This document shows positions 1 to 64,000 of a stretch of DNA of 64,000 nucleotides, one piece after another; position 1 is the stretch's first letter, and every line of letters begins with the position of its first letter. The notes under the pieces are model-generated. The model did no database searches, was not told the DNA's origin, and worked only from the letters and a program-made list of their open reading frames with translations. Source of the stretch: Selaginella moellendorffii. Taxonomy: Eukaryota; Plantae; Lycopodiophyta. A program made the translations under genes and the position numbers. The stretch lies in contig NW_003314443.1 in the NCBI RefSeq assembly GCF_000143415.4, positions 65,268 to 129,267 of the forward strand. Direction: 5' to 3'.

Positions 1-1148
1 TCATCATTCCTCGGACTTGGGCGCCACCATTAATTTCTGGATTGCCGCGCGCATGCAAGCACGCAAAATCCAAAAGAAATCCACAACGTCATCATTCCTC
101 GGACTGCATGCACGCGAAATCCAAAAGAAAGATCATGATTGGGATATCATTTAATACCCTCGCTATATTTATACCATGCATGATTGGATATTCCAAAGCA
201 TCTTGTATTTCCAAAAATGGCAGATGTTCAGCTAAATAAAGAAATTCTATCTGTTTCTATTTTTCTCTCAAATCAATATTATAGCGTGTGGGCTCATGCA
301 ATTTTGAACCAAAGAAACCCAAAAAACGTTGGACCCAAAATATTTTGAAAAAACCCAAAAAACCCTAAACATTTTAAACCCAAAAATCCAGGCGTCCTGT
401 GGCGTTATTCCTTGAATGGCGTGTGGGCGCATGCCATTTTCAGGGCCAAATGCTGAATGGAGAAAAATTCCCTTTCAGTGCAAATGCTGCAAGAGGCAGA
501 TGCCGAGCACAAAGGACTGTAACTACCTCACATGACACAGATAAACTTTTCTCTATTTGGCAAAGATAAACTTTATAGCGTGTGGGCTCATGCAAGTTTG
601 AACCCAAAAAATGCACCAAAAAATTCTCGGCGTCATCTGGCGTTATCTCTTGAATGGCGTGGGGCCGCATGCCATTTTCAGGGGCACATAGGAGTATATT
701 CCTAGGATATTCTGACACGCGCGAGATTTTTTTGAGTTTTCTTGAGATCCAACCGTTAGATCGCAACTAGATTTTACAGAATGGTATACAATGTCTTTCT
801 TGATGACCCTGCAAAGAAGCATCTCGATCGGACACCACATGAGACCACACGAGCCTTACAATGTTTCAGGGGCATTTGCCATAGATCCGACCGTTATTTT
901 GCTCCAAGATTTTACAATTTGGTGTGCATTGACCTTTCCATCGAAACTGCAAAGGGACATCACAATCAGATGTGGGATCACAAGAAACTAACTTCACTAA
1001 CTCTGGTTTCACCAAGATCTACGTAAGGAGTTATGAAATGAAAGGACCCTCTCTATTGAAATGTGTTTATGGTCCTAGGGGCATTGTGACATATCAAAGG
1101 ATTTTGCATCAAGTTCTGTATTTGCATGTTTATCAAGCTACTGAATTG

Positions 1149-1181
1149 CTAAACCCTAAACCCTAAACCCTAAACCCTAAA
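1149..1181 (+). repeat. Interstitial plant telomere-type repeat (CCCTAAA)x4 plus a partial unit
   Basis: ctaaa ccctaaa ccctaaa ccctaaa ccctaaa read directly. Confidence 0.9.
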
Positions 1182-2080
1182 CATGTGGCAAATGCTGCGT
1201 GAAGAAAGATGCCCTTTTTTGGGCAAATGCTGTAAGAGGCAGATGCCGAGCAGATGTATCTCAGGCTAGCGAAGGGGACAAACGAAAGCTAGCTATAAAC
1301 ATGACGGGATGCAAATAGATTACTAAGCTGGTCCTACGAAAATCAAAAACCATAATTGAAAACATTGAAAATGCAAAAAGAAAGGTTTATAATATTTTTG
1401 AATTTTAGGCAACCAAAGGAATGTAAGTAGGGCATGTGTTTGTAAGTTTAAAAATGCCTCAACCACTTAAATTCCCAAGTAAATAAAGCTGTTTCTATTT
1501 TTGGTACAGGTAAACTTTATAGCGTGTGGGCTCATGCAATTTTGAACCCAAAAATGCACCAAAAAATGCTCGACTAGCATTATTCTTTGAATGGCGTGTG
1601 GCCTTATGTCGAGCATTATTCTTTGAATGGCGTGTGGCCTTATATTGCCATAAATGGACGTACACACACAGCATAATTATTCCTTTACACGGCGAATAAT
1701 CTTGGCGCGGATCGCTGACATGGCATGGCAAAGTTCGAATCACTGACATGGCACAGCTGGATCGAGGCAAGGACATGATGTGACAAAGTTCAACCTCCGA
1801 CAGCAAAGTCTAGAAGCTACTCAGTTTGAAATTTGTCAGAGGAATCATAAGATCTGGTTTGTCAGAGGATTTGATGTGACGTTCAAGCGTGTGTTATTTT
1901 TGAATTCTCGAACTCATTCCTAGGTCTATCATTTTTGTGCGCCGTGTTTTTGGTTCCGCTGAGCGCAGTGAGCGCTGCTTGTGTAAGCGGCGTTGTGGGC
2001 TGTGGTTTATGCGTCTACGAGCGGTTGCGGCATTGCGAGCGCCATTGGGAGCGGCAATTTATGCGAGTGGCAGTTTGTGT

Positions 2081-2180
2081 GAGCGGCGCTACGAGCAGTT
2101 GCGGTGTTGCGAGCGGCGTTACGAGTAGTTGCGGTGTTGCGAGCGGCGCTACGAGTAGTTGCGGTGTTGCGAGCGGCACT
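2081..2180. repeat. 30-bp tandem repeat, ~3.3 copies
   Basis: gagcggcgctacgagtagttgcggtgttgc repeated; accounts for the periodic ORFs at 1935-2446. Confidence 0.9.
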
Positions 2181-2543
2181 GTCTTTGGTGTGGCTACCGC
2201 TTCCTCTTGATATTCGGCACTTGTGCTTCCTGGTATGTTCACCATGGAATGGCTTAGGACCACATTTAGAAATGGCATGAGGCCACATGCCATCTTGGGC
2301 CCTTGCAATTTCATGGCTAGCGTATTGACATGTATGTTTTTACTTGCCTGCAGCTGTGTGTATATCAAGATGGCATGAGGCCTCATGCCAATTTTGTGAA
2401 TGCGAAATTTCACGTGGGTGTCAATAGCATGTTTGAATAATGGCATGTGGCCTCATGCTATTGAGGTTGTTTGGTATGTTATGATTTAGGCCATTCTCCA
2501 ATCATTTTTTGTATGGTCTTAACTTCTTTTCTGCACTTTCAGA

Positions 2544-5500
2544 ATGGCCTTCAGGGTTGGGGAAAAGGTTTACATTTTGAATGGTGGGAAGAGAGTTGCA
2601 AAAGGGACCCTTGTGTCTATGGATCGGAACTTTGTTATACACTGTCAAAGGCTTGGGGAAGGCAATGCTGCTGTATCAGTAGAGACTGTCTTCGATAGGA
2701 ATGTGGTCGCTATTGAACGAGGAGAGATGGTCGTCGGGGTAAATGTTGTTGTTGCCTTGAAAAATCTTCAAAAGAAAGCAGATGTTGGGGACAGCGCAAG
2801 TGCGACGCATGTTCCCTCCATGGATCTTAAGAACCGTGCTACATGGATTTAGGCAAAAGTGTTTCTAAACAACCCCGAGGGGGAGGTGGTAGCTGAGGGC
2901 TTAGCCACAGTTGTCGATCCAAGAGATGCGGTTGCTAATCAAGAATTGGGCTGGGATGATATTGGAGTTGCGATTTTAGAGGTTGTTGACACAGAAGAAA
3001 ACAGTCTGACTATTGGAAGCATTGTGCGGTGGAAATTGAGGCACTTAGTGTTTGAGAATGTGAAGGATTCACAATCAAACACCACTACAACTGATGACAG
3101 AACATCTCTTCATGGGAAAAGAAAGTACACCTTCCTAAAGCGCAGCCAAAGGGATCTGAGCAACGAACCGAAAAGGCAGAAAATGGCGATGGAGGTTCGA
3201 ATGGTCTCGACAGTTGCTTGTTGCAAGAGGAGGTGCTGTCAACATGCTGATTGGGATGCTATTGAAGAGGAGAGAGCAAGATACAAGACATTGTCCTGGA
3301 AGGCAGCTCGCAATTTTGTGTATGAGGCATTACGGTCATCTGTTGATGCTTCAGAACATCAGGTGGGGGGCATGGTCTTCCAGAGGGGTTTGGTCTGCAT
3401 GAAGGCATGGAGAATCATTTATGGAGTCCCTCGAACCACATTCTACAGAATCAAAACTGAGTTCGAGGAACAAAGGGTTCAACAGGCAGTCCATAGGAAC
3501 GACGGTACGCACAAAACCAGGGGTCATGTTGTATATGGAGAGGCAATCTTCAAGAGGTTTGTCGAGACATGTAGCGAGCAGCAACCACATAAAACCCGCC
3601 TCTTGGAAGATGGAACACGAGACACCCAACGAGTTCTCCCTTCCATGTATACCAAGGGGGCCATATTGGAAGATGTGAATCGGGAACTCCAGAGTAATGG
3701 CTACAGGAAGCTGAGCCAATCTAGATTTAGTAGATTGTGGACCAACAGGTTCAGGGATGTGAGTATAGGAAAGTACTCCAGCTTTTCAAAGTGTGACGAG
3801 TGCACTGCTATCAAAATGGCTTTGTCGAAGAATTCTTGCAGCGCTCAAGAGCGAGAGACATTGGTTAGAAGGCGGCTCGACCACAACATCGAGCAGAGAA
3901 GCTGCAGGACTGCATATTATCATAACAGGATTCTCTCCATGGAGAGACCTGACTCTTACCTCTGCATCATCCACGACAAAATGGACCAGAAAAAGACGTG
4001 CTTACCTCGACTCAATCCTGCCCCCAAGGCAATCTCTTCATCCATGCAGCTGCCTGTGTCTCTGTTTGGCATAATCGCTCATGGGCATGGTGCCCAGAAC
4101 TATGGGAACTTCTTTGTACCTCTATGGGGTGGCGGGGGTGCAAACATGATGATTGCGTCCCTAGCAAAACACTTAAGGTCTCTGCAAAGTGCGCAAACTG
4201 AGCTGAACGGCCAACCCTTGCATAAGGCCCTTGTCGATCGAACCCCATACAGGGTTCAGCTGGAGGAGGAGCAAAGGCTTGCAGTATCGCATGGGGCCCC
4301 ATGCCATCCCAGTGAATATGTTGGCCGTCAGATTGTAGGGTTATCACGTGAGGCCTCATGCCATTCCGACGAGGCTGGTCGCCCGGTGAATGCACAGCCT
4401 CATCCAAACGAAGCAGAATCTCAAGGAAGTTCTTGCGGCCGATGTGGCCTTCCACCCCATCTTCTGCTCCAAACAAACAATGCTGGCAGTGAGAACAAAA
4501 ACATGTACGTCTTCGCGTACTTGGCGATGCTTGTTGCCAAAGGCATATTTGAAACGGTTACACTTGGCTTTCTCATGGTTGGGCACACTCATGAAGACGT
4601 CGATGCCATGTTCAGTCACCTGGCAGAGTCCCTCCGGCGATCCAATGTCCTCACCCTCCCACAACTCTACGATGAATTCCAAAATTGCATCAAAGGCACT
4701 GTTGAAGCTGCACTTCTGACAGAGGTTCCAGACTTTAAGGGGTTTGTAAGAGGCTACATCAGGGACGGATCCGAAACGCTGATTGGCCACTCCAAGCCTC
4801 TTCAGTTTCATTTCAGCATGTGTGACGGTGCTCCAGTGATGAGGTACAAGATGAGAGAATGGGACACAGTGTGGCTGCCAGTGGACGGCATTGAACTCTT
4901 CAAGAGAGATCCCATAACTGGGGAACCTATGATTCCTCAGGGTTCCCCACTGCCGATGCACCCGGATGGACTCAAAGACCAGGAAAGTATAGTGGCCGGG
5001 ATTAGACAGCATATTGCCTTCTGGAAGAGGGGGTTGGTGTTTGGTGGAGAATCCTATTTTCAGAGGTGCAAGCCTTTGCTCGAATACTGGGAGAAGATTA
5101 TATCTGCTATCCAAAATGGGCCGGTTGTATATGAAGAATTGGAAGAGTCCTTTTGGCCAGAACCCAGAGCACCAGATAGTAGCGGAACAATGTCCTCTGG
5201 AAATGCAGTGACAGATAACGATGTTGAGGATCACTATTGTGGGCCGAGGAACAAGAAGCCGGATTCAGCATTCAATCCAGTACAGGTCTGCAAAGGAATG
5301 GTCGTGCTTGTCAGACCCAGTAATAAAAAACAAATGATATAGGTGGGGCGCTGCATCACTGATGCAAAGGAGGACGCGGAAACTAACTCCTTCAATGTAA
5401 CTGTAGAGTGGTTCAAGCCAAGTTCCGGATATACGAACGATTGCCTAGAAAAGAGATGGGTGCTGAATCCAAGGGATCCCAGCATGAGCATATCGGTGGA

Positions 5501-5685
5501 TAATGTTGTGCATGGTTGGATGCGGAAGCAGAGTGCCACCATCACCTTGCCAGACCATGCAAGAGATGCAGCAAGAGCATTCATAACCCGGGTTCAAGGT
5601 GAGATTCATTAATATTCCTTTACTAAGTTTCTAATGTATTTTATTTCAAGGTGAACAATCCGAATCTGAATCAGAGGAGGCGTGA
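2544..5685 (+). pseudogene. DDD-type transposase, Sola-like (GHTHEDxD family), inactivated
   Basis: ORFs 2544-2852, 2859-5342 and 5343-5612 share one frame, separated by single TAGs. Motifs: CCKRRC, FSKCDEC, IIHDKMDQKKT, LQTNNAGSENKN (family consensus LQxDN..ENKN), FLMVGHTHEDVDAMFS. Terminal intron 5599-5650 (GT..AG) gives the C-terminus GEQSESESEEA*. Confidence 0.75.
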
Positions 5686-6323
5686 TGGCATGTGGCCTTA
5701 CGCCATTCCTAGGTGAGATGATACAAATAACAAGTATAAATTCTTAGTTGTTCTAGCAAATCTTACTTAAAGTTCAAGGTGAACAAGCCGAATATGAATT
5801 CATCGGATTGTTATAACAAATTGCGAGGTGATGGCATGAGGCGATACGCCATTTGAGAGTGGTAGCCATTCCTATATGAGGTGAGTGAAGTATTTATTAG
5901 AAATACCTCATTCAATTGTGCACTTCTAAGTCTTGGTCCACTTAGTACTGTTTGCATGTTTTTATTTTAATTCTTTCTCTAAAATGTTATTTAGCATGTG
6001 GCTTCATGCCATTGCTCTCCACAATCATGCATTGAATTTCTATCCTTGCATAATACTTCTCCATATATATAGCATGTGCGCACATGTGATATGGTTCATT
6101 AGGCCTAATATAGTGTGTGAGGTAAAACAAAGATGATGTGACATATGCATTTACCAATCACACGTGCATAAATCTAATAATATGGCATGTGGCCCATATT
6201 AATGGCACATAAACCCATATTGTGGGCTTACGTGCTTTATGTACCATCATTCCCTTGCAGCGTGTGTGTTGGTTTCCTTTTATAACACAACGAACTCCAT
6301 ATTTTAGGGTGAAGAGCGTTCTC

Positions 6324-6581
6324 ATGGCAAGCACAAAATCTGTAAGTGAGGCAGAAAAGGAGACGAAGAAGGAGATAGGTGAAGATGTAGAATATATAAG
6401 TCTTCCAAACTCCCCGTACTATACTCCAGGTGATCATTTTTCTGAACAAACGGCAACATTAACAACTATCGAGAACGCCCCAGTAACGTCAGAGACAACA
6501 ATCCAAAGCAAAACAACTGACCCGGAGAAGGATGATAGTACCGCTGAGAGTACCAAAAAGGAGGTGTCCACTAGCGCTTAG
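6324..6581 (+). CDS. Small acidic S/T/E-rich ORF inside the transposon region, possible accessory exon
   Basis: 85-aa ORF from ATG 6324, preceded by a ttttag acceptor-like site; no recognisable domain. Confidence 0.3.
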   Translation: MASTKSVSEAEKETKKEIGEDVEYISLPNSPYYTPGDHFSEQTATLTTIENAPVTSETTIQSKTTDPEKDDSTAESTKKEVSTSA

Positions 6582-7299
6582 GCTTATAATGGCGTGTGCC
6601 CTCATGCCATTTACTTGATCACCAAATACCTTTTTCCCTTTGCACTAGTATATCTTAATACCGGTCTGAGAAATAGAATGGCATGTGCCCTCAGGCCTTT
6701 TACTAAATCACCTTTGAAAGAAATGCAAGCCTCTATGTCATAAAAAAAAGGTACTAGAGAAATTCCTTAATAATATGAATGTTATTTAGTTTCATGAAAA
6801 TACACTAAGGGTCAAATGAGTTAAATGACTTCTCCAGACTAGCAATGCCTCTTGCTACACCTTCACAATTAGATTCGTTAGAAAAAGATAACATTGAATA
6901 ATATCTAAATGTTCTCACCATTAAGTTATATGTCTGGCTAATAGGAATGATGTTCATCTTGGAAAGCTCACCACACGCTCAATGAACAAACAAATAGTGT
7001 GTGCGCGCATGCCATCGCTCTTCTTTAGCTTCAGATTCGGCTTGTTCACCTTGACAATGAGATTTATTATACAACTAGATGGACTCAGTCTGGACATAAG
7101 GTCACCGCGCTAGTCACCATGCCCCAGATATGTCTAGCCCCTGGACAAAAAACATATAATTTCACGTCATTTTCAAATACTTGAAAATTTGTACCTAGTC
7201 CCATTTTACTGAATAAATCCCACTTTAACGAAATAGAGCATACAAGCAAAAGCTATACTATGCCTTAGGTTGGTTGGTTAGCCATGCTTGACCTACTTA

Positions 7300-9079
7300 T
7301 TATCCCTACTATCCCACAACCCACCGCCCCCCCCCCCCCCCAACTTTCAATAAATGGTAATTAGGACCAAACAATATTAACACATAGGGTGTGATAGCGA
7401 GGGTGTTTAGTAGACATGATAAGCTATCATTTGGCAATATTAAGGAATTAATTTCAATATGCAAAGGTTCTTGTCAAGCCATTGTAATATAAAGCAAAAG
7501 AGAACTAAAGCCAAGCTAAGTGTGCTTAACAAGAAATGCATAAAAGTTTCTACCTTACATTCATTTGGCTAAGTACAGATGCTAAGCCCAATTTACTAAC
7601 ACTTGAATAAGAGGGGCTGAAAAAGGAACTAGCAATACTAACATTTTTCTGTCGTGGTAGTAAGGAAAGAATATCCAAAAGGGCTAATCGACAAGTAACT
7701 TTCAATACATGTAATCTTATTTATGACACTTTTTCCCCCTTAGGGAAGATCAACATTTTTATCAATGCACACTATAGTCTACACCACTGCTAAGGAAACA
7801 ATTTTAAGAAAATTTCACAGTGATGACACTATATGAGAAATGCACCAACTTATGATTTAGGGTAATCTTGTTGTCTAACACAAATGCGCTATAAAGTCAA
7901 ACACCTTCTGGTCATCACCGACAAGAAAATGATCAATAGAATTAGCCACCCTTGCTACTTTAGTGTCACTTAACTTACAAAAGAGTGATATATCCCTACC
8001 CATAGGTGACATAAAGAAAGAAGCTAGAAGCCTCAACCTTTATGAGCAAAGAAAATAAACTAGTTAGTAAAGTTTAGATAAAGTATTGTAAATAGGTAGT
8101 TAGAGTTATTTATATGGTCACACATTTTTTATGATATAAGGAACATCGACAGAGAGGCAGATGATATGATTAGTCAATAGTAGCTACTCCATGATTAAAG
8201 ATTTCACAATACACACAAAGTGTTGAAGCCAGTTTGCCTTCAAATGGAAAGATGAAGAGATGGATAATATCAAAGTCATAGATAATGATATCTTAAAGAC
8301 TTAAGTATTAGTGAATAAATCTTAGATTAAAAGTTTTCCAAGTAATTTATCATCCGATAAACCAATATTAGAGTACAAGAACCACCAAGATCATCATCAC
8401 TATCAAACAAAATTCAATACCATTATATAGTATAGAATATCATTAAAAAAACTCAATAATAAAACTTAACTATCAAAGATTGCAGATAATATGCTAAACA
8501 ACTTATGTAAGATAACTCAAAGAACAGAAAGTATCATCGATTGGTAAATAAAATGCTCGTGAATGTATCATCCAAAGGAAATAATATCCAATCTATTAAA
8601 ACTAACTATAACAATAATCAATAGAACAAAATGAATGTGACAAAACCAACAAACACTCATTTACGCCAATAATCACATTAGCCAACTTAAATAAATCCTA
8701 GTCAACAATACAAAGGAACTCAAGTTGCTTAAACAAGTGTTAGTAACATCCTACCAATATCTTAAACCCAAAAAGCCAAACCAGACCAAACCATAAAGAA
8801 TATGTGGTAATGTGAAAAGCCAAAAGCTATCAAAGAGAATAACTAACTATCATGAAAGATCATCAATCATCCCATTAATGAAGAGATGTATAATCATCGT
8901 CAAAGAAAGAATCCACCATCTTAAAGAATGATAAATCATTCTAGATCAATAATAATTAAGCAAAACCTTTGACAAGAATAATCAACTATATTAAATGATA
9001 ATTAATCATCACCAATGATTATCAGATGTAAATATTAACTTCAATATTGAAGCTAATAAACAAAAAATGTCTTCCCCAA
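7300..9079 (-). mobile_element. Degenerate LTR-retrotransposon fragment (LTR end, PPT, 3' internal region), same family as 57344-64000
   Basis: 7350-7728 aligns with the LTR at 58507-58888, ending ...tgaca at 7728; decayed PPT follows; 7730-9079 parallels 58889-60260 with AT-shifted decay. Confidence 0.8.
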
Positions 9080-10164
9080 TGTAAGCTACAAATTTTTCCT
9101 TTCCAATTTGCCAGCTTACCTCGTCTACCTGACCAACACTGCCTTGGCTTTAGCTAAGTTCCCTTGTCAAGGTTCCTGCCTATGGTACCAGCTACTTGGT
9201 CCTATTTGGTTTTAGCTACTCACTGCACGAGCAATAGAGTGTTAGCCATCCATCTACGGATTCCCAAATCTCTCATAATCCTCCTCCCCGGGTTAAACTG
9301 GACTTAAGGGTTCGGCTACACTCCCCGCAGGCACAAGCAGCCAAGCACACCAAACCTCCAAGTTCCTAACATCCCTTGGTACCATAAGACTTGATCATGG
9401 GACCCTCTAAATCCCAAATCTTGGGTGCAACACATGCTTCGGGACACTGGGGTGAAACACCATAGCCTAACGGCCTGATATGGGTACCTCTACCCCCCCA
9501 TTTCCATCCCGAAGGGAAGGCCCAAGCCCCTAGGAAAGGTGAGGACCAATGAGCCACAAGGTACTCAAGTGGGGCACCACTCCACCTGAGCTGGGAGCAC
9601 CGCAATCGGTTTCCCTTTCGGGAGTGGGAGTTACTCTTGAGCACTTCCTTGGGTGGCCCCTCCAGCACCACCCAAGTCCATGTTCACTCCCACCCAAGGC
9701 CCCTCAGCCTCAGTTTCAACCTCAAGTCAGTTTGGAAGCACCACTGGAGAGTTCTTTCAAGACTGGTTCCTAGACCTCACTATCCCTACTATACTTTTGG
9801 AACCCCCGTAGCCCCCCCCCCCCCCGAAGACGCATGCTTTGGGCTTTCACCCTTTGACCTGTATTAGTACTCGGACTCAGTCTCAGACTCGATCTCGGAC
9901 TTGATCTCAGACCTGATTTTGGACTTGGTCTCGGACTCGATCTCGGACTCGGTCTCGGACCCAATCTTGGATCTCGGACTCTGTTTCGAACTTGGTCTCC
10001 GAGTTGGCCTCGGACTTGTTCTCGGACTCTATCTTGAACTCGGTCTCAGAGTTGATCTTGGACTCGATCTCAGACTCGGTCCCATCCGATGAACTCTTTG
10101 TCATTTCGGTCATACTTTCGGGGATCCTTTAGCCTACGACACCTTAGGGAGTTGGTTCCTTACA
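9080..10164 (-). mobile_element. 3' LTR of gypsy chromovirus (element A)
   Basis: Terminal inverted repeat TGTAAG...CTTACA; PPT (minus strand GGGTGGTGAAGT) at 10165-10176; internal ctcggact satellite at 9868-10085. Confidence 0.85.
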
Positions 10165-10938
10165 ACTTCACCACCCATAGAAGAAGTTCGATGCCTACAT
10201 CAAACATCTTTTTTTATCCTACAACTTGTTGACCATGTCTCCGGGGGCATCCCCCCACTTAGCGGTGTGCCTAAGTTAGCCTCCCTGGCCAAGAGCCCAT
10301 GACAACGGAATATAGGTGTCCCTATACCCCTCACCTCACCACACCCTAGTATGGGGTCAGGACTTGAACTCAGTCTTGCTTTACTAGGGGGTTGGGACTT
10401 GAACCCTAGAATATGTCTATGGATTCGACATCCCCGTGGGGAGTCGGGCATAGTTCCCTACGCCTGGTTGACCTAGCTAACCCAAGCTAATTAGTTTACC
10501 TTCGGCGCGCCTTCGGGTCTAACATGTGCCATTGCTCAATTTCACAAAGTGATACTTTAATTGAACTTTGCATAAGTACACAGAGTTCTGCCATGCAAAA
10601 ATACCTCCACTAAATCTCGTGCGTTCGCTAGGTTCTCCTCCGGTTCCTATGTTGCTTTGCAGTGTGGAAATCCTTTCCACTTCAAATGGAACTCTCTTAC
10701 CTTGCGTCCTTATCGCTTGCTTTTGTGCGCATTGAGGATAGCCTCGACTTCGTATTCCTCTTCCCTTTGGATAACCTCAAGTAAGGGTTTTACTTGGTCC
10801 GTGCGAAGTGGATCCTCAAAGTACAGCTTGAGTAAGTTCACGTGGAACACTGGGTGCACCTTCCCCATCTCTTGAGGAAGTCGAAGACAGTAAGCCACTT
10901 TACCGATTCGTGCCTCAATCTCGTAAGGCCCCGTGAAC

Positions 10939-10990
10939 CTACTTAAGGAACTCAAGATCAATTCATTTATAAGAATACATGCATTTTTAC
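10939..10990 (-). other. 52-nt GT-AG intron in integrase (second copy at 11845-11896)
   Basis: CAAAG|GTAAAA...TAAGTAG|GTTC; removal restores KLTQR-FTGPY. Confidence 0.85.
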
Positions 10991-11408
10991 CTTTGGGTCA
11001 ACTTTCGGCTAATCCCACTTAGTAGCCTAAGGTTCTTGGTGTTCAGCCACACGTTCTCCCTAGCTTGGAACTCTACATCCCGGCGCTTTTGGTTCGTGTA
11101 CTTGGTTTGCCTTTGTTGAGCCTGTTCCACGAAATCCCTCACTAGATTCCAAATGTTGAGTCTTTCCGCTGTGAATGCCTCCACTGCAGGTAACTCTCCA
11201 TGATACTCGGCCATGCCGAGTTTCACATGACCTTCAATAGCTCGCCCATTGATGACTTCCCATGGACTCACCCCGATACTCAAATGTGGTGAGTTGTTAT
11301 TACACATTTCCGCAAGTCCCAAATGACTTACCCAATCGGTCTAGTCTCTCGAGACATAGCATCGCAAATAATCCTCCAGCTGCCTATTCACCTTTTCCGT
11401 TTATCCGT

Positions 11409-11455
11409 CTATCAAGAAGTGTTAGTGCTATCAAACTTGACTTAATACCCAATAC
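11409..11455 (-). other. 47-nt GT-AG intron in the integrase catalytic core (second copy at 12315-12361, donor mutated to AT)
   Basis: GTATTG...CACTAAC...TTGATAG; removal restores the reading frame across the HPQT-DGQTE motif. Confidence 0.85.
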
Positions 11456-13370
11456 TTGTTTGTGGGTGATAGGCTATGCTAAATTTCAACTTGGTGCGAT
11501 ATTGTTCCAGAAGAGTTCTCCAGAACCTCCTGGTGAAGATCTTATCTCGATTTGAGATAATCTCTTCTGGCCTTCCCCGCACTTGAACCACTTGTTTGAA
11601 GAATAGCTTGCGTCCTTGTCGCTTGCTTTTGCGCGCATTGAGGATGGCTTCGACTTTGTATTCCTCTTCCCTTTGGATAACCTCAAGTAAGGGTTTTACT
11701 TGGTCCGTGCGAAGCGGATCCTCAAAGTACGACTTGAGTAAGTTCATGTGGAACACTGGATGCATCTTCCCCATCTCTTGAGGAAGTCGAAGACAGTAAG
11801 CCACTTTACTGATTTGTGCCTCAATCTCGTAAAGCCCCGCGAACCTACTTAAGGAACTCAAGATCAATTCATTTATAAGAATAAATGCATTTTTACCTTT
11901 GGGTCAACTTTCGGCCAATTCCACTTGGTAGCCTGAGGTTCTTGGTATTCAGCCACACCTTCTCCCCAGCTTGGAACTCCACATCCCAGCGCTTCTAGTT
12001 CGCATACTTGGTTTGCCTTTATTGAGCCCATTCCAAGGAATCCCTCACTAGATTCCAAATGTTGAGTCTTTCCGCTGTGAATGCCTCCACTGCGGGTAAC
12101 TTTCCATGATACTCGGCCATGCCGAGTTCCACAGGACCTTCAATAGCTTGCCCATTGATAACTTCCCATGGACTCACCCCAATACTTGAGTGTGGGGAGT
12201 TGTTATAGCACATTTCCGCAAGCCCCAAATGACTTACCCAATTGGTTAGGTCTCTCGATACATAGCATCGCAAATAATCCTCCAGCTGCCTATTCACCTT
12301 TTCCGTTTGTCCATCTATCAAGAAGTGTTAGTGCCATTCAACTTGACTCAATACCCAATATCTGTTTGTGGGTGATAGGCTGTGTTGAATTTCAACTTGG
12401 TGTGATATTGCTCCAGGAGAGTTCTCCAGAACCTGCTGGTGAAGATCTTATCTCGATCTGAGATGATCTCCTTTGGCCTTCCCCGCACTTGAACCACTTG
12501 TTTGAAGAACAGCTTCGCCACACCTTCCGCATCCACCTCCGTTGTGGTGGGTATGAAATGTGCCATTTTCGAAAATCGGTCCACCACCACGAATATCACA
12601 TCAAACCCCTCACTTGGGGGAAGTCCCATGATGAAGTCCATCGTAAGACATTTTCACAAATGATCTGGAATTGGGATGCTTTGTAACAAGCCCCCACTAG
12701 CCTTAGTCACGGCTTTGACCTGCTGACATGTTGGGCATGTCTTTATATAGTCTTGGATGTCGTTAGCCATATTTAGCTAGTGGTACTTCCTTTTGAGTAA
12801 ACCCATCGCTTTGGGCACTCCGCCGTGTCCCGCAAGAGGTCCTTTATGACACTCTTCTAAAGCTACCTTCCTTAGTTCCCCTTCTAGAACATACACCCTC
12901 GTTTGCTTGGAATAGATGAGTCCGTTGTGTTCTGCATAGCCCGTTTTTTTTTCCGTTGGTAGCTCACCTCTCTGGTGAGCTTCCCGTGCCTCTAGACTCC
13001 TCAGCAACACTTCTTGTGCTAAACCATCATTCTCGTATGCGGTCTGCATATCATCCTAAAAGGTTGCTGTCGCGCTGGATATCGCCAACTTCAAGCTTGC
13101 TTTTCGACTTAGCACATCTGCCATGATGTTGCTCTTCCCAGGCTTGTACAGAATCTCGCAATCAAACTCGGCCAAAGCATTGGCCCACTGACCCTGTTTC
13201 CCTCTCAGGTCGGGTTGTGACAAGAAGTGTTTTGTTGCCACATTGTCCGTGTAAACCTTGGAGTGTCTCCTAAGGTAGTGTCGCCACTCCTTAAGTGCCT
13301 TGACCACCACAAACAATTCCTTCTCATGGGCAGGCCACTTCTATTGAGCCTTGTCCAACTTCTTTGAGAA

Positions 13371-13644
13371 GACCATTGAATGTACACAAGTTAAGAGCAT
13401 TCTTGGGGCTATGCAACTACTATCGAAAGTTTATCAAACACTATTCGAGAGTAGCCCTACCCTTAATGAACCAAACGAGAAAAGGGAAGATGGTATGGAC
13501 AATGGAATGCGAGGTGGCATTTGTCCACCTCAAAGGGAAGTTGAGGAAGGCTCCCCTGTTGGCATTACCAGATTTTGGTAAGGACTTTGAGGTAGAAACA
13601 GACGTTGGGTGCAGTTTTGAAGCAAGATAACCATCCAGGATTGG
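13371..13644 (+). other. Inverted segment of the RT/RNase H connection within element A
   Basis: PLNVHKLRAFLGLCNYYRKFI...APLLALPDFGKDFEVETD...LGAVLKQDNHP reads on + while the flanking pol reads on -. Confidence 0.9.
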
Positions 13645-16347
13645 TCACTCCCAATCCTGGATCGCGTGGACCTTCTCATGGTCCACCTTGAGCCCGTCCT
13701 TGCCCACCACATGCTCGAGAAACTTTACCTCTTGTTAAGCAAAGTCACATTTGCTCTCTTTAGCATACAACTGGTGTTCCCTTAGTTTCTCAAACACCTT
13801 CGTCAAGTGTTTGGTATGCTCCTCTAGCGTTTCGCTATAGATCAGGATGTCATCAATATAAACAACCACAAAATGATCCAGATAGAGTACAAAGATGTGG
13901 TTCATCAACGCCGAAATCGTTGCTGGTGCATTGCATAGTCTGAAGGGCATCACCAGAAACTCAAAGCTCTCATACCTTGTTCGACAGGTTGTCTTCTCGA
14001 CATCTTCCTCTGCTACCCTTATCTAGTAGTATCCTAACCTTAGGTCAATCCTCGAGAAGTATTTTGCCTTTCCCAACCTATTGAACAAATCCTTAATCTT
14101 TGGCAAAGGGTATTTGTTCTTCTTTGTATACTTATTGAGCAACCGGTAGTCTATGCATATGTGCATAGATCTATCTTTCTTTTTCACAAATAACATCGGC
14201 GCCCCATATGGCGACTTGCTCAACCTAACATACCCTTTGTCCACCAACTCCTATAGTTGGCACTTGAGCTCCTCGAGTTCCTTTTTGTTCAAATGATAGG
14301 GGGGACGAACCACCATCTCAGCACCCTCGACCAGCTCAATCTTATGTTCTATCGGTCGTGCGGGGGGCAACCCCACTAGTAGCTCCTCCGGCATGGTATC
14401 CTGGAATTGGTCCAACACCCACTGGATCACTAAAGGTACTTCTTCCATTCCTGTCTTTTTGTCACTCTTCACCGAGAGTAAGCACAAAAATGTTGCCTTA
14501 GTTCCTTTAGTGAGTTGTCCCCTTGTGGAAACCAAGTTTAGGTAGGAATCTTTGGCCTTGCATTGCCCTACCTTTAGATCCTAGGCCTCCATCCTGGATT
14601 TTCTTCCTTGGGCATTTACTAGTACCACAAGGTTCCTACCTTGTCCATGCAAGGTTACCACGAACCGATTTAACCAATCCATCCCGAAGATTACGTCAAA
14701 TCTAGCCATGTCCAACATGGTGAAATCCATGTCTATTTTCCATGTCCTTACTTTGACTCTCGCTTGTCAAAGTACCTCATCGGTGCTTTGGCTACCTTGA
14801 ACAAACTCTATAGTCCTTCGTTCGCCCAGCCGCTGCACCGTTAGTCTAGCTTGCCAGACTATGTCTACAGCCACAAAATTGTCCGAAGCACCCATGTCAA
14901 TAAGGATCTTAACAAAGCTACCTCTGAGCTTCCCTCGGAGGGCTAGTAGATGCCGCGAATGACTCTCTACCAAAGTTGCTCGTGTAATGAATAACTTTGA
15001 GTTAGGGACTGAATCACATACCTCAATTTGGATTTCACCCAACTTAATGGCTATATTTGCTCTGGCCTTCTTCAGGTAGGGATATTCCCTCGAGAAGTGT
15101 CCCGCTTCACCGCAGTTGTAGCATACGTTGTTTCCCACGCTGCTAACTGACTTGCCCTTCTTATCCGTGGGTTTGTCTTTTTTTGCTTGACTCCCCCATG
15201 TACTCGCTCGCTGACCACCGGATCTACCTTTCTAAAACCCCAAGGACTCATTCTTAGAGAAACTCTTCTTGAATTTCCCTTTGTTATATGTTCCCCTTAG
15301 TTTCGCCCCTTTGCTAAACATGGATCCATATCCCCCATATCTGTGACCAGTATCCTCTTTGCCACAAACCCATTCACATACTCTTGAATGGTTCCGGTCT
15401 GCTTTAACCTACTCAGCTCATCCCTTAGGTGCAGAGTAGCATTTGGACAAACGTATATCACGCGGATCCTCGCCTTCATCATTTCCCAAGTTGCCACCAG
15501 TCCTTTGTTGGCCTTTGTCATTCTCCACCAAGACTTGGCATTATCTGTCAAGTATGGTTTTGCACATAGGACCTTCTCCGAGCTCGGTAACCGCAATGCT
15601 CGGAAGTAGTCCTCGATATCGTAAAACCAATCCTCCACCACCTTATAGTCATTCACTCCCTTGAAGACCGGTGGGGGCTTTGGTTTGTACTTCAGAACTG
15701 CTTGAGGGACTGATTCCACTTTGGTCTATTCGACCTTGTTTGGTTTTACCTCAGTCCTTACCGACAGGTCTGCACCTTTTGCACTGCCAGCATCGACAGT
15801 CTTTCGCTTTTTCTTCCGCTTCTCATCACGCTTTAGCTTGCGTACAAGAGTCTCTAGCAGGGCATTGGTCTGTGCCAATTGTCCTTCTAGAACATTCAAA
15901 TTTTTCCAATCTACTTTAGTCACTTAACCACACTTCCAACCGCTTGGAGGAGTCTTATTCACAACCTCCATAAGTCCAATTCAGGACTTTGGACTTGCTA
16001 GCCCCAAGAATGGCATCCATGCCACTCAACATTTGCATCTGGTCCAAGTGCTCCACGTGTCCGATCCCATGACCGACACTCAAAGGTACCACCGACATGG
16101 CAGCCTGTTACGCTAGGGCCATGCCCAATCACCTTTGCCACACTAGTAGTCCAATACCACTTGCATCACAGTCTTGGCTCTCCAAGACTAGGCAAACCAT
16201 CCGTGAGTGGTCATCTCAGATCCACTCCTTAGCATCCTTAGGATGCCCACCGACAAGAGGAATAGCCTTCCCCAATATCCCTCTGTCAGTCCCCACTAAG
16301 TCCCTTTCTGCCCCTGGCCGTGTTTGCCAACACTGCCACTGGATCGA

Positions 16348-16447
16348 NNNNNNNNNNNNNNNNNNNNNNNNNNNNNNNNNNNNNNNNNNNNNNNNNNNNN
16401 NNNNNNNNNNNNNNNNNNNNNNNNNNNNNNNNNNNNNNNNNNNNNNN
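16348..16447. other. Assembly gap (100 N)
   Basis: Run of N; the sister LTR has 50 bp (22471-22520) at this position. Confidence 0.98.
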
Positions 16448-16964
16448 CACACAACTATGTCCTTGGTCACAACCCCAGAGGACTACTCCTCTACCTTTCC
16501 ACAGTCTGGGCCTTTAGGACAACATTTCGGAACACCATGGCCTTACGCGAGCCACCTGGGTACTCTCCCCGCCTTCCGCCCTTGGGTGCTCTAGCCATGG
16601 GCTTAGAGCGAGGTTCCGTTGAGCCACGCCTGGTATCCAAGTAGGTAGTGCCACCCACACTTGGACTGGGAGCATCGGCCAGTCGATCTCCCGGGGGAAC
16701 TAGAGCCGGCTCTTGAACACTTCACCAAGCTACCCCGCTTGTCGGTCCGTGTTCACTCTAGTCTTGGACTTCCCAGTGGTCAGCTCATCACCCAACACTG
16801 GGTCTGGCCTTCCTGGGCCAAACTGGCCTTTCCTGGCTAAACTAGCTCCACTGGGCTCCAACCCCCACACTCTCCTTACTATACTTTTGGAACCCCCCGC
16901 AGCTCCCCCCCCCCCCTGGGGGACGATCGCTTTGGGCTTTCACCCAATTGCCTGTATTAGTATT

Positions 16965-16989
16965 CGGACTCGGACTCGGACTCGGACTT

Positions 16990-17028
<39 letters not shown>

Positions 17029-17670
17029 TCCATCTCGAACTCGGTCTCGGTCTCGGTTCCATCTCGAACTCGGTCTCGGTTCCATCTCAGACTCCACCTC
17101 GGGTCCATCTCGGACTCTATCTCGGGTCCCATCTCGGACTCCATATCGGACTCCATCTCGGACTCCATCTCGGACTCCATCTCGGACTCCATGTCGGACT
17201 CCATGTCGGACTCCACTTCGGGTCCATCTTGGACTCCATTTTGGACTCCATATCGGACTCCACTTCGGGTTCATCTCGGACTCCATTTTGGACTCCATAT
17301 CGGACTCCACTTCGGGTCCATCTCGGACTCCATCTCGGACTCCATATCGGACTCCACTTCGGGTCCATCTCGGACTCCATCTCGGACTCCATATCGGACT
17401 CCACTTCGGGTCCATCTCGGACTCCATATCGGACTCCATCTGGGACTCCACTTCGGACTCCATATCGGACTCCACTTCGGGTCCATCTCGGACTCCATAT
17501 CGGACTCCATCTCGGACTCCACTTCGGACTCCATATCGGACTCCACTTCGGGTCCATCTTGGACTCCACTTCGGACTCCATATCGGACTCCACTTTGGGT
17601 CCATCTCGGACTCCATCTCGGACTCCATCTCGGACTCCATATCGGACTCCACTTCGGGTCCATCTCGGAC
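16965..17670. repeat. 6/12-bp minisatellite (CTCGGT; CTCGGACTCCAT variants) inside the LTR
   Basis: Long array with higher-order variants (…actccacttcgggtccat…); source of the overlapping long ORFs at 16713-17966. Confidence 0.95.
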
Positions 17671-17903
17671 ACTTCCACGTGTCATGTGTTGGTCCTTTTT
17701 GGGTCCCTTTTTGGAGCCTTGCTTATTGCTCGCTTCGTGCTCGCTCCTTGAGCACTTTGTTGGGAGTTCCACTCCCTCTCTCGACCTTCCAAGTCAGAGC
17801 TTTTAGTCCAAACGTGTTACACTCGTTTGGCTTTTGCTTCGGCCACTACCACGTGGCACCCTTTCAGGCTCCACTTTGGGGCCTAGGGATTTTGTATCTC
17901 ACA

Positions 17904-20900
17904 ACTCCACCACCCATAGACGAAGTTCGATGTCCTCATCGAACGGTAAACCATTTTATAAAGTAGCACCCACATGTGTTACCATTTCCATCCTTGGCAC
18001 CTAGCTAATATTAGTCAATGGTTTGACATTGAAGGCTCACCATGCCTTTTCCATATTCGTCAATGGTTTGACACCAAAGGCTCACCATGCCTTGCCCATC
18101 CTCTAAGGAGGGTAGTCTCTCCAACTTAGAAACTGATTGGACCACATGTAGTGGTTCTCTCCTTTTATTGGTTTAGTTCTCGCTAAACCTCTTAGAAACC
18201 CTTCTCTAAGTCAATCCCCACTACTCCTCGAGTAGTCTTAATTTCCATCGATTGAACGTTTGCACTTTGGAACTTTTACTCTTTGACTTCTAGAAGTCAA
18301 TTTCCTAAGTGCCTCCAACACCTTGCATTGCACATATTGTGCAACTCCACTTCCCCATCCTAGGAAGTTCTCTACTTAGGGCACCATCATCCTCTCTTCT
18401 ATTTCGTGCCACCTTGGGCACTAAGTTCCAATTATCATACTTTGCGCTAGGGCTATCCATGGCCCTATCATTTGGCTACCTTACCGCTCCCTCCCTTGGA
18501 ACTTCCCTTTTCGCCAAATCGGAGCAATTCAGAATCCATCCTTGGAAACACACTTCCTTTCCCGCAATTTGTTAGCGTCCAACACATTAGTGTTCCTCGC
18601 CTAACTTTACCACTGGGATTCCTTCCAAGGGATTCCATGGCCCTATCTTGACCACTCATCTTTTGCTCCTATCCATTAATTATTGCACCAAGCAACACCA
18701 AATTTCTACCTCCCTCCTTGAGGTATTCTTTTGATTCCATAGCAAAGGCTCTGCTTTGCCAAGACTAGGGTGTTCACCCCTAGTAAGTCTCTTTAGCATT
18801 TTCTGCTGTGGGCTCTATCCATAGCCCAACTTCGTGACCCTCCCATGGGTCTCTTATAGAAACTACTTTCCTCGGGCACACTATGCCATCGCAATGACAT
18901 AGCTCATCTCCCAAAGGTGTTTTTCCCACTTGGTCACCTTGACCAAGCCACACCATCATCAATAGTTCAAATCAACACTTTGAACTAGGGACCTTATTCC
19001 TTAACCCAAACAAGGACCTTGTCCTTTATTAGCCACAAGATCACCTAGTGATCTCCCCTCGGCACCTTAACAAGTTTGCCAATAGGTACTAGGTCTTCCA
19101 GACCTTTAACTTGTTAACTACGACCCCGGGGGCATCCCCCACGCTTGGCGGTGCGCCCAAGCCAGCCCTTTTGGCTAAGGGTCCATAGCAACTGAGACTG
19201 GGTGTCCCCATCTCATTCACCACGTCCTTGGTGCCACTTGCACCAAGGTGTTCAAGTTAGATATGCTGAGCCACACTAAGCAATCTAACCGTGCATCACG
19301 ACTCCGAGGCATCCCTCGTTTGGCGGTGTGCCCAAACCAGTCTCCACACTGAGAGTCCATGACCACCGAAAAATGAGTGTCCTCATATTCCAAACCATCA
19401 CCACGCCCTAGTGAGTTGGGATTCGAACCCAAGCACTAGAGGGTCGGGACTCAAACCCAACCTCCGTATATGCATCTACGGACAGCATCACCTAGGATGC
19501 CTGGCGTGACTCCCCACGCCGGTGCACCAACTTATACTCAAAGCGCGCTATAGATCACAGCTTAGGAACTTAGTTCCTCCACACTGCCAAGTCCTCTCAC
19601 TTGACAAGTTTGTGATCATGCATGGACTCCTCCATGCTTGGCCCCATGGCCCACCCTTTTTGAAGTTATCACCTTCAACTAGGGTATTTGTTCCCCTCAC
19701 TTGCCAATCTCGCTTTGGCAAGTACTTCGACCACTGTAACATGGTTCCTGCACAAGCGTGAAGCCCTTGATCATCGACTTTCGTTCAAAGCCCTCTCTTT
19801 GAACACTCGGGAATTACTTTCCTAACCTTGATAGCCTTGCCTCATGGCAAGCTTCAAGACCACGCTTCTGCTGCACCACTCTGATTTCGCGCGTTCCTTG
19901 AACCATTTACACTTGGCCTTTCTAGGCACTAAGCTACCTAGAATCATCTTTGGGAACCTTGAAGGAACTCTGTCCCTTAACTTGCTAAGGCCTCCCTTTT
20001 TGCAAGCTTTCCAATTACCATATAGTCTAACATGGACAATTCCATATTTTAGACTCTCCATGGCATCACGGTTGCTAGCGGCAACACCCTTGAGCCCCCA
20101 CTTGATTCTCCACTCCCAGCTGGCATAACCAACTTTGGTTATGCCCTTCGATTCCTATGGTTCGGTTCTATCCCCTTACTTCTTGCTTTTGGCTTCACAC
20201 CTTTCCTTCGGTCATTCTCCTCCAGACTAGGAGGATAGTTTTGCACTTTCTATCATGCCTTAGCAAGTATTCTTAGGGATGAACCTACCCGATAGCCTAG
20301 GGAGTGGTTCCTCAATCAAGGTATGCTCACCCTATAATCCCACACATTGGGATTACGCTGTTGCTTACGGGCCTTTACATGCCCATCACTAGCCTTGCCA
20401 AAATTCCATTTTTGGCTCTGTCCAATTCGAGTAGACAGTCTTCTCCTGTCTCTGCTAACTTTGGACATTTGAATAGCACCATTTCTATCCATCATTCGCT
20501 ACAGACTTAGTCCCTTGGGCCTTATTTATTACCCTCACGACATCAAACAGCACCTCCTGGTATTCTAGAGTGTTCAGGTGTCCCAATGACGGCTTCCTTG
20601 ACAATGAGTATTTCCTTTTATGACATTAACTTACTATATCGCAACATAAACAACTTATCCTCCGTAAGGGTATGTCCAACTTCCCTATGCCATTAAAAAG
20701 ACTTGGGTAGCTACCTTCTAGCTGTTTAACCAATTATTTTGCACCTCTTGCTTAGTTGCCTCATAGTTGTCAAGTCCTACAACTCATTGCTGATGCTTCC
20801 ACACCTCCATCATTATCTAGGTCACCACACTCCAACTGCATGCTCTGCCACTTAGCCTATGCCATTTCCATTTCCATTGGGATTCCTTTGGCAAGGGGTT

Positions 20901-22009
20901 CTCATGAACCCATCAACATAGCCTCAAGGTATTACACCTTGGCCCATTTGGTGTCTCCACACCATTGGCTCCATGAGCCTACCTCTATGACACTTCTTCT
21001 TTGTGTTTAAGTCTTTGCCAAGACCAATACCGCTCTTTCTCATGCCAACCATCTGTTAGCACTGCACCATAGAGGTCACACACAACTTTGTGTCAAAGTT
21101 GTTTTCTTTTTGGGAACACCTTTCCCCTGACTTTAGCATGGCACATTTTGCTATCGATGAGATACCCTCTGTTCTCATCCTTGGATCCTATGATCCCCCC
21201 CCCCCATCCTTCGTGGGGTACAACACACCTCAGTGCAAATGCTTCTATCAATCCTTTTTAGGATCATTCCTTGACTCTACTTGAGTCATCCAGCAGTTTT
21301 GGACTTGGTTAATCCCCAGACCCGTAAGGTCTTACTTGTGAGGCACTAGCTCACCGGAATACACTTCTTGCATTCCTGTCCTACTTCAAAGGACTATTTT
21401 CACAAGTGTTACTCTGACACTTGATTTTGTTCTCTGGGGCAACCTTTGCCCCTTGGGACTACTTGTCCATATGATGAGAATACCAACTCATCTCTAAGTA
21501 CACCCCCCAACTCCTTGGGTTGTTCCAGCATTTATTAAAGGTAGCCCCGGCTACCATTTCAAGGACTTGAGTCCTCTTCCGTATCTGACCTCCCACGGTT
21601 ATTACTTCTGGTCTCACATTCATGAGCACTAACCTCAACTATATGAGGATAATCTTGTGACTCTTTTATTGCTTTGGAGTCTTTATCTTTCCTGTGATCC
21701 TAACTATAGTTGTTTACCACAACTACATTGGCCATTTACTGAGTCAAATGCTCATCTGGATCACATCCTCAACTCTCTGAGGAAAACCATATACTATTCC
21801 CAAGATCCCAAAGTCATTCCTTTACCAGCCCCTTTTCTATCCACCACATCGCCCAAGTTCACGTATGAACTTGAGTGGAGAGCCATGTCCTCTCGACATG
21901 CTACTCCTCAAGGATAGGCCCACTCCTAGGACCTTCCGATGCCAACATCAATGGTGATATACTTGAGCACCAATAAAAGTCAGACTAAGGAACAGCTCCG
22001 ATACCAAAT
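17904..22009 (-). mobile_element. Internal region of element B, degenerate and probably non-autonomous
   Basis: Bounded by PPT (17904-17915) and PBS (21995-22006); no long ORF or recognisable RT. Confidence 0.7.
21995..22006 (-). promoter_or_regulatory. tRNA-iMet-type primer binding site
   Basis: Minus strand TGGTATCGGAGC, 3 nt from the LTR end (…TTACA). Confidence 0.85.
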
Positions 22010-23146
22010 TGTAAGCGACTAAATTTTTCTATTCTACTTTAGTCACTTAACCACACTTCCGACCGCTTGGAGGAGTCTCATTCACAACCTCCATAAGTCC
22101 AATTCAGGACTTTGGACTTGCTAGCCCCAAGAATGGCATCCATGCCACTCAACATTTGCATCTGGTCCAAGTGCTCCACGTGTCCGATCCCATGACCGAC
22201 ACTCAAAGGTACCACCGACATGGCAGCCTGTTACGCTAGGGCCATGCCCAATCACCTTTGCCACACTGGTAGTCCAATACCACTTGCATCACAGTCTTGG
22301 CTCTCCAAGACTAGGCAAACCATCCGTGAGTGGTCATCTCAGATCCACTCCTTAGCATCCTTAGGATGCCCACCGACAAGAGGAATAGCCTTCCCCAATA
22401 TCCCTTTGTCAGTCCCCACTAAGTCCCTTTCTGCCCCTGGCCGTGTTTGCCAACACTGCCACTGGATCGAGGCCCACAGGCCCGACCACTAAGTCCCACG
22501 GTCCTCTAGGACTCCCTCACCACACAACTGTGTCTTTGGTCACAACCCCAGAGGACTACTCCTCTACCTTTCCACAGTCTGGGCCTTTGGGATAACATTT
22601 CGGAACACCGTGGCCTTACGCGAGCCACCTAGGTACTCTCCCCGCCTTCCGCCCTTGGGTGCTCTAGCCATGGGCTTAGAGTGAGGTTCTGTTGAGCCAC
22701 GCCTGGTATCCAAGTAGGTAGTGCCACCCACACTTGGACTGGGAGTATCGGCTAGTTGATCTCCCGGGGGAACTAGAGCCGGCTCTTGAACACTTCACCA
22801 AGCTACCCCGCTTGTCGGTCCGTGTTCACTCTAGTCTTGGACTTCCCAGTGGTCAGCTCATCACCCAACACTGGGTCTGGCCTTCCTGGGCCAAACTAGC
22901 CTTTCCTGGCTAAACTAGCTCCACTGGGCTCCAACCCCCACACTCTCCTTACTATACTTTTGGAACCCCCCGTAGCCCCCCCCTGGGGGATGATCGCTTT
23001 GGGCTTTCACCCAACTGCTTGTATTAGTATTCGGACTCGGTCTCGATCCCGGATTCGGATTCGGACTCGGTCTCGGTCTCGGTCTCGGTTCCATCTCGGA
23101 CTCCATCTCGGACTCCACCTCGGGTCCATCTTGGACTCCATCTTGG
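22010..23146 (-). mobile_element. 5' LTR of element B, truncated inside the satellite
   Basis: Starts TGTAAGCG at 22010 and matches 15898-17100; homology stops at ~23146. Confidence 0.85.
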
Positions 23147-23147
23147 T

Positions 23148-23515
23148 GTAATAAGTGTAATAATCACTTTTCTATATTAACTTTACACTCTATCCAACTT
23201 AATTGCTTTAGCCCCAAAAGTTAGTATCCCTTTCGAACCACATTATACAAACTACCTAACATAAGACTATAAAAGAAAGGCACAAAAGTCACCCTTCTTA
23301 AAAAAGTGTAATGGCCATTTTTTTACAACAACTATAAACTCTAACCAATTCAATTGCCTTAACCCCAAAAGTCAGTATCCCTTTGGGTTGCATCATATAA
23401 ACTACTTATTGAGGTTTAAGTTAAATGAAGTCAACTCTAACCTTTTCACTAGTTAGTAATGGCTTTCAAAAACAAAATGGTTTTCAGGCAAAATGATTAA
23501 TAGATCAGCCATTGG
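23148..23515 (-). mobile_element. Degenerate remnant of the 57344-64000 family internal region
   Basis: Similar to 61815-62065 (actctatccaact..aattgc..agtcagcatccc) and locally duplicated. Confidence 0.65.
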
Positions 23516-24980
23516 AAAAGTCTAAGAAACCTTGTGAAAAAATTTCTATCCTAGAGAAAGAATGACTTTCAGTTTAGAAATACAAACTTTCAAGACCCAA
23601 CCAACTTCTTCCTACAAACAAGTTCACATAACTTCACTTTAATATAAATTCTCATAACCCAATAGTATACTTAAGCATTGAACATCATGCCCATATTTCC
23701 AAATCCAACACCATCCATAAAATGCAAAATAAACATCCAAGACTCTATCACAAATACTATATTTTTGGATATTTACATTGTATTATTATTCTTCTTTAAT
23801 TATCTTCAAGATCTAATGTAAAGCCAAAACACTAATAAAAAAAATGACATGAAAATTTAAAGTATAAAGAAAATTCCTTATCACTCAAAATAACAATGCC
23901 ACTTCCACTAACACAAGTGCTAATAATGTCAATGCCTCAACTTTACACTTTCTTCATCTAACAATTTACTCCAAGTGTTAATGAATAAACTAATAAGCCA
24001 TAGCAAATGAATATTACAACTTTTTTCATCACATTATGGGCAAACTCTCAAAGAAACAAAATACCAACTTAAACTTATCATAATGGACCACCATTAAGAA
24101 CCAAGTCAGAGCTACTTCAATGTTACTACTTACAAGTAAAATAACTTCTCCATTAATCACTTTGGGGTTGATTATAGTTTAACCAAATAACTTTGTAAAC
24201 ACATTATTTACTATCATATGGATATGATAAAAAATCACAATGACTTGATCATTAATTGAGCAATACCATAAGTAAGCCCACATTATTAATTCAAAAGTTT
24301 ACGCATGTATCAAATGCCAACTCTATTCAATAAAATGCAACATAAAAGCCACACCCCATTGATAAAGATTTACAATACTAAATACCACCAACTTTGTTCA
24401 TAACATATACAAGCTCATGCCACTCTCTTTCTGACAAAACTTAAAACTAGTCTAACACCAAGCTATTCAAAGAATAATAGCAAAGTTTCTTAAAAAAAAT
24501 TAAGTATTATAACCTAAGTTTTCAATAGCAAGCCTAGATAAAATGGTTTAGCACTTCACTACTATCTATCCCATGACTTACCACTTGTAAGACTATCATA
24601 ACTAACATGCATCAAAATAAGGACTTTTGGTTACATAATGTGAACATAAATAATGAGTTAACACCTTGTTGCAAATCATTTTTCCAAGAAGAAAAAATTA
24701 TTTACATGTTTGATCCTTCATCCTTAATATCTCTTTTTTCAGTCTCATCTTGACTAAACCTCAAACTTACATTCATATTACCTTTAATCCAATCCAAGAA
24801 AAGTTTATGAGAGAGCATGATAATAACTACTTGAACCAATAAACTAATCCCTACAATCTTGATTGATCCACTTTTAATCATTCCTAGGAAGGTTTCACTA
24901 GTACCATGCTAAACAATTACAGACTAACTTATTCACCACTTATAACAAACCTAGAGAAGGTTTATTTTTACCTATGGTAC

Positions 24981-25680
24981 TGTGAGACATAAATCCTTAA
25001 GCCCTAAAATGGAGCCGAAAGGGTGCTATATGGTAGTGATCGAAGTGGAAGTTCAAGAAGCATAACATGTTTGGACCAAAAACTTTGACTTGGAAAGTCA
25101 AGAGTGGGAATGAAACTCTGAACAAAGTGTTCAAGGAATGAGCACAAAATAATTGGTGAATGAGTCTTTAAACATTAACATAAAAAAGACTGACACATGG
25201 TAAGTGTTGTGACACATGGAAGTGTTATGAATGAGACTGACAAATAGTAAGTGTTATGACACATAAAAGTGTTATGAACGAGTCCGAGAAAGAATCTGAA
25301 AAGAAGTCCAAGATAGACTCTAAGAAGGAGTCCACTATAGACCCGAGATGGATTTGAGTGTAAGCTTTTGAATTTAGACTTCCCAAGAGGTCACCCAGCT
25401 CAGTACTATTTAAACCCAAGGATGCTTAACCCTAAATATCCCAAGACCTTTAACCAATTGGAAAATAGGGTGCACTTTTGTTCATAGGCCCTTTCCCTTT
25501 ATATTTGAACCCCTATGGATCGTCTTTCAAGTCGTTCCCTTTAGTTGCTTACACTGAGATGGAGTCCAAGATGGAGTTTGAGATGGACTTGAGTTAGAGT
25601 CCAAAGTCGAGGTTGAGAAAGAGACTGAGATTGAGACTAAGATTGAAATCGAAACCAAGACCGAGACCAAAACCAAGGCC
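24981..25680 (+). mobile_element. Degenerate LTR fragment of family B, opposite orientation
   Basis: Starts TGTGAGACA; 24981-25150 is the reverse complement of 17740-17903; decayed gagtcc satellite. Confidence 0.7.
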
Positions 25681-25694
25681 AAAACTTAATAAAA

Positions 25695-26165
25695 ATGAAA
25701 TGGTGCTAGATTGCAAATTTGGATACGAGACCAACACCATCGTGTTCAGGACAATCTTTACATTCCGTAAATATATAAAATTTACAAATTTAGAAACTTT
25801 CTATAAATAGTAATTAGGATAAAATAGGACTAACACATAAGGTATGATAGCGAAGGTGTTTAGTAAATATGATAAGCTAGCATTTGGTGATATTAAAAGA
25901 TTAGTCTCAATATACGAGGGTTCTTGTCAAGCCAATGCAAGACAGAGCAAAAGAGAACTAAAAGCCAAACCAAGTATACTCAACAAGAAACACATAGGAA
26001 TTCCTACTTTATGTTCATTTGGCTAAGTACAGATGCTAAACCAATTTACTAACACTTAAACAAGAAGGGCTGAAAAGATAATCAACAATACCGATCTATT
26101 GCCGTTGTGGCAATAAGGAAAAAATATCCAAAAAGAGTAATTGACAAATAACTTTTGATACCCAC
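25695..26165 (-). mobile_element. Degenerate LTR fragment related to 47749-48664 and 57344-58888
   Basis: ctagattgcaaatttgga...gatagcgaaggtgttt...ttcatttggctaagtaca shared with those LTRs. Confidence 0.75.
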
Positions 26166-26199
26166 AATCGCCTCGGTCACTGCCAAGTAAAATCTTAGT

Positions 26200-26664
26200 C
26201 TAGTTGTGAAAGGTTTCCATCTGTTGATCTGCTGGTGCTATGTGATACTGGACTCCAAACATCTCGGAGACTGCAAGCATGCTGCTGGCTAGAAAAATTT
26301 GCATTTGACCTCTTGTATACATTACTAAGGTTCGGATGATTGCTTTGATAACAAGGCCCCTCATGCTGATGGTGTTACCTGGATTGACATGGCAGAAATC
26401 CAGATTGGGGCCTGTATGAAAAGCTACGATAGCAATGTCGATCACTACATTGTTTGTCACAGTGACTTGATTGATATAAACTGCCCCACTCTCATAGTAA
26501 GTATTGTCATCGAAAATGTCTGCAAGTGCAATCACCGTATCTAGAATAATATTGGCATCGGCTGCTGTTATAGCATTGCGCTTGTCAGAGAATTCCCAAC
26601 GCATGGCTTGAACAACACTAATATAAAAAAGGAGTGCTGAAAAACATTCAATAAGAGGATACAT
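26200..26664 (-). CDS. Hypothetical intronless secreted protein, 154 aa
   Basis: ATG-TAG ORF with a signal-peptide-like N-terminus (MYPLIECFSALLFYISVVQA|); no recognised domain. Confidence 0.55.
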   Translation of the reverse strand: MYPLIECFSALLFYISVVQAMRWEFSDKRNAITAADANIILDTVIALADIFDDNTYYESGAVYINQVTVTNNVVIDIAIVAFHTGPNLDFCHVNPGNTISMRGLVIKAIIRTLVMYTRGQMQIFLASSMLAVSEMFGVQYHIAPADQQMETFHN

Positions 26665-27054
26665 TTAGAATGATTTTTCTAGAAACAATCAAAAAGAAAA
26701 ACTCTTTCTTGTTATAATGATAAATTACTAATTTATATTGCAACCGTCAACAATTATTGATCAGTAGAAAAAAAAAACGTTAATAGTAAAAAAATAGTAA
26801 ATTTAAAAAAGAAACTTAAGAATCCTCAAGGGATTGCTTTGAATCTTTTAAGAGATGCTAGAATATACCACAAAACAAAGAGAATAAAAGTGATTCTAGA
26901 ATATACTATCAAGTGACCGTACAAGAAGCATATTCGCAAGAGCAGGGTTTAGAGGAGAGCTAATGGAAGAAGAGTTGCCGCGCCAATAGGTCATCACCGT
27001 TCATTTCTCTGCGCTCCACAGCCGCGGCGTCTCGGGCGGAAGATCGGCAACAGC

Positions 27055-28736
27055 ATGCGCCATAATGTAGTGACGATCGACTTCTCGGAGCTCCAGGTGA
27101 GATTTCCTGCCTCGGATCGAATGAGCGATCGATTCTTGTTGTAGAATGAAGCTGTGGATTTTTCTGAGGAGCTCGAGGCGGGATTTGGAGCTCAAGGACT
27201 GGGAATTATTGCCGTTTCGAACGTAAGCTTTGAATGGAATTTTACTTCACGAGCATTCTTTTTGTGTTTTTGTCAGGTTCCGGGATTCACTGAAATGCGG
27301 AGTAATCTGTTAAATCTTGCGCAGAGGTATCGAGTATAGTCTCTTCTTACTCAATGTTTTCGATTTTTCTGTGCAGCCTTTCTTCTCTTCCCGAAAATGC
27401 TCTCAAGGAGCTAGAAGATCCAGCAAGCAGGTAACTCAAAAGTTTCTAGCTAGAACTTCCGTATAAGCGTCTCGCAGATTTTCTTTTGGTTGGAGCCACG
27501 GAAAAGAGTTCCTAGAATCCGGCCAACCTGGTACGTATTCGTTCGTAACGGTTTTTTTTCCTTCTTTCGAGTTCATATGTTCCTTCTGGTTTAGATGAGC
27601 TTAAAGCTTCGTTTTATGCGAATCCAATCGTGGACAGACCGACCGATGACCCAGCTCTCATAGAAAGGTTTGTTTACTTCCTTCTCACAAATTTTAATCG
27701 GTCTCAATGGACGCAGGTATCCATCTTATTGTCGAGCGAACTTATGGCCCGGAAAGGAGTTACCTGACCTTGAATCAAGTACATCTCTGTTTTCTCTTTA
27801 CGTGGATGATGTTTTCTTCTATCACTTTGCAGGTTTTAAGAAACTCGGAAGTCTGATTGTGAAGGTTGGCCTGCAGCTCGCAGCTCACTGCGACAAACAT
27901 GGTTGAGATCCTTTTCCTGTTCGTCTTCTCTAATTTCCTGTCCCTTCAGTGTCTCGCAAGGGCGGTGATGCAAGGCTCACGGACATGCTCAAGAACTCTT
28001 TGTGCCACAAAGGCCGTCTGCTCCATTATTACCCAAGGTTTCGTTGCTCCTCCTGCTGTAAATTTCTATAAGCTTCTTGCAGCAAATGCTCAGGCACAAA
28101 GTCATCGTCGTGGTGTGGCTGGCACGTCGATCACGGATCTCTTACAGGCACGTTTTCAAATTACGCGGTGCGCTTTTGTCGAACTTAACATTTGTTTTTG
28201 GTGCGTTAAAGGATTGACCTGTGCAATGTACACAAGAGAAGGAAGGGAAATAGACTGTCCTGATTCTGAAGCAGGGCTTTATGTTAGGACTCGGTCTGGT
28301 GCCATTGTCAAGGTAAACGAAGTGCTCGTCCATACGGATCAAAGTGTTTAAAGTGTCTTCGTGTAGGCAACTTTCGGAAAGGATGACATTGCTTACCAGG
28401 TAGGAGAAGCGACGGAGCTAATGTCGAATGGTGCATTTCACGCGACACCACACTGTGTTCGAGTAACGTGTCTTTTACTTCTTTTGTGTCCTCTTTCGTA
28501 ACAATGTCTACACAGACGGCTCAAGACGATCCACTTGTGGAAAGGAACACGTTTGCAGTGTTTATGCAACCTCACTGGTAACTCTCTCACTTTCGTAAAT
28601 CGGCACGTAACTTGGTTCGCGCAGGGACGAAGAACTTGTTTCGCGAGATAGGAAAACAGTTTCGTTTGGAGATTTCTCCGAGTCCCTGCTTTCCACCTAT
28701 TACGGAACAGCAGCATCTTCACGAGTCACCTTGTAA
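27055..28736 (+). CDS. 2-oxoglutarate/Fe(II)-dependent oxygenase superfamily protein (multi-exon)
   Basis: Exons encode GFGAQGLGIIAVSNVPG, FGWSHGKE, SFYANP, KGRLLHYYP, WCGWHVDHGSLTGLT (HxD), QVGE, FHATPHCVR, RNTFAVFMQP; GT-AG introns. Confidence 0.9.
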
Positions 28737-28920
28737 AACTCGGCGTTCCTTCAAAAACTACTGTGCTTGCGCGACTTTCCAGACTCGCTATCCACAAATG
28801 TAAAGGGTTGCTAATCTTGGAGCAGCGCCTTCATCCGGTTGGGCAAGGTAACGGCTCTGACCCGACTCTTTGTTACGCTTTAAGCGCGAGGGCAAAGAAA
28901 CAGATCACCGACTCGAAAAG

Positions 28921-31724
28921 ATGGAGGCCGGACAAGTCAGCTCTGCGGCAACTCGAAGAGCTCTGGTTCTCACAGGCCATCTCAAAGAGATCGACAAAGG
29001 GTCTTCGTTGGTGGTGCGCCAGCCGTGCCTGGAGTACTCCCCTCCGGAGCTCAATTCAGGTACTTTTTTTTCCTTTGGGTTCTTGAATTTCCTTTTCATG
29101 TTTTGATCTTCCAGGAGAGCCCGCATTTGATATCGAGTTGATGCAGGGATTGCTGGACGGACACGATGCTCAAACCCGCACTTTTATCTTCAATCTCATG
29201 TCTGAGAGCGATTTGTTCGTTTCCAGGAGAGTGGGTCGACGGGTTTTCTTGGGAGCTGATTACAATCAACCCATGGAAGTCCAGAGGGAGCTGACCATGA
29301 AGAGAATTCAGTATTTTCTTGACAGGGGTGTGTTTCGTGGATGGCTTACAGACGATCGGCCACAGTCCGCGCTCCGTATGGCTGCTATGTTCGAGTACAT
29401 CGGCCTGTTTGATCATTCACTGGCAATTAAGCTCGGTGTTCACTTCCACTTGTGGTATGCTCTCAGCATTTCTTTTTAGTTTCATGTGAGCTTGAGATTT
29501 GTGCATAGGGGGGGATCAGTGAAGTACCTTGGTTCCAAGAGGCATCACGATAAGTGGTTGATGCCAACGGAGGAATTCTCTGTCATAGGCTGCTTTGCAA
29601 TGACTGAACTCGGGCATGGAAGCAATGTTCGTAGCTTCTTTTCTCTTTTTTGTTTTCTTTGTGCTTGAGTGGTTTATGATCTTTTCAGGTCCGAGGGATT
29701 GAAACTATAACTGTGTACGATCCATCAACACAGGAGTTTGTTATCAACACTCCATGCGAGTCTGCTCAGAAATACTGGATAGGAGGAGCGGCAATGGTAA
29801 AAAGCATCACTGTTTTTTTATTTTCGGCAACTGACAAATCCTGTGTTTGTTTCCAGCACGCTACTCATACAGTGGTCTTCTCTCAGCTGCATATGAATGG
29901 AAAGAACGAGGGAGTGCACGCATTTATTGCTGAAATAAGGAGTCCGGATGGCCGAATTTGTCCTGGTGTGCGTATTGCCGATTGTGGCCACAAGATCGGA
30001 CTGAACGGGGTGGACAATGGCCGCATCTGGTATTGTTTTTCCAACTTGCAAAGTTTAGAAGATGAACTCAAAACTTTTTGTTTTTGTCCAGGTTTGATAA
30101 TAAACGCGTACCTCGTGAAAACTTGCTCAACTCCGTAGCCGATGTAACACCAGATGGTCGGTACGTGAGTAATATAACAGATGCAGATCAGGTAAGGTTT
30201 TTTGTTCTCTGAGCTGTTACTTTTCTTATCTTCCTGTGATATTATTCAGAGGTTTGGTGCTTTCATGGCTCCTCTAACGTCTGGACGTGTTACCATTGCT
30301 GTCAGTGCTGTTTATCAATCAAAGGTTTGCCACTTGTATACTTTAGCTTCTTTTTTTTCATAGAGCTGATTTAAGGTTGGCCTTGCAACGGCTTTGCGCT
30401 ATGCTCTTTCGAGGCGAGCATTTTCTCTTTCTCCCAATGAACCAGAAGTGTTACTTTTGGACTATCCCAGCCATCAGCACCGTTTGATACCTTTACTGGC
30501 TAAATCGTATGCGTATTGTTTTGCTTCGTAAGTTTTGAACTGACTGATACTTTGCAGATATGCCATGAGTTTTGCTGCCTGTGATTTGAAGCGCATCTAT
30601 TACAACAGAAAACCCGAGCACGCGAAGATTATTCACGTACTTTCAAGTGGTTACAAGGCAATGTTCTCCTGGCACAACCTCAAAACACTGCAGGTAACCC
30701 CAGATGTGTTCGACATGAGCTTGTAATGAATTCCTCTGCTTTAGGAATGTCGTGAAGCCTGTGGCGGACAAGGTTTAAAATCTGAGAACAAAGTCGGGCA
30801 GCTCAAAGCAGAATACGATGTGCAACTGACGTTTGAGGGCGACAACAACGTTTTGATGCAGCAGGTACTGTTGTCGTAAGTTTGCCTTCGAATTACTTTT
30901 CGTTCCTCAGGTCAGTAAAGCGCTGCTTGGAGATTTTTTCACGTCGCAAAAGAAGCAACAGCCTATGAAAGGCCTCGGCTTAGAACATATGAATGAACCA
31001 CCTCCGACAATTGGGACCAATGCCAACGTCAGGGACGTAAAGTTTCAGGTACACCATCATGTCGGTCGTTTTGTTACTGACCTCCGCCTTGCAGCTCGCT
31101 TTGTTTCGGCTTCGTGAAAGAGATCTGCTAGTAAAACTTGCACAGCAAGTGCGTGAACTCGTGTCCAAAGGATCAACCATGGCGAATGCAACGCTTGCGG
31201 TGAGTCTAACCGCGCCGATTGCTACGTTTTTGTAAGCTAACCTTCTTTCGCTTTCAGAGTTATCAATTGGCTGAGGACTTGGGACGTGCCTTCTCTGAGC
31301 GTTCGGTTTTGGAAAGCATTCTAAGCGTAGAAAACTCTCTCGCCCCAAGCCCTGAGAAGGTACCAGTGTTTTCAGAATCTTGCGAAATAACAAGCCATCC
31401 TTTCGAACAGACAATTCTGGGCTTGTTGCGCTCATTATTTGTAGCTACGACAGTGGACGAAGATCCAGTATTTCTCAGGTAAGCGCTTCCTGTTTTATGG
31501 CATTCGCTAAAGCAACGCTACGACGTTGTTCATCCAGGCATTCATACTTGAGCCCGGATCAGGCATTGTCGATACAAAAAGAAGTTGCGAGCTTGTGTCG
31601 CGAGATCCGACCCTTCATTCTCAGCTTGGTGGACGCATTTGGAATCCCAGCACCGTTTCTTGGGCCCATAGCGTTTGATTGGATCGCAGCGAATTCCTGG
31701 GACCTGGAAGAAGCAAGAAGCTAG
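28921..31724 (+). CDS. ACX3: Peroxisomal acyl-CoA oxidase, ACX3-type (multi-exon)
   Basis: PTS2-like RALVLTGHL; GCFAMTELGHGSNVRGIET, AQKYWIGGAA, KIGLNGVDNGRIW, CREACGGQG, TFEGDNNVLMQQV, PIAFDWI. Confidence 0.93.
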
Positions 31725-31808
31725 AGTAACCTTTTCTCTATTTCCATTTGAAAACCAAAGCTAAGAGCTTTCCCCAAAAACTTAGTGGCGACAAAGTTGG
31801 CATAGGGC

Positions 31809-32631
31809 TTGATGGATTGGGAACAGGTTATTCGGAGCCTGCAAGCGGACGGAAGCTTCTTCGGTCGGCAGGCAGAGCTGAGGGCATTGCTGGAGCGCTT
31901 CCTCTGTGTGTGACTGTCGTTATTGGGCCTGACGATTGTGGGAAAACCAAGCGGCTCAAGCGGCTCAAGGAGATTTGGCTTTCGAATGAGGAATTGGCGG
32001 CTACTTGTCCAGTGTTTTACTTCGACCTGAGGGTTCAGTTGTGGAGCACGCCTCAGGATGCAGCGGATCATTTGTATAGAGAGTACAAGACATGGGCTGA
32101 AAAGGTGACGCAGAGGAAAGTTGCCGGTGTGGACATAGCGCTCAAAGGTTTCTCGAACACGGACTCGAGCGATTTTGGCCAAGGTAATGGACATTTATGC
32201 AGTATCCTATGCTTCTTAAGTGGTGCGCCCGGGCCAAATTTCTCAATGCCTTAACCTGGAAGGAAGCAGCGAATGCTCTTATGAGCCAGAGCCTATGTAG
32301 AGTGAAACTGGGTTTGGCAGCTACCAAGGCGGCCATGGGCTTCTCCGGGCATAAGTATGAATTGATCTGCGCAAAAATAGTGCAATGTGGGTATGTAAGC
32401 CTCAAAGATGTGCTTGCTGAAATCTACGACAGGGACAAAGCAGAGTGCAAGGACGAGATGCTCAAAGCCATCCACATACGCTATGTGACGGCAAAGACAT
32501 CTTATGGGGATGTGAGCCTGTCTGAAATTGATGATGCTGGTGGTGAGGTTGACCTCGTCATGGCCCGCTCTCCTGCCCAACGAGCAGCTATGAAAGAGTT
32601 AATGTTTCATTCCAAGTCAGGAAAAGTGTGA
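31809..32631 (+). pseudogene. P-loop ATPase (AAA/ATPase_2-like) remnant, frameshifted or internally deleted
   Basis: Walker A VTVVIGPDDCGKT, then FYFDLR; second frame ends VMARSPAQRAAMKEL; no Walker B visible. Confidence 0.55.
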
Positions 32632-32929
32632 TCCGCGCGTCCTGGCCTAGAGTCGAGATAGCAAAAATATTTTCAGATTGCAGCCAGTCCTAGCTCATTC
32701 TTCCTTCTGGTTTCGATAGCCTCGTTAAAATTCAAATCGTTTGTTTACTTCTTTTGCATGCACATCGTTCAGTGTCCCTTCAGTGTTTCGCAAGGGTGGT
32801 AGGCTCTCAACAGCAGTTAAACCCAACGTTTCTCCGAAATAAGGAAAGTAGAAGAACGTCCCCAATGCTGAAGCAGGGAGGAACAGGGCCTATCTCATTT
32901 TGGAGCTCCACACTTTATTTGCGCGAATT

Positions 32930-33525
32930 CTGCAGGGACGAAGAACTTGTTTCGCGAGTTCATGCTTTTACCAAATACTACAGACAGCAGCATGGGTCAC
33001 ACTACGAGGTACTTCATCTTTCCGTTTTCATGTTTCACGAGGAGAAACTTCACTTTCACTTCGGAGCTGATAAGAATCATCCAATGTCCGGAGAGTTTGA
33101 GTTTCAGGTCTGTTTTGTTACTGATCTGTGGTCCATTTGTTCTGCAAATGGTGAGTCTAATCTCTATACTAGCTAAGTTTTTCTGAGTGAAGTTCCTTTC
33201 TCTATCAGAGTATGAATGAGCTGAGGACTTGGGGGCCGTTCTCTGAGCATTCTCCAATGTCAGAATCTAAACTGATTGTTTGTGAAATAACAAGCCATCT
33301 TTTCGAGCAGACAATTCTCGTCATTTGCAGCTGTGACAGTGGACGAAGATCCAGTTTTTCTCAGCTAAGCGTTTTGGCAAGGTAAAGCTTTCATACTTGC
33401 AGCCTGGTCGACGCAACTGGCATCGTTTCTTGGATCGATAGCGTTTTGATTGGATCGCAGCGAACTCCTCGCAGCTCGCAGGAAGAAGCAAGCGCGAGAG
33501 AGAACTCTTTCTCTCTTAGGCCTAA
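32930..33525 (+). pseudogene. Collapsed remnant copy of the oxygenase 3' exon and ACX3 3' exons
   Basis: gcagggacgaagaacttgtttcgcgag matches 28621; gctgaggacttggg, gacagtggacgaagatccagt and gattggatcgcagcgaa match ACX3 31270-31695. Confidence 0.8.
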
Positions 33526-33577
33526 AGCCAAAGAAAGTGAATAGCGAATAATAAACTAGACTCGTCAATTTTTAGGG

Positions 33578-35357
33578 ATGGCGTCGTCCTCACAGGGAGG
33601 AGGCGGGGAGGACGACGACGACGACGAGGGCGTGTGTAGGATGAGCGTGGAGCTCCGCACGGGCAGGGATGAGCTCCAGGCGAATAAGAAGAAGCTGCGA
33701 TTGTCGCTGGCATCGCTGCCGCGAGCTGCCGTGGCGCGAGCTGCGATCTCGCTCAAGCGCGTCAGGGTAAACAGGGATTCCACCGCGCAGCTTGCGGTCT
33801 TCATGCTCAAGGTCGGGGCGCTCGAGGCCTTGCGGCGAGGTCTCCAGCACCGATGCCCGCCCCTGTGGTGGATCATCCAGGCGATCCCTCTCTTCCGCGC
33901 GCCTCCATTCGCGTGGCTCCAGCGATGGTATCCCTTTCGCTGCCTGATCCAGGGCACGCAGGTCTGGAAATATTTCGATTCGGTGATACCTCGCTCATCG
34001 ATTTTCACTCCAGATCTTCTCCAAGCCTGTGGTCTTCCTGTCGATCGCCACGGCTCTCACGAATGCGTGGGATCAGCACGGGCGGCAGGGCGAGGGGAGT
34101 ATTTTCCCAGCGCCGCCGCCATTGCCGTCGCCTCCTCCCAGTCCTCGATCGCCTTCTCCAAGATCGCTGCAAGACAGGTAAGATTTCCATCTCTATATCG
34201 TTCTAGACTGAGATCGATTGACAGGGAAGACTCCCAGGCGATGGCCTTGAGGAAAATGCTGGAAGAACACGGCATATTCGTACCCGACAGGTGTGATGCT
34301 TGTTTGTCGCTCTCTCTCTTTCCATCGCTTATACTTGGTTTATATCATCTTTGCTCTAGGATAAGCAACGATGAACTGCACAGGTTCTATCAAGCAGCCA
34401 ACAAAAGCAACAAACGTTTTGTAGCGCTTGTGAAGAAGAACGTCGGGTGGCGGCAAAACTTTCGATTCCTTTCCTGCCGAGAGCTCGACGAATGGTCCGA
34501 GCTCGTCTACTGGCACCACCACGACTCCCAAGACAGGCCTTTGCTCATCATCCGTCTGGGCCTCGCTTCTACTACGCTCGTTTCGTCCCAGCGGCCACGC
34601 TTTGCGCAGGCAATCGGTGCTAAAAACTCTCATTCTTTCTGTCTGTGGTCTTTCTAACGCTTGTGTTTTTGTTTTCCAGTCTCCCAGATTGAATTCGGCG
34701 TCGTCAACTTGCTAAGGGGCGAGGATCCTCGAATCACTGTTGTCCTCGACTGTGCCGGAGCTCCAGCTGTGGGATTTCCGCTCCAGATGACGAAGTCCTG
34801 CTGCGTCCTTGTACAGGATAACTATCCGACCCGACTTGCCGCACTATTTATTGTCAACCTTCCGCCTTTTGTTCGAGTAGTCGCCACCGCGATTGTTCAG
34901 GTCATGTTTCTAGTCCCGTTTTCCTTTCCGTCTATAACGGCATGAGTTTCAACAGATTCTCAAGCCTGCCACCCGCGACAAGATTTATGTGGAAAGCGAC
35001 GACTGTGCACGAATCCTGGCGGAGCATTTGGGTGGACTCGATTGGGTTCCGATTTACCTCGGGGGCAACTGCAAGTGTTCTCTTTGCAACGAGGCTCGCG
35101 CTGCCTTGGACGAGGAAAGACAGGATCGTCTACACGAGCTGGTCCAAGGCGTCGGCAACAATCGTCAGCAGCAACAGCAAACCTCTTTCGGACAAAGAGA
35201 TTATCTATTCAGTGACCAAGACGAGGAGGACGTGACTCCCTTCCAGTCATGCACTCGAGTTCTGCGAGTGGCCATCATCGGCCTGCTGATGCTGTGGATT
35301 GTGGTCGCCCTCGTCGCTGGTTTGTACGAGCCTCACCTGGATGAGCTTCCGACTTGA
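33578..35357 (+). CDS. SEC14/CRAL-TRIO lipid-binding domain protein (multi-exon, C-terminal hydrophobic anchor)
   Basis: ELHRFYQAA, VYWHHHDSQDRPLLIIRLG, RITVVLDCAG, VQDNYPTRLAALFIVNLP, VPIYLGGNCKC; VAIIGLLMLWIVVALVAGL tail. Confidence 0.88.
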
Positions 35358-35497
35358 TCAATCACAGGCGAGATTCTCTCGAGTTTTATTAGGTGGTAAA
35401 ACCCGTAATAAGTGACTCGTTTGCCGTTTTGCTGCTCCTTCGCGCATTCAATGCACCTCACAGGAGAAACAGGCAGAAGAAAAGAAAGTCACTCGCC

Positions 35498-36974
35498 ATG
35501 ACCTGCTTCCCTTTTCTCCGGGGTGAGTTCTGTTGTTGCTTCTTCGTCTTCGTCGCCTTCTTGTTCCAGGGAAGAAGCAGATCTACAACTGGTGGTCTTC
35601 CTTGCAATGGAGAGACTGGACTCGACACTGAGTTGTGAGCAGGCCCTGGGGAACAAAGACTTTGTCGAGGAGATGATCCAGAAGCAGCTTTTCAGCTCGC
35701 CACTACTGAATTTGACAGGTTCTTATCTGCCCTTCGTTTGATTTTTCTGGCCGACTGCTAATGTTAGCTAGCACGCACAGGGGGGCAGAAAATGGACGAT
35801 GATTCTTACCAAGCTACTGTCAAGATGAAAACGGAGGAGATGCTCGAAGTTCTGGAGTCTCTGAGGCTTGGCACGGATTGGAAGGTTGAGGACGAAAGCC
35901 AGGACTTGAGAATTATGTACTGTCCTGGTCGTGGTACGCCATTTCACAGCTACTGTGTTGAAGGCATTGTCAATGCTCCGCTTGTTCATGGTAAGATTGA
36001 AGCTTCTTTTCATACTCCGTCTTGCATTATCGACAGTTATGAATCAACTGTGATTTTTATCTACAGCTCTGTGCGTGATGTGGGAAGTTCCTTGCTTTAA
36101 AAAATGGTGAGGCGATTGATGAAGTGTCTCTGTCTGTAAGCAAAGCCTTTCGTTCCGACTTTTCTTACAGGTGGCCTCACTTTACTGTGCCTTCGTTTAA
36201 AGTGTTGGAGTCCCAATGGCTGAGGATGCTTCGCATTTGCGAGAACCTTTTCCACATGAGGTACTTCGACGTTGTTAACCCATCCCGCATTTAAATTCTA
36301 CAAGCTCTTGCCAGGTGCAAGGTTCCATGGCCGTTTGCGACAAGAGAAATGCTGGTCACGTCTTTCGAACTGGAGCTACCTGAATTGGATGCCGTGGTTG
36401 GCTGCTTGCGAACAGTTAAGCTATCAATCACTGTGCCTCTTTTGTTATTTTATTCACTCCAAGGGTGGTGATTTGCCAGGTCCCCCAGGAAGCAGAGACT
36501 ATCGTCAAGGAGACCATCCATGGTTTTAATGCTTCTCATTTGCCTCCTCCAAAAGAGGGCGTCATTCGCATGGAAGCCAACGGTGGATTCATCCTCCAGA
36601 AGATTAGCGACGAGAAATGCTACATAAGGTACGCTATTAGTTTTTTTTTTTTTTTTTGTTTTCTTCTTAAGATAGTCACCACTTCTTTTACAGAGCAGTA
36701 ATACACCTGGACCTTAAGCTCGACCTTGTTCCGACATGGGTGATTAACTTCCTTGGGCGTCAAGTTGTGGGACACGGCTTCAGGCTATACCTCAAGGTAT
36801 ATTTCTTTCCTTTTGGGGTGAAAAATGTCTAAGCTTTGTGTGTTACAACAGACTGTTTCTTCTGTTAAAGAGAGCAAAGTGTTTCAAGAATGCATCAGGC
36901 AACAGCCACTCTACAGCCGCATAACGTTAGAGATGCTACCAAAATCGAGCCACGAAAATGGATACAAGAGTTGA
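35498..36974 (+). CDS. START/SRPBCC (polyketide cyclase/lipid transport) superfamily protein (multi-exon)
   Basis: ERLDSTL, DWKVEDESQDLRIMY, GTPFHSYCVEG, WWPHFTVPSFKV, KVPWP, VIRMEANGGFILQKI, DLKLDLVPTWVINF; 5' exon boundaries less certain. Confidence 0.8.
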
Positions 36975-39476
36975 GGTGCTTTTCATAAGAAGTATTCATA
37001 AGCTTCCTGCACAAGAGCATTTACATTTATAAAAAATTTATAAACAAAGAGGAGCTTGAGGCCCACCGATACTCCTGAAAAGTCCGAACTTATTCATGAG
37101 ACATATGCAAGGTGGTTTTATAAGATTTCTGTTGTTTTGCATGTCTAGAAAAATCTGCTGCAGTCAAGCTCAAGAAAGAAACCATTCTCTTCTCGATGGA
37201 ATGAAACTCTCACTAGCTCCATGCTCTGGCGAGGCCATGGCAAACAAAATGGGTGGACTCTTCGTCTCAATCTGACAAGCAGCTGATGCAAAGGCTGCTT
37301 TTGAGAAACAAAGCGTAAGTATGCTGCAACAAGAACTAGCAACAGCCGTTTAAGGTATTGTCATGGAAGATGGCTTGTCTGAGCTCGAGTTTGATTTGAT
37401 CCGGGCACCCTGGTCCCATCTATTTTTCACTTGGTTGTCAAAGCTTGGAGGTCCATAGGTTTTGATCCTTTCAAATCCTGCTCCAACTTTTGATGCCTTT
37501 TCTTGGCAATAATATATTGCTCTGAAACCGTGAAAGCTTACTCACCTGCAAAAAAAACTCCAGGGTTGCACCAGACATCCAATAAACCAGGGAAGCTCTT
37601 GAGGAAAATCCTAGATTCAATTTAAACAAGTCACACCTCATGGAATTGATGGTGATCTTGATACAACTAACTAGTTAAGCTTGTCCTCAAACACATGGTT
37701 TTGGCATTTGTCTTTCACACTATTGTCCAATCTTGTGAAAGCCTTGACCGAGCTTAAACTCAATCAGCTGAGAACAAGCTGTCTCAAAAGTTTCCAAAGA
37801 GCAGAAGGCATAATACAAAGGTCACAAACTCGTCTCATCACAAGTTGCATTGTGGTCACTCCACGCCTTGGATGTTGATGAACTACAGGCCTCCATTTAT
37901 CTTGGAAAATACATCTATGAGGAATGAAGCAATCTGGACAATAGTATAAGCAAAATGAGCACGAGAAGAACCATACATACCGTGGAAAAGCATGAGTTCT
38001 ACACTCAAAACGACACACACATGGCACGGGCAATGTTCGATCAAATGCCTGAGTGCCACAACATTGTGGCATGGACTGCTAGGCCTACGCTCTCACTGGG
38101 AATTTCTTCCACGCTTTAATTCGATCCTCTACCAGGAGATGGTCTTGGAAGGAATGGCTCCCGACTAGATCACATTCACTTCCGAAATCAGAAAAGTTCT
38201 TTGTCAGGATGTACCATCTAGTAGGACGAAACTGGCCTCAAGAATGCTAGAGCATAAGTTATAACATGTAGCTACGTGGGGCTCCTCGCCAAATGATGAA
38301 CCTATGCAGAGACTTGCCCGATCGTGGAGCACTAGTACACGCAAGGTGGATTGTTAACATTGAGGATGTCATTGTCGTGTGCTAAAGTGGCCTGAAGAAC
38401 GCCACCGTGATTGGATTCCTTGTGATTCCATCACTCTTTTAGCTAATAGAGCTTCTAATTACAATCTTTTACAAGGAACCCACAGTACAAAGACTAAGCT
38501 CGGTTACAATCTTTTAAAATGAACCCAGGACTAAGCTCAATAATGAAGATTAGGCCATTGTTGGAATGTCCATTTTAAGGAGTTGTGCTCTTATTGGATA
38601 GCTCATTGTAACGCTTGAGCTAAATGCTTTTCAATTAAAACGTACAATAATATGCTTTGCCTCCTGTGGGAACATGCAGTCTATGTTAGGAGATCTCAGC
38701 AGGCATGGTGGATCAATGTTCCATCTGGAACGGATGAAATTTCTTGCTCAAGGTGCTCGTCTGACCACATTCCACAGCAATATTCTGAAGCTGTACGTGA
38801 AGGAGATATTCGATGGGTTGTACAAAGAGATCAGGAAGATTCTGGTGCCGTTCATGTGGATGTTGTGCTGCCATTTGAATGGAAATTCGGGGGTTGGTAA
38901 ATCTGCATTCGTCTGGTACTTCCGGTCATGATCTACGAGTCCAGAGCGACTGTTTTGATGTTCAAGGGTAACAAGCTCAGGGTGGTGAATAGAGAAGACT
39001 TCCCTCAGGAGATCGTGCTGGACAGCAAAGTAGATACCATCTCATCGATCTGTGAGTGGACTTGGGGCGGATGGTTGGAAATAAAACCCTTGTTGCTGCT
39101 TCATCACCAGACGAGTTCAATGTCAGAAAAGCCAAGCGTACAACGTTCACTCGCTATCTGCCTGCGTGGGAAAAGCACGAGTACGATGCTCTTGTGTCTT
39201 CTTGGAGGAAACGCGTGACAGACTACGAGAGTGGATCGGAAGAAGCCAAAGAGATAACACATGCTGCTGAAATGGCGTTTGAATGGTTTGGAGGTATCCC
39301 CTGGTTTCTTTGGGATGTAGAAGCAAACGGTCTGACTGTGGAAGCTTTCGAAAGGGATTGAAGCACCTGAGTATGGTTCTGACTCCTGATTTTGTCCTTC
39401 AAGCGTTTTGAGCGTTGGTGGTCCAGGAAACCAAGGTGCGCATCTTCATGCTCTCAAACATGCTCCTGGCGGCGCT
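36283..39476 (+). repeat. Direct segmental duplication, copy 1 (copy 2 at 43465-46654)
   Basis: Near-identical 3.2 kb at ~7.18 kb offset; duplicate ORFs in the track. Confidence 0.95.
38015..38185 (+). pseudogene. PPR repeat fragment (copies at ~45185-45355 and ~51130-51295)
   Basis: ARAMFDQMPECHNIVAWT ... YQEMVLEGMAPD.ITFTS. Confidence 0.7.
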
Positions 39477-39670
39477 CAAGTTGAAACTTGCGTGAGAGCT
39501 ATCCAGCAGACAATGGTCTTGCGCAGGATCTCGTGAACGGCCTTGTCAAAATGCCCATTCTCGCAAATGCGAGGATCCACGGTACTGGATTCTTCTCCGG
39601 GATTTGACTGAAGCTGTTCTTCGTGAGGGCAATGACGCCTTGGATGGTCCTAATGATGGAAGTCGTTGTA
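38674..39670 (+). pseudogene. Crinkler/RHS-like P-loop NTPase pseudogene (partial copies at 45843-46654, 50487-50640 and 56455-57026)
   Basis: LYVKEIFDGLY...GNSGVGKSAFVWY, AASSPD, YLPAWEKHE, FEWFGGIP, with frameshifts. Confidence 0.65.
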
Positions 39671-39804
39671 ATTCTTAGGATACTACTTTATCCATCACGA
39701 ATAGCATCAATACAGTAATCACTTCGAAGCTTTTAAAATAGGATCTACATATTTTGTCTTGGTAATGGGAGATTTCACTTCCTGAACATAGTCGCTTCTA
39801 TATA

Positions 39805-40284
39805 TCAGGTGAAGCAAGATCTAACGTCCACATCTTGATTGATTTCATTTGCTGTTAAATCCATCCATTTTTCGAATTTTTTTTGTGTGTGGCTATCCGG
39901 CACCAGGAATCGTCTAAAATCCATGGTGAGGCTCTTTGGGTATCGAGGTTTCTTCATTTGAATCCTTGGAATCTTTCGGTTTTCGGTTTTCGACATCCAA
40001 GCCGGCTCCCTTTCGTCCTTGGGCGGCTGGATGCCTTGGATGATCGCCGCATTTTGCCGCGTCTTGGCGTCCGGAAGGGATGTGTCAGGGAGCGAAGCAA
40101 TTGCGTCAGAATAGATGCAGCTGAGCTCCTGGACCAGCTCGTCCCAAGTCCGGCACGACAGGCCCGTTGTGTAGTTGAGAGAGAGGGGATGGAAAACGTC
40201 GCCTTTGTCTGGGTGCAACCGGATGGAGAGCTCCGAGGGATTCAAGCCACCCAAACATCGAGAGATGGCAGCTTTCCGCTGCAC
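39805..40284 (-). pseudogene. Unassigned gene fragment, 159-aa ORF (mirror at 55842-56321)
   Basis: GC-rich, coding-like ORF with a non-ATG start; family not recognised. Confidence 0.35.
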
Positions 40285-41115
40285 AGAGGAAGACGAATAC
40301 CCGAGTCTCTCTCACCTCGCGAAACCGTAGCCGCACTAAAATCTAACGGTTTGGATGGTATATTCTAAGATATCCTTTAATCCAACGGCTGTGATGTATC
40401 GCTCTTAACCTTTTATTTGTTTGTAGTTACCACTAATATAAACTGCGTTTAAAAGTTCATTCTCATTCACTATTTCTAGCTTGTTGTCTAGCGTCTTTCT
40501 TGTTCAAATGGTGAGGAAGGCTTGCATATGCTGGCAGGGTCATCGAGAATTCAATGGCACAACATTGTGTGTGATTGATAGATTATGCTGAAGTGACAAC
40601 TGATGAGAATTTGGTATATATGATCGAATTGGTAAGCTCAATGGCATGTTTGTGCTGTTTGTGTGCTACTGGAGCAAATCAAATATATATCTTCCCTTCC
40701 ACAAAATTTGATTGCATGAGTACAGTGGAGATGCACCTAAGTTAATACTTTTTAATGATCTGTTTGTCTAAGTCTGTAATAATAGATTCCATTGATTACA
40801 AGTTTGGTTTTGCTTCTTTACTATGATCTAGTACCAACTTAACAACACAGTTAATCTTAGGTGAGATTTTGAGGAGAGCCACTCTCACTAGTAAATTGTA
40901 TAGTGTTAAAAAAAAAAGAAAATAATAAAGTGGTCCAGAAACTCAACACAGTTAATTTAATAATAAAATAATAAAATAGTGTTAGAAAAAAGGAAAATAA
41001 TAAAGTGGTCCAGAAACTCAACACAGTTAATTTATTTAATAATAAAATAATAAAATAATAAAATAGTGTTCATGTTAGGGGGCGACCCTAACACCGTAGT
41101 ATTCTTAATTGAAAG

Positions 41116-41200
41116 TCCAGGCGGATGGGAATCGAACCCAGCAACCCTTCACAATAGAACATTACAGCGTGCATGCTATAACCACAAAGCCGTGAACACT
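41116..41200 (-). mobile_element. tRNA-derived SINE-like head (copies at 54926-55010 + and 57046-57130 +)
   Basis: B-box GGTTCGATTCC, weak A-box, followed by AT-rich (TTATT)n tracts; no clean cloverleaf. Confidence 0.35.
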
Positions 41201-42589
41201 GGGAGATAACAAAATATTATTTCAGCACCTCTTATTTGAAAAACAAGATTTGGAATCCACCTGATTGTCCACGTGGACGACATCCAGGGGCTGCGAGATC
41301 CTGGAGAGCAGCTACTGGCCGAATCAATACCGTCTTCATCCGGCATGAAATCAAAGATTTCTTTGGAGGTGGCCAAATCCCCCCTCTGCTATTCACTGCT
41401 GGAGGAACGTCCTGTCATTCTGGGCAGTAGATTCGTCCAGGACACCAGATCCTTGGCCGGCGTTTTTGCCCAAGCTCGATTTCGCTGCCACAATTTGCCC
41501 CTGCTGCGCGAGCGCCATTATCATCGAGTTCCATGGCGCTCTGAGACGCAATCAAACATAGACTCTCACTCTCGGATGCGGGATGCCGCCACATACGCGG
41601 TCACCATCGCGTTCCAGGAGACGATCACGGAACTCCTAATCGAACAAGATTGACGCCGCATCGATCGAATGCCCTGTTCTTGCTGCTCGCATTTGCCAGC
41701 GAAAGGGAATATCGCGCGATCCAAGAGCCTGAACCCGGCGTGGCGGCGTGGATCATTCGGGGGGATCGGCACGAGAGAAGATTTAGCTCCAGCAACGCTG
41801 CCGAGAGCGACTTTGCGGAGAAGAGAAATCCCTCGTTCATACAAAAAAATTTGATTGGGTCTCTGGCTGTGGGTTCGAACCTGTGACCTTGCCAATATAT
41901 ATTTTTATTCTAGCCAGATATCCGGCCATCAGGTTCCCGTCCAAAGTGTACACTAATTGCTTCTTAACGTATACCATAATGTAAACAGCGGCGCAAGAGA
42001 TTTTCGTTTTGTGGGCGCATGGCGCGCAGCGCGTTGCTGCTGTCAAGCTCAAGAAAGAAACCATTCTCTTCCCGATGGAATGAAACTCTCACTTTCTCCA
42101 TGCTCTGGCGAGGCCATGGCAAACAAAACGTCTGCATCTCAATCTGAGCAAGCAGCTGATGCAGAAGCTATTTTTGAGAAACAAAGTATAAGTATGCTGC
42201 AACAAGCAACATCCGTTTAAGATATTGTTCTGGAAGATGGCTTGTCTGAGCTCGAGTTTGATTTGATCCAGGCACCATGGTCCCGGGAATGTATTCTTCA
42301 CTTGGTTGTCCAAGCTGGAGGTCCATAGGTTTGGATCCTTTCAAATCCTTGGGGCGTGAGACTCTTTTTCGAGCATCCAGTTATTTCTCTTGGCAGCTAT
42401 CAATGCTGATCCGGGGGAGATCCACGCGCTAGTCGACTCTGTGGCCTGGATCACTTGTGCCAAGAGCACATTCGAGCCTCATTCGGGGACATTCCTTCGA
42501 GTGTAATCGACAGGGATTGAGAAGAATGGTTGGAGCTGCACTAGCATCGGACTTTTCCCCACTCTTTCATTCTCCAGCGCTGAAATTTG

Positions 42590-42720
42590 GCTCGACACTG
42601 GCCTCGTCTAGCTTCCCAGATCTCCCCAGCAGATCCACCAAGCATCTTAAGTGTTCCATGATCGTGGACATGCTGTAGTCTTGGGCTATGGACGACAAGT
42701 AGTTCTCATCCCGAGATGAC
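42590..42720 (-). pseudogene. PLS-class PPR C-terminal fragment (mirror at ~53405-53535)
   Basis: YLSSIAQDYSMSTIMEHLRCLVDLLGRSGKLDEA. Confidence 0.75.
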
Positions 42721-43464
42721 TGCAGGCAGAAGAGCTCGCTGCGATCACAGTAGCTTGCAAGATGCAAAGGAGGGAGAAGCGTTGCAAAATTTTTTGATTG
42801 GGTCTCGGGCTGTGGATTCGAACCTGTGACCTTGCCAATATATTTGTTTATTCTAGCCAGATGTCCGGCCATCCAAATCGGACACTAATTGCTTCTTAAC
42901 ATATATCATTCCTTTCTGCGGTTGTCAAGCTCAAGAAAGAAACCATTATGGAATGAAGATTTCACCACTGAATCCCTGGGATAACCTACCTTTTCTTCTT
43001 GTGAGAAACAAGGTTTGCTGCATCCAACGACTGAATGTCCGAAGATGGCTTGTTTGAGCATTGAAGATTAAATTGATCCAGGCACGCTCTTGATTAGCAG
43101 CAAAGTTAAGAGTCCAAGGCTGGAGGTACTTCTCTGTTCTTTCAAATCCTGGGGAGCTTGAGATTTCATCAAGGGGCTTTCTTGTCGTGTTCTATCCAAG
43201 TTTGATGCTTGTTCTTAGCAGCAACAAGACCAAACATTTGAAAAAATCCATGAAATTTCAAGTCACACCCTGTGTGAAGAAGAGGGGCAATGCATGGAAA
43301 GTACTCGGGGCCAAAAGGTGGCTGTCCACAACGAGAGTATTTAGAGCAAAAAGGGCGAAAGATGAACTGTGGGAAAGCAATGCTTTCACTGCAACGTATA
43401 TCCCTTGTGCCCTGCTGATCAATCCAAAAGCCACAACGCTGGTGGTAGTGCAGCAGCTCCTCCG

Positions 43465-44145
43465 TCCCGCGTTTAAATTCTACAAGCTCTTGCCAGGTGC
43501 AAGGTTCCATGGCCGTTTGCGACAAGAGAAATGCTGGTCACGTCTTTCAAACTGGAGCTACCTGAATTGGATGCCGTGGTTGGCTGCTTGCGAACAGTTA
43601 AGATATCAATCACTGTGCCTCTTTTGTTATTTTATTCACTCCAATGGTGGTGATTTGCCAGGTCCCCCAGGAAGCAGAGACTATCGTCAAGGAGACCATC
43701 CATGGTTTTAATGCTTCTCATTTGCCTCCTCCAAAAGAGGGCGTCATTCGCATGGAAGCCAATGGTGGATTCATCCTCCAGAAGATTAGCGCTACATAAG
43801 GTACGCTATTAGTTTTTTTTTTTTTTTTGTTTTCTTCTTAAGATAGTCACTACTTCTTTTACAGAGCAGTAATACACCTGGACCTTAAGCTCGACCTTGT
43901 TCCGACATGGGTGATTAACTTCCTTGGGCGTCAAGTTGTGGGACACGGCTTCAGGCTGTACCTCAAGGTATATTTCTTTCCTTTTGGGGTGAAAAATGTC
44001 TAAGCTTTGTGTGTTACAACAGACTGTTTCTTCTGTTAAAGAGAGCAAAGTGTTTCACGAATGCATCAGGCAACAGCCACTCTACAGCCGCATAACGTTA
44101 CAGATGCTACCAAAATCGAGCCACGAAAATGGATACAAGAGTTGA
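43465..44145 (+). pseudogene. 5'-truncated copy of the START gene 3' exons, introns retained (inverted copy at 52016-52570)
   Basis: Matches 36283-36974; carries an 11-bp deletion at attagc|gctacat. Confidence 0.9.
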
Positions 44146-46654
44146 GGTGCTTTTCATAAGAAGTATTCTTAAGCAAGAGCATTTACATTTATAAACAATT
44201 TATAAACAAAGAGGAGCTTGAGGCCCACCAATACTCCTGAAAAGTCCAAACTTATTCATGAGACATATGCAAGGTGGGTTTTATAAGATTTCTGTTGTTT
44301 TGCATGTCTAGAAAAATCTGCTGCAATCAAGCTCAAGAAAGAAACCATTCTCTTCTCGATGGAATGAAACTCTCACTTGCTCCATGCTCTGGCGAGGCCA
44401 TGGCAAACAAAATGGGTGGACTCTTCGTCTCAATCTGACAAGCAGCTGATGCAAAGGCTACTTTTGAGAAACAAAGCGTAAGTATGCTGCAACAAGAACT
44501 AGCAACAGTCGTTTAAGGTATTGTCGTGGAAGATGGCTTGTCTGAGCTCGAGTTTGATTTGATCCAGGCACCCTGGTCCCATCTATTCTTCACTTGGTTG
44601 TCAAAGCTTGGAGGTCCATAGGTTTCGATCCTTTCAAATCCTCGGGGCGCTCCAACTTTTGATGCCTTTTCTTGGCAATAATATATTGCTCTGAAACCGT
44701 GAAAGCTTACTCACCTGCAAAAAAAACTCCAGGGTTGCACCAGACATCCAATAAACCAGGGAAGCTCTCGAGGAAAATCCTAGATTCAACATAAACAAGT
44801 CACACCTCATGGAATTGGTGGTGATCTTGGTGCAACTAGCTAGTTAAGCTTGTCTGCAAACACATGGTTTTGGCATTTGTCTTTCACACTATTGTCCAAT
44901 CTTGTGAAAGCCTTGACCGAGCTTAAACTCAATCAGCTGAGAACAAGCTGTCTCAAAAGTTTCCAAAGAGCAGAAGGCATAATACAAAGGTCACAAACTC
45001 GTCTCATCACAAGTTGCATTGTGGTCACTCCACGCCTTGGATGTTGATGAACTACAGGCCTCCATTTATCTTGGAAAATACATCTATGAGGAATGAAGCA
45101 ATCTGGACAATAGTATAAGCAAAATGAGCACGAGAAGAACCATACATACCGTGGAAAAGCATGAGTTCTACACTCAAAACGACACACACATGGCACGGGC
45201 AATGTTCGATCAAATGCCCGAGTGCCACAACATTGTGGCATGGACTGCTAGGCCTACGCTCTCACTGGGAATTTCTTCCACGCTTTAATTCGATCCTCTA
45301 CCAGGAGATGGTCTTGGAAGGAATGGCTCCCGACTAGATCACATTCACTTCCGAAATCAGAAAAGTTCTTTGTCAGGATGTACCATCTAGTAGGACGAAA
45401 CTGGCCTCAAGAATGCTAGAGCATAAGTTATAACATGTAGCTACGTGGGGCTCCTCGCCAAATGATGAACCTATGCAGAGACTTGCCCGATCGTGGAGCA
45501 CTAGTACACGCAAGGTGGATTGTTAACATTGAGGATGTCATTGTCGTGTGCTCAAGTGGCCTGAAGAACGCCACCGTGATTGGATTCCTTGTGATTCCAT
45601 CACTCTTTTAGCTAATAGAGCTTCTAATTACAATCTTTTACAAGGAACCCACAGTACAAAGACTAAGCTCGGTTACAATCTTTTAAAATGAACCCAGGAC
45701 TAAGCTCAATAATGAAGATTAGGCCATTGTTGGAATGTCCATTTTAAGGAGTTGTGCTCTTATTGGATAGCTCATTGTAACGCTTGAGCTAAATGCTTTT
45801 CAATTAAAACGTACAATAATATGCTTTGCCTCCTGTGGGAACATGCAGTCTATGTTAGGAGATCTCAGCAGGCATGGTGGATCAATGTTCCATCTGGAAC
45901 GGATGAAATTTCTTGCTCAAGGTGCTCGTCTGACCACATTCCACAGCAATATTCTGAAGCTGTACGTGAAGGAGATATTCGATGGGTTGTACAAAGAGAT
46001 CAGGAAGATTCTGGTGCCGTTCATGTGGATGTTGTGCTGCCATTTGAATGGAAATTCGGGGGTTGGTAAATCTGCATTCGTCTGGTACTTCCGGTCATGA
46101 TCTACGAGTCCAGAGCGACTGTTTTGATGTTCAAGGGTAACAAGCTCAGGGTGGTGAATAGAGAAGACTTCCCTCAGGAGATCGTGCTGGACAGCAAAGT
46201 AGATACCATCTCATCGATCTGTGAGTGGACTTGGGGCGGATGGTTGGAAATAAAACCCTTGTTGCTGCTTCATCACCAGACGAGTTCAATGTCAGAAAAG
46301 CCAAGTGGACAACGTTCACTCGCTATCTGCCTGCGTGGGAAAAGCACGAGTACGATGCTCTTGTGTCTTCTTGGAGGAAACGCGTGACAGACTACGAGAG
46401 TGGATCGGAAGAGGCCAAAGAGATAACGCAGAGAGTGAATGCTGCTGAAATGGCGTTTGAATGGTTTGGAGGTATCCCCTGGTTTCTTTGGGATGTAGAA
46501 GCAAATGGTCTGACTGTGGAAGCTTTCGAAAGGGATTGAAGCACCTGAGTATGGTTCTGACTCCTGATTTTGTCCTTCAAGCGTTTTGAGCGTTGGTGGT
46601 CCAGGAAACCAAGGTGCGCATCTTCATGCTCTCAAACATGCTCCTGGCGGCGCT

Positions 46655-47626
46655 TTCCACCCTCTGTTTCTGATCACCTTGTTTATTCCCAGAATTCCTA
46701 TTCTTGTCCGAGTTACCAGCATACGGTTGCTGATATTGTTCCATGAGCGAGTGACTAAAGGCAACTTGCTGTGCTGCCTCCTTACACTCCAGATACGTCT
46801 TTGGCTTAAACTTCAAAATCTCATTGCGAGAAAATGAACTTAAACCCTCTAGAAAATAATTCCGAGCATCTTCGTCACTCATATTTGCAATCATAATGTG
46901 CTTCTGAGCAAACGCATTAACGTAATGCATGAGATCCCCTCGTTGCTTTAACCGCCGCAGCTCCGCACGAAGTCTCAAACCAAGATCATCCGGCAAGTAT
47001 TCCTTATGGATACGAGACCGCATCTTGGTCCAACTTCTAGTCTGCCCCTTTTCAGCACACACCTGGCGCCACCAAGTTTTGGCATGATCGGTGAGAAAGG
47101 ATTGCGCACACGCAACTTTCGTATGATCATCTACGTCTCCCGCTATGAAATAGTTTTCCATATCGTAGACCCAGTCTTCCAAAACCTGATAGCCCCATAT
47201 GCCTCTGAAGTTGGGTGGTTTCGGGGGCTTGAACTTTGAAACTCATGCAACCGGGGGCAGCTGCAGAACTTCATCGTCCTCAGAACTTGAGAAGGAGTTC
47301 GGTTGCTTAGGCTTAGCTGGTTTAGCTGCCTCAGCTTCTTTCTTCCTCTTCTTGTTCTCCTTCTTCAATTTGCGAATCTCCCTTCGCAAATTCTTGATCT
47401 CGACTTCCTGAGCTGTACACTGCAACGCCGTAGCATTTGGCTCTTCCTCTTCCGACTCAACCTCTGCCTTTTCCGCAGCATCTCTAGCAGGAGTTTCCTC
47501 CTCTCGATTCGCCCATCTAGAGGTTTCAGCGTCATCAGCACGGTTCCATTTCACCATCCCGCTAGCTGCATGCATGCCTCTATCAGTAACTGAACATGCA
47601 TACAACGTTCTTACTGAATGGTGCAA
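46655..47626 (-). pseudogene. Gypsy gag, truncated, with an in-frame TGA at 47243-47245
   Basis: EDWVYDMENYF...LTDHAKTWW...LRRLKQRG...FLEGL; homologous to the element A gag. Confidence 0.85.
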
Positions 47627-47735
47627 TCCAACTAATCCTACACAGGTCGCTTCAGATCTACTAGAAAAGTCTCTGCGTATGCAACTTGAGTCAGAAAATC
47701 TGACAAAAGTTGGATAGGAATCGTTGAGACAATTT

Positions 47736-47746
47736 CTCTAATACCA
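47736..47746 (-). promoter_or_regulatory. iMet-like primer binding site
   Basis: Minus strand TGGTATTAGAG, 2 nt from the LTR end. Confidence 0.75.
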
Positions 47747-47748
47747 AA

Positions 47749-48664
47749 TGTAGCACACTTGAATTTGGAGCCGAACTCCAAACCCGTTGCGCTACAAAAT
47801 GAGGGTCCGGTACAATCCCACGAGCACCAGCTCCCCGTATCCAGCACCTGCATGCAAAATGGTGTCAGACGGAGTCTGGCACAATTTTGGCATACCGGTG
47901 GCCTAACGCGAGAAGGAGGGTACTCCACCGACTAGAGCAGCGTGGAGCTTGGGCTTAGACCCAAGCCAGATGCAGAACAAGGAGCGACACAGCCCAGCGG
48001 GAGCCAAACTAATGTCTCAGGTGGTCGGACATGCATTCCAACCACTATCCCTACTATACATTTGGAACCCCCCACAGCCCCCCCCCCTTAAGGGACACAC
48101 GCTTTGGGCTTTCACCCCAAGCCTCCCTTAGTGCCAGAAGTTAGTCTCTGGGACAAGTCCAAAACTTACCAAATATGGAATGGCGCTAGATTGCAAATTT
48201 GGACACTGGACGAACACCATTGTGTTCAGGCTAACTTCTACACTCCGTAGATATGTCAAATGAGCAAATCTAGACACTTTCCATAAATAGCATTTGGGAC
48301 CGAAATGAGACTAACACAAAGGGCGTGATAGCGAGGGTGTTTGGCAGACACAGTAAGTTATCATCCAGCGATATTGAGGGATTAGTCTCAATACGCGAGG
48401 GTTCTTGCCAAGCCAGTGCAAGACAGAGCAAAAGAGAACTAAGAGCCAGGCCGAGAATGCTCAGCTAGAAACACATAGGAGTTCCTACCTTATGTTCATC
48501 TGGCTAAGTACAAATGCTAAGCCCAGTAAGCTAACACTTGGACAAAAGGGGCTATTGAAGGGAACTAGCAGTACCGACCTCCTGCCGTCATGGCAGTAAG
48601 GAAAGAGTGCCCGCAAGGACTGGCCGACAAGTATCTTTCGATACTCGAAGTCACATTCGTGACA
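47749..48664 (-). mobile_element. 5' LTR (element C), inserted in the hAT transposase
   Basis: TGTAG...TGACA termini; adjacent PBS; 47865-48664 homologous to 58090-58888. Confidence 0.85.
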
Positions 48665-50486
48665 GTCGTGAAGAGAAGGATGCCAAAATCGCTACTAGAT
48701 ACGAATGGTTCCGGAGGAAGCCAACCAGAGTCTTTCCCTTGTCTAGCAGCCCAACCATCCATGGTAGTTTTGCGAAATCCTTGAGAATGTTGTTCAAACA
48801 ATGAGCTAAGCACGGAGCCCACATAATCTTTGGCTTCCTCGCCTCTAGAAGCCTAGCAGCAGCCTTGTTTGAAGCCTCACCATCCGTGACAATAAGAACA
48901 ACATTCTCCTCTCCAACAATCTCGATACCTCGCTCCCATGTCGCAAAAACGTTATCAGCCGTCTTCCCACTAGAAGATATATCAATGGCCTCAAGAAAAG
49001 TCGACTGTCCTCTACTATATGCAACAAGCCCCATGATATGTCGATTTCTTGTGTCATTCCATGCATCAGCAACAAGAGTAACCCCACAATTCTTCCAACG
49101 TGCCTTCACCTTGGCAAGTTGAACTTCAAGATTGGTTTTCTCCACTTGCAACAATTGCTCTCGCAATGCTGTCTCTGTTGGAAGATCGTAGGGAATTCCA
49201 TGCCTTGCAATCTGCTGCACCATCTCCTTGAAATGGTGAGAACGAGCTTTCACAAATGGTATGTGCTCGTTCCAGAAAAATCGTCCTATAGCCATATCCA
49301 TTGCTTCCTTCCTTTCTGGATCAAAAGAATCCCGGATTCCCTACTGTCATTGCAAAAAAAACTTGGAAATTCCTTCTACAGAATTGCCATCTGGTGTAGA
49401 ACTCTGGGAAGCAACAAAACTCTCTCCTCCAGTGCTTTGGATGCCTTCGACACATGTAGAAATTGCTCGTTTCTTGCTTTGGTGTTTTCCAGCCAAAACC
49501 TGGTCGTCGATGGTTTTAACCATCTCCCTAAGCTGTTGTCTCTTCTCTGCTGAGATGACATCACAACTTAAGATTTCATGACCAGCTTCCCTTGTGAGAT
49601 GTCCCCTCACACGATCCACACCTGAAACTTTGTCTCTCAACGAACACCACTTGCAAGACCAGCGTCGATGCCCACTACAGCAGTTTGTTTGATCACCAAG
49701 GATTGCTTCTTCCCACCAAACAGATGATGGATGTTGCCCTGTTGAAGTCCTCCTGCTCTGGCTCCCAGATGCCATCACTCAACTCAACCTCTAAAATCCT
49801 GCACCTGCTTCTACTCCAATCCACAATCACTCAGTCCAACCTCTAAAATCCCACACCCTGCTGCTGCTCCAATCCACAATTGCTCAGCCTCTAAAATCCC
49901 ACACCCTACTCCTGTTCCAATCCACAATTGGTCACGCCTTGCGCCTAAAAAATTTTTGAAAAACTCAAAATTTTAGAATCACGCCGTCAATAACACAATC
50001 GCAACGCCAAGCAACTAAGAATCACAGCAATCTACAAAGATGCAGTGCCAAGCAGCTAAGAATTATGGCAGAAGCAATCCAAGGAGAAAATTTGGGAGAG
50101 AAAATCTACAAACCTAGAGACAATGATCAGGAATTTTTTGCAGCGAAATCAGGCGTGGCTGAGTGCCATTCCTCCCACTCCAGCACTAGAATCCTAGAGA
50201 GGGCATTCCCAGCCCAAGAAAATCGCCATAGATCCTTGGAAAAACCTTTTGATTGATCGCAAGACAAGAAAACATCAAAGCACAAAACGCTCATGTGAAC
50301 CACGTGAGCTATTGTTTTAGAACACAGCGTGGTCACACGGTATTTGACCGTGTTTCAACCGTGTTTGGAGCCGTGTTTTGGAGCATTGACCGAGTCAATG
50401 AACACGGCCCGTGTTAACACAGCTGGGGGCCGTGTTCGTGTCACCACGCCAACACGCCGTGGTGCACGGCGTGTTTTGAAGCACTG
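48665..50486 (-). mobile_element. 5' part of a hAT transposon (BED finger plus DUF659-type transposase), disrupted
   Basis: Terminus CAGTGCTTCAAAAC at 50486; subterminal CACGG/CCGTG repeats at 50335-50476; WSCKWC..RVRGHL..C, GVTLVADAW, WAPCLAHCLN; in-frame stop. Confidence 0.88.
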
Positions 50487-53400
50487 CTTTGTATAACCCA
50501 TCGAATATCTCCTTCACGTACAGCTTCAGAATATTGCTGTGGAATGTGGTCAGACGAGCACCTTGAGCAAGAAATTTCATCCGTTCCAGATGGAACATTG
50601 ATCCACCATGCCTGCTGAGATCTCCTAACATAGACTGCATGTTCCCACAGGAGGCAAAGCATATTATTGTACGTTTTAATTGAAAAGCATTTAGCTCAAG
50701 CGTTACAATGAGCTATCCAATAAGAGCACAACTCCTTAAAATGGACATTCCAACAATGGCCTAATCTTCATTATTGAGCTTAGTCCTGGGTTCATTTTAA
50801 AAGATTGTAACCGAGCTTAGTCTTTGTACTGTGGGTTCCTTGTAAAAGATTGTAATTAGAAGCTCTATTAGCTAAAAGAGTGATGGAATCACAAGGAATC
50901 CAATCACGGTGGCGTTCTTCAGGCCACTTGAGCACACGACAATGACATCCTCAATGTTAACAATCCACCTTGCGTGTACTAGTGCTCCACGATCGGGCAA
51001 GTCTCTGCATAGGTTCATCATTTGGCGAGGAGCCCCACGTAGCTACATGTTATAACTTATGCTCTAGCATTCTTGAGGCCAGTTTCGTCCTACTAGATGG
51101 TACATCCTGACAAAGAACTTTTCTGATTTCGGAAGTGAATGTGATCTAGTCGGGAGCCATTCCTTCCAAGACCATCTCCTGGTAGAGGATCGAATTAAAG
51201 CGTGGAAGAAATTCCCAGTGAGAGCGTAGGCCTAGCAGTCCATGCCACAATGTTGTGGCACTCGGGTATTTGATCGAACATTGCCCGTGCCATGTGTGTG
51301 TCGTTTTGAGTGTAGAACTCATGCTTTTCCACGGTATGTATGGTTCTTCTCGTGCTCATTTTGCCTTATACTATTGTCCAGATTGCTTCATTCCTCATAG
51401 ATGTATTTTCCAAGATAAATGGAGGCCTGTAGTTCATCAACATCCAAGGCGTGGAGTGACCACAATGCAACTTGTGATGAGACGAGTTTGTGACCTTTGT
51501 ATTATGCCTTCTGCTCTTTGGAAACTTTTGAGACAGCTTGTTCTCAGCTGATTGAGTTTAAGCTCGGTCAAGGCTTTCACAAGATTGGACAATAGTGTGA
51601 AAGACAAATGCCAAAACCATGTGTTTGAGGACAAGCTTAACTAGCTAGTTGCACCAAGATCACCACCAATTCCATGAGGTGTGACTTGTTTATGTTGAAT
51701 CTAGGATTTTCCTCAAGAGCTTCCCTGGTTTATTGGATGTCTGGTGCAACCCTGGAGTTTTTTTTGCAGGTGAGTAAGCTTGAGCAATATATTATTGCCA
51801 AGAAAAGGCGTCAAAAGTTGGAGCAGGATTTGAAAGGATCGAAACCTATGGACCTCCAAGCTTTGACAACCAAGTGAAGAATAGATGGGACCAGGGTGCC
51901 TGGATCAAATCAAACTCGAGCTCAGACAAGCCATCTTCCACGACAATACCTTAAACGGCTGTTGCTGGTTCTTGTTGCAGCATACTTACGCTTTGTTTCT
52001 CAAAAGTAGCCTTTGCAAGAAACAGTCTGTTGTAACACACAAAGCTTAGACATTTTTCACCCCAAAAGGAAAGAAATATACCTTGAGGTATAGCCTGAAG
52101 CCTTGTCCCACAAGGAAGTTAATCACCCATGTCGGAACAAGGTCGAGCTTAAGGTCCAGGTGTATTACTGCTCTGTAAAAGTAGTGACTATCTTAAGAAG
52201 AAAACAAAAAAAAAAAAAAAACTAATAGCGTACCTTATGTAGCGCTAATCTTCTGGAGGATGAATCCACCGTTGGCTTCCATGCGAATGACGCCCTCTTT
52301 TGGAGGAGGCAAATGAGAAGCATTAAAACCATGGATGGTCTCCTTGACGATAGTCTCTGCTTCCTGGGGGACCTGGCAAATCACCACCATTGGAGTGAAT
52401 AAAATAACAAAAGAGGCACAGTGATTGATAGCTTAACTGTTCGCAAGCAGCCAACCACGGCATCCAATTCAGGTAGCTCCAGTTTGAAAGACGTGACCAG
52501 CATTTCTCTTGTCGCAAACGGCCATGGAACCTTGCACCTGGAAAGAGCTTGTAGAATTTAAACGCGGGACGGAGGAGCTGCTGCACTACCACCAGCGTTG
52601 TGGCTTTTGGATTGATCAGCAGGGCACAAGGGATATATGTTGCAGTGAAAGCATTGCTTTCCCACAGTTCATCTTTCGCCCTTTTTGCTCTAAATACTCT
52701 CGTTGTGGACAGCCACCTTTTGGCCCCGAGTACTTTCCATGCATTGCCCCTCTTCTTCACACAGGGTGTGACTTGAAATTTCATGGATTTTTTCAAATGT
52801 TTGGTCTTGTTGCTGCTAAGAACAAGCATCAAACTTGGATAGAACACGACAAGAAAGCCCCTTGATGAAATCTCAAGCTCCCCAGGATTTGAAAGAACAG
52901 AGAAGTACCTCCAGCCTTGGACTCTTAACTTTGCTGCTAATCAAGAGCGTGCCTGGATCAATTTAATCTTCAATGCTCAAACAAGCCATCTTCGGACATT
53001 CAGTCGTTGGATGCAGCAAACCTTGTTTCTCAAAAGAAGAAAAGGTAGGTTATCCCAGGGATTCAGTGGTGAAATCTTCATTCCATAATGGTTTCTTTCT
53101 TGAGCTTGACAACCGCAGAAAGGATGACAGCCTTATAAAACGTTCCCACGGGTTTAGAAAGGATGCTTAGAAATGAGCGAGAGCTTGCGCCGTTATGGTG
53201 AAGGTATGATATACGTTAAGAAGCAATTAGTGTCCGATTTGGACGGGAACCTGATGGCCGGATATCTGGCTAGAATAAACAAATATATTGGCAAGGTCAC
53301 AGGTTCGAATCCACAGCCCGAGACCCAATCAAAAAATTTTGCAACGCTTCTCCCTCCTTTGCATCTTGCAAGCTACTGTGATCGCAGCGAGCTCTTCTGC

Positions 53401-56400
53401 CTGCAGTCATCTCGGGATGAGAACTACTTGTCGTCCATAGCCCAAGACTACAGCATGTCCACGATCATGGAACACTTAAGATGCTTGGTGGATCTGCTGG
53501 GGAGATCTGGGAAGCTAGACGAGGCCAGTGTCGAGCCAAATTTCAGCGCTGGAGAATGAAAGAGTGGGGAAAAGTCCGATGCTAGTGCAGCTCCAACCAT
53601 TCTTCTCAATCCCTGTCGATTACACTCGAAGGAATGTCCCCGAATGAGGCTCGAATGTGCTCTTGGCACAAGTGATCCAGGCCACAGAGTCGACTAGCGC
53701 GTGGATCTCCCCCGGATCAGCATTGATAGCTGCCAAGAGAAATAACTGGATGCTCGAAAAAGAGTCTCACGCCCCAAGGATTTGAAAGGATCCAAACCTA
53801 TGGACCTCCAGCTTGGACAACCAAGTGAAGAATACATTCCCGGGACCATGGTGCCTGGATCAAATCAAACTCGAGCTCAGACAAGCCATCTTCCAGAACA
53901 ATATCTTAAACGGATGTTGCTTGTTGCAGCATACTTATACTTTGTTTCTCAAAAATAGCTTCTGCATCAGCTGCTTGCTCAGATTGAGATGCAGACGTTT
54001 TGTTTGCCATGGCCTCGCCAGAGCATGGAGAAAGTGAGAGTTTCATTCCATCGGGAAGAGAATGGTTTCTTTCTTGAGCTTGACAGCAGCAACGCGCTGC
54101 GCGCCATGCGCCCACAAAACGAAAATCTCTTGCGCCGCTGTTTACATTATGGTATACGTTAAGAAGCAATTAGTGTACACTTTGGACGGGAACCTGATGG
54201 CCGGATATCTGGCTAGAATAAAAATATATATTGGCAAGGTCACAGGTTCGAACCCACAGCCAGAGACCCAATCAAATTTTTTTGTATGAACGAGGGATTT
54301 CTCTTCTCCGCAAAGTCGCTCTCGGCAGCGTTGCTGGAGCTAAATCTTCTCTCGTGCCGATCCCCCCGAATGATCCACGCCGCCACGCCGGGTTCAGGCT
54401 CTTGGATCGCGCGATATTCCCTTTCGCTGGCAAATGCGAGCAGCAAGAACAGGGCATTCGATCGATGCGGCGTCAATCTTGTTCGATTAGGAGTTCCGTG
54501 ATCGTCTCCTGGAACGCGATGGTGACCGCGTATGTGGCGGCATCCCGCATCCGAGAGTGAGAGTCTATGTTTGATTGCGTCTCAGAGCGCCATGGAACTC
54601 GATGATAATGGCGCTCGCGCAGCAGGGGCAAATTGTGGCAGCGAAATCGAGCTTGGGCAAAAACGCCGGCCAAGGATCTGGTGTCCTGGACGAATCTACT
54701 GCCCAGAATGACAGGACGTTCCTCCAGCAGTGAATAGCAGAGGGGGGATTTGGCCACCTCCAAAGAAATCTTTGATTTCATGCCGGATGAAGACGGTATT
54801 GATTCGGCCAGTAGCTGCTCTCCAGGATCTCGCAGCCCCTGGATGTCGTCCACGTGGACAATCAGGTGGATTCCAAATCTTGTTTTTCAAATAAGAGGTG
54901 CTGAAATAATATTTTGTTATCTCCCAGTGTTCACGGCTTTGTGGTTATAGCATGCACGCTGTAATGTTCTATTGTGAAGGGTTGCTGGGTTCGATTCCCA
55001 TCCGCCTGGACTTTCAATTAAGAATACTACGGTGTTAGGGTCGCCCCCTAACATGAACACTATTTTATTATTTTATTATTTTATTATTAAATAAATTAAC
55101 TGTGTTGAGTTTCTGGACCACTTTATTATTTTCCTTTTTTCTAACACTATTTTATTATTTTATTATTAAATTAACTGTGTTGAGTTTCTGGACCACTTTA
55201 TTATTTTCTTTTTTTTTTAACACTATACAATTTACTAGTGAGAGTGGCTCTCCTCAAAATCTCACCTAAGATTAACTGTGTTGTTAAGTTGGTACTAGAT
55301 CATAGTAAAGAAGCAAAACCAAACTTGTAATCAATGGAATCTATTATTACAGACTTAGACAAACAGATCATTAAAAAGTATTAACTTAGGTGCATCTCCA
55401 CTGTACTCATGCAATCAAATTTTGTGGAAGGGAAGATATATATTTGATTTGCTCCAGTAGCACACAAACAGCACAAACATGCCATTGAGCTTACCAATTC
55501 GATCATATATACCAAATTCTCATCAGTTGTCACTTCAGCATAATCTATCAATCACACACAATGTTGTGCCATTGAATTCTCGATGACCCTGCCAGCATAT
55601 GCAAGCCTTCCTCACCATTTGAACAAGAAAGACGCTAGACAACAAGCTAGAAATAGTGAATGAGAATGAACTTTTAAACGCAGTTTATATTAGTGGTAAC
55701 TACAAACAAATAAAAGGTTAAGAGCGATACATCACAGCCGTTGGATTAAAGGATATCTTAGAATATACCATCCAAACCGTTAGATTTTAGTGCGGCTACG
55801 GTTTCGCGAGGTGAGAGAGACTCGGGTATTCGTCTTCCTCTGTGCAGCGGAAAGCTGCCATCTCTCGATGTTTGGGTGGCTTGAATCCCTCGGAGCTCTC
55901 CATCCGGTTGCACCCAGACAAAGGCGACGTTTTCCATCCCCTCTCTCTCAACTACACAACGGGCCTGTCGTGCCGGACTTGGGACGAGCTGGTCCAGGAG
56001 CTCAGCTGCATCTATTCTGACGCAATTGCTTCGCTCCCTGACACATCCCTTCCGGACGCCAAGACGCGGCAAAATGCGGCGATCATCCAAGGCATCCAGC
56101 CGCCCAAGGACGAAAGGGAGCCGGCTTGGATGTCGAAAACCGAAAACCGAAAGATTCCAAGGATTCAAATGAAGAAACCTCGATACCCAAAGAGCCTCAC
56201 CATGGATTTTAGACGATTCCTGGTGCCGGATAGCCACACACAAAAAAAATTCGAAAAATGGATGGATTTAACAGCAAATGAAATCAATCAAGATGTGGAC
56301 GTTAGATCTTGCTTCACCTGATATATAGAAGCGACTGTGTTCAGGAAGTGAAATCTCCCATTACCAAGACAAAATATGTAGATCCTATTTTAAAAGCTTC

Positions 56401-57026
56401 CAAGTGATTACTGTATTGATGCTATTCGTGATGGATAAAGTAGTATCCTAAGAATTACAACGACTTCCATCATTACGACCATCCAAGGCGTCGTTGCCCT
56501 CACGAAGAACAGCTTCGGTCAAATCCCGGAGAAGAATCCAGTACCGTGGATCCTCGCATTTGCGAGAATGGGCATTTTGACAAGGCCGTTCACGAGATCC
56601 TGCACAAGACCATTGTCTGCTGGATACCTCTCACGCAAGTTTCAACTTGAGCGCCGCCAGGAGCATGTTTGAGAGCATGAAGATGCGCACCTTGGTTTCC
56701 TGGACCACCAACGCTCAAAACGCTTGAAGGACAAAATCAGGAGTCAGAACCATACTCAGGTGCTTCAATCCCTTTCGAAAGCTTCCACAGTCAGACCGTT
56801 TGCTTCTACATCCCAAAGAAACCAGGGGATACCTCCAAACCATTCAAACGTCATTTCAGCAGCATGCGTTATCTCTTTGGCTTCTTCCGATCCACTCTCG
56901 TAGTCTGTCACGCGTTTCCTCCAAGAAGACACAAGAGCATCGTACTCGTGCTTTTCCCACGCAGGCAGATAGCGAGTGAACGTTGTACGCTTGGCTTTTC
57001 TGACATTGAACTCGTCTGGTGATGAA
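50487..57026 (-). repeat. Right arm of large inverted repeat
   Basis: Reverse complement of 39100-45996, lacking ~44033-44449 and carrying an extra ~80 bp at 53125-53205. Confidence 0.95.
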
Positions 57027-57343
57027 ATAATATTTTGTTATCTCCCAGTGTTCATGGCTTTATGGTTATAGCATGCACGCTGTAATGTTCTATTGTGAAG
57101 GGTTGCTGGGTTCAATTCCCATCCGCCTCGACTTTCAATTAAGAATACTACGTTCGATTCCCATCCGCCTCGACTTTCAATTAAGAATACTATGGTGTTA
57201 GGGTCGCCCCCTAACATGAACACTCTTTTATTATTTTATTATTTTATTATTAAATAAATTAACTGTGTTGAGTTTTTGGACCACTTTATTATTTTCCTTT
57301 TTTCTAACACTGTGAGGGCCAAGTGTACCCTTTTTTCTAACAC

Positions 57344-58888
57344 TGTGAGGGCCAAGTGTACGGCTATGATACCGTATACTAATATTAGCATAGTGGGATT
57401 TTGGTAGTCGTCGGATTGGTTTCAATCCGGACCACTCGCTCCTGTATATAAACTAAAGTTTTTGGGCTAATTGATATGCACATTTCTGTATTCCCTTTCC
57501 ATATTCCAAGCACTCACATTGGTGGAGTTGAGGGGCATCTTTGATTGTCCCTGGGGAGTGCTTGGATTTGGGATTTCAGTTTAGATCTAGCTTTTGCATC
57601 GTCTAGATCTACCTTTTTCCATTTCCTTTCTTTTGTTCTTTCTTTTCAGGATTTTGGTTTAAATCTAGCTTTTTGTATTGTCTAGATCTACCATTTCTTT
57701 CCAGCTTTTTTGTCATTTCTCTTCTTTTGCTCTTTCTTTTTCATTCATCTTCATGGCCGATGTAGCGCATGTGGTTTTGACCCTTTATCCTATGGTGATT
57801 TACCATAGGATAACACCACGGAGTGGAACCTAAACCCTCTTTGTGCCACGTGACAGATGCCACATGTCCATGCCACGTGTCCATAGGAACCCGAGGTTCA
57901 GGGCCTTGGGCCACTGAATGAAGGAACGGTGCCAAACTCCTAAGCGTGGAGCCAAGGAGTGTAGAACCGAACCACGGAGCAACTCCCGAGCGTAAAGCCT
58001 AAGGAGGGAAGGGACAGGAGCCCGGAGCGACTTGGAACAGTCCTAGAGTAAGCATCTCAATGCCAGGACCAGCACGCAAAACGGAGCCAAACGGAGTCTG
58101 GCGCTATTTTGGCATACCGGTGGCCTAACGTGAGGACATGGGTACTCCACCAGCTAGCATGGAATGGAACTTGGGTTTAGACCCAAGCCGGACGCAGAAC
58201 AAGGACAGGCATGCAAGCGGGAGCTAGACTATGCCTCAGGTTGGTCGGCCATGCCCGACCTACCCACTATCCCTACTATACATTTGGAACCCTCTATAGG
58301 CCCCCCCCCTTGAGGAACACACGCTTTGGGCTTTCACCCCAAGCCTCCCTTAGTATCAGGAGTTAGTCTCTAGGACAAGCTCGAAACTTATTAAATATGG
58401 AATGTCCCTAGATTGCGAATTTGGACACAGGACGAACACCATTGTGTTCAGGATGATCTCTACATTCCGTAGATATGCCAAATGAGTAAATCTGGACACT
58501 TTCTATAAATAGCATTTGGGACTGAAATGAGACTAACACAAAGGGCATGATAGCGAGGGTGTTTGGCAAACACGGTAAGTTATCATCTAACGATATTGAG
58601 GGACTAATCTCAATACGCGAGGGTTCTTGTCACTAGCAAGTGCAAGACAAAACGAGACGGGAACTCCTTACCGGGCTAAGTATGCTTAGCTAATAACACG
58701 TAGGAATTCCGTCCTTATGCTCATCCGGTCTAAGTACACTCAAAATGCCCAATTAACTCCACTAGCACAAGAGGGACTGATAAAGGGTCCAGCAATACTG
58801 ACCTCCTGTCATCGTGGCAGTAAGGTAAGAGTGTCTGTAAGGACTAGTCGACATGTAACTTTTGATACCCGAAGTCACATTCGCGACA
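57344..58888 (-). mobile_element. 3' LTR of element X (~1.55 kb)
   Basis: TGTGA...CGACA termini; PPT (minus strand AGGGGGGGAGAG) at 58889-58900. Confidence 0.8.
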
Positions 58889-61800
58889 CTCTCCCCCCCT
58901 AGGGAAGATCGACGTCCTCGTCGATGCACACTCGAGTCTAGAATACCACCAAGGAAACAACTCCAGAAAAAGTTCACGGTACTCACACTATGTGAGAAAT
59001 GCACCAACTTAAATGAGTTAGGAGGCAACCTCTTTGTCTAACGCGGATGTGCTACCAGCTCAGACACCTTCCAGCCATCACCGACAAGGAAATGACCAAT
59101 GGAGTTAGCCACCCTTGTTACTCTGGTTGTCATCCAGCTTACAAAAGTGTGATATGCCCTGCCCGCAGAGACATAGAGAGAGGAGCTAGGAGCCCCAACC
59201 CTCCTGAGCAAAGAAACTAAACCCGTTGGTAAGGTTTAGATAGATTACTGTAAACAGGCAGTTAGAGTTGTTTACACGGTCACGCCCTTTTTTAATGGAA
59301 TAAGGAACATCGACAGAGAGGTGGGTTATGTGACCAGTCGACAGTAGCTACCCCATGACTAGAGATTTCCCCATGCACACGAAGTGCTGAAGCCAATCTG
59401 CCTATTACTGACCCAAACTCAAAGATCAATAGATGGACAATATCAAAGTCATAGACAATGATATCTTAGAGACTTAATCATCAATGAATAAAACTTAGAT
59501 TAGAACACAAAAGTATTCTAAGTAAGTTATCATCCGATAAACTAGTAGTATAGGATAAGAACCACCAAGATCATCAAAATTGGTAAACACAGGATTCACC
59601 ATCAAACAAAATTCAATAGCAAGTATATCATCAAGTAAACTCAATGATGAAACTTAACTATCGAAGATAGCAGACAGTAAGCCAACAACTTACTAGAGAT
59701 AACTCAAAGAACACAAAGTATCATTGACTGACGAGCACAATGCTCGCGAATGTATCACTCGAAGGAAATAACATCCCAACCTATCAGAACTAACTTGAGC
59801 AATAATCAACAGAATAGAATGAATGTGGTAAGACCAACAAACACCCATTCATGCCAACTATCACACTAGCCAATCCGAATAGACCCAGCCATCAACACCA
59901 AGGAACTCAAGTTGCCTAAGCAAGTGTTAGCAACATCCTTTTGATGTCTCAAACTTAACAGACCAATCCAAGGCAAACCACAAGGAATATGTAGTATTGC
60001 GAAAAGCCATAAGCCATCAAAGAGAACAATTAACTATCATGAAAGAACATCAATCATCCCATTAATAAAGAGATGCATAATCATCATCGAAGAAAGATTC
60101 TACTATCCCGAAGAACAGAAAATCATTCTTGATCAACAATAATCAAGCAAACCTTTTGATAAGGATAATCAACTATCTTAGATGATAATCAATCATCACT
60201 AATGATTGCTAAATGCAAAAGCCAACTTCAACATTGAAGCTAATGAGCTATAATGCCTTCCCCAACAACTTCTAACAAATGGAACAATGAGCATAAACTC
60301 AAAGAACCAAAAGCTTAAAGAAGTCTATAGCCAAGTCTTGCCTAACAATGATCACGAGTCTTGCATGAACTAATTTCAATGCTAAAGAAGAAATCATGGT
60401 ATAACCCATAATATTCTCCTCAACACATCCATAAGCTAAACTTCATAATGCCAAAGCTAATGAAGAGCATGTCTGCATCACAAAAGCTAAGTATAATGAA
60501 GCTATGCTCGACAAGTGATCACCAAACGATCCTTCATAAATCCATCTATAGCAAGACGTAACTCACGTCATAACAAGCACAAAAAGAATCATCAATGATT
60601 GATATATCCCAATGCAAACCCAACAAGGGACCAACATCTTCAATATCAATCACTAACTCTTCATCTTGTAAAGCTAGCATAGTCCATGACTGAATCACTT
60701 TTCAAGGAAAAGCCGAAGCTCAACCCCTACTAAATAATCTCGTCTAGAACACCACTAACTCAACTTGCCACTCAATGCATTTGAACGTCAATATAGTTGC
60801 TAATTAGCAAATGCACGAATGCCAATAACACAAAGCTATAGCCAAATCATCAACACTATCTTCGTCAAGACTAATGAAACTCAATGTCAAACCTAAGGAG
60901 AAACATTTCATCTCACTTGAATCTCAACATCAACAATGTCAACGACAAGGCATCACTTCAATGCCATCAACACTAAAACAAAGCTAGAAGAAAGCACGAG
61001 TGTATCACCACTCAAAGCTCTCTAGCAACCAAGCTAACCAAGGTCAAAGATACTTTAGTTAGTATCCGAGACCAATCCTTTAGCAAAACTCAGTTACAGA
61101 TAACACTTCCTTAAGGAGTGAATCACCATATCCAAAACTCTATGAAATCCAACACCATGAACTAAACACAACTAAATGATATCAACGGAGGTAGAATCAA
61201 TATGCCAACATGGAAAACCCATGTAAGTCTAACGACACAATCCTCCACAACACCATCTGGTAAAGCAAGCCCACCACTGCTAAATCTTCATCGAGTGAAG
61301 CAAGTATCAGAGGTCTTTGACAAAGTCTACAAGCAATCACTAGTCGCAAAGCAACCAACAATCACTATTCAACTTGCCTTCACAAGACCCAAACACTAAA
61401 CTCACTCTACTAAGTTATATGCTTGGCCAACATGAATGTAATATCCCAGGTACAAGATAAAGGTTCATGGACAAGCACAAACTAATTGACCACTCGAATC
61501 CAACTCAACTGCGCTAAGCTCACCAACACATCTAGTCAATAGCTCTGAGCATGCCTTGAAGAGGCTAGCTACACATGATCAACACTAAGTCGAAACTCAA
61601 GTGAAGACCATAAGATGGACTCATGTCGGTACACAACCTTCACTTAGACAAAGCTATAGTACGGGTACCAACATCTCACCGCAAACAATTAAGTTGAACA
61701 TCACCATCCTTAGCCAAGGCGCAGGGTCACCAAGACCAAGTCAAGATCAGTGAGAGCTCACTACTCTCATAGAGTCTAATGAAATGCAAAGTGCAACCTG

Positions 61801-64000
61801 CCACCAAGCATAATGCTACAAAAGAAAGGCACAAAGGTCACCCTTCTTAGAAAAGTGCAATGGCCACTTTTCTACACCAACTCTAGACTCTATCCAACTC
61901 AATTGCTTTAGCTTCAAAAGTCAGCATCCCTTTCGGGCTGCATCATACAAACTACTTACTAAGGTCTAAGCCAACCAAAGTTAATTCTAACCCCTTCACT
62001 AGTTTGTATTGGCTTACGAAAACGGAATGGTTTTCGGCAAAGTGATCAACAGATCAGCCATTTGTAGCAACCAAAAACCCAAGTTCAGGGGACTCCGACT
62101 TTGAACCCAGGGCTGCATCGGAGCCATAGATTAAATCATGCACAACATATAGTATATGCTAGCAGTTAGAACCGCTAGCCTTTCAAAAGGGGGAATCCGA
62201 ATTGTGGATCCCTATCTCCATTCCATTGTTTTTCTTATCAATACACAGCATTCTTTTACTCGTGCTTCTTCTCTGCCCTTGGAGATCGGGCCCTTTTCTC
62301 TTTTGTTTTCTTACTAACAATAGATTTCCAACGAAGAAGAGTTTTCACACCTCTTCATTTGGCGACCACGGTGGGATCGTCGATGTTGAACATCCAACTC
62401 TGGGACCACGGCTTCTGAATTCCCCTTCAGGTTCACAAATTCTTCCATTTTTTTTCTCCATTCTCTGTGCGCAGATAGCAAGAACGATCCAGAAATCTAC
62501 CCATCTCGCCCAAATTCGCCCAAATTACGCCCTAATTCGTACATTCGCCCAAATTCAACACGCAAATGCCACTACCACCATGGATCAACGGCGTCCAAGC
62601 AGTTGCTGCCCAACGCAGTAAAGACAGACACTTTCCAGAGGAGATCTTTGAAGAATCTGCAAGCTCTCTCTCAAGATCTCCAAGTCCAATCACCGACGGA
62701 GAACACCAACGACTCTCTTTGACAAGAAACTCCAATCTACCAGCACCTTCATCAGCGAACGCCCTCAGCAGCTTCATTGGCAAACTCCATCTCCAAGCAC
62801 AAGACCACCCACTCCAAGTTCGAGACATCAACCAGCGCCCTCGACACAAACCGACACCACTACCGAAACGAACCCATCTTCCGTGTAGTCGTCGACCCAG
62901 TAATCCTAGCATTCCGACACAAGTCCAATTTCTGCACCCACTCCAATTACCGAAGCACATCCTCAAAACCTACACCAACGACAAACCCATCACTCTGTTA
63001 CCCGGTATCGGACAACTTGTCGAGGGACAACTTCACAAAGCACCACCGATTTTTCGACAACCCCTCCGACAAAGTCAGCAGCTCAGCACTGAAACAACAG
63101 TCCGAACTCGGTTCGAAATCAACACGTTCGCTGCAACAACTCTCGCCAATCACGCCATCGCCCAATCCGGACTCGAACAACTCGACGACATTATCGAAGA
63201 AATCATTCCAGACAAACCCGAATATCCAAAACTCTTCATTGAACTCCATCTCGGCACCAGCACGTGGAAGACCAGTTTGCATACTGCACCAGCACACTCG
63301 ACCCAACACAACTCGGCTGAACACAACCCAACCCAACACACACCACCGTCGATATTTGCACTGAAAAGAAAGAACAAGCTCACAACAACTTTATCAACAA
63401 TTGGCCCACCGACAGTCTTCCCAAAGTTCTGCCCGAACTGCATGATTGACTGCAGACACAAATCTGACACCGACAACCAGTACAAGAATGCATGTATCCA
63501 AAACCACGAAGAACATCCAGCAAGTTGGAAGAAGACCGACAACGGCTTATCCGACGTTTAGATAGAGATTTGAAGAATTTAGAAACAAAGAGAAAGAAAG
63601 ACCAAGAGAAGTTGAATCAAATTGTTAGACCCTCCAAGAGAGAGAATTACATCCGACACGAATTATTACCGCGAGCTAACTCCGACGAATCAGTATCGGA
63701 CATCCGCGAAGAATACGACAACTACACAACACCACCGGACACACCACCGGCAACACCCTCGACAGCACCCACCGAAGTGCCTGAGCCTGAATCAGCACCC
63801 TCGACGGCACCCACCAAAGTGCCCGAGCCCAACCGAACATTCAAGCAGTTGACACAGACTACGCCCGAGCAACAAAACATTTTTCAAGCAGCATACAACC
63901 ACTTCAAAGGTACATTCACCAACCCACATTGTTGCGAACCGGTGAGACCAAGTCGAAAAGCTGCCTGCCATCTTCGCATAACCTTAGTCCCCCTTTTTTT
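58889..64000 (-). mobile_element. Long 3' internal region of element X; no pol domains within the window
   Basis: Follows the PPT; decayed homologues at 7730-9079 and 23148-23515. Confidence 0.65.
62566..63561 (+). CDS. Hypothetical 331-aa ORF antisense to element X
   Basis: ATG-initiated ORF, P/S/T/H-rich, ending in a C-x2-C-x3-C motif (FCPNCMIDC); no known domain. Confidence 0.35.
   Translation: MPLPPWINGVQAVAAQRSKDRHFPEEIFEESASSLSRSPSPITDGEHQRLSLTRNSNLPAPSSANALSSFIGKLHLQAQDHPLQVRDINQRPRHKPTPLPKRTHLPCSRRPSNPSIPTQVQFLHPLQLPKHILKTYTNDKPITLLPGIGQLVEGQLHKAPPIFRQPLRQSQQLSTETTVRTRFEINTFAATTLANHAIAQSGLEQLDDIIEEIIPDKPEYPKLFIELHLGTSTWKTSLHTAPAHSTQHNSAEHNPTQHTPPSIFALKRKNKLTTTLSTIGPPTVFPKFCPNCMIDCRHKSDTDNQYKNACIQNHEEHPASWKKTDNGLSDV

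Follow-up and report, generated by a model that had tools for sequence, protein, structure and literature searches.

The integrase of a high-copy chromovirus family of Selaginella moellendorffii is interrupted by two inserts, of 47 and 52 nucleotides (nt), that break its reading frame and are present family-wide in the DNA. Reverse transcription normally removes introns, and the first proof of retrotransposition rested on intron loss. On balance, we consider it probable that both inserts are true spliceosomal introns that gate the integrase only, with unspliced RNA being replicated and yielding Gag–RT–RNase H and spliced RNA being sorted from the particles. The copy described here lies in a 64,000-nt stretch of genomic DNA (the window).

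This copy is a decayed Ty3/gypsy element on the minus strand (10557-15900) with gag, a zinc knuckle, protease (PR), RT, RNase H, integrase, an SH3-like domain and a chromodomain, that is, with the chromovirus domain order gag-PR-RT-RNase H-integrase (Table 1). PR and RT form a single frame. The GPY/F motif and the C-terminal chromodomain are both encoded by exon 3 (Pfam Chromo, E 4.4e-10 with two stops read as X; SH3_Tf2-1). The 3' half of the integrase is repeated in an ungapped tandem duplication (833/906 positions identical), each copy of which (A and B) contains both inserts. The 10557-15900 copy itself is dead. An inversion of ~270 bp spans its RT/RNase H junction (13373-13640), and opposite-strand joins at 13370-13372 were seen in several contigs of the family. 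Next to the coding unit, ~5 kb of the minus strand (17000-22006) between two LTRs of the same family has a PBS at its start and no long ORF by eye; it looks like a non-autonomous derivative that has its downstream LTR in common with the coding unit (LTR-internal-LTR-internal-LTR). Arrays of 12-bp units lie directly upstream of each LTR (9846-10093, 16933-17704, and 23006-23147), with ~700 bp of such units at 17081-17704.

Table 1. Features of the chromovirus copy and of the host reference gene, in window coordinates
Feature	Position	Strand	Basis
Poly-G tract and start of the downstream LTR, truncated, more diverged	9775..9830	-	
Exon 3 copy B: GPY motif, SH3-like domain, chromodomain, stop; ATG 10868 to stop = 309 nt (2012 ORF3: 309 bp)	10557..10938	-	Pfam
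Tandem duplication of the integrase 3' half, 906 bp	10698..12509 (10698-11603 + 11604-12509)	-	Window self-comparison
Insert 2 copy B, 52 nt	10939..10990	-	
Integrase exon 2 copy B; contains an ATG-started 318-nt ORF (2012 ORF2: 316 bp)	10991..11408	-	ORF reading
Insert 1 copy B, 47 nt; GTATTG...GATAG	11409..11455	-	
Exon 3 copy A, broken by the tandem junction	11604..11844	-	Pfam SH3_Tf2-1
Insert 2 copy A, 52 nt; AG|GT...AG|GT, with an AGGT repeat flanking it on each side; interrupts the Arg codon ahead of the GPY/F motif, within the SH3-like domain	11845..11896	-	
Integrase exon 2 copy A, 418 nt: GQTE glutamate, remaining core, start of SH3-like domain	11897..12314	-	Homologue profile, Ty3 mapping
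Insert 1 copy A, 47 nt; starts AT, CTAAC branch-like motif, TAG end; splits the Asp codon of HPQT-D-GQTE	12315..12361	-	
Integrase exon 1: H2C2 zinc finger, core with first two catalytic Asp; RNase H upstream, uninterrupted	12362..12940	-	Pfam rve, Integrase_H2C2; 7Q5B residues 1172-1267
Decayed gag, zinc knuckle, protease, RT, RNase H; stops, deletion near 15324, inversion 13373-13640; without intron-like inserts	12941..15897	-	Pfam, homologues
LTR 5' of the coding unit; 12-G tract near start; contains a gap of 100 N; 5' limit uncertain; a deletion has removed the LTR end, the PBS and the start of gag	15898..16945	-	
Second LTR, same family, end ...TTACA; then tRNA-Met-type PBS motif at 22006	21995..23013	-	
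Acyl-CoA oxidase-like gene, ~13 predicted introns of 46-62 nt	28921-31724	+	Exon-chain prediction

The inserts had been described in an earlier note as present in both tandem copies, and their coordinates, lengths and flanks are as given there. Insert 1 carries a branch-like CTAAC 13 nt before the AG, at the place proposed for a branch point; the copy at 11409 has GT after CAA, and the copy at 12315 has AT after CAG. Insert 2 reads AAG|GTAAAA...GTAG|GT in both tandem copies, with a branch-like TTGAT at -19. GT...AG ends were thus found in three of the four insert copies, the exception being insert 1 copy A. The chance of finding GT..AG ends in any of the equivalent placements is, roughly, 0.012 and 0.015. 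The GC content of the inserts is 0.25-0.36, versus 0.46-0.48 in the adjoining exons, and coding windows of equal length are as AT rich as the insert in 0% of cases for insert 2 and 4-7% for insert 1. Each insert shifts the frame and brings a stop in the incoming frame; GC content, frame reading and comparison with predicted host introns agree here with the claim that the inserts are AT rich, of host intron size, frame shifting and stop containing. The stop in insert 1 lies four codons in, ahead of the Glu of GQTE, the third catalytic residue of the integrase. Because the two insert lengths sum to 99 nt, exons 1 and 3 are in a common frame when both inserts are retained. When insert 2 alone is retained, a stop is met directly at its donor.

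The exons were compared with homologues uninterrupted at this site. Among 150 homologues listed of 632, 83 had an unbroken HP..DG..E-type motif and 67 did not; a profile was made from the 60 of these 83 segments in which GP[YF] followed 120-175 residues on, and the 23 without it were excluded. The H-to-GPY distance calculated from the exon lengths is 146, which is the modal value of the homologues (12/60). When the exons were translated separately and placed in this profile, exon 1 ran to column 114, exon 2 occupied columns 116-251 and exon 3 began at column 254, so that no more than the split codons and a single terminal residue went unplaced. Mapping to Ty3 Gag-Pol (7Q5B) put the end of exon 1 at residue 1267 and the start of exon 2 at residue 1269. 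Both the profile and the Ty3 mapping place insert 1 within the Asp codon, as was to be expected if it split HPQT/DGQTE as claimed, and without the inserts the frame is continuous at conserved residues. Comparison with four long homologues revealed no comparable inserts in PR, RT, RNase H or the integrase N-terminus, in line with the earlier observation on PR, RT and RNase H. The closest protein relative among the 150 listed of 632 was 46% identical. Protein searches for the spliced form of the family protein yielded none (1 distant match among 23 candidates, none near the expected length).

As a host reference we used the stop-free exon chain of a neighbouring gene (28921-31724), called acyl-CoA oxidase-like from its motifs, with 14 introns predicted without RNA, the last of which is probably wrong and was left out of the donor comparison. 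Pieces resembling this gene occur again at about 32800-33500. The predicted introns of a CRAL-TRIO gene were excluded, as their ends were out of frame. Predicted host introns in the window were 46-62 nt long (median GC, 0.37), a range that includes both inserts, and the donor hexamers GTATTG (insert 1) and GTAAAA (insert 2) were each present among them. The insert 1 acceptor is weak, scoring 1.1 on a simple score, below 12 to 13 of the 14 predicted host acceptors (13/14 scored at least 2.0, and the other scored 0.1).

Insert 1 and insert 2 show no relationship to one another (872/1000 shuffles scored as high), which points to two separate gains with splice-type ends in both. A MITE origin finds no counterpart in the data: the inserts have no terminal inverted repeats, no further copy within the window, and no RNA folding beyond that of shuffles (z-scores, -1.4 to 0.8). 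AGGT repeats flank insert 2 in both tandem copies, and an AGAT repeat flanks insert 1 copy A, a pattern consistent with inserts that were gained at proto-splice sites. The same repeats can be read as 4-bp target duplications of unspliceable filler, spread by trans-mobilisation or by DNA-level duplication, whose resemblance to introns would derive from AG-N-T insertion sites. If AGGT is a target duplication, the GT..AG ends of insert 2 are automatic and the chance argument is weaker. However, insert 1 copy B starts with GT, the size, AT content and branch motif are host-like, inverted repeats and other copies are lacking within the window, and RNA coverage has a gap inside insert 1 (see below), so that we regard filler as highly improbable.

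An ancestral ACAG|GT at insert 1 had been considered recoverable from the two tandem copies. This state is plausible, but it is not forced, since all three candidate states of the donor require two changes. Among polarised transitions, 25 of 33 were C/G to T/A (from 40 of 760 family variant rows). Favoured by this polarised spectrum only, an AG|GT ancestor is somewhat likelier than the other states, and no single copy in the window carries AG|GT at insert 1.

We next consider presence of the inserts across the family. In one DNA run (X1), 40,361 contigs, in which rare variants are lost, were placed on 11610-15950 at an identity of at least 80%. Depth within the inserts was 240,367 at 12338 and 405,276 at 11884, and neighbouring exon positions ranged from 144,005 to 730,452. 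The sole deletion reaching 3 in 100 was of one base, and none matched an insert. The method used lists a skip of 36-51 nt as a joint, and no joint representing an exact skip of either insert was found in the 15 best-supported of 142 joints (depths, 256-479). A multi-copy intronless subfamily is therefore unlikely, as such a class would be expected to head the list. The inserts are thus family-wide in the DNA of this high-copy family. Beyond the species, a search of metagenomes for an intron at the same integrase motif gave three matches, all by chance and in unrelated genes; a 21-nt insert pattern was found in 0 viral contigs and 0 prokaryote contigs, and none of the 7 candidates from a locus search of viral contigs was confirmed.

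The family is likely SM1-Galahad of S. moellendorffii, matched by description and not by sequence alignment. As far as described by Novikov et al. in 2012 (PMC3350952), SM1-Galahad is a Galadriel-related chromovirus with hundreds of copies, a mean identity of 95% and no intact copy found, whose LTRs (1076/1146 bp) have a poly-G tract, TG..CA ends and a tRNA-Met PBS. The window LTRs have poly-G tracts of 8, 12, and 14 G, a CA end and a PBS, and are about 0.97-1.05 kb long, with an uncertain 5' boundary and an N gap. According to the same source, the SM1-Galahad consensus has an ORF1 of 1295 aa ending in core integrase, an ORF2 of 316 bp and an ORF3 of 309 bp with a group I chromodomain (PMC3350952). 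In the window, the first frame meets its stop four codons into insert 1, and the next two frames measure 318 nt (versus 316 bp) and 309 nt (an exact match). The main text of that paper describes separate ORFs and contains the strings "intron" and "splic" 0 times (PMC3350952). Since the 2012 consensus has the same breaks, it independently supports the view that they are part of the family consensus and that the frames beyond them remained open. Together with the family-wide DNA, these ORF breaks answer the question of whether the inserts are unique to the window copy: they are not. The sister family SM2-Galahad is described as having a single intact 4731-bp ORF (1577 aa), LTRs 99.7% identical and hundreds of copies; it has the same domain order and chromodomain type as SM1-Galahad and differs in being, by that description, intronless (PMC3350952). 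Removal of the inserts predicts an SM1 polyprotein of 1295-4+266 = 1557 aa, compared with 1577 aa in SM2-Galahad.

RNA was assessed in three runs from the same species (~12 in 100 of each, ~4,145 million letters), which contained 9 (X21), 1 (X22), and 0 (X23) element reads. At the listing threshold of 3 reads, no RNA joints were found among these 10 reads. In one strand column of X21, depth was 0.71 in bin 12190-12334 and 0.32 in bin 12335-12479, corresponding to 103 + 46-47 nt (~150). Coverage takes in 12223 and 12259 and misses 12196 and 12338. An exact skip of intron 1 (12212-12314 + 12362-12408) fits this pattern, whereas a 150-nt read of unspliced RNA would include 12338 but not 12223. 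This hints at one X21 read without the middle of insert 1, as deduced from binned depth, with the end of its first block anywhere in 12299-12325; alternatively, the pattern may stem from two partial reads. A further X21 read has the family base at 11884 and either retains intron 2 or represents DNA carry-over; it is the sole informative read there, and no spliced read was seen at intron 2 among the 10 RNA reads. The X22 read is partial, is <90% alike, begins ~24 nt away without reaching the junction and gives no information on splicing. With regard to the spliced reads by which the intron claim was to be judged, one of 10 reads may thus speak for it at insert 1, and the read at insert 2 fits retention of that insert.

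These data suggest the following route. The host spliceosome would remove both inserts, as indicated by their host-like size and ends and by the one read that fits removal of intron 1. Unspliced RNA would yield Gag-PR-RT-RNase H and a dead integrase half, because the stop in intron 1 precedes the catalytic Glu. Only doubly spliced RNA would encode the whole integrase-chromodomain, on a predicted polyprotein of ~1557 aa, and splicing would thereby set the ratio of Gag/RT to integrase in a single-ORF element. Spliced RNA is likely excluded from particles or from reverse transcription, as in BARE1, because it would keep all internal signals, yet no multi-copy intronless subfamily was found. The earlier note had proposed that unspliced RNA is packaged and reverse transcribed and that spliced RNA makes the integrase. 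As LTR elements are copied through RNA and the inserts are retained family-wide, the unspliced form is likely the reverse-transcribed one, which supports that part of the proposal; packaging and production of integrase from the spliced form remain presumptive. A stricter version, which we put forward tentatively and hold to be rather less probable than not, is that a self-sufficient element fixed both introns as a switch: spliced mRNA, with PBS, PPT and LTR ends intact, would be strictly barred from reverse transcription, splicing alone would set the integrase dose, and retention of intron 2 only would give a core integrase without chromodomain. In that case the family would serve as a natural indicator-intron system for telling genome RNA from message.

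Retention of the introns could also be explained without RNA sorting, if splicing were rare and the few intronless copies failed to spread owing to excess integrase per Gag or to silencing. The integrase would then still be splice gated, and only the cause of retention would differ. The weak acceptor of intron 1 and the retention of intron 2 in one read, with no spliced read seen there, agree with rare splicing, and single intronless copies could sit outside the best 15 of 142 joints. However, if the intron 1 read is spliced, it is the only informative read at that intron (1/1), so that splicing would not be rare, and the cost of intron loss is an assumption. We therefore consider this explanation unlikely.

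Alternatively, the family could be non-autonomous for integration, the inserts having killed the integrase of a master copy, with SM2-Galahad supplying integrase in trans and any splicing being incidental. A potential donor exists, as SM2-Galahad is intact (1577-aa ORF, 99.7% LTR identity, hundreds of copies) and SM1 is described as having no intact copy (PMC3350952). The non-coding unit between family LTRs at 17000-22000 suggests that these LTRs are mobilisable in trans. Nor was there a signal of purifying selection between the tandem copies: pN/pS was 0.61, 0.64, and 1.54, and exons 2 and 3 together differed by 21 synonymous and 33 non-synonymous changes (P = 0.28). Near-neutral differences are, however, expected between tandem copies that decayed after insertion, so that this comparison does not speak for or against function in the active lineage. 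Incidental splicing should leave intronless copies, whereas no multi-copy class of these was found in the best 15 of 142 joints. Exons 2 and 3 retain the modal spacing, the Glu, the GPY motif and the chromodomain, two unrelated inserts have splice-type ends, and the published family consensus has both ORF2 and ORF3 open (PMC3350952). Supply in trans thus seems to us unlikely, and introns that gate the integrase, with sorting of the spliced RNA, are the reading that we prefer.

Other repeats and mobile sequences were observed in the window. A 3774-nt inverted repeat (39100-42873/53253-57026) is 100% complementary and is a recent duplication or an assembly artefact; more near-identical repeats occur across 36-57 kb. 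An open frame of 829 codons with DUF7869 (2853-5342, plus strand; E 6.7e-41) is possibly a DNA transposon gene, frames at 48651-49778 (minus strand) resemble a DUF659 transposase (E 1.1e-39), and a second gag at 46577-47242 differs from that of the 10557-15900 element.

Splicing that gates Pol is already known from Ogre, and separate pools of spliced and packaged RNA are known from BARE1; what would be new here is the presence of two host-size introns in the integrase and the gating of integrase alone. In Ogre, genomic copies are likewise reported to retain an intron, whose splicing from some of the transcripts makes downstream Pol domains (RT-RH-INT) translatable, but this is one intron of ~274 bp between ORFs that gates RT, RNase H and integrase together. 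The element in the window is a chromovirus with two putative introns of host-minimal size inside the integrase, one of them within the D,D-35-E core, and its arrangement is not of the Ogre type, as PR and RT are in one frame and a chromodomain is present. In BARE1 of barley, only unspliced RNA is reported to be packaged, from another start site and with R carried by the unspliced pool only, and amplification of spliced DNA copies failed (PMC3735527). BARE1 and EVD/Ty1-copia of Arabidopsis resemble the window element, according to the portions of these studies consulted, in having a single ORF with the protein ratio set by splicing (PMC3735527, PMC5580714). They differ in polarity: there, splicing gives a Gag-only RNA and unspliced RNA encodes all of Pol, whereas in the window element the unspliced RNA would be the truncated message. 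In the part of the Arabidopsis study available, no conserved splicing was seen in Ty3/gypsy elements (PMC5580714). Artificial indicator introns (Ty, L1, ONSEN) are also described as sense-strand introns in such elements, but vanish from new copies (PMC12786077), whereas the window inserts are retained family-wide. The same 2025 review, in its accessible text, gives Ogre and EVADE as the sole notable plant LTR exceptions to intronlessness (PMC12786077). In the open literature, as distinct from subscription papers, Repbase, and large REXdb supplements, no description of introns within the integrase of a chromovirus was found; the name SM1-Galahad was found in a single paper, and the available portions of PMC2864245 and PMC3605345 contain nothing on introns. 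The feature is family-wide and real and was apparently unrecognised before.

If the inserts are introns as proposed, two introns of ~50 nt have been kept through hundreds of insertions, and the spliced and unspliced RNAs, differing by no more than 99 nt within the integrase, would offer an unusually clean test of how genome RNA is chosen for packaging. Splicing within the integrase would join the known ways to set the Gag:Pol ratio. It would also account for the published picture of SM1-Galahad as a family that lacks intact copies and has its chromodomain in a detached ORF, and families of this kind would be missed by intact-ORF screens.
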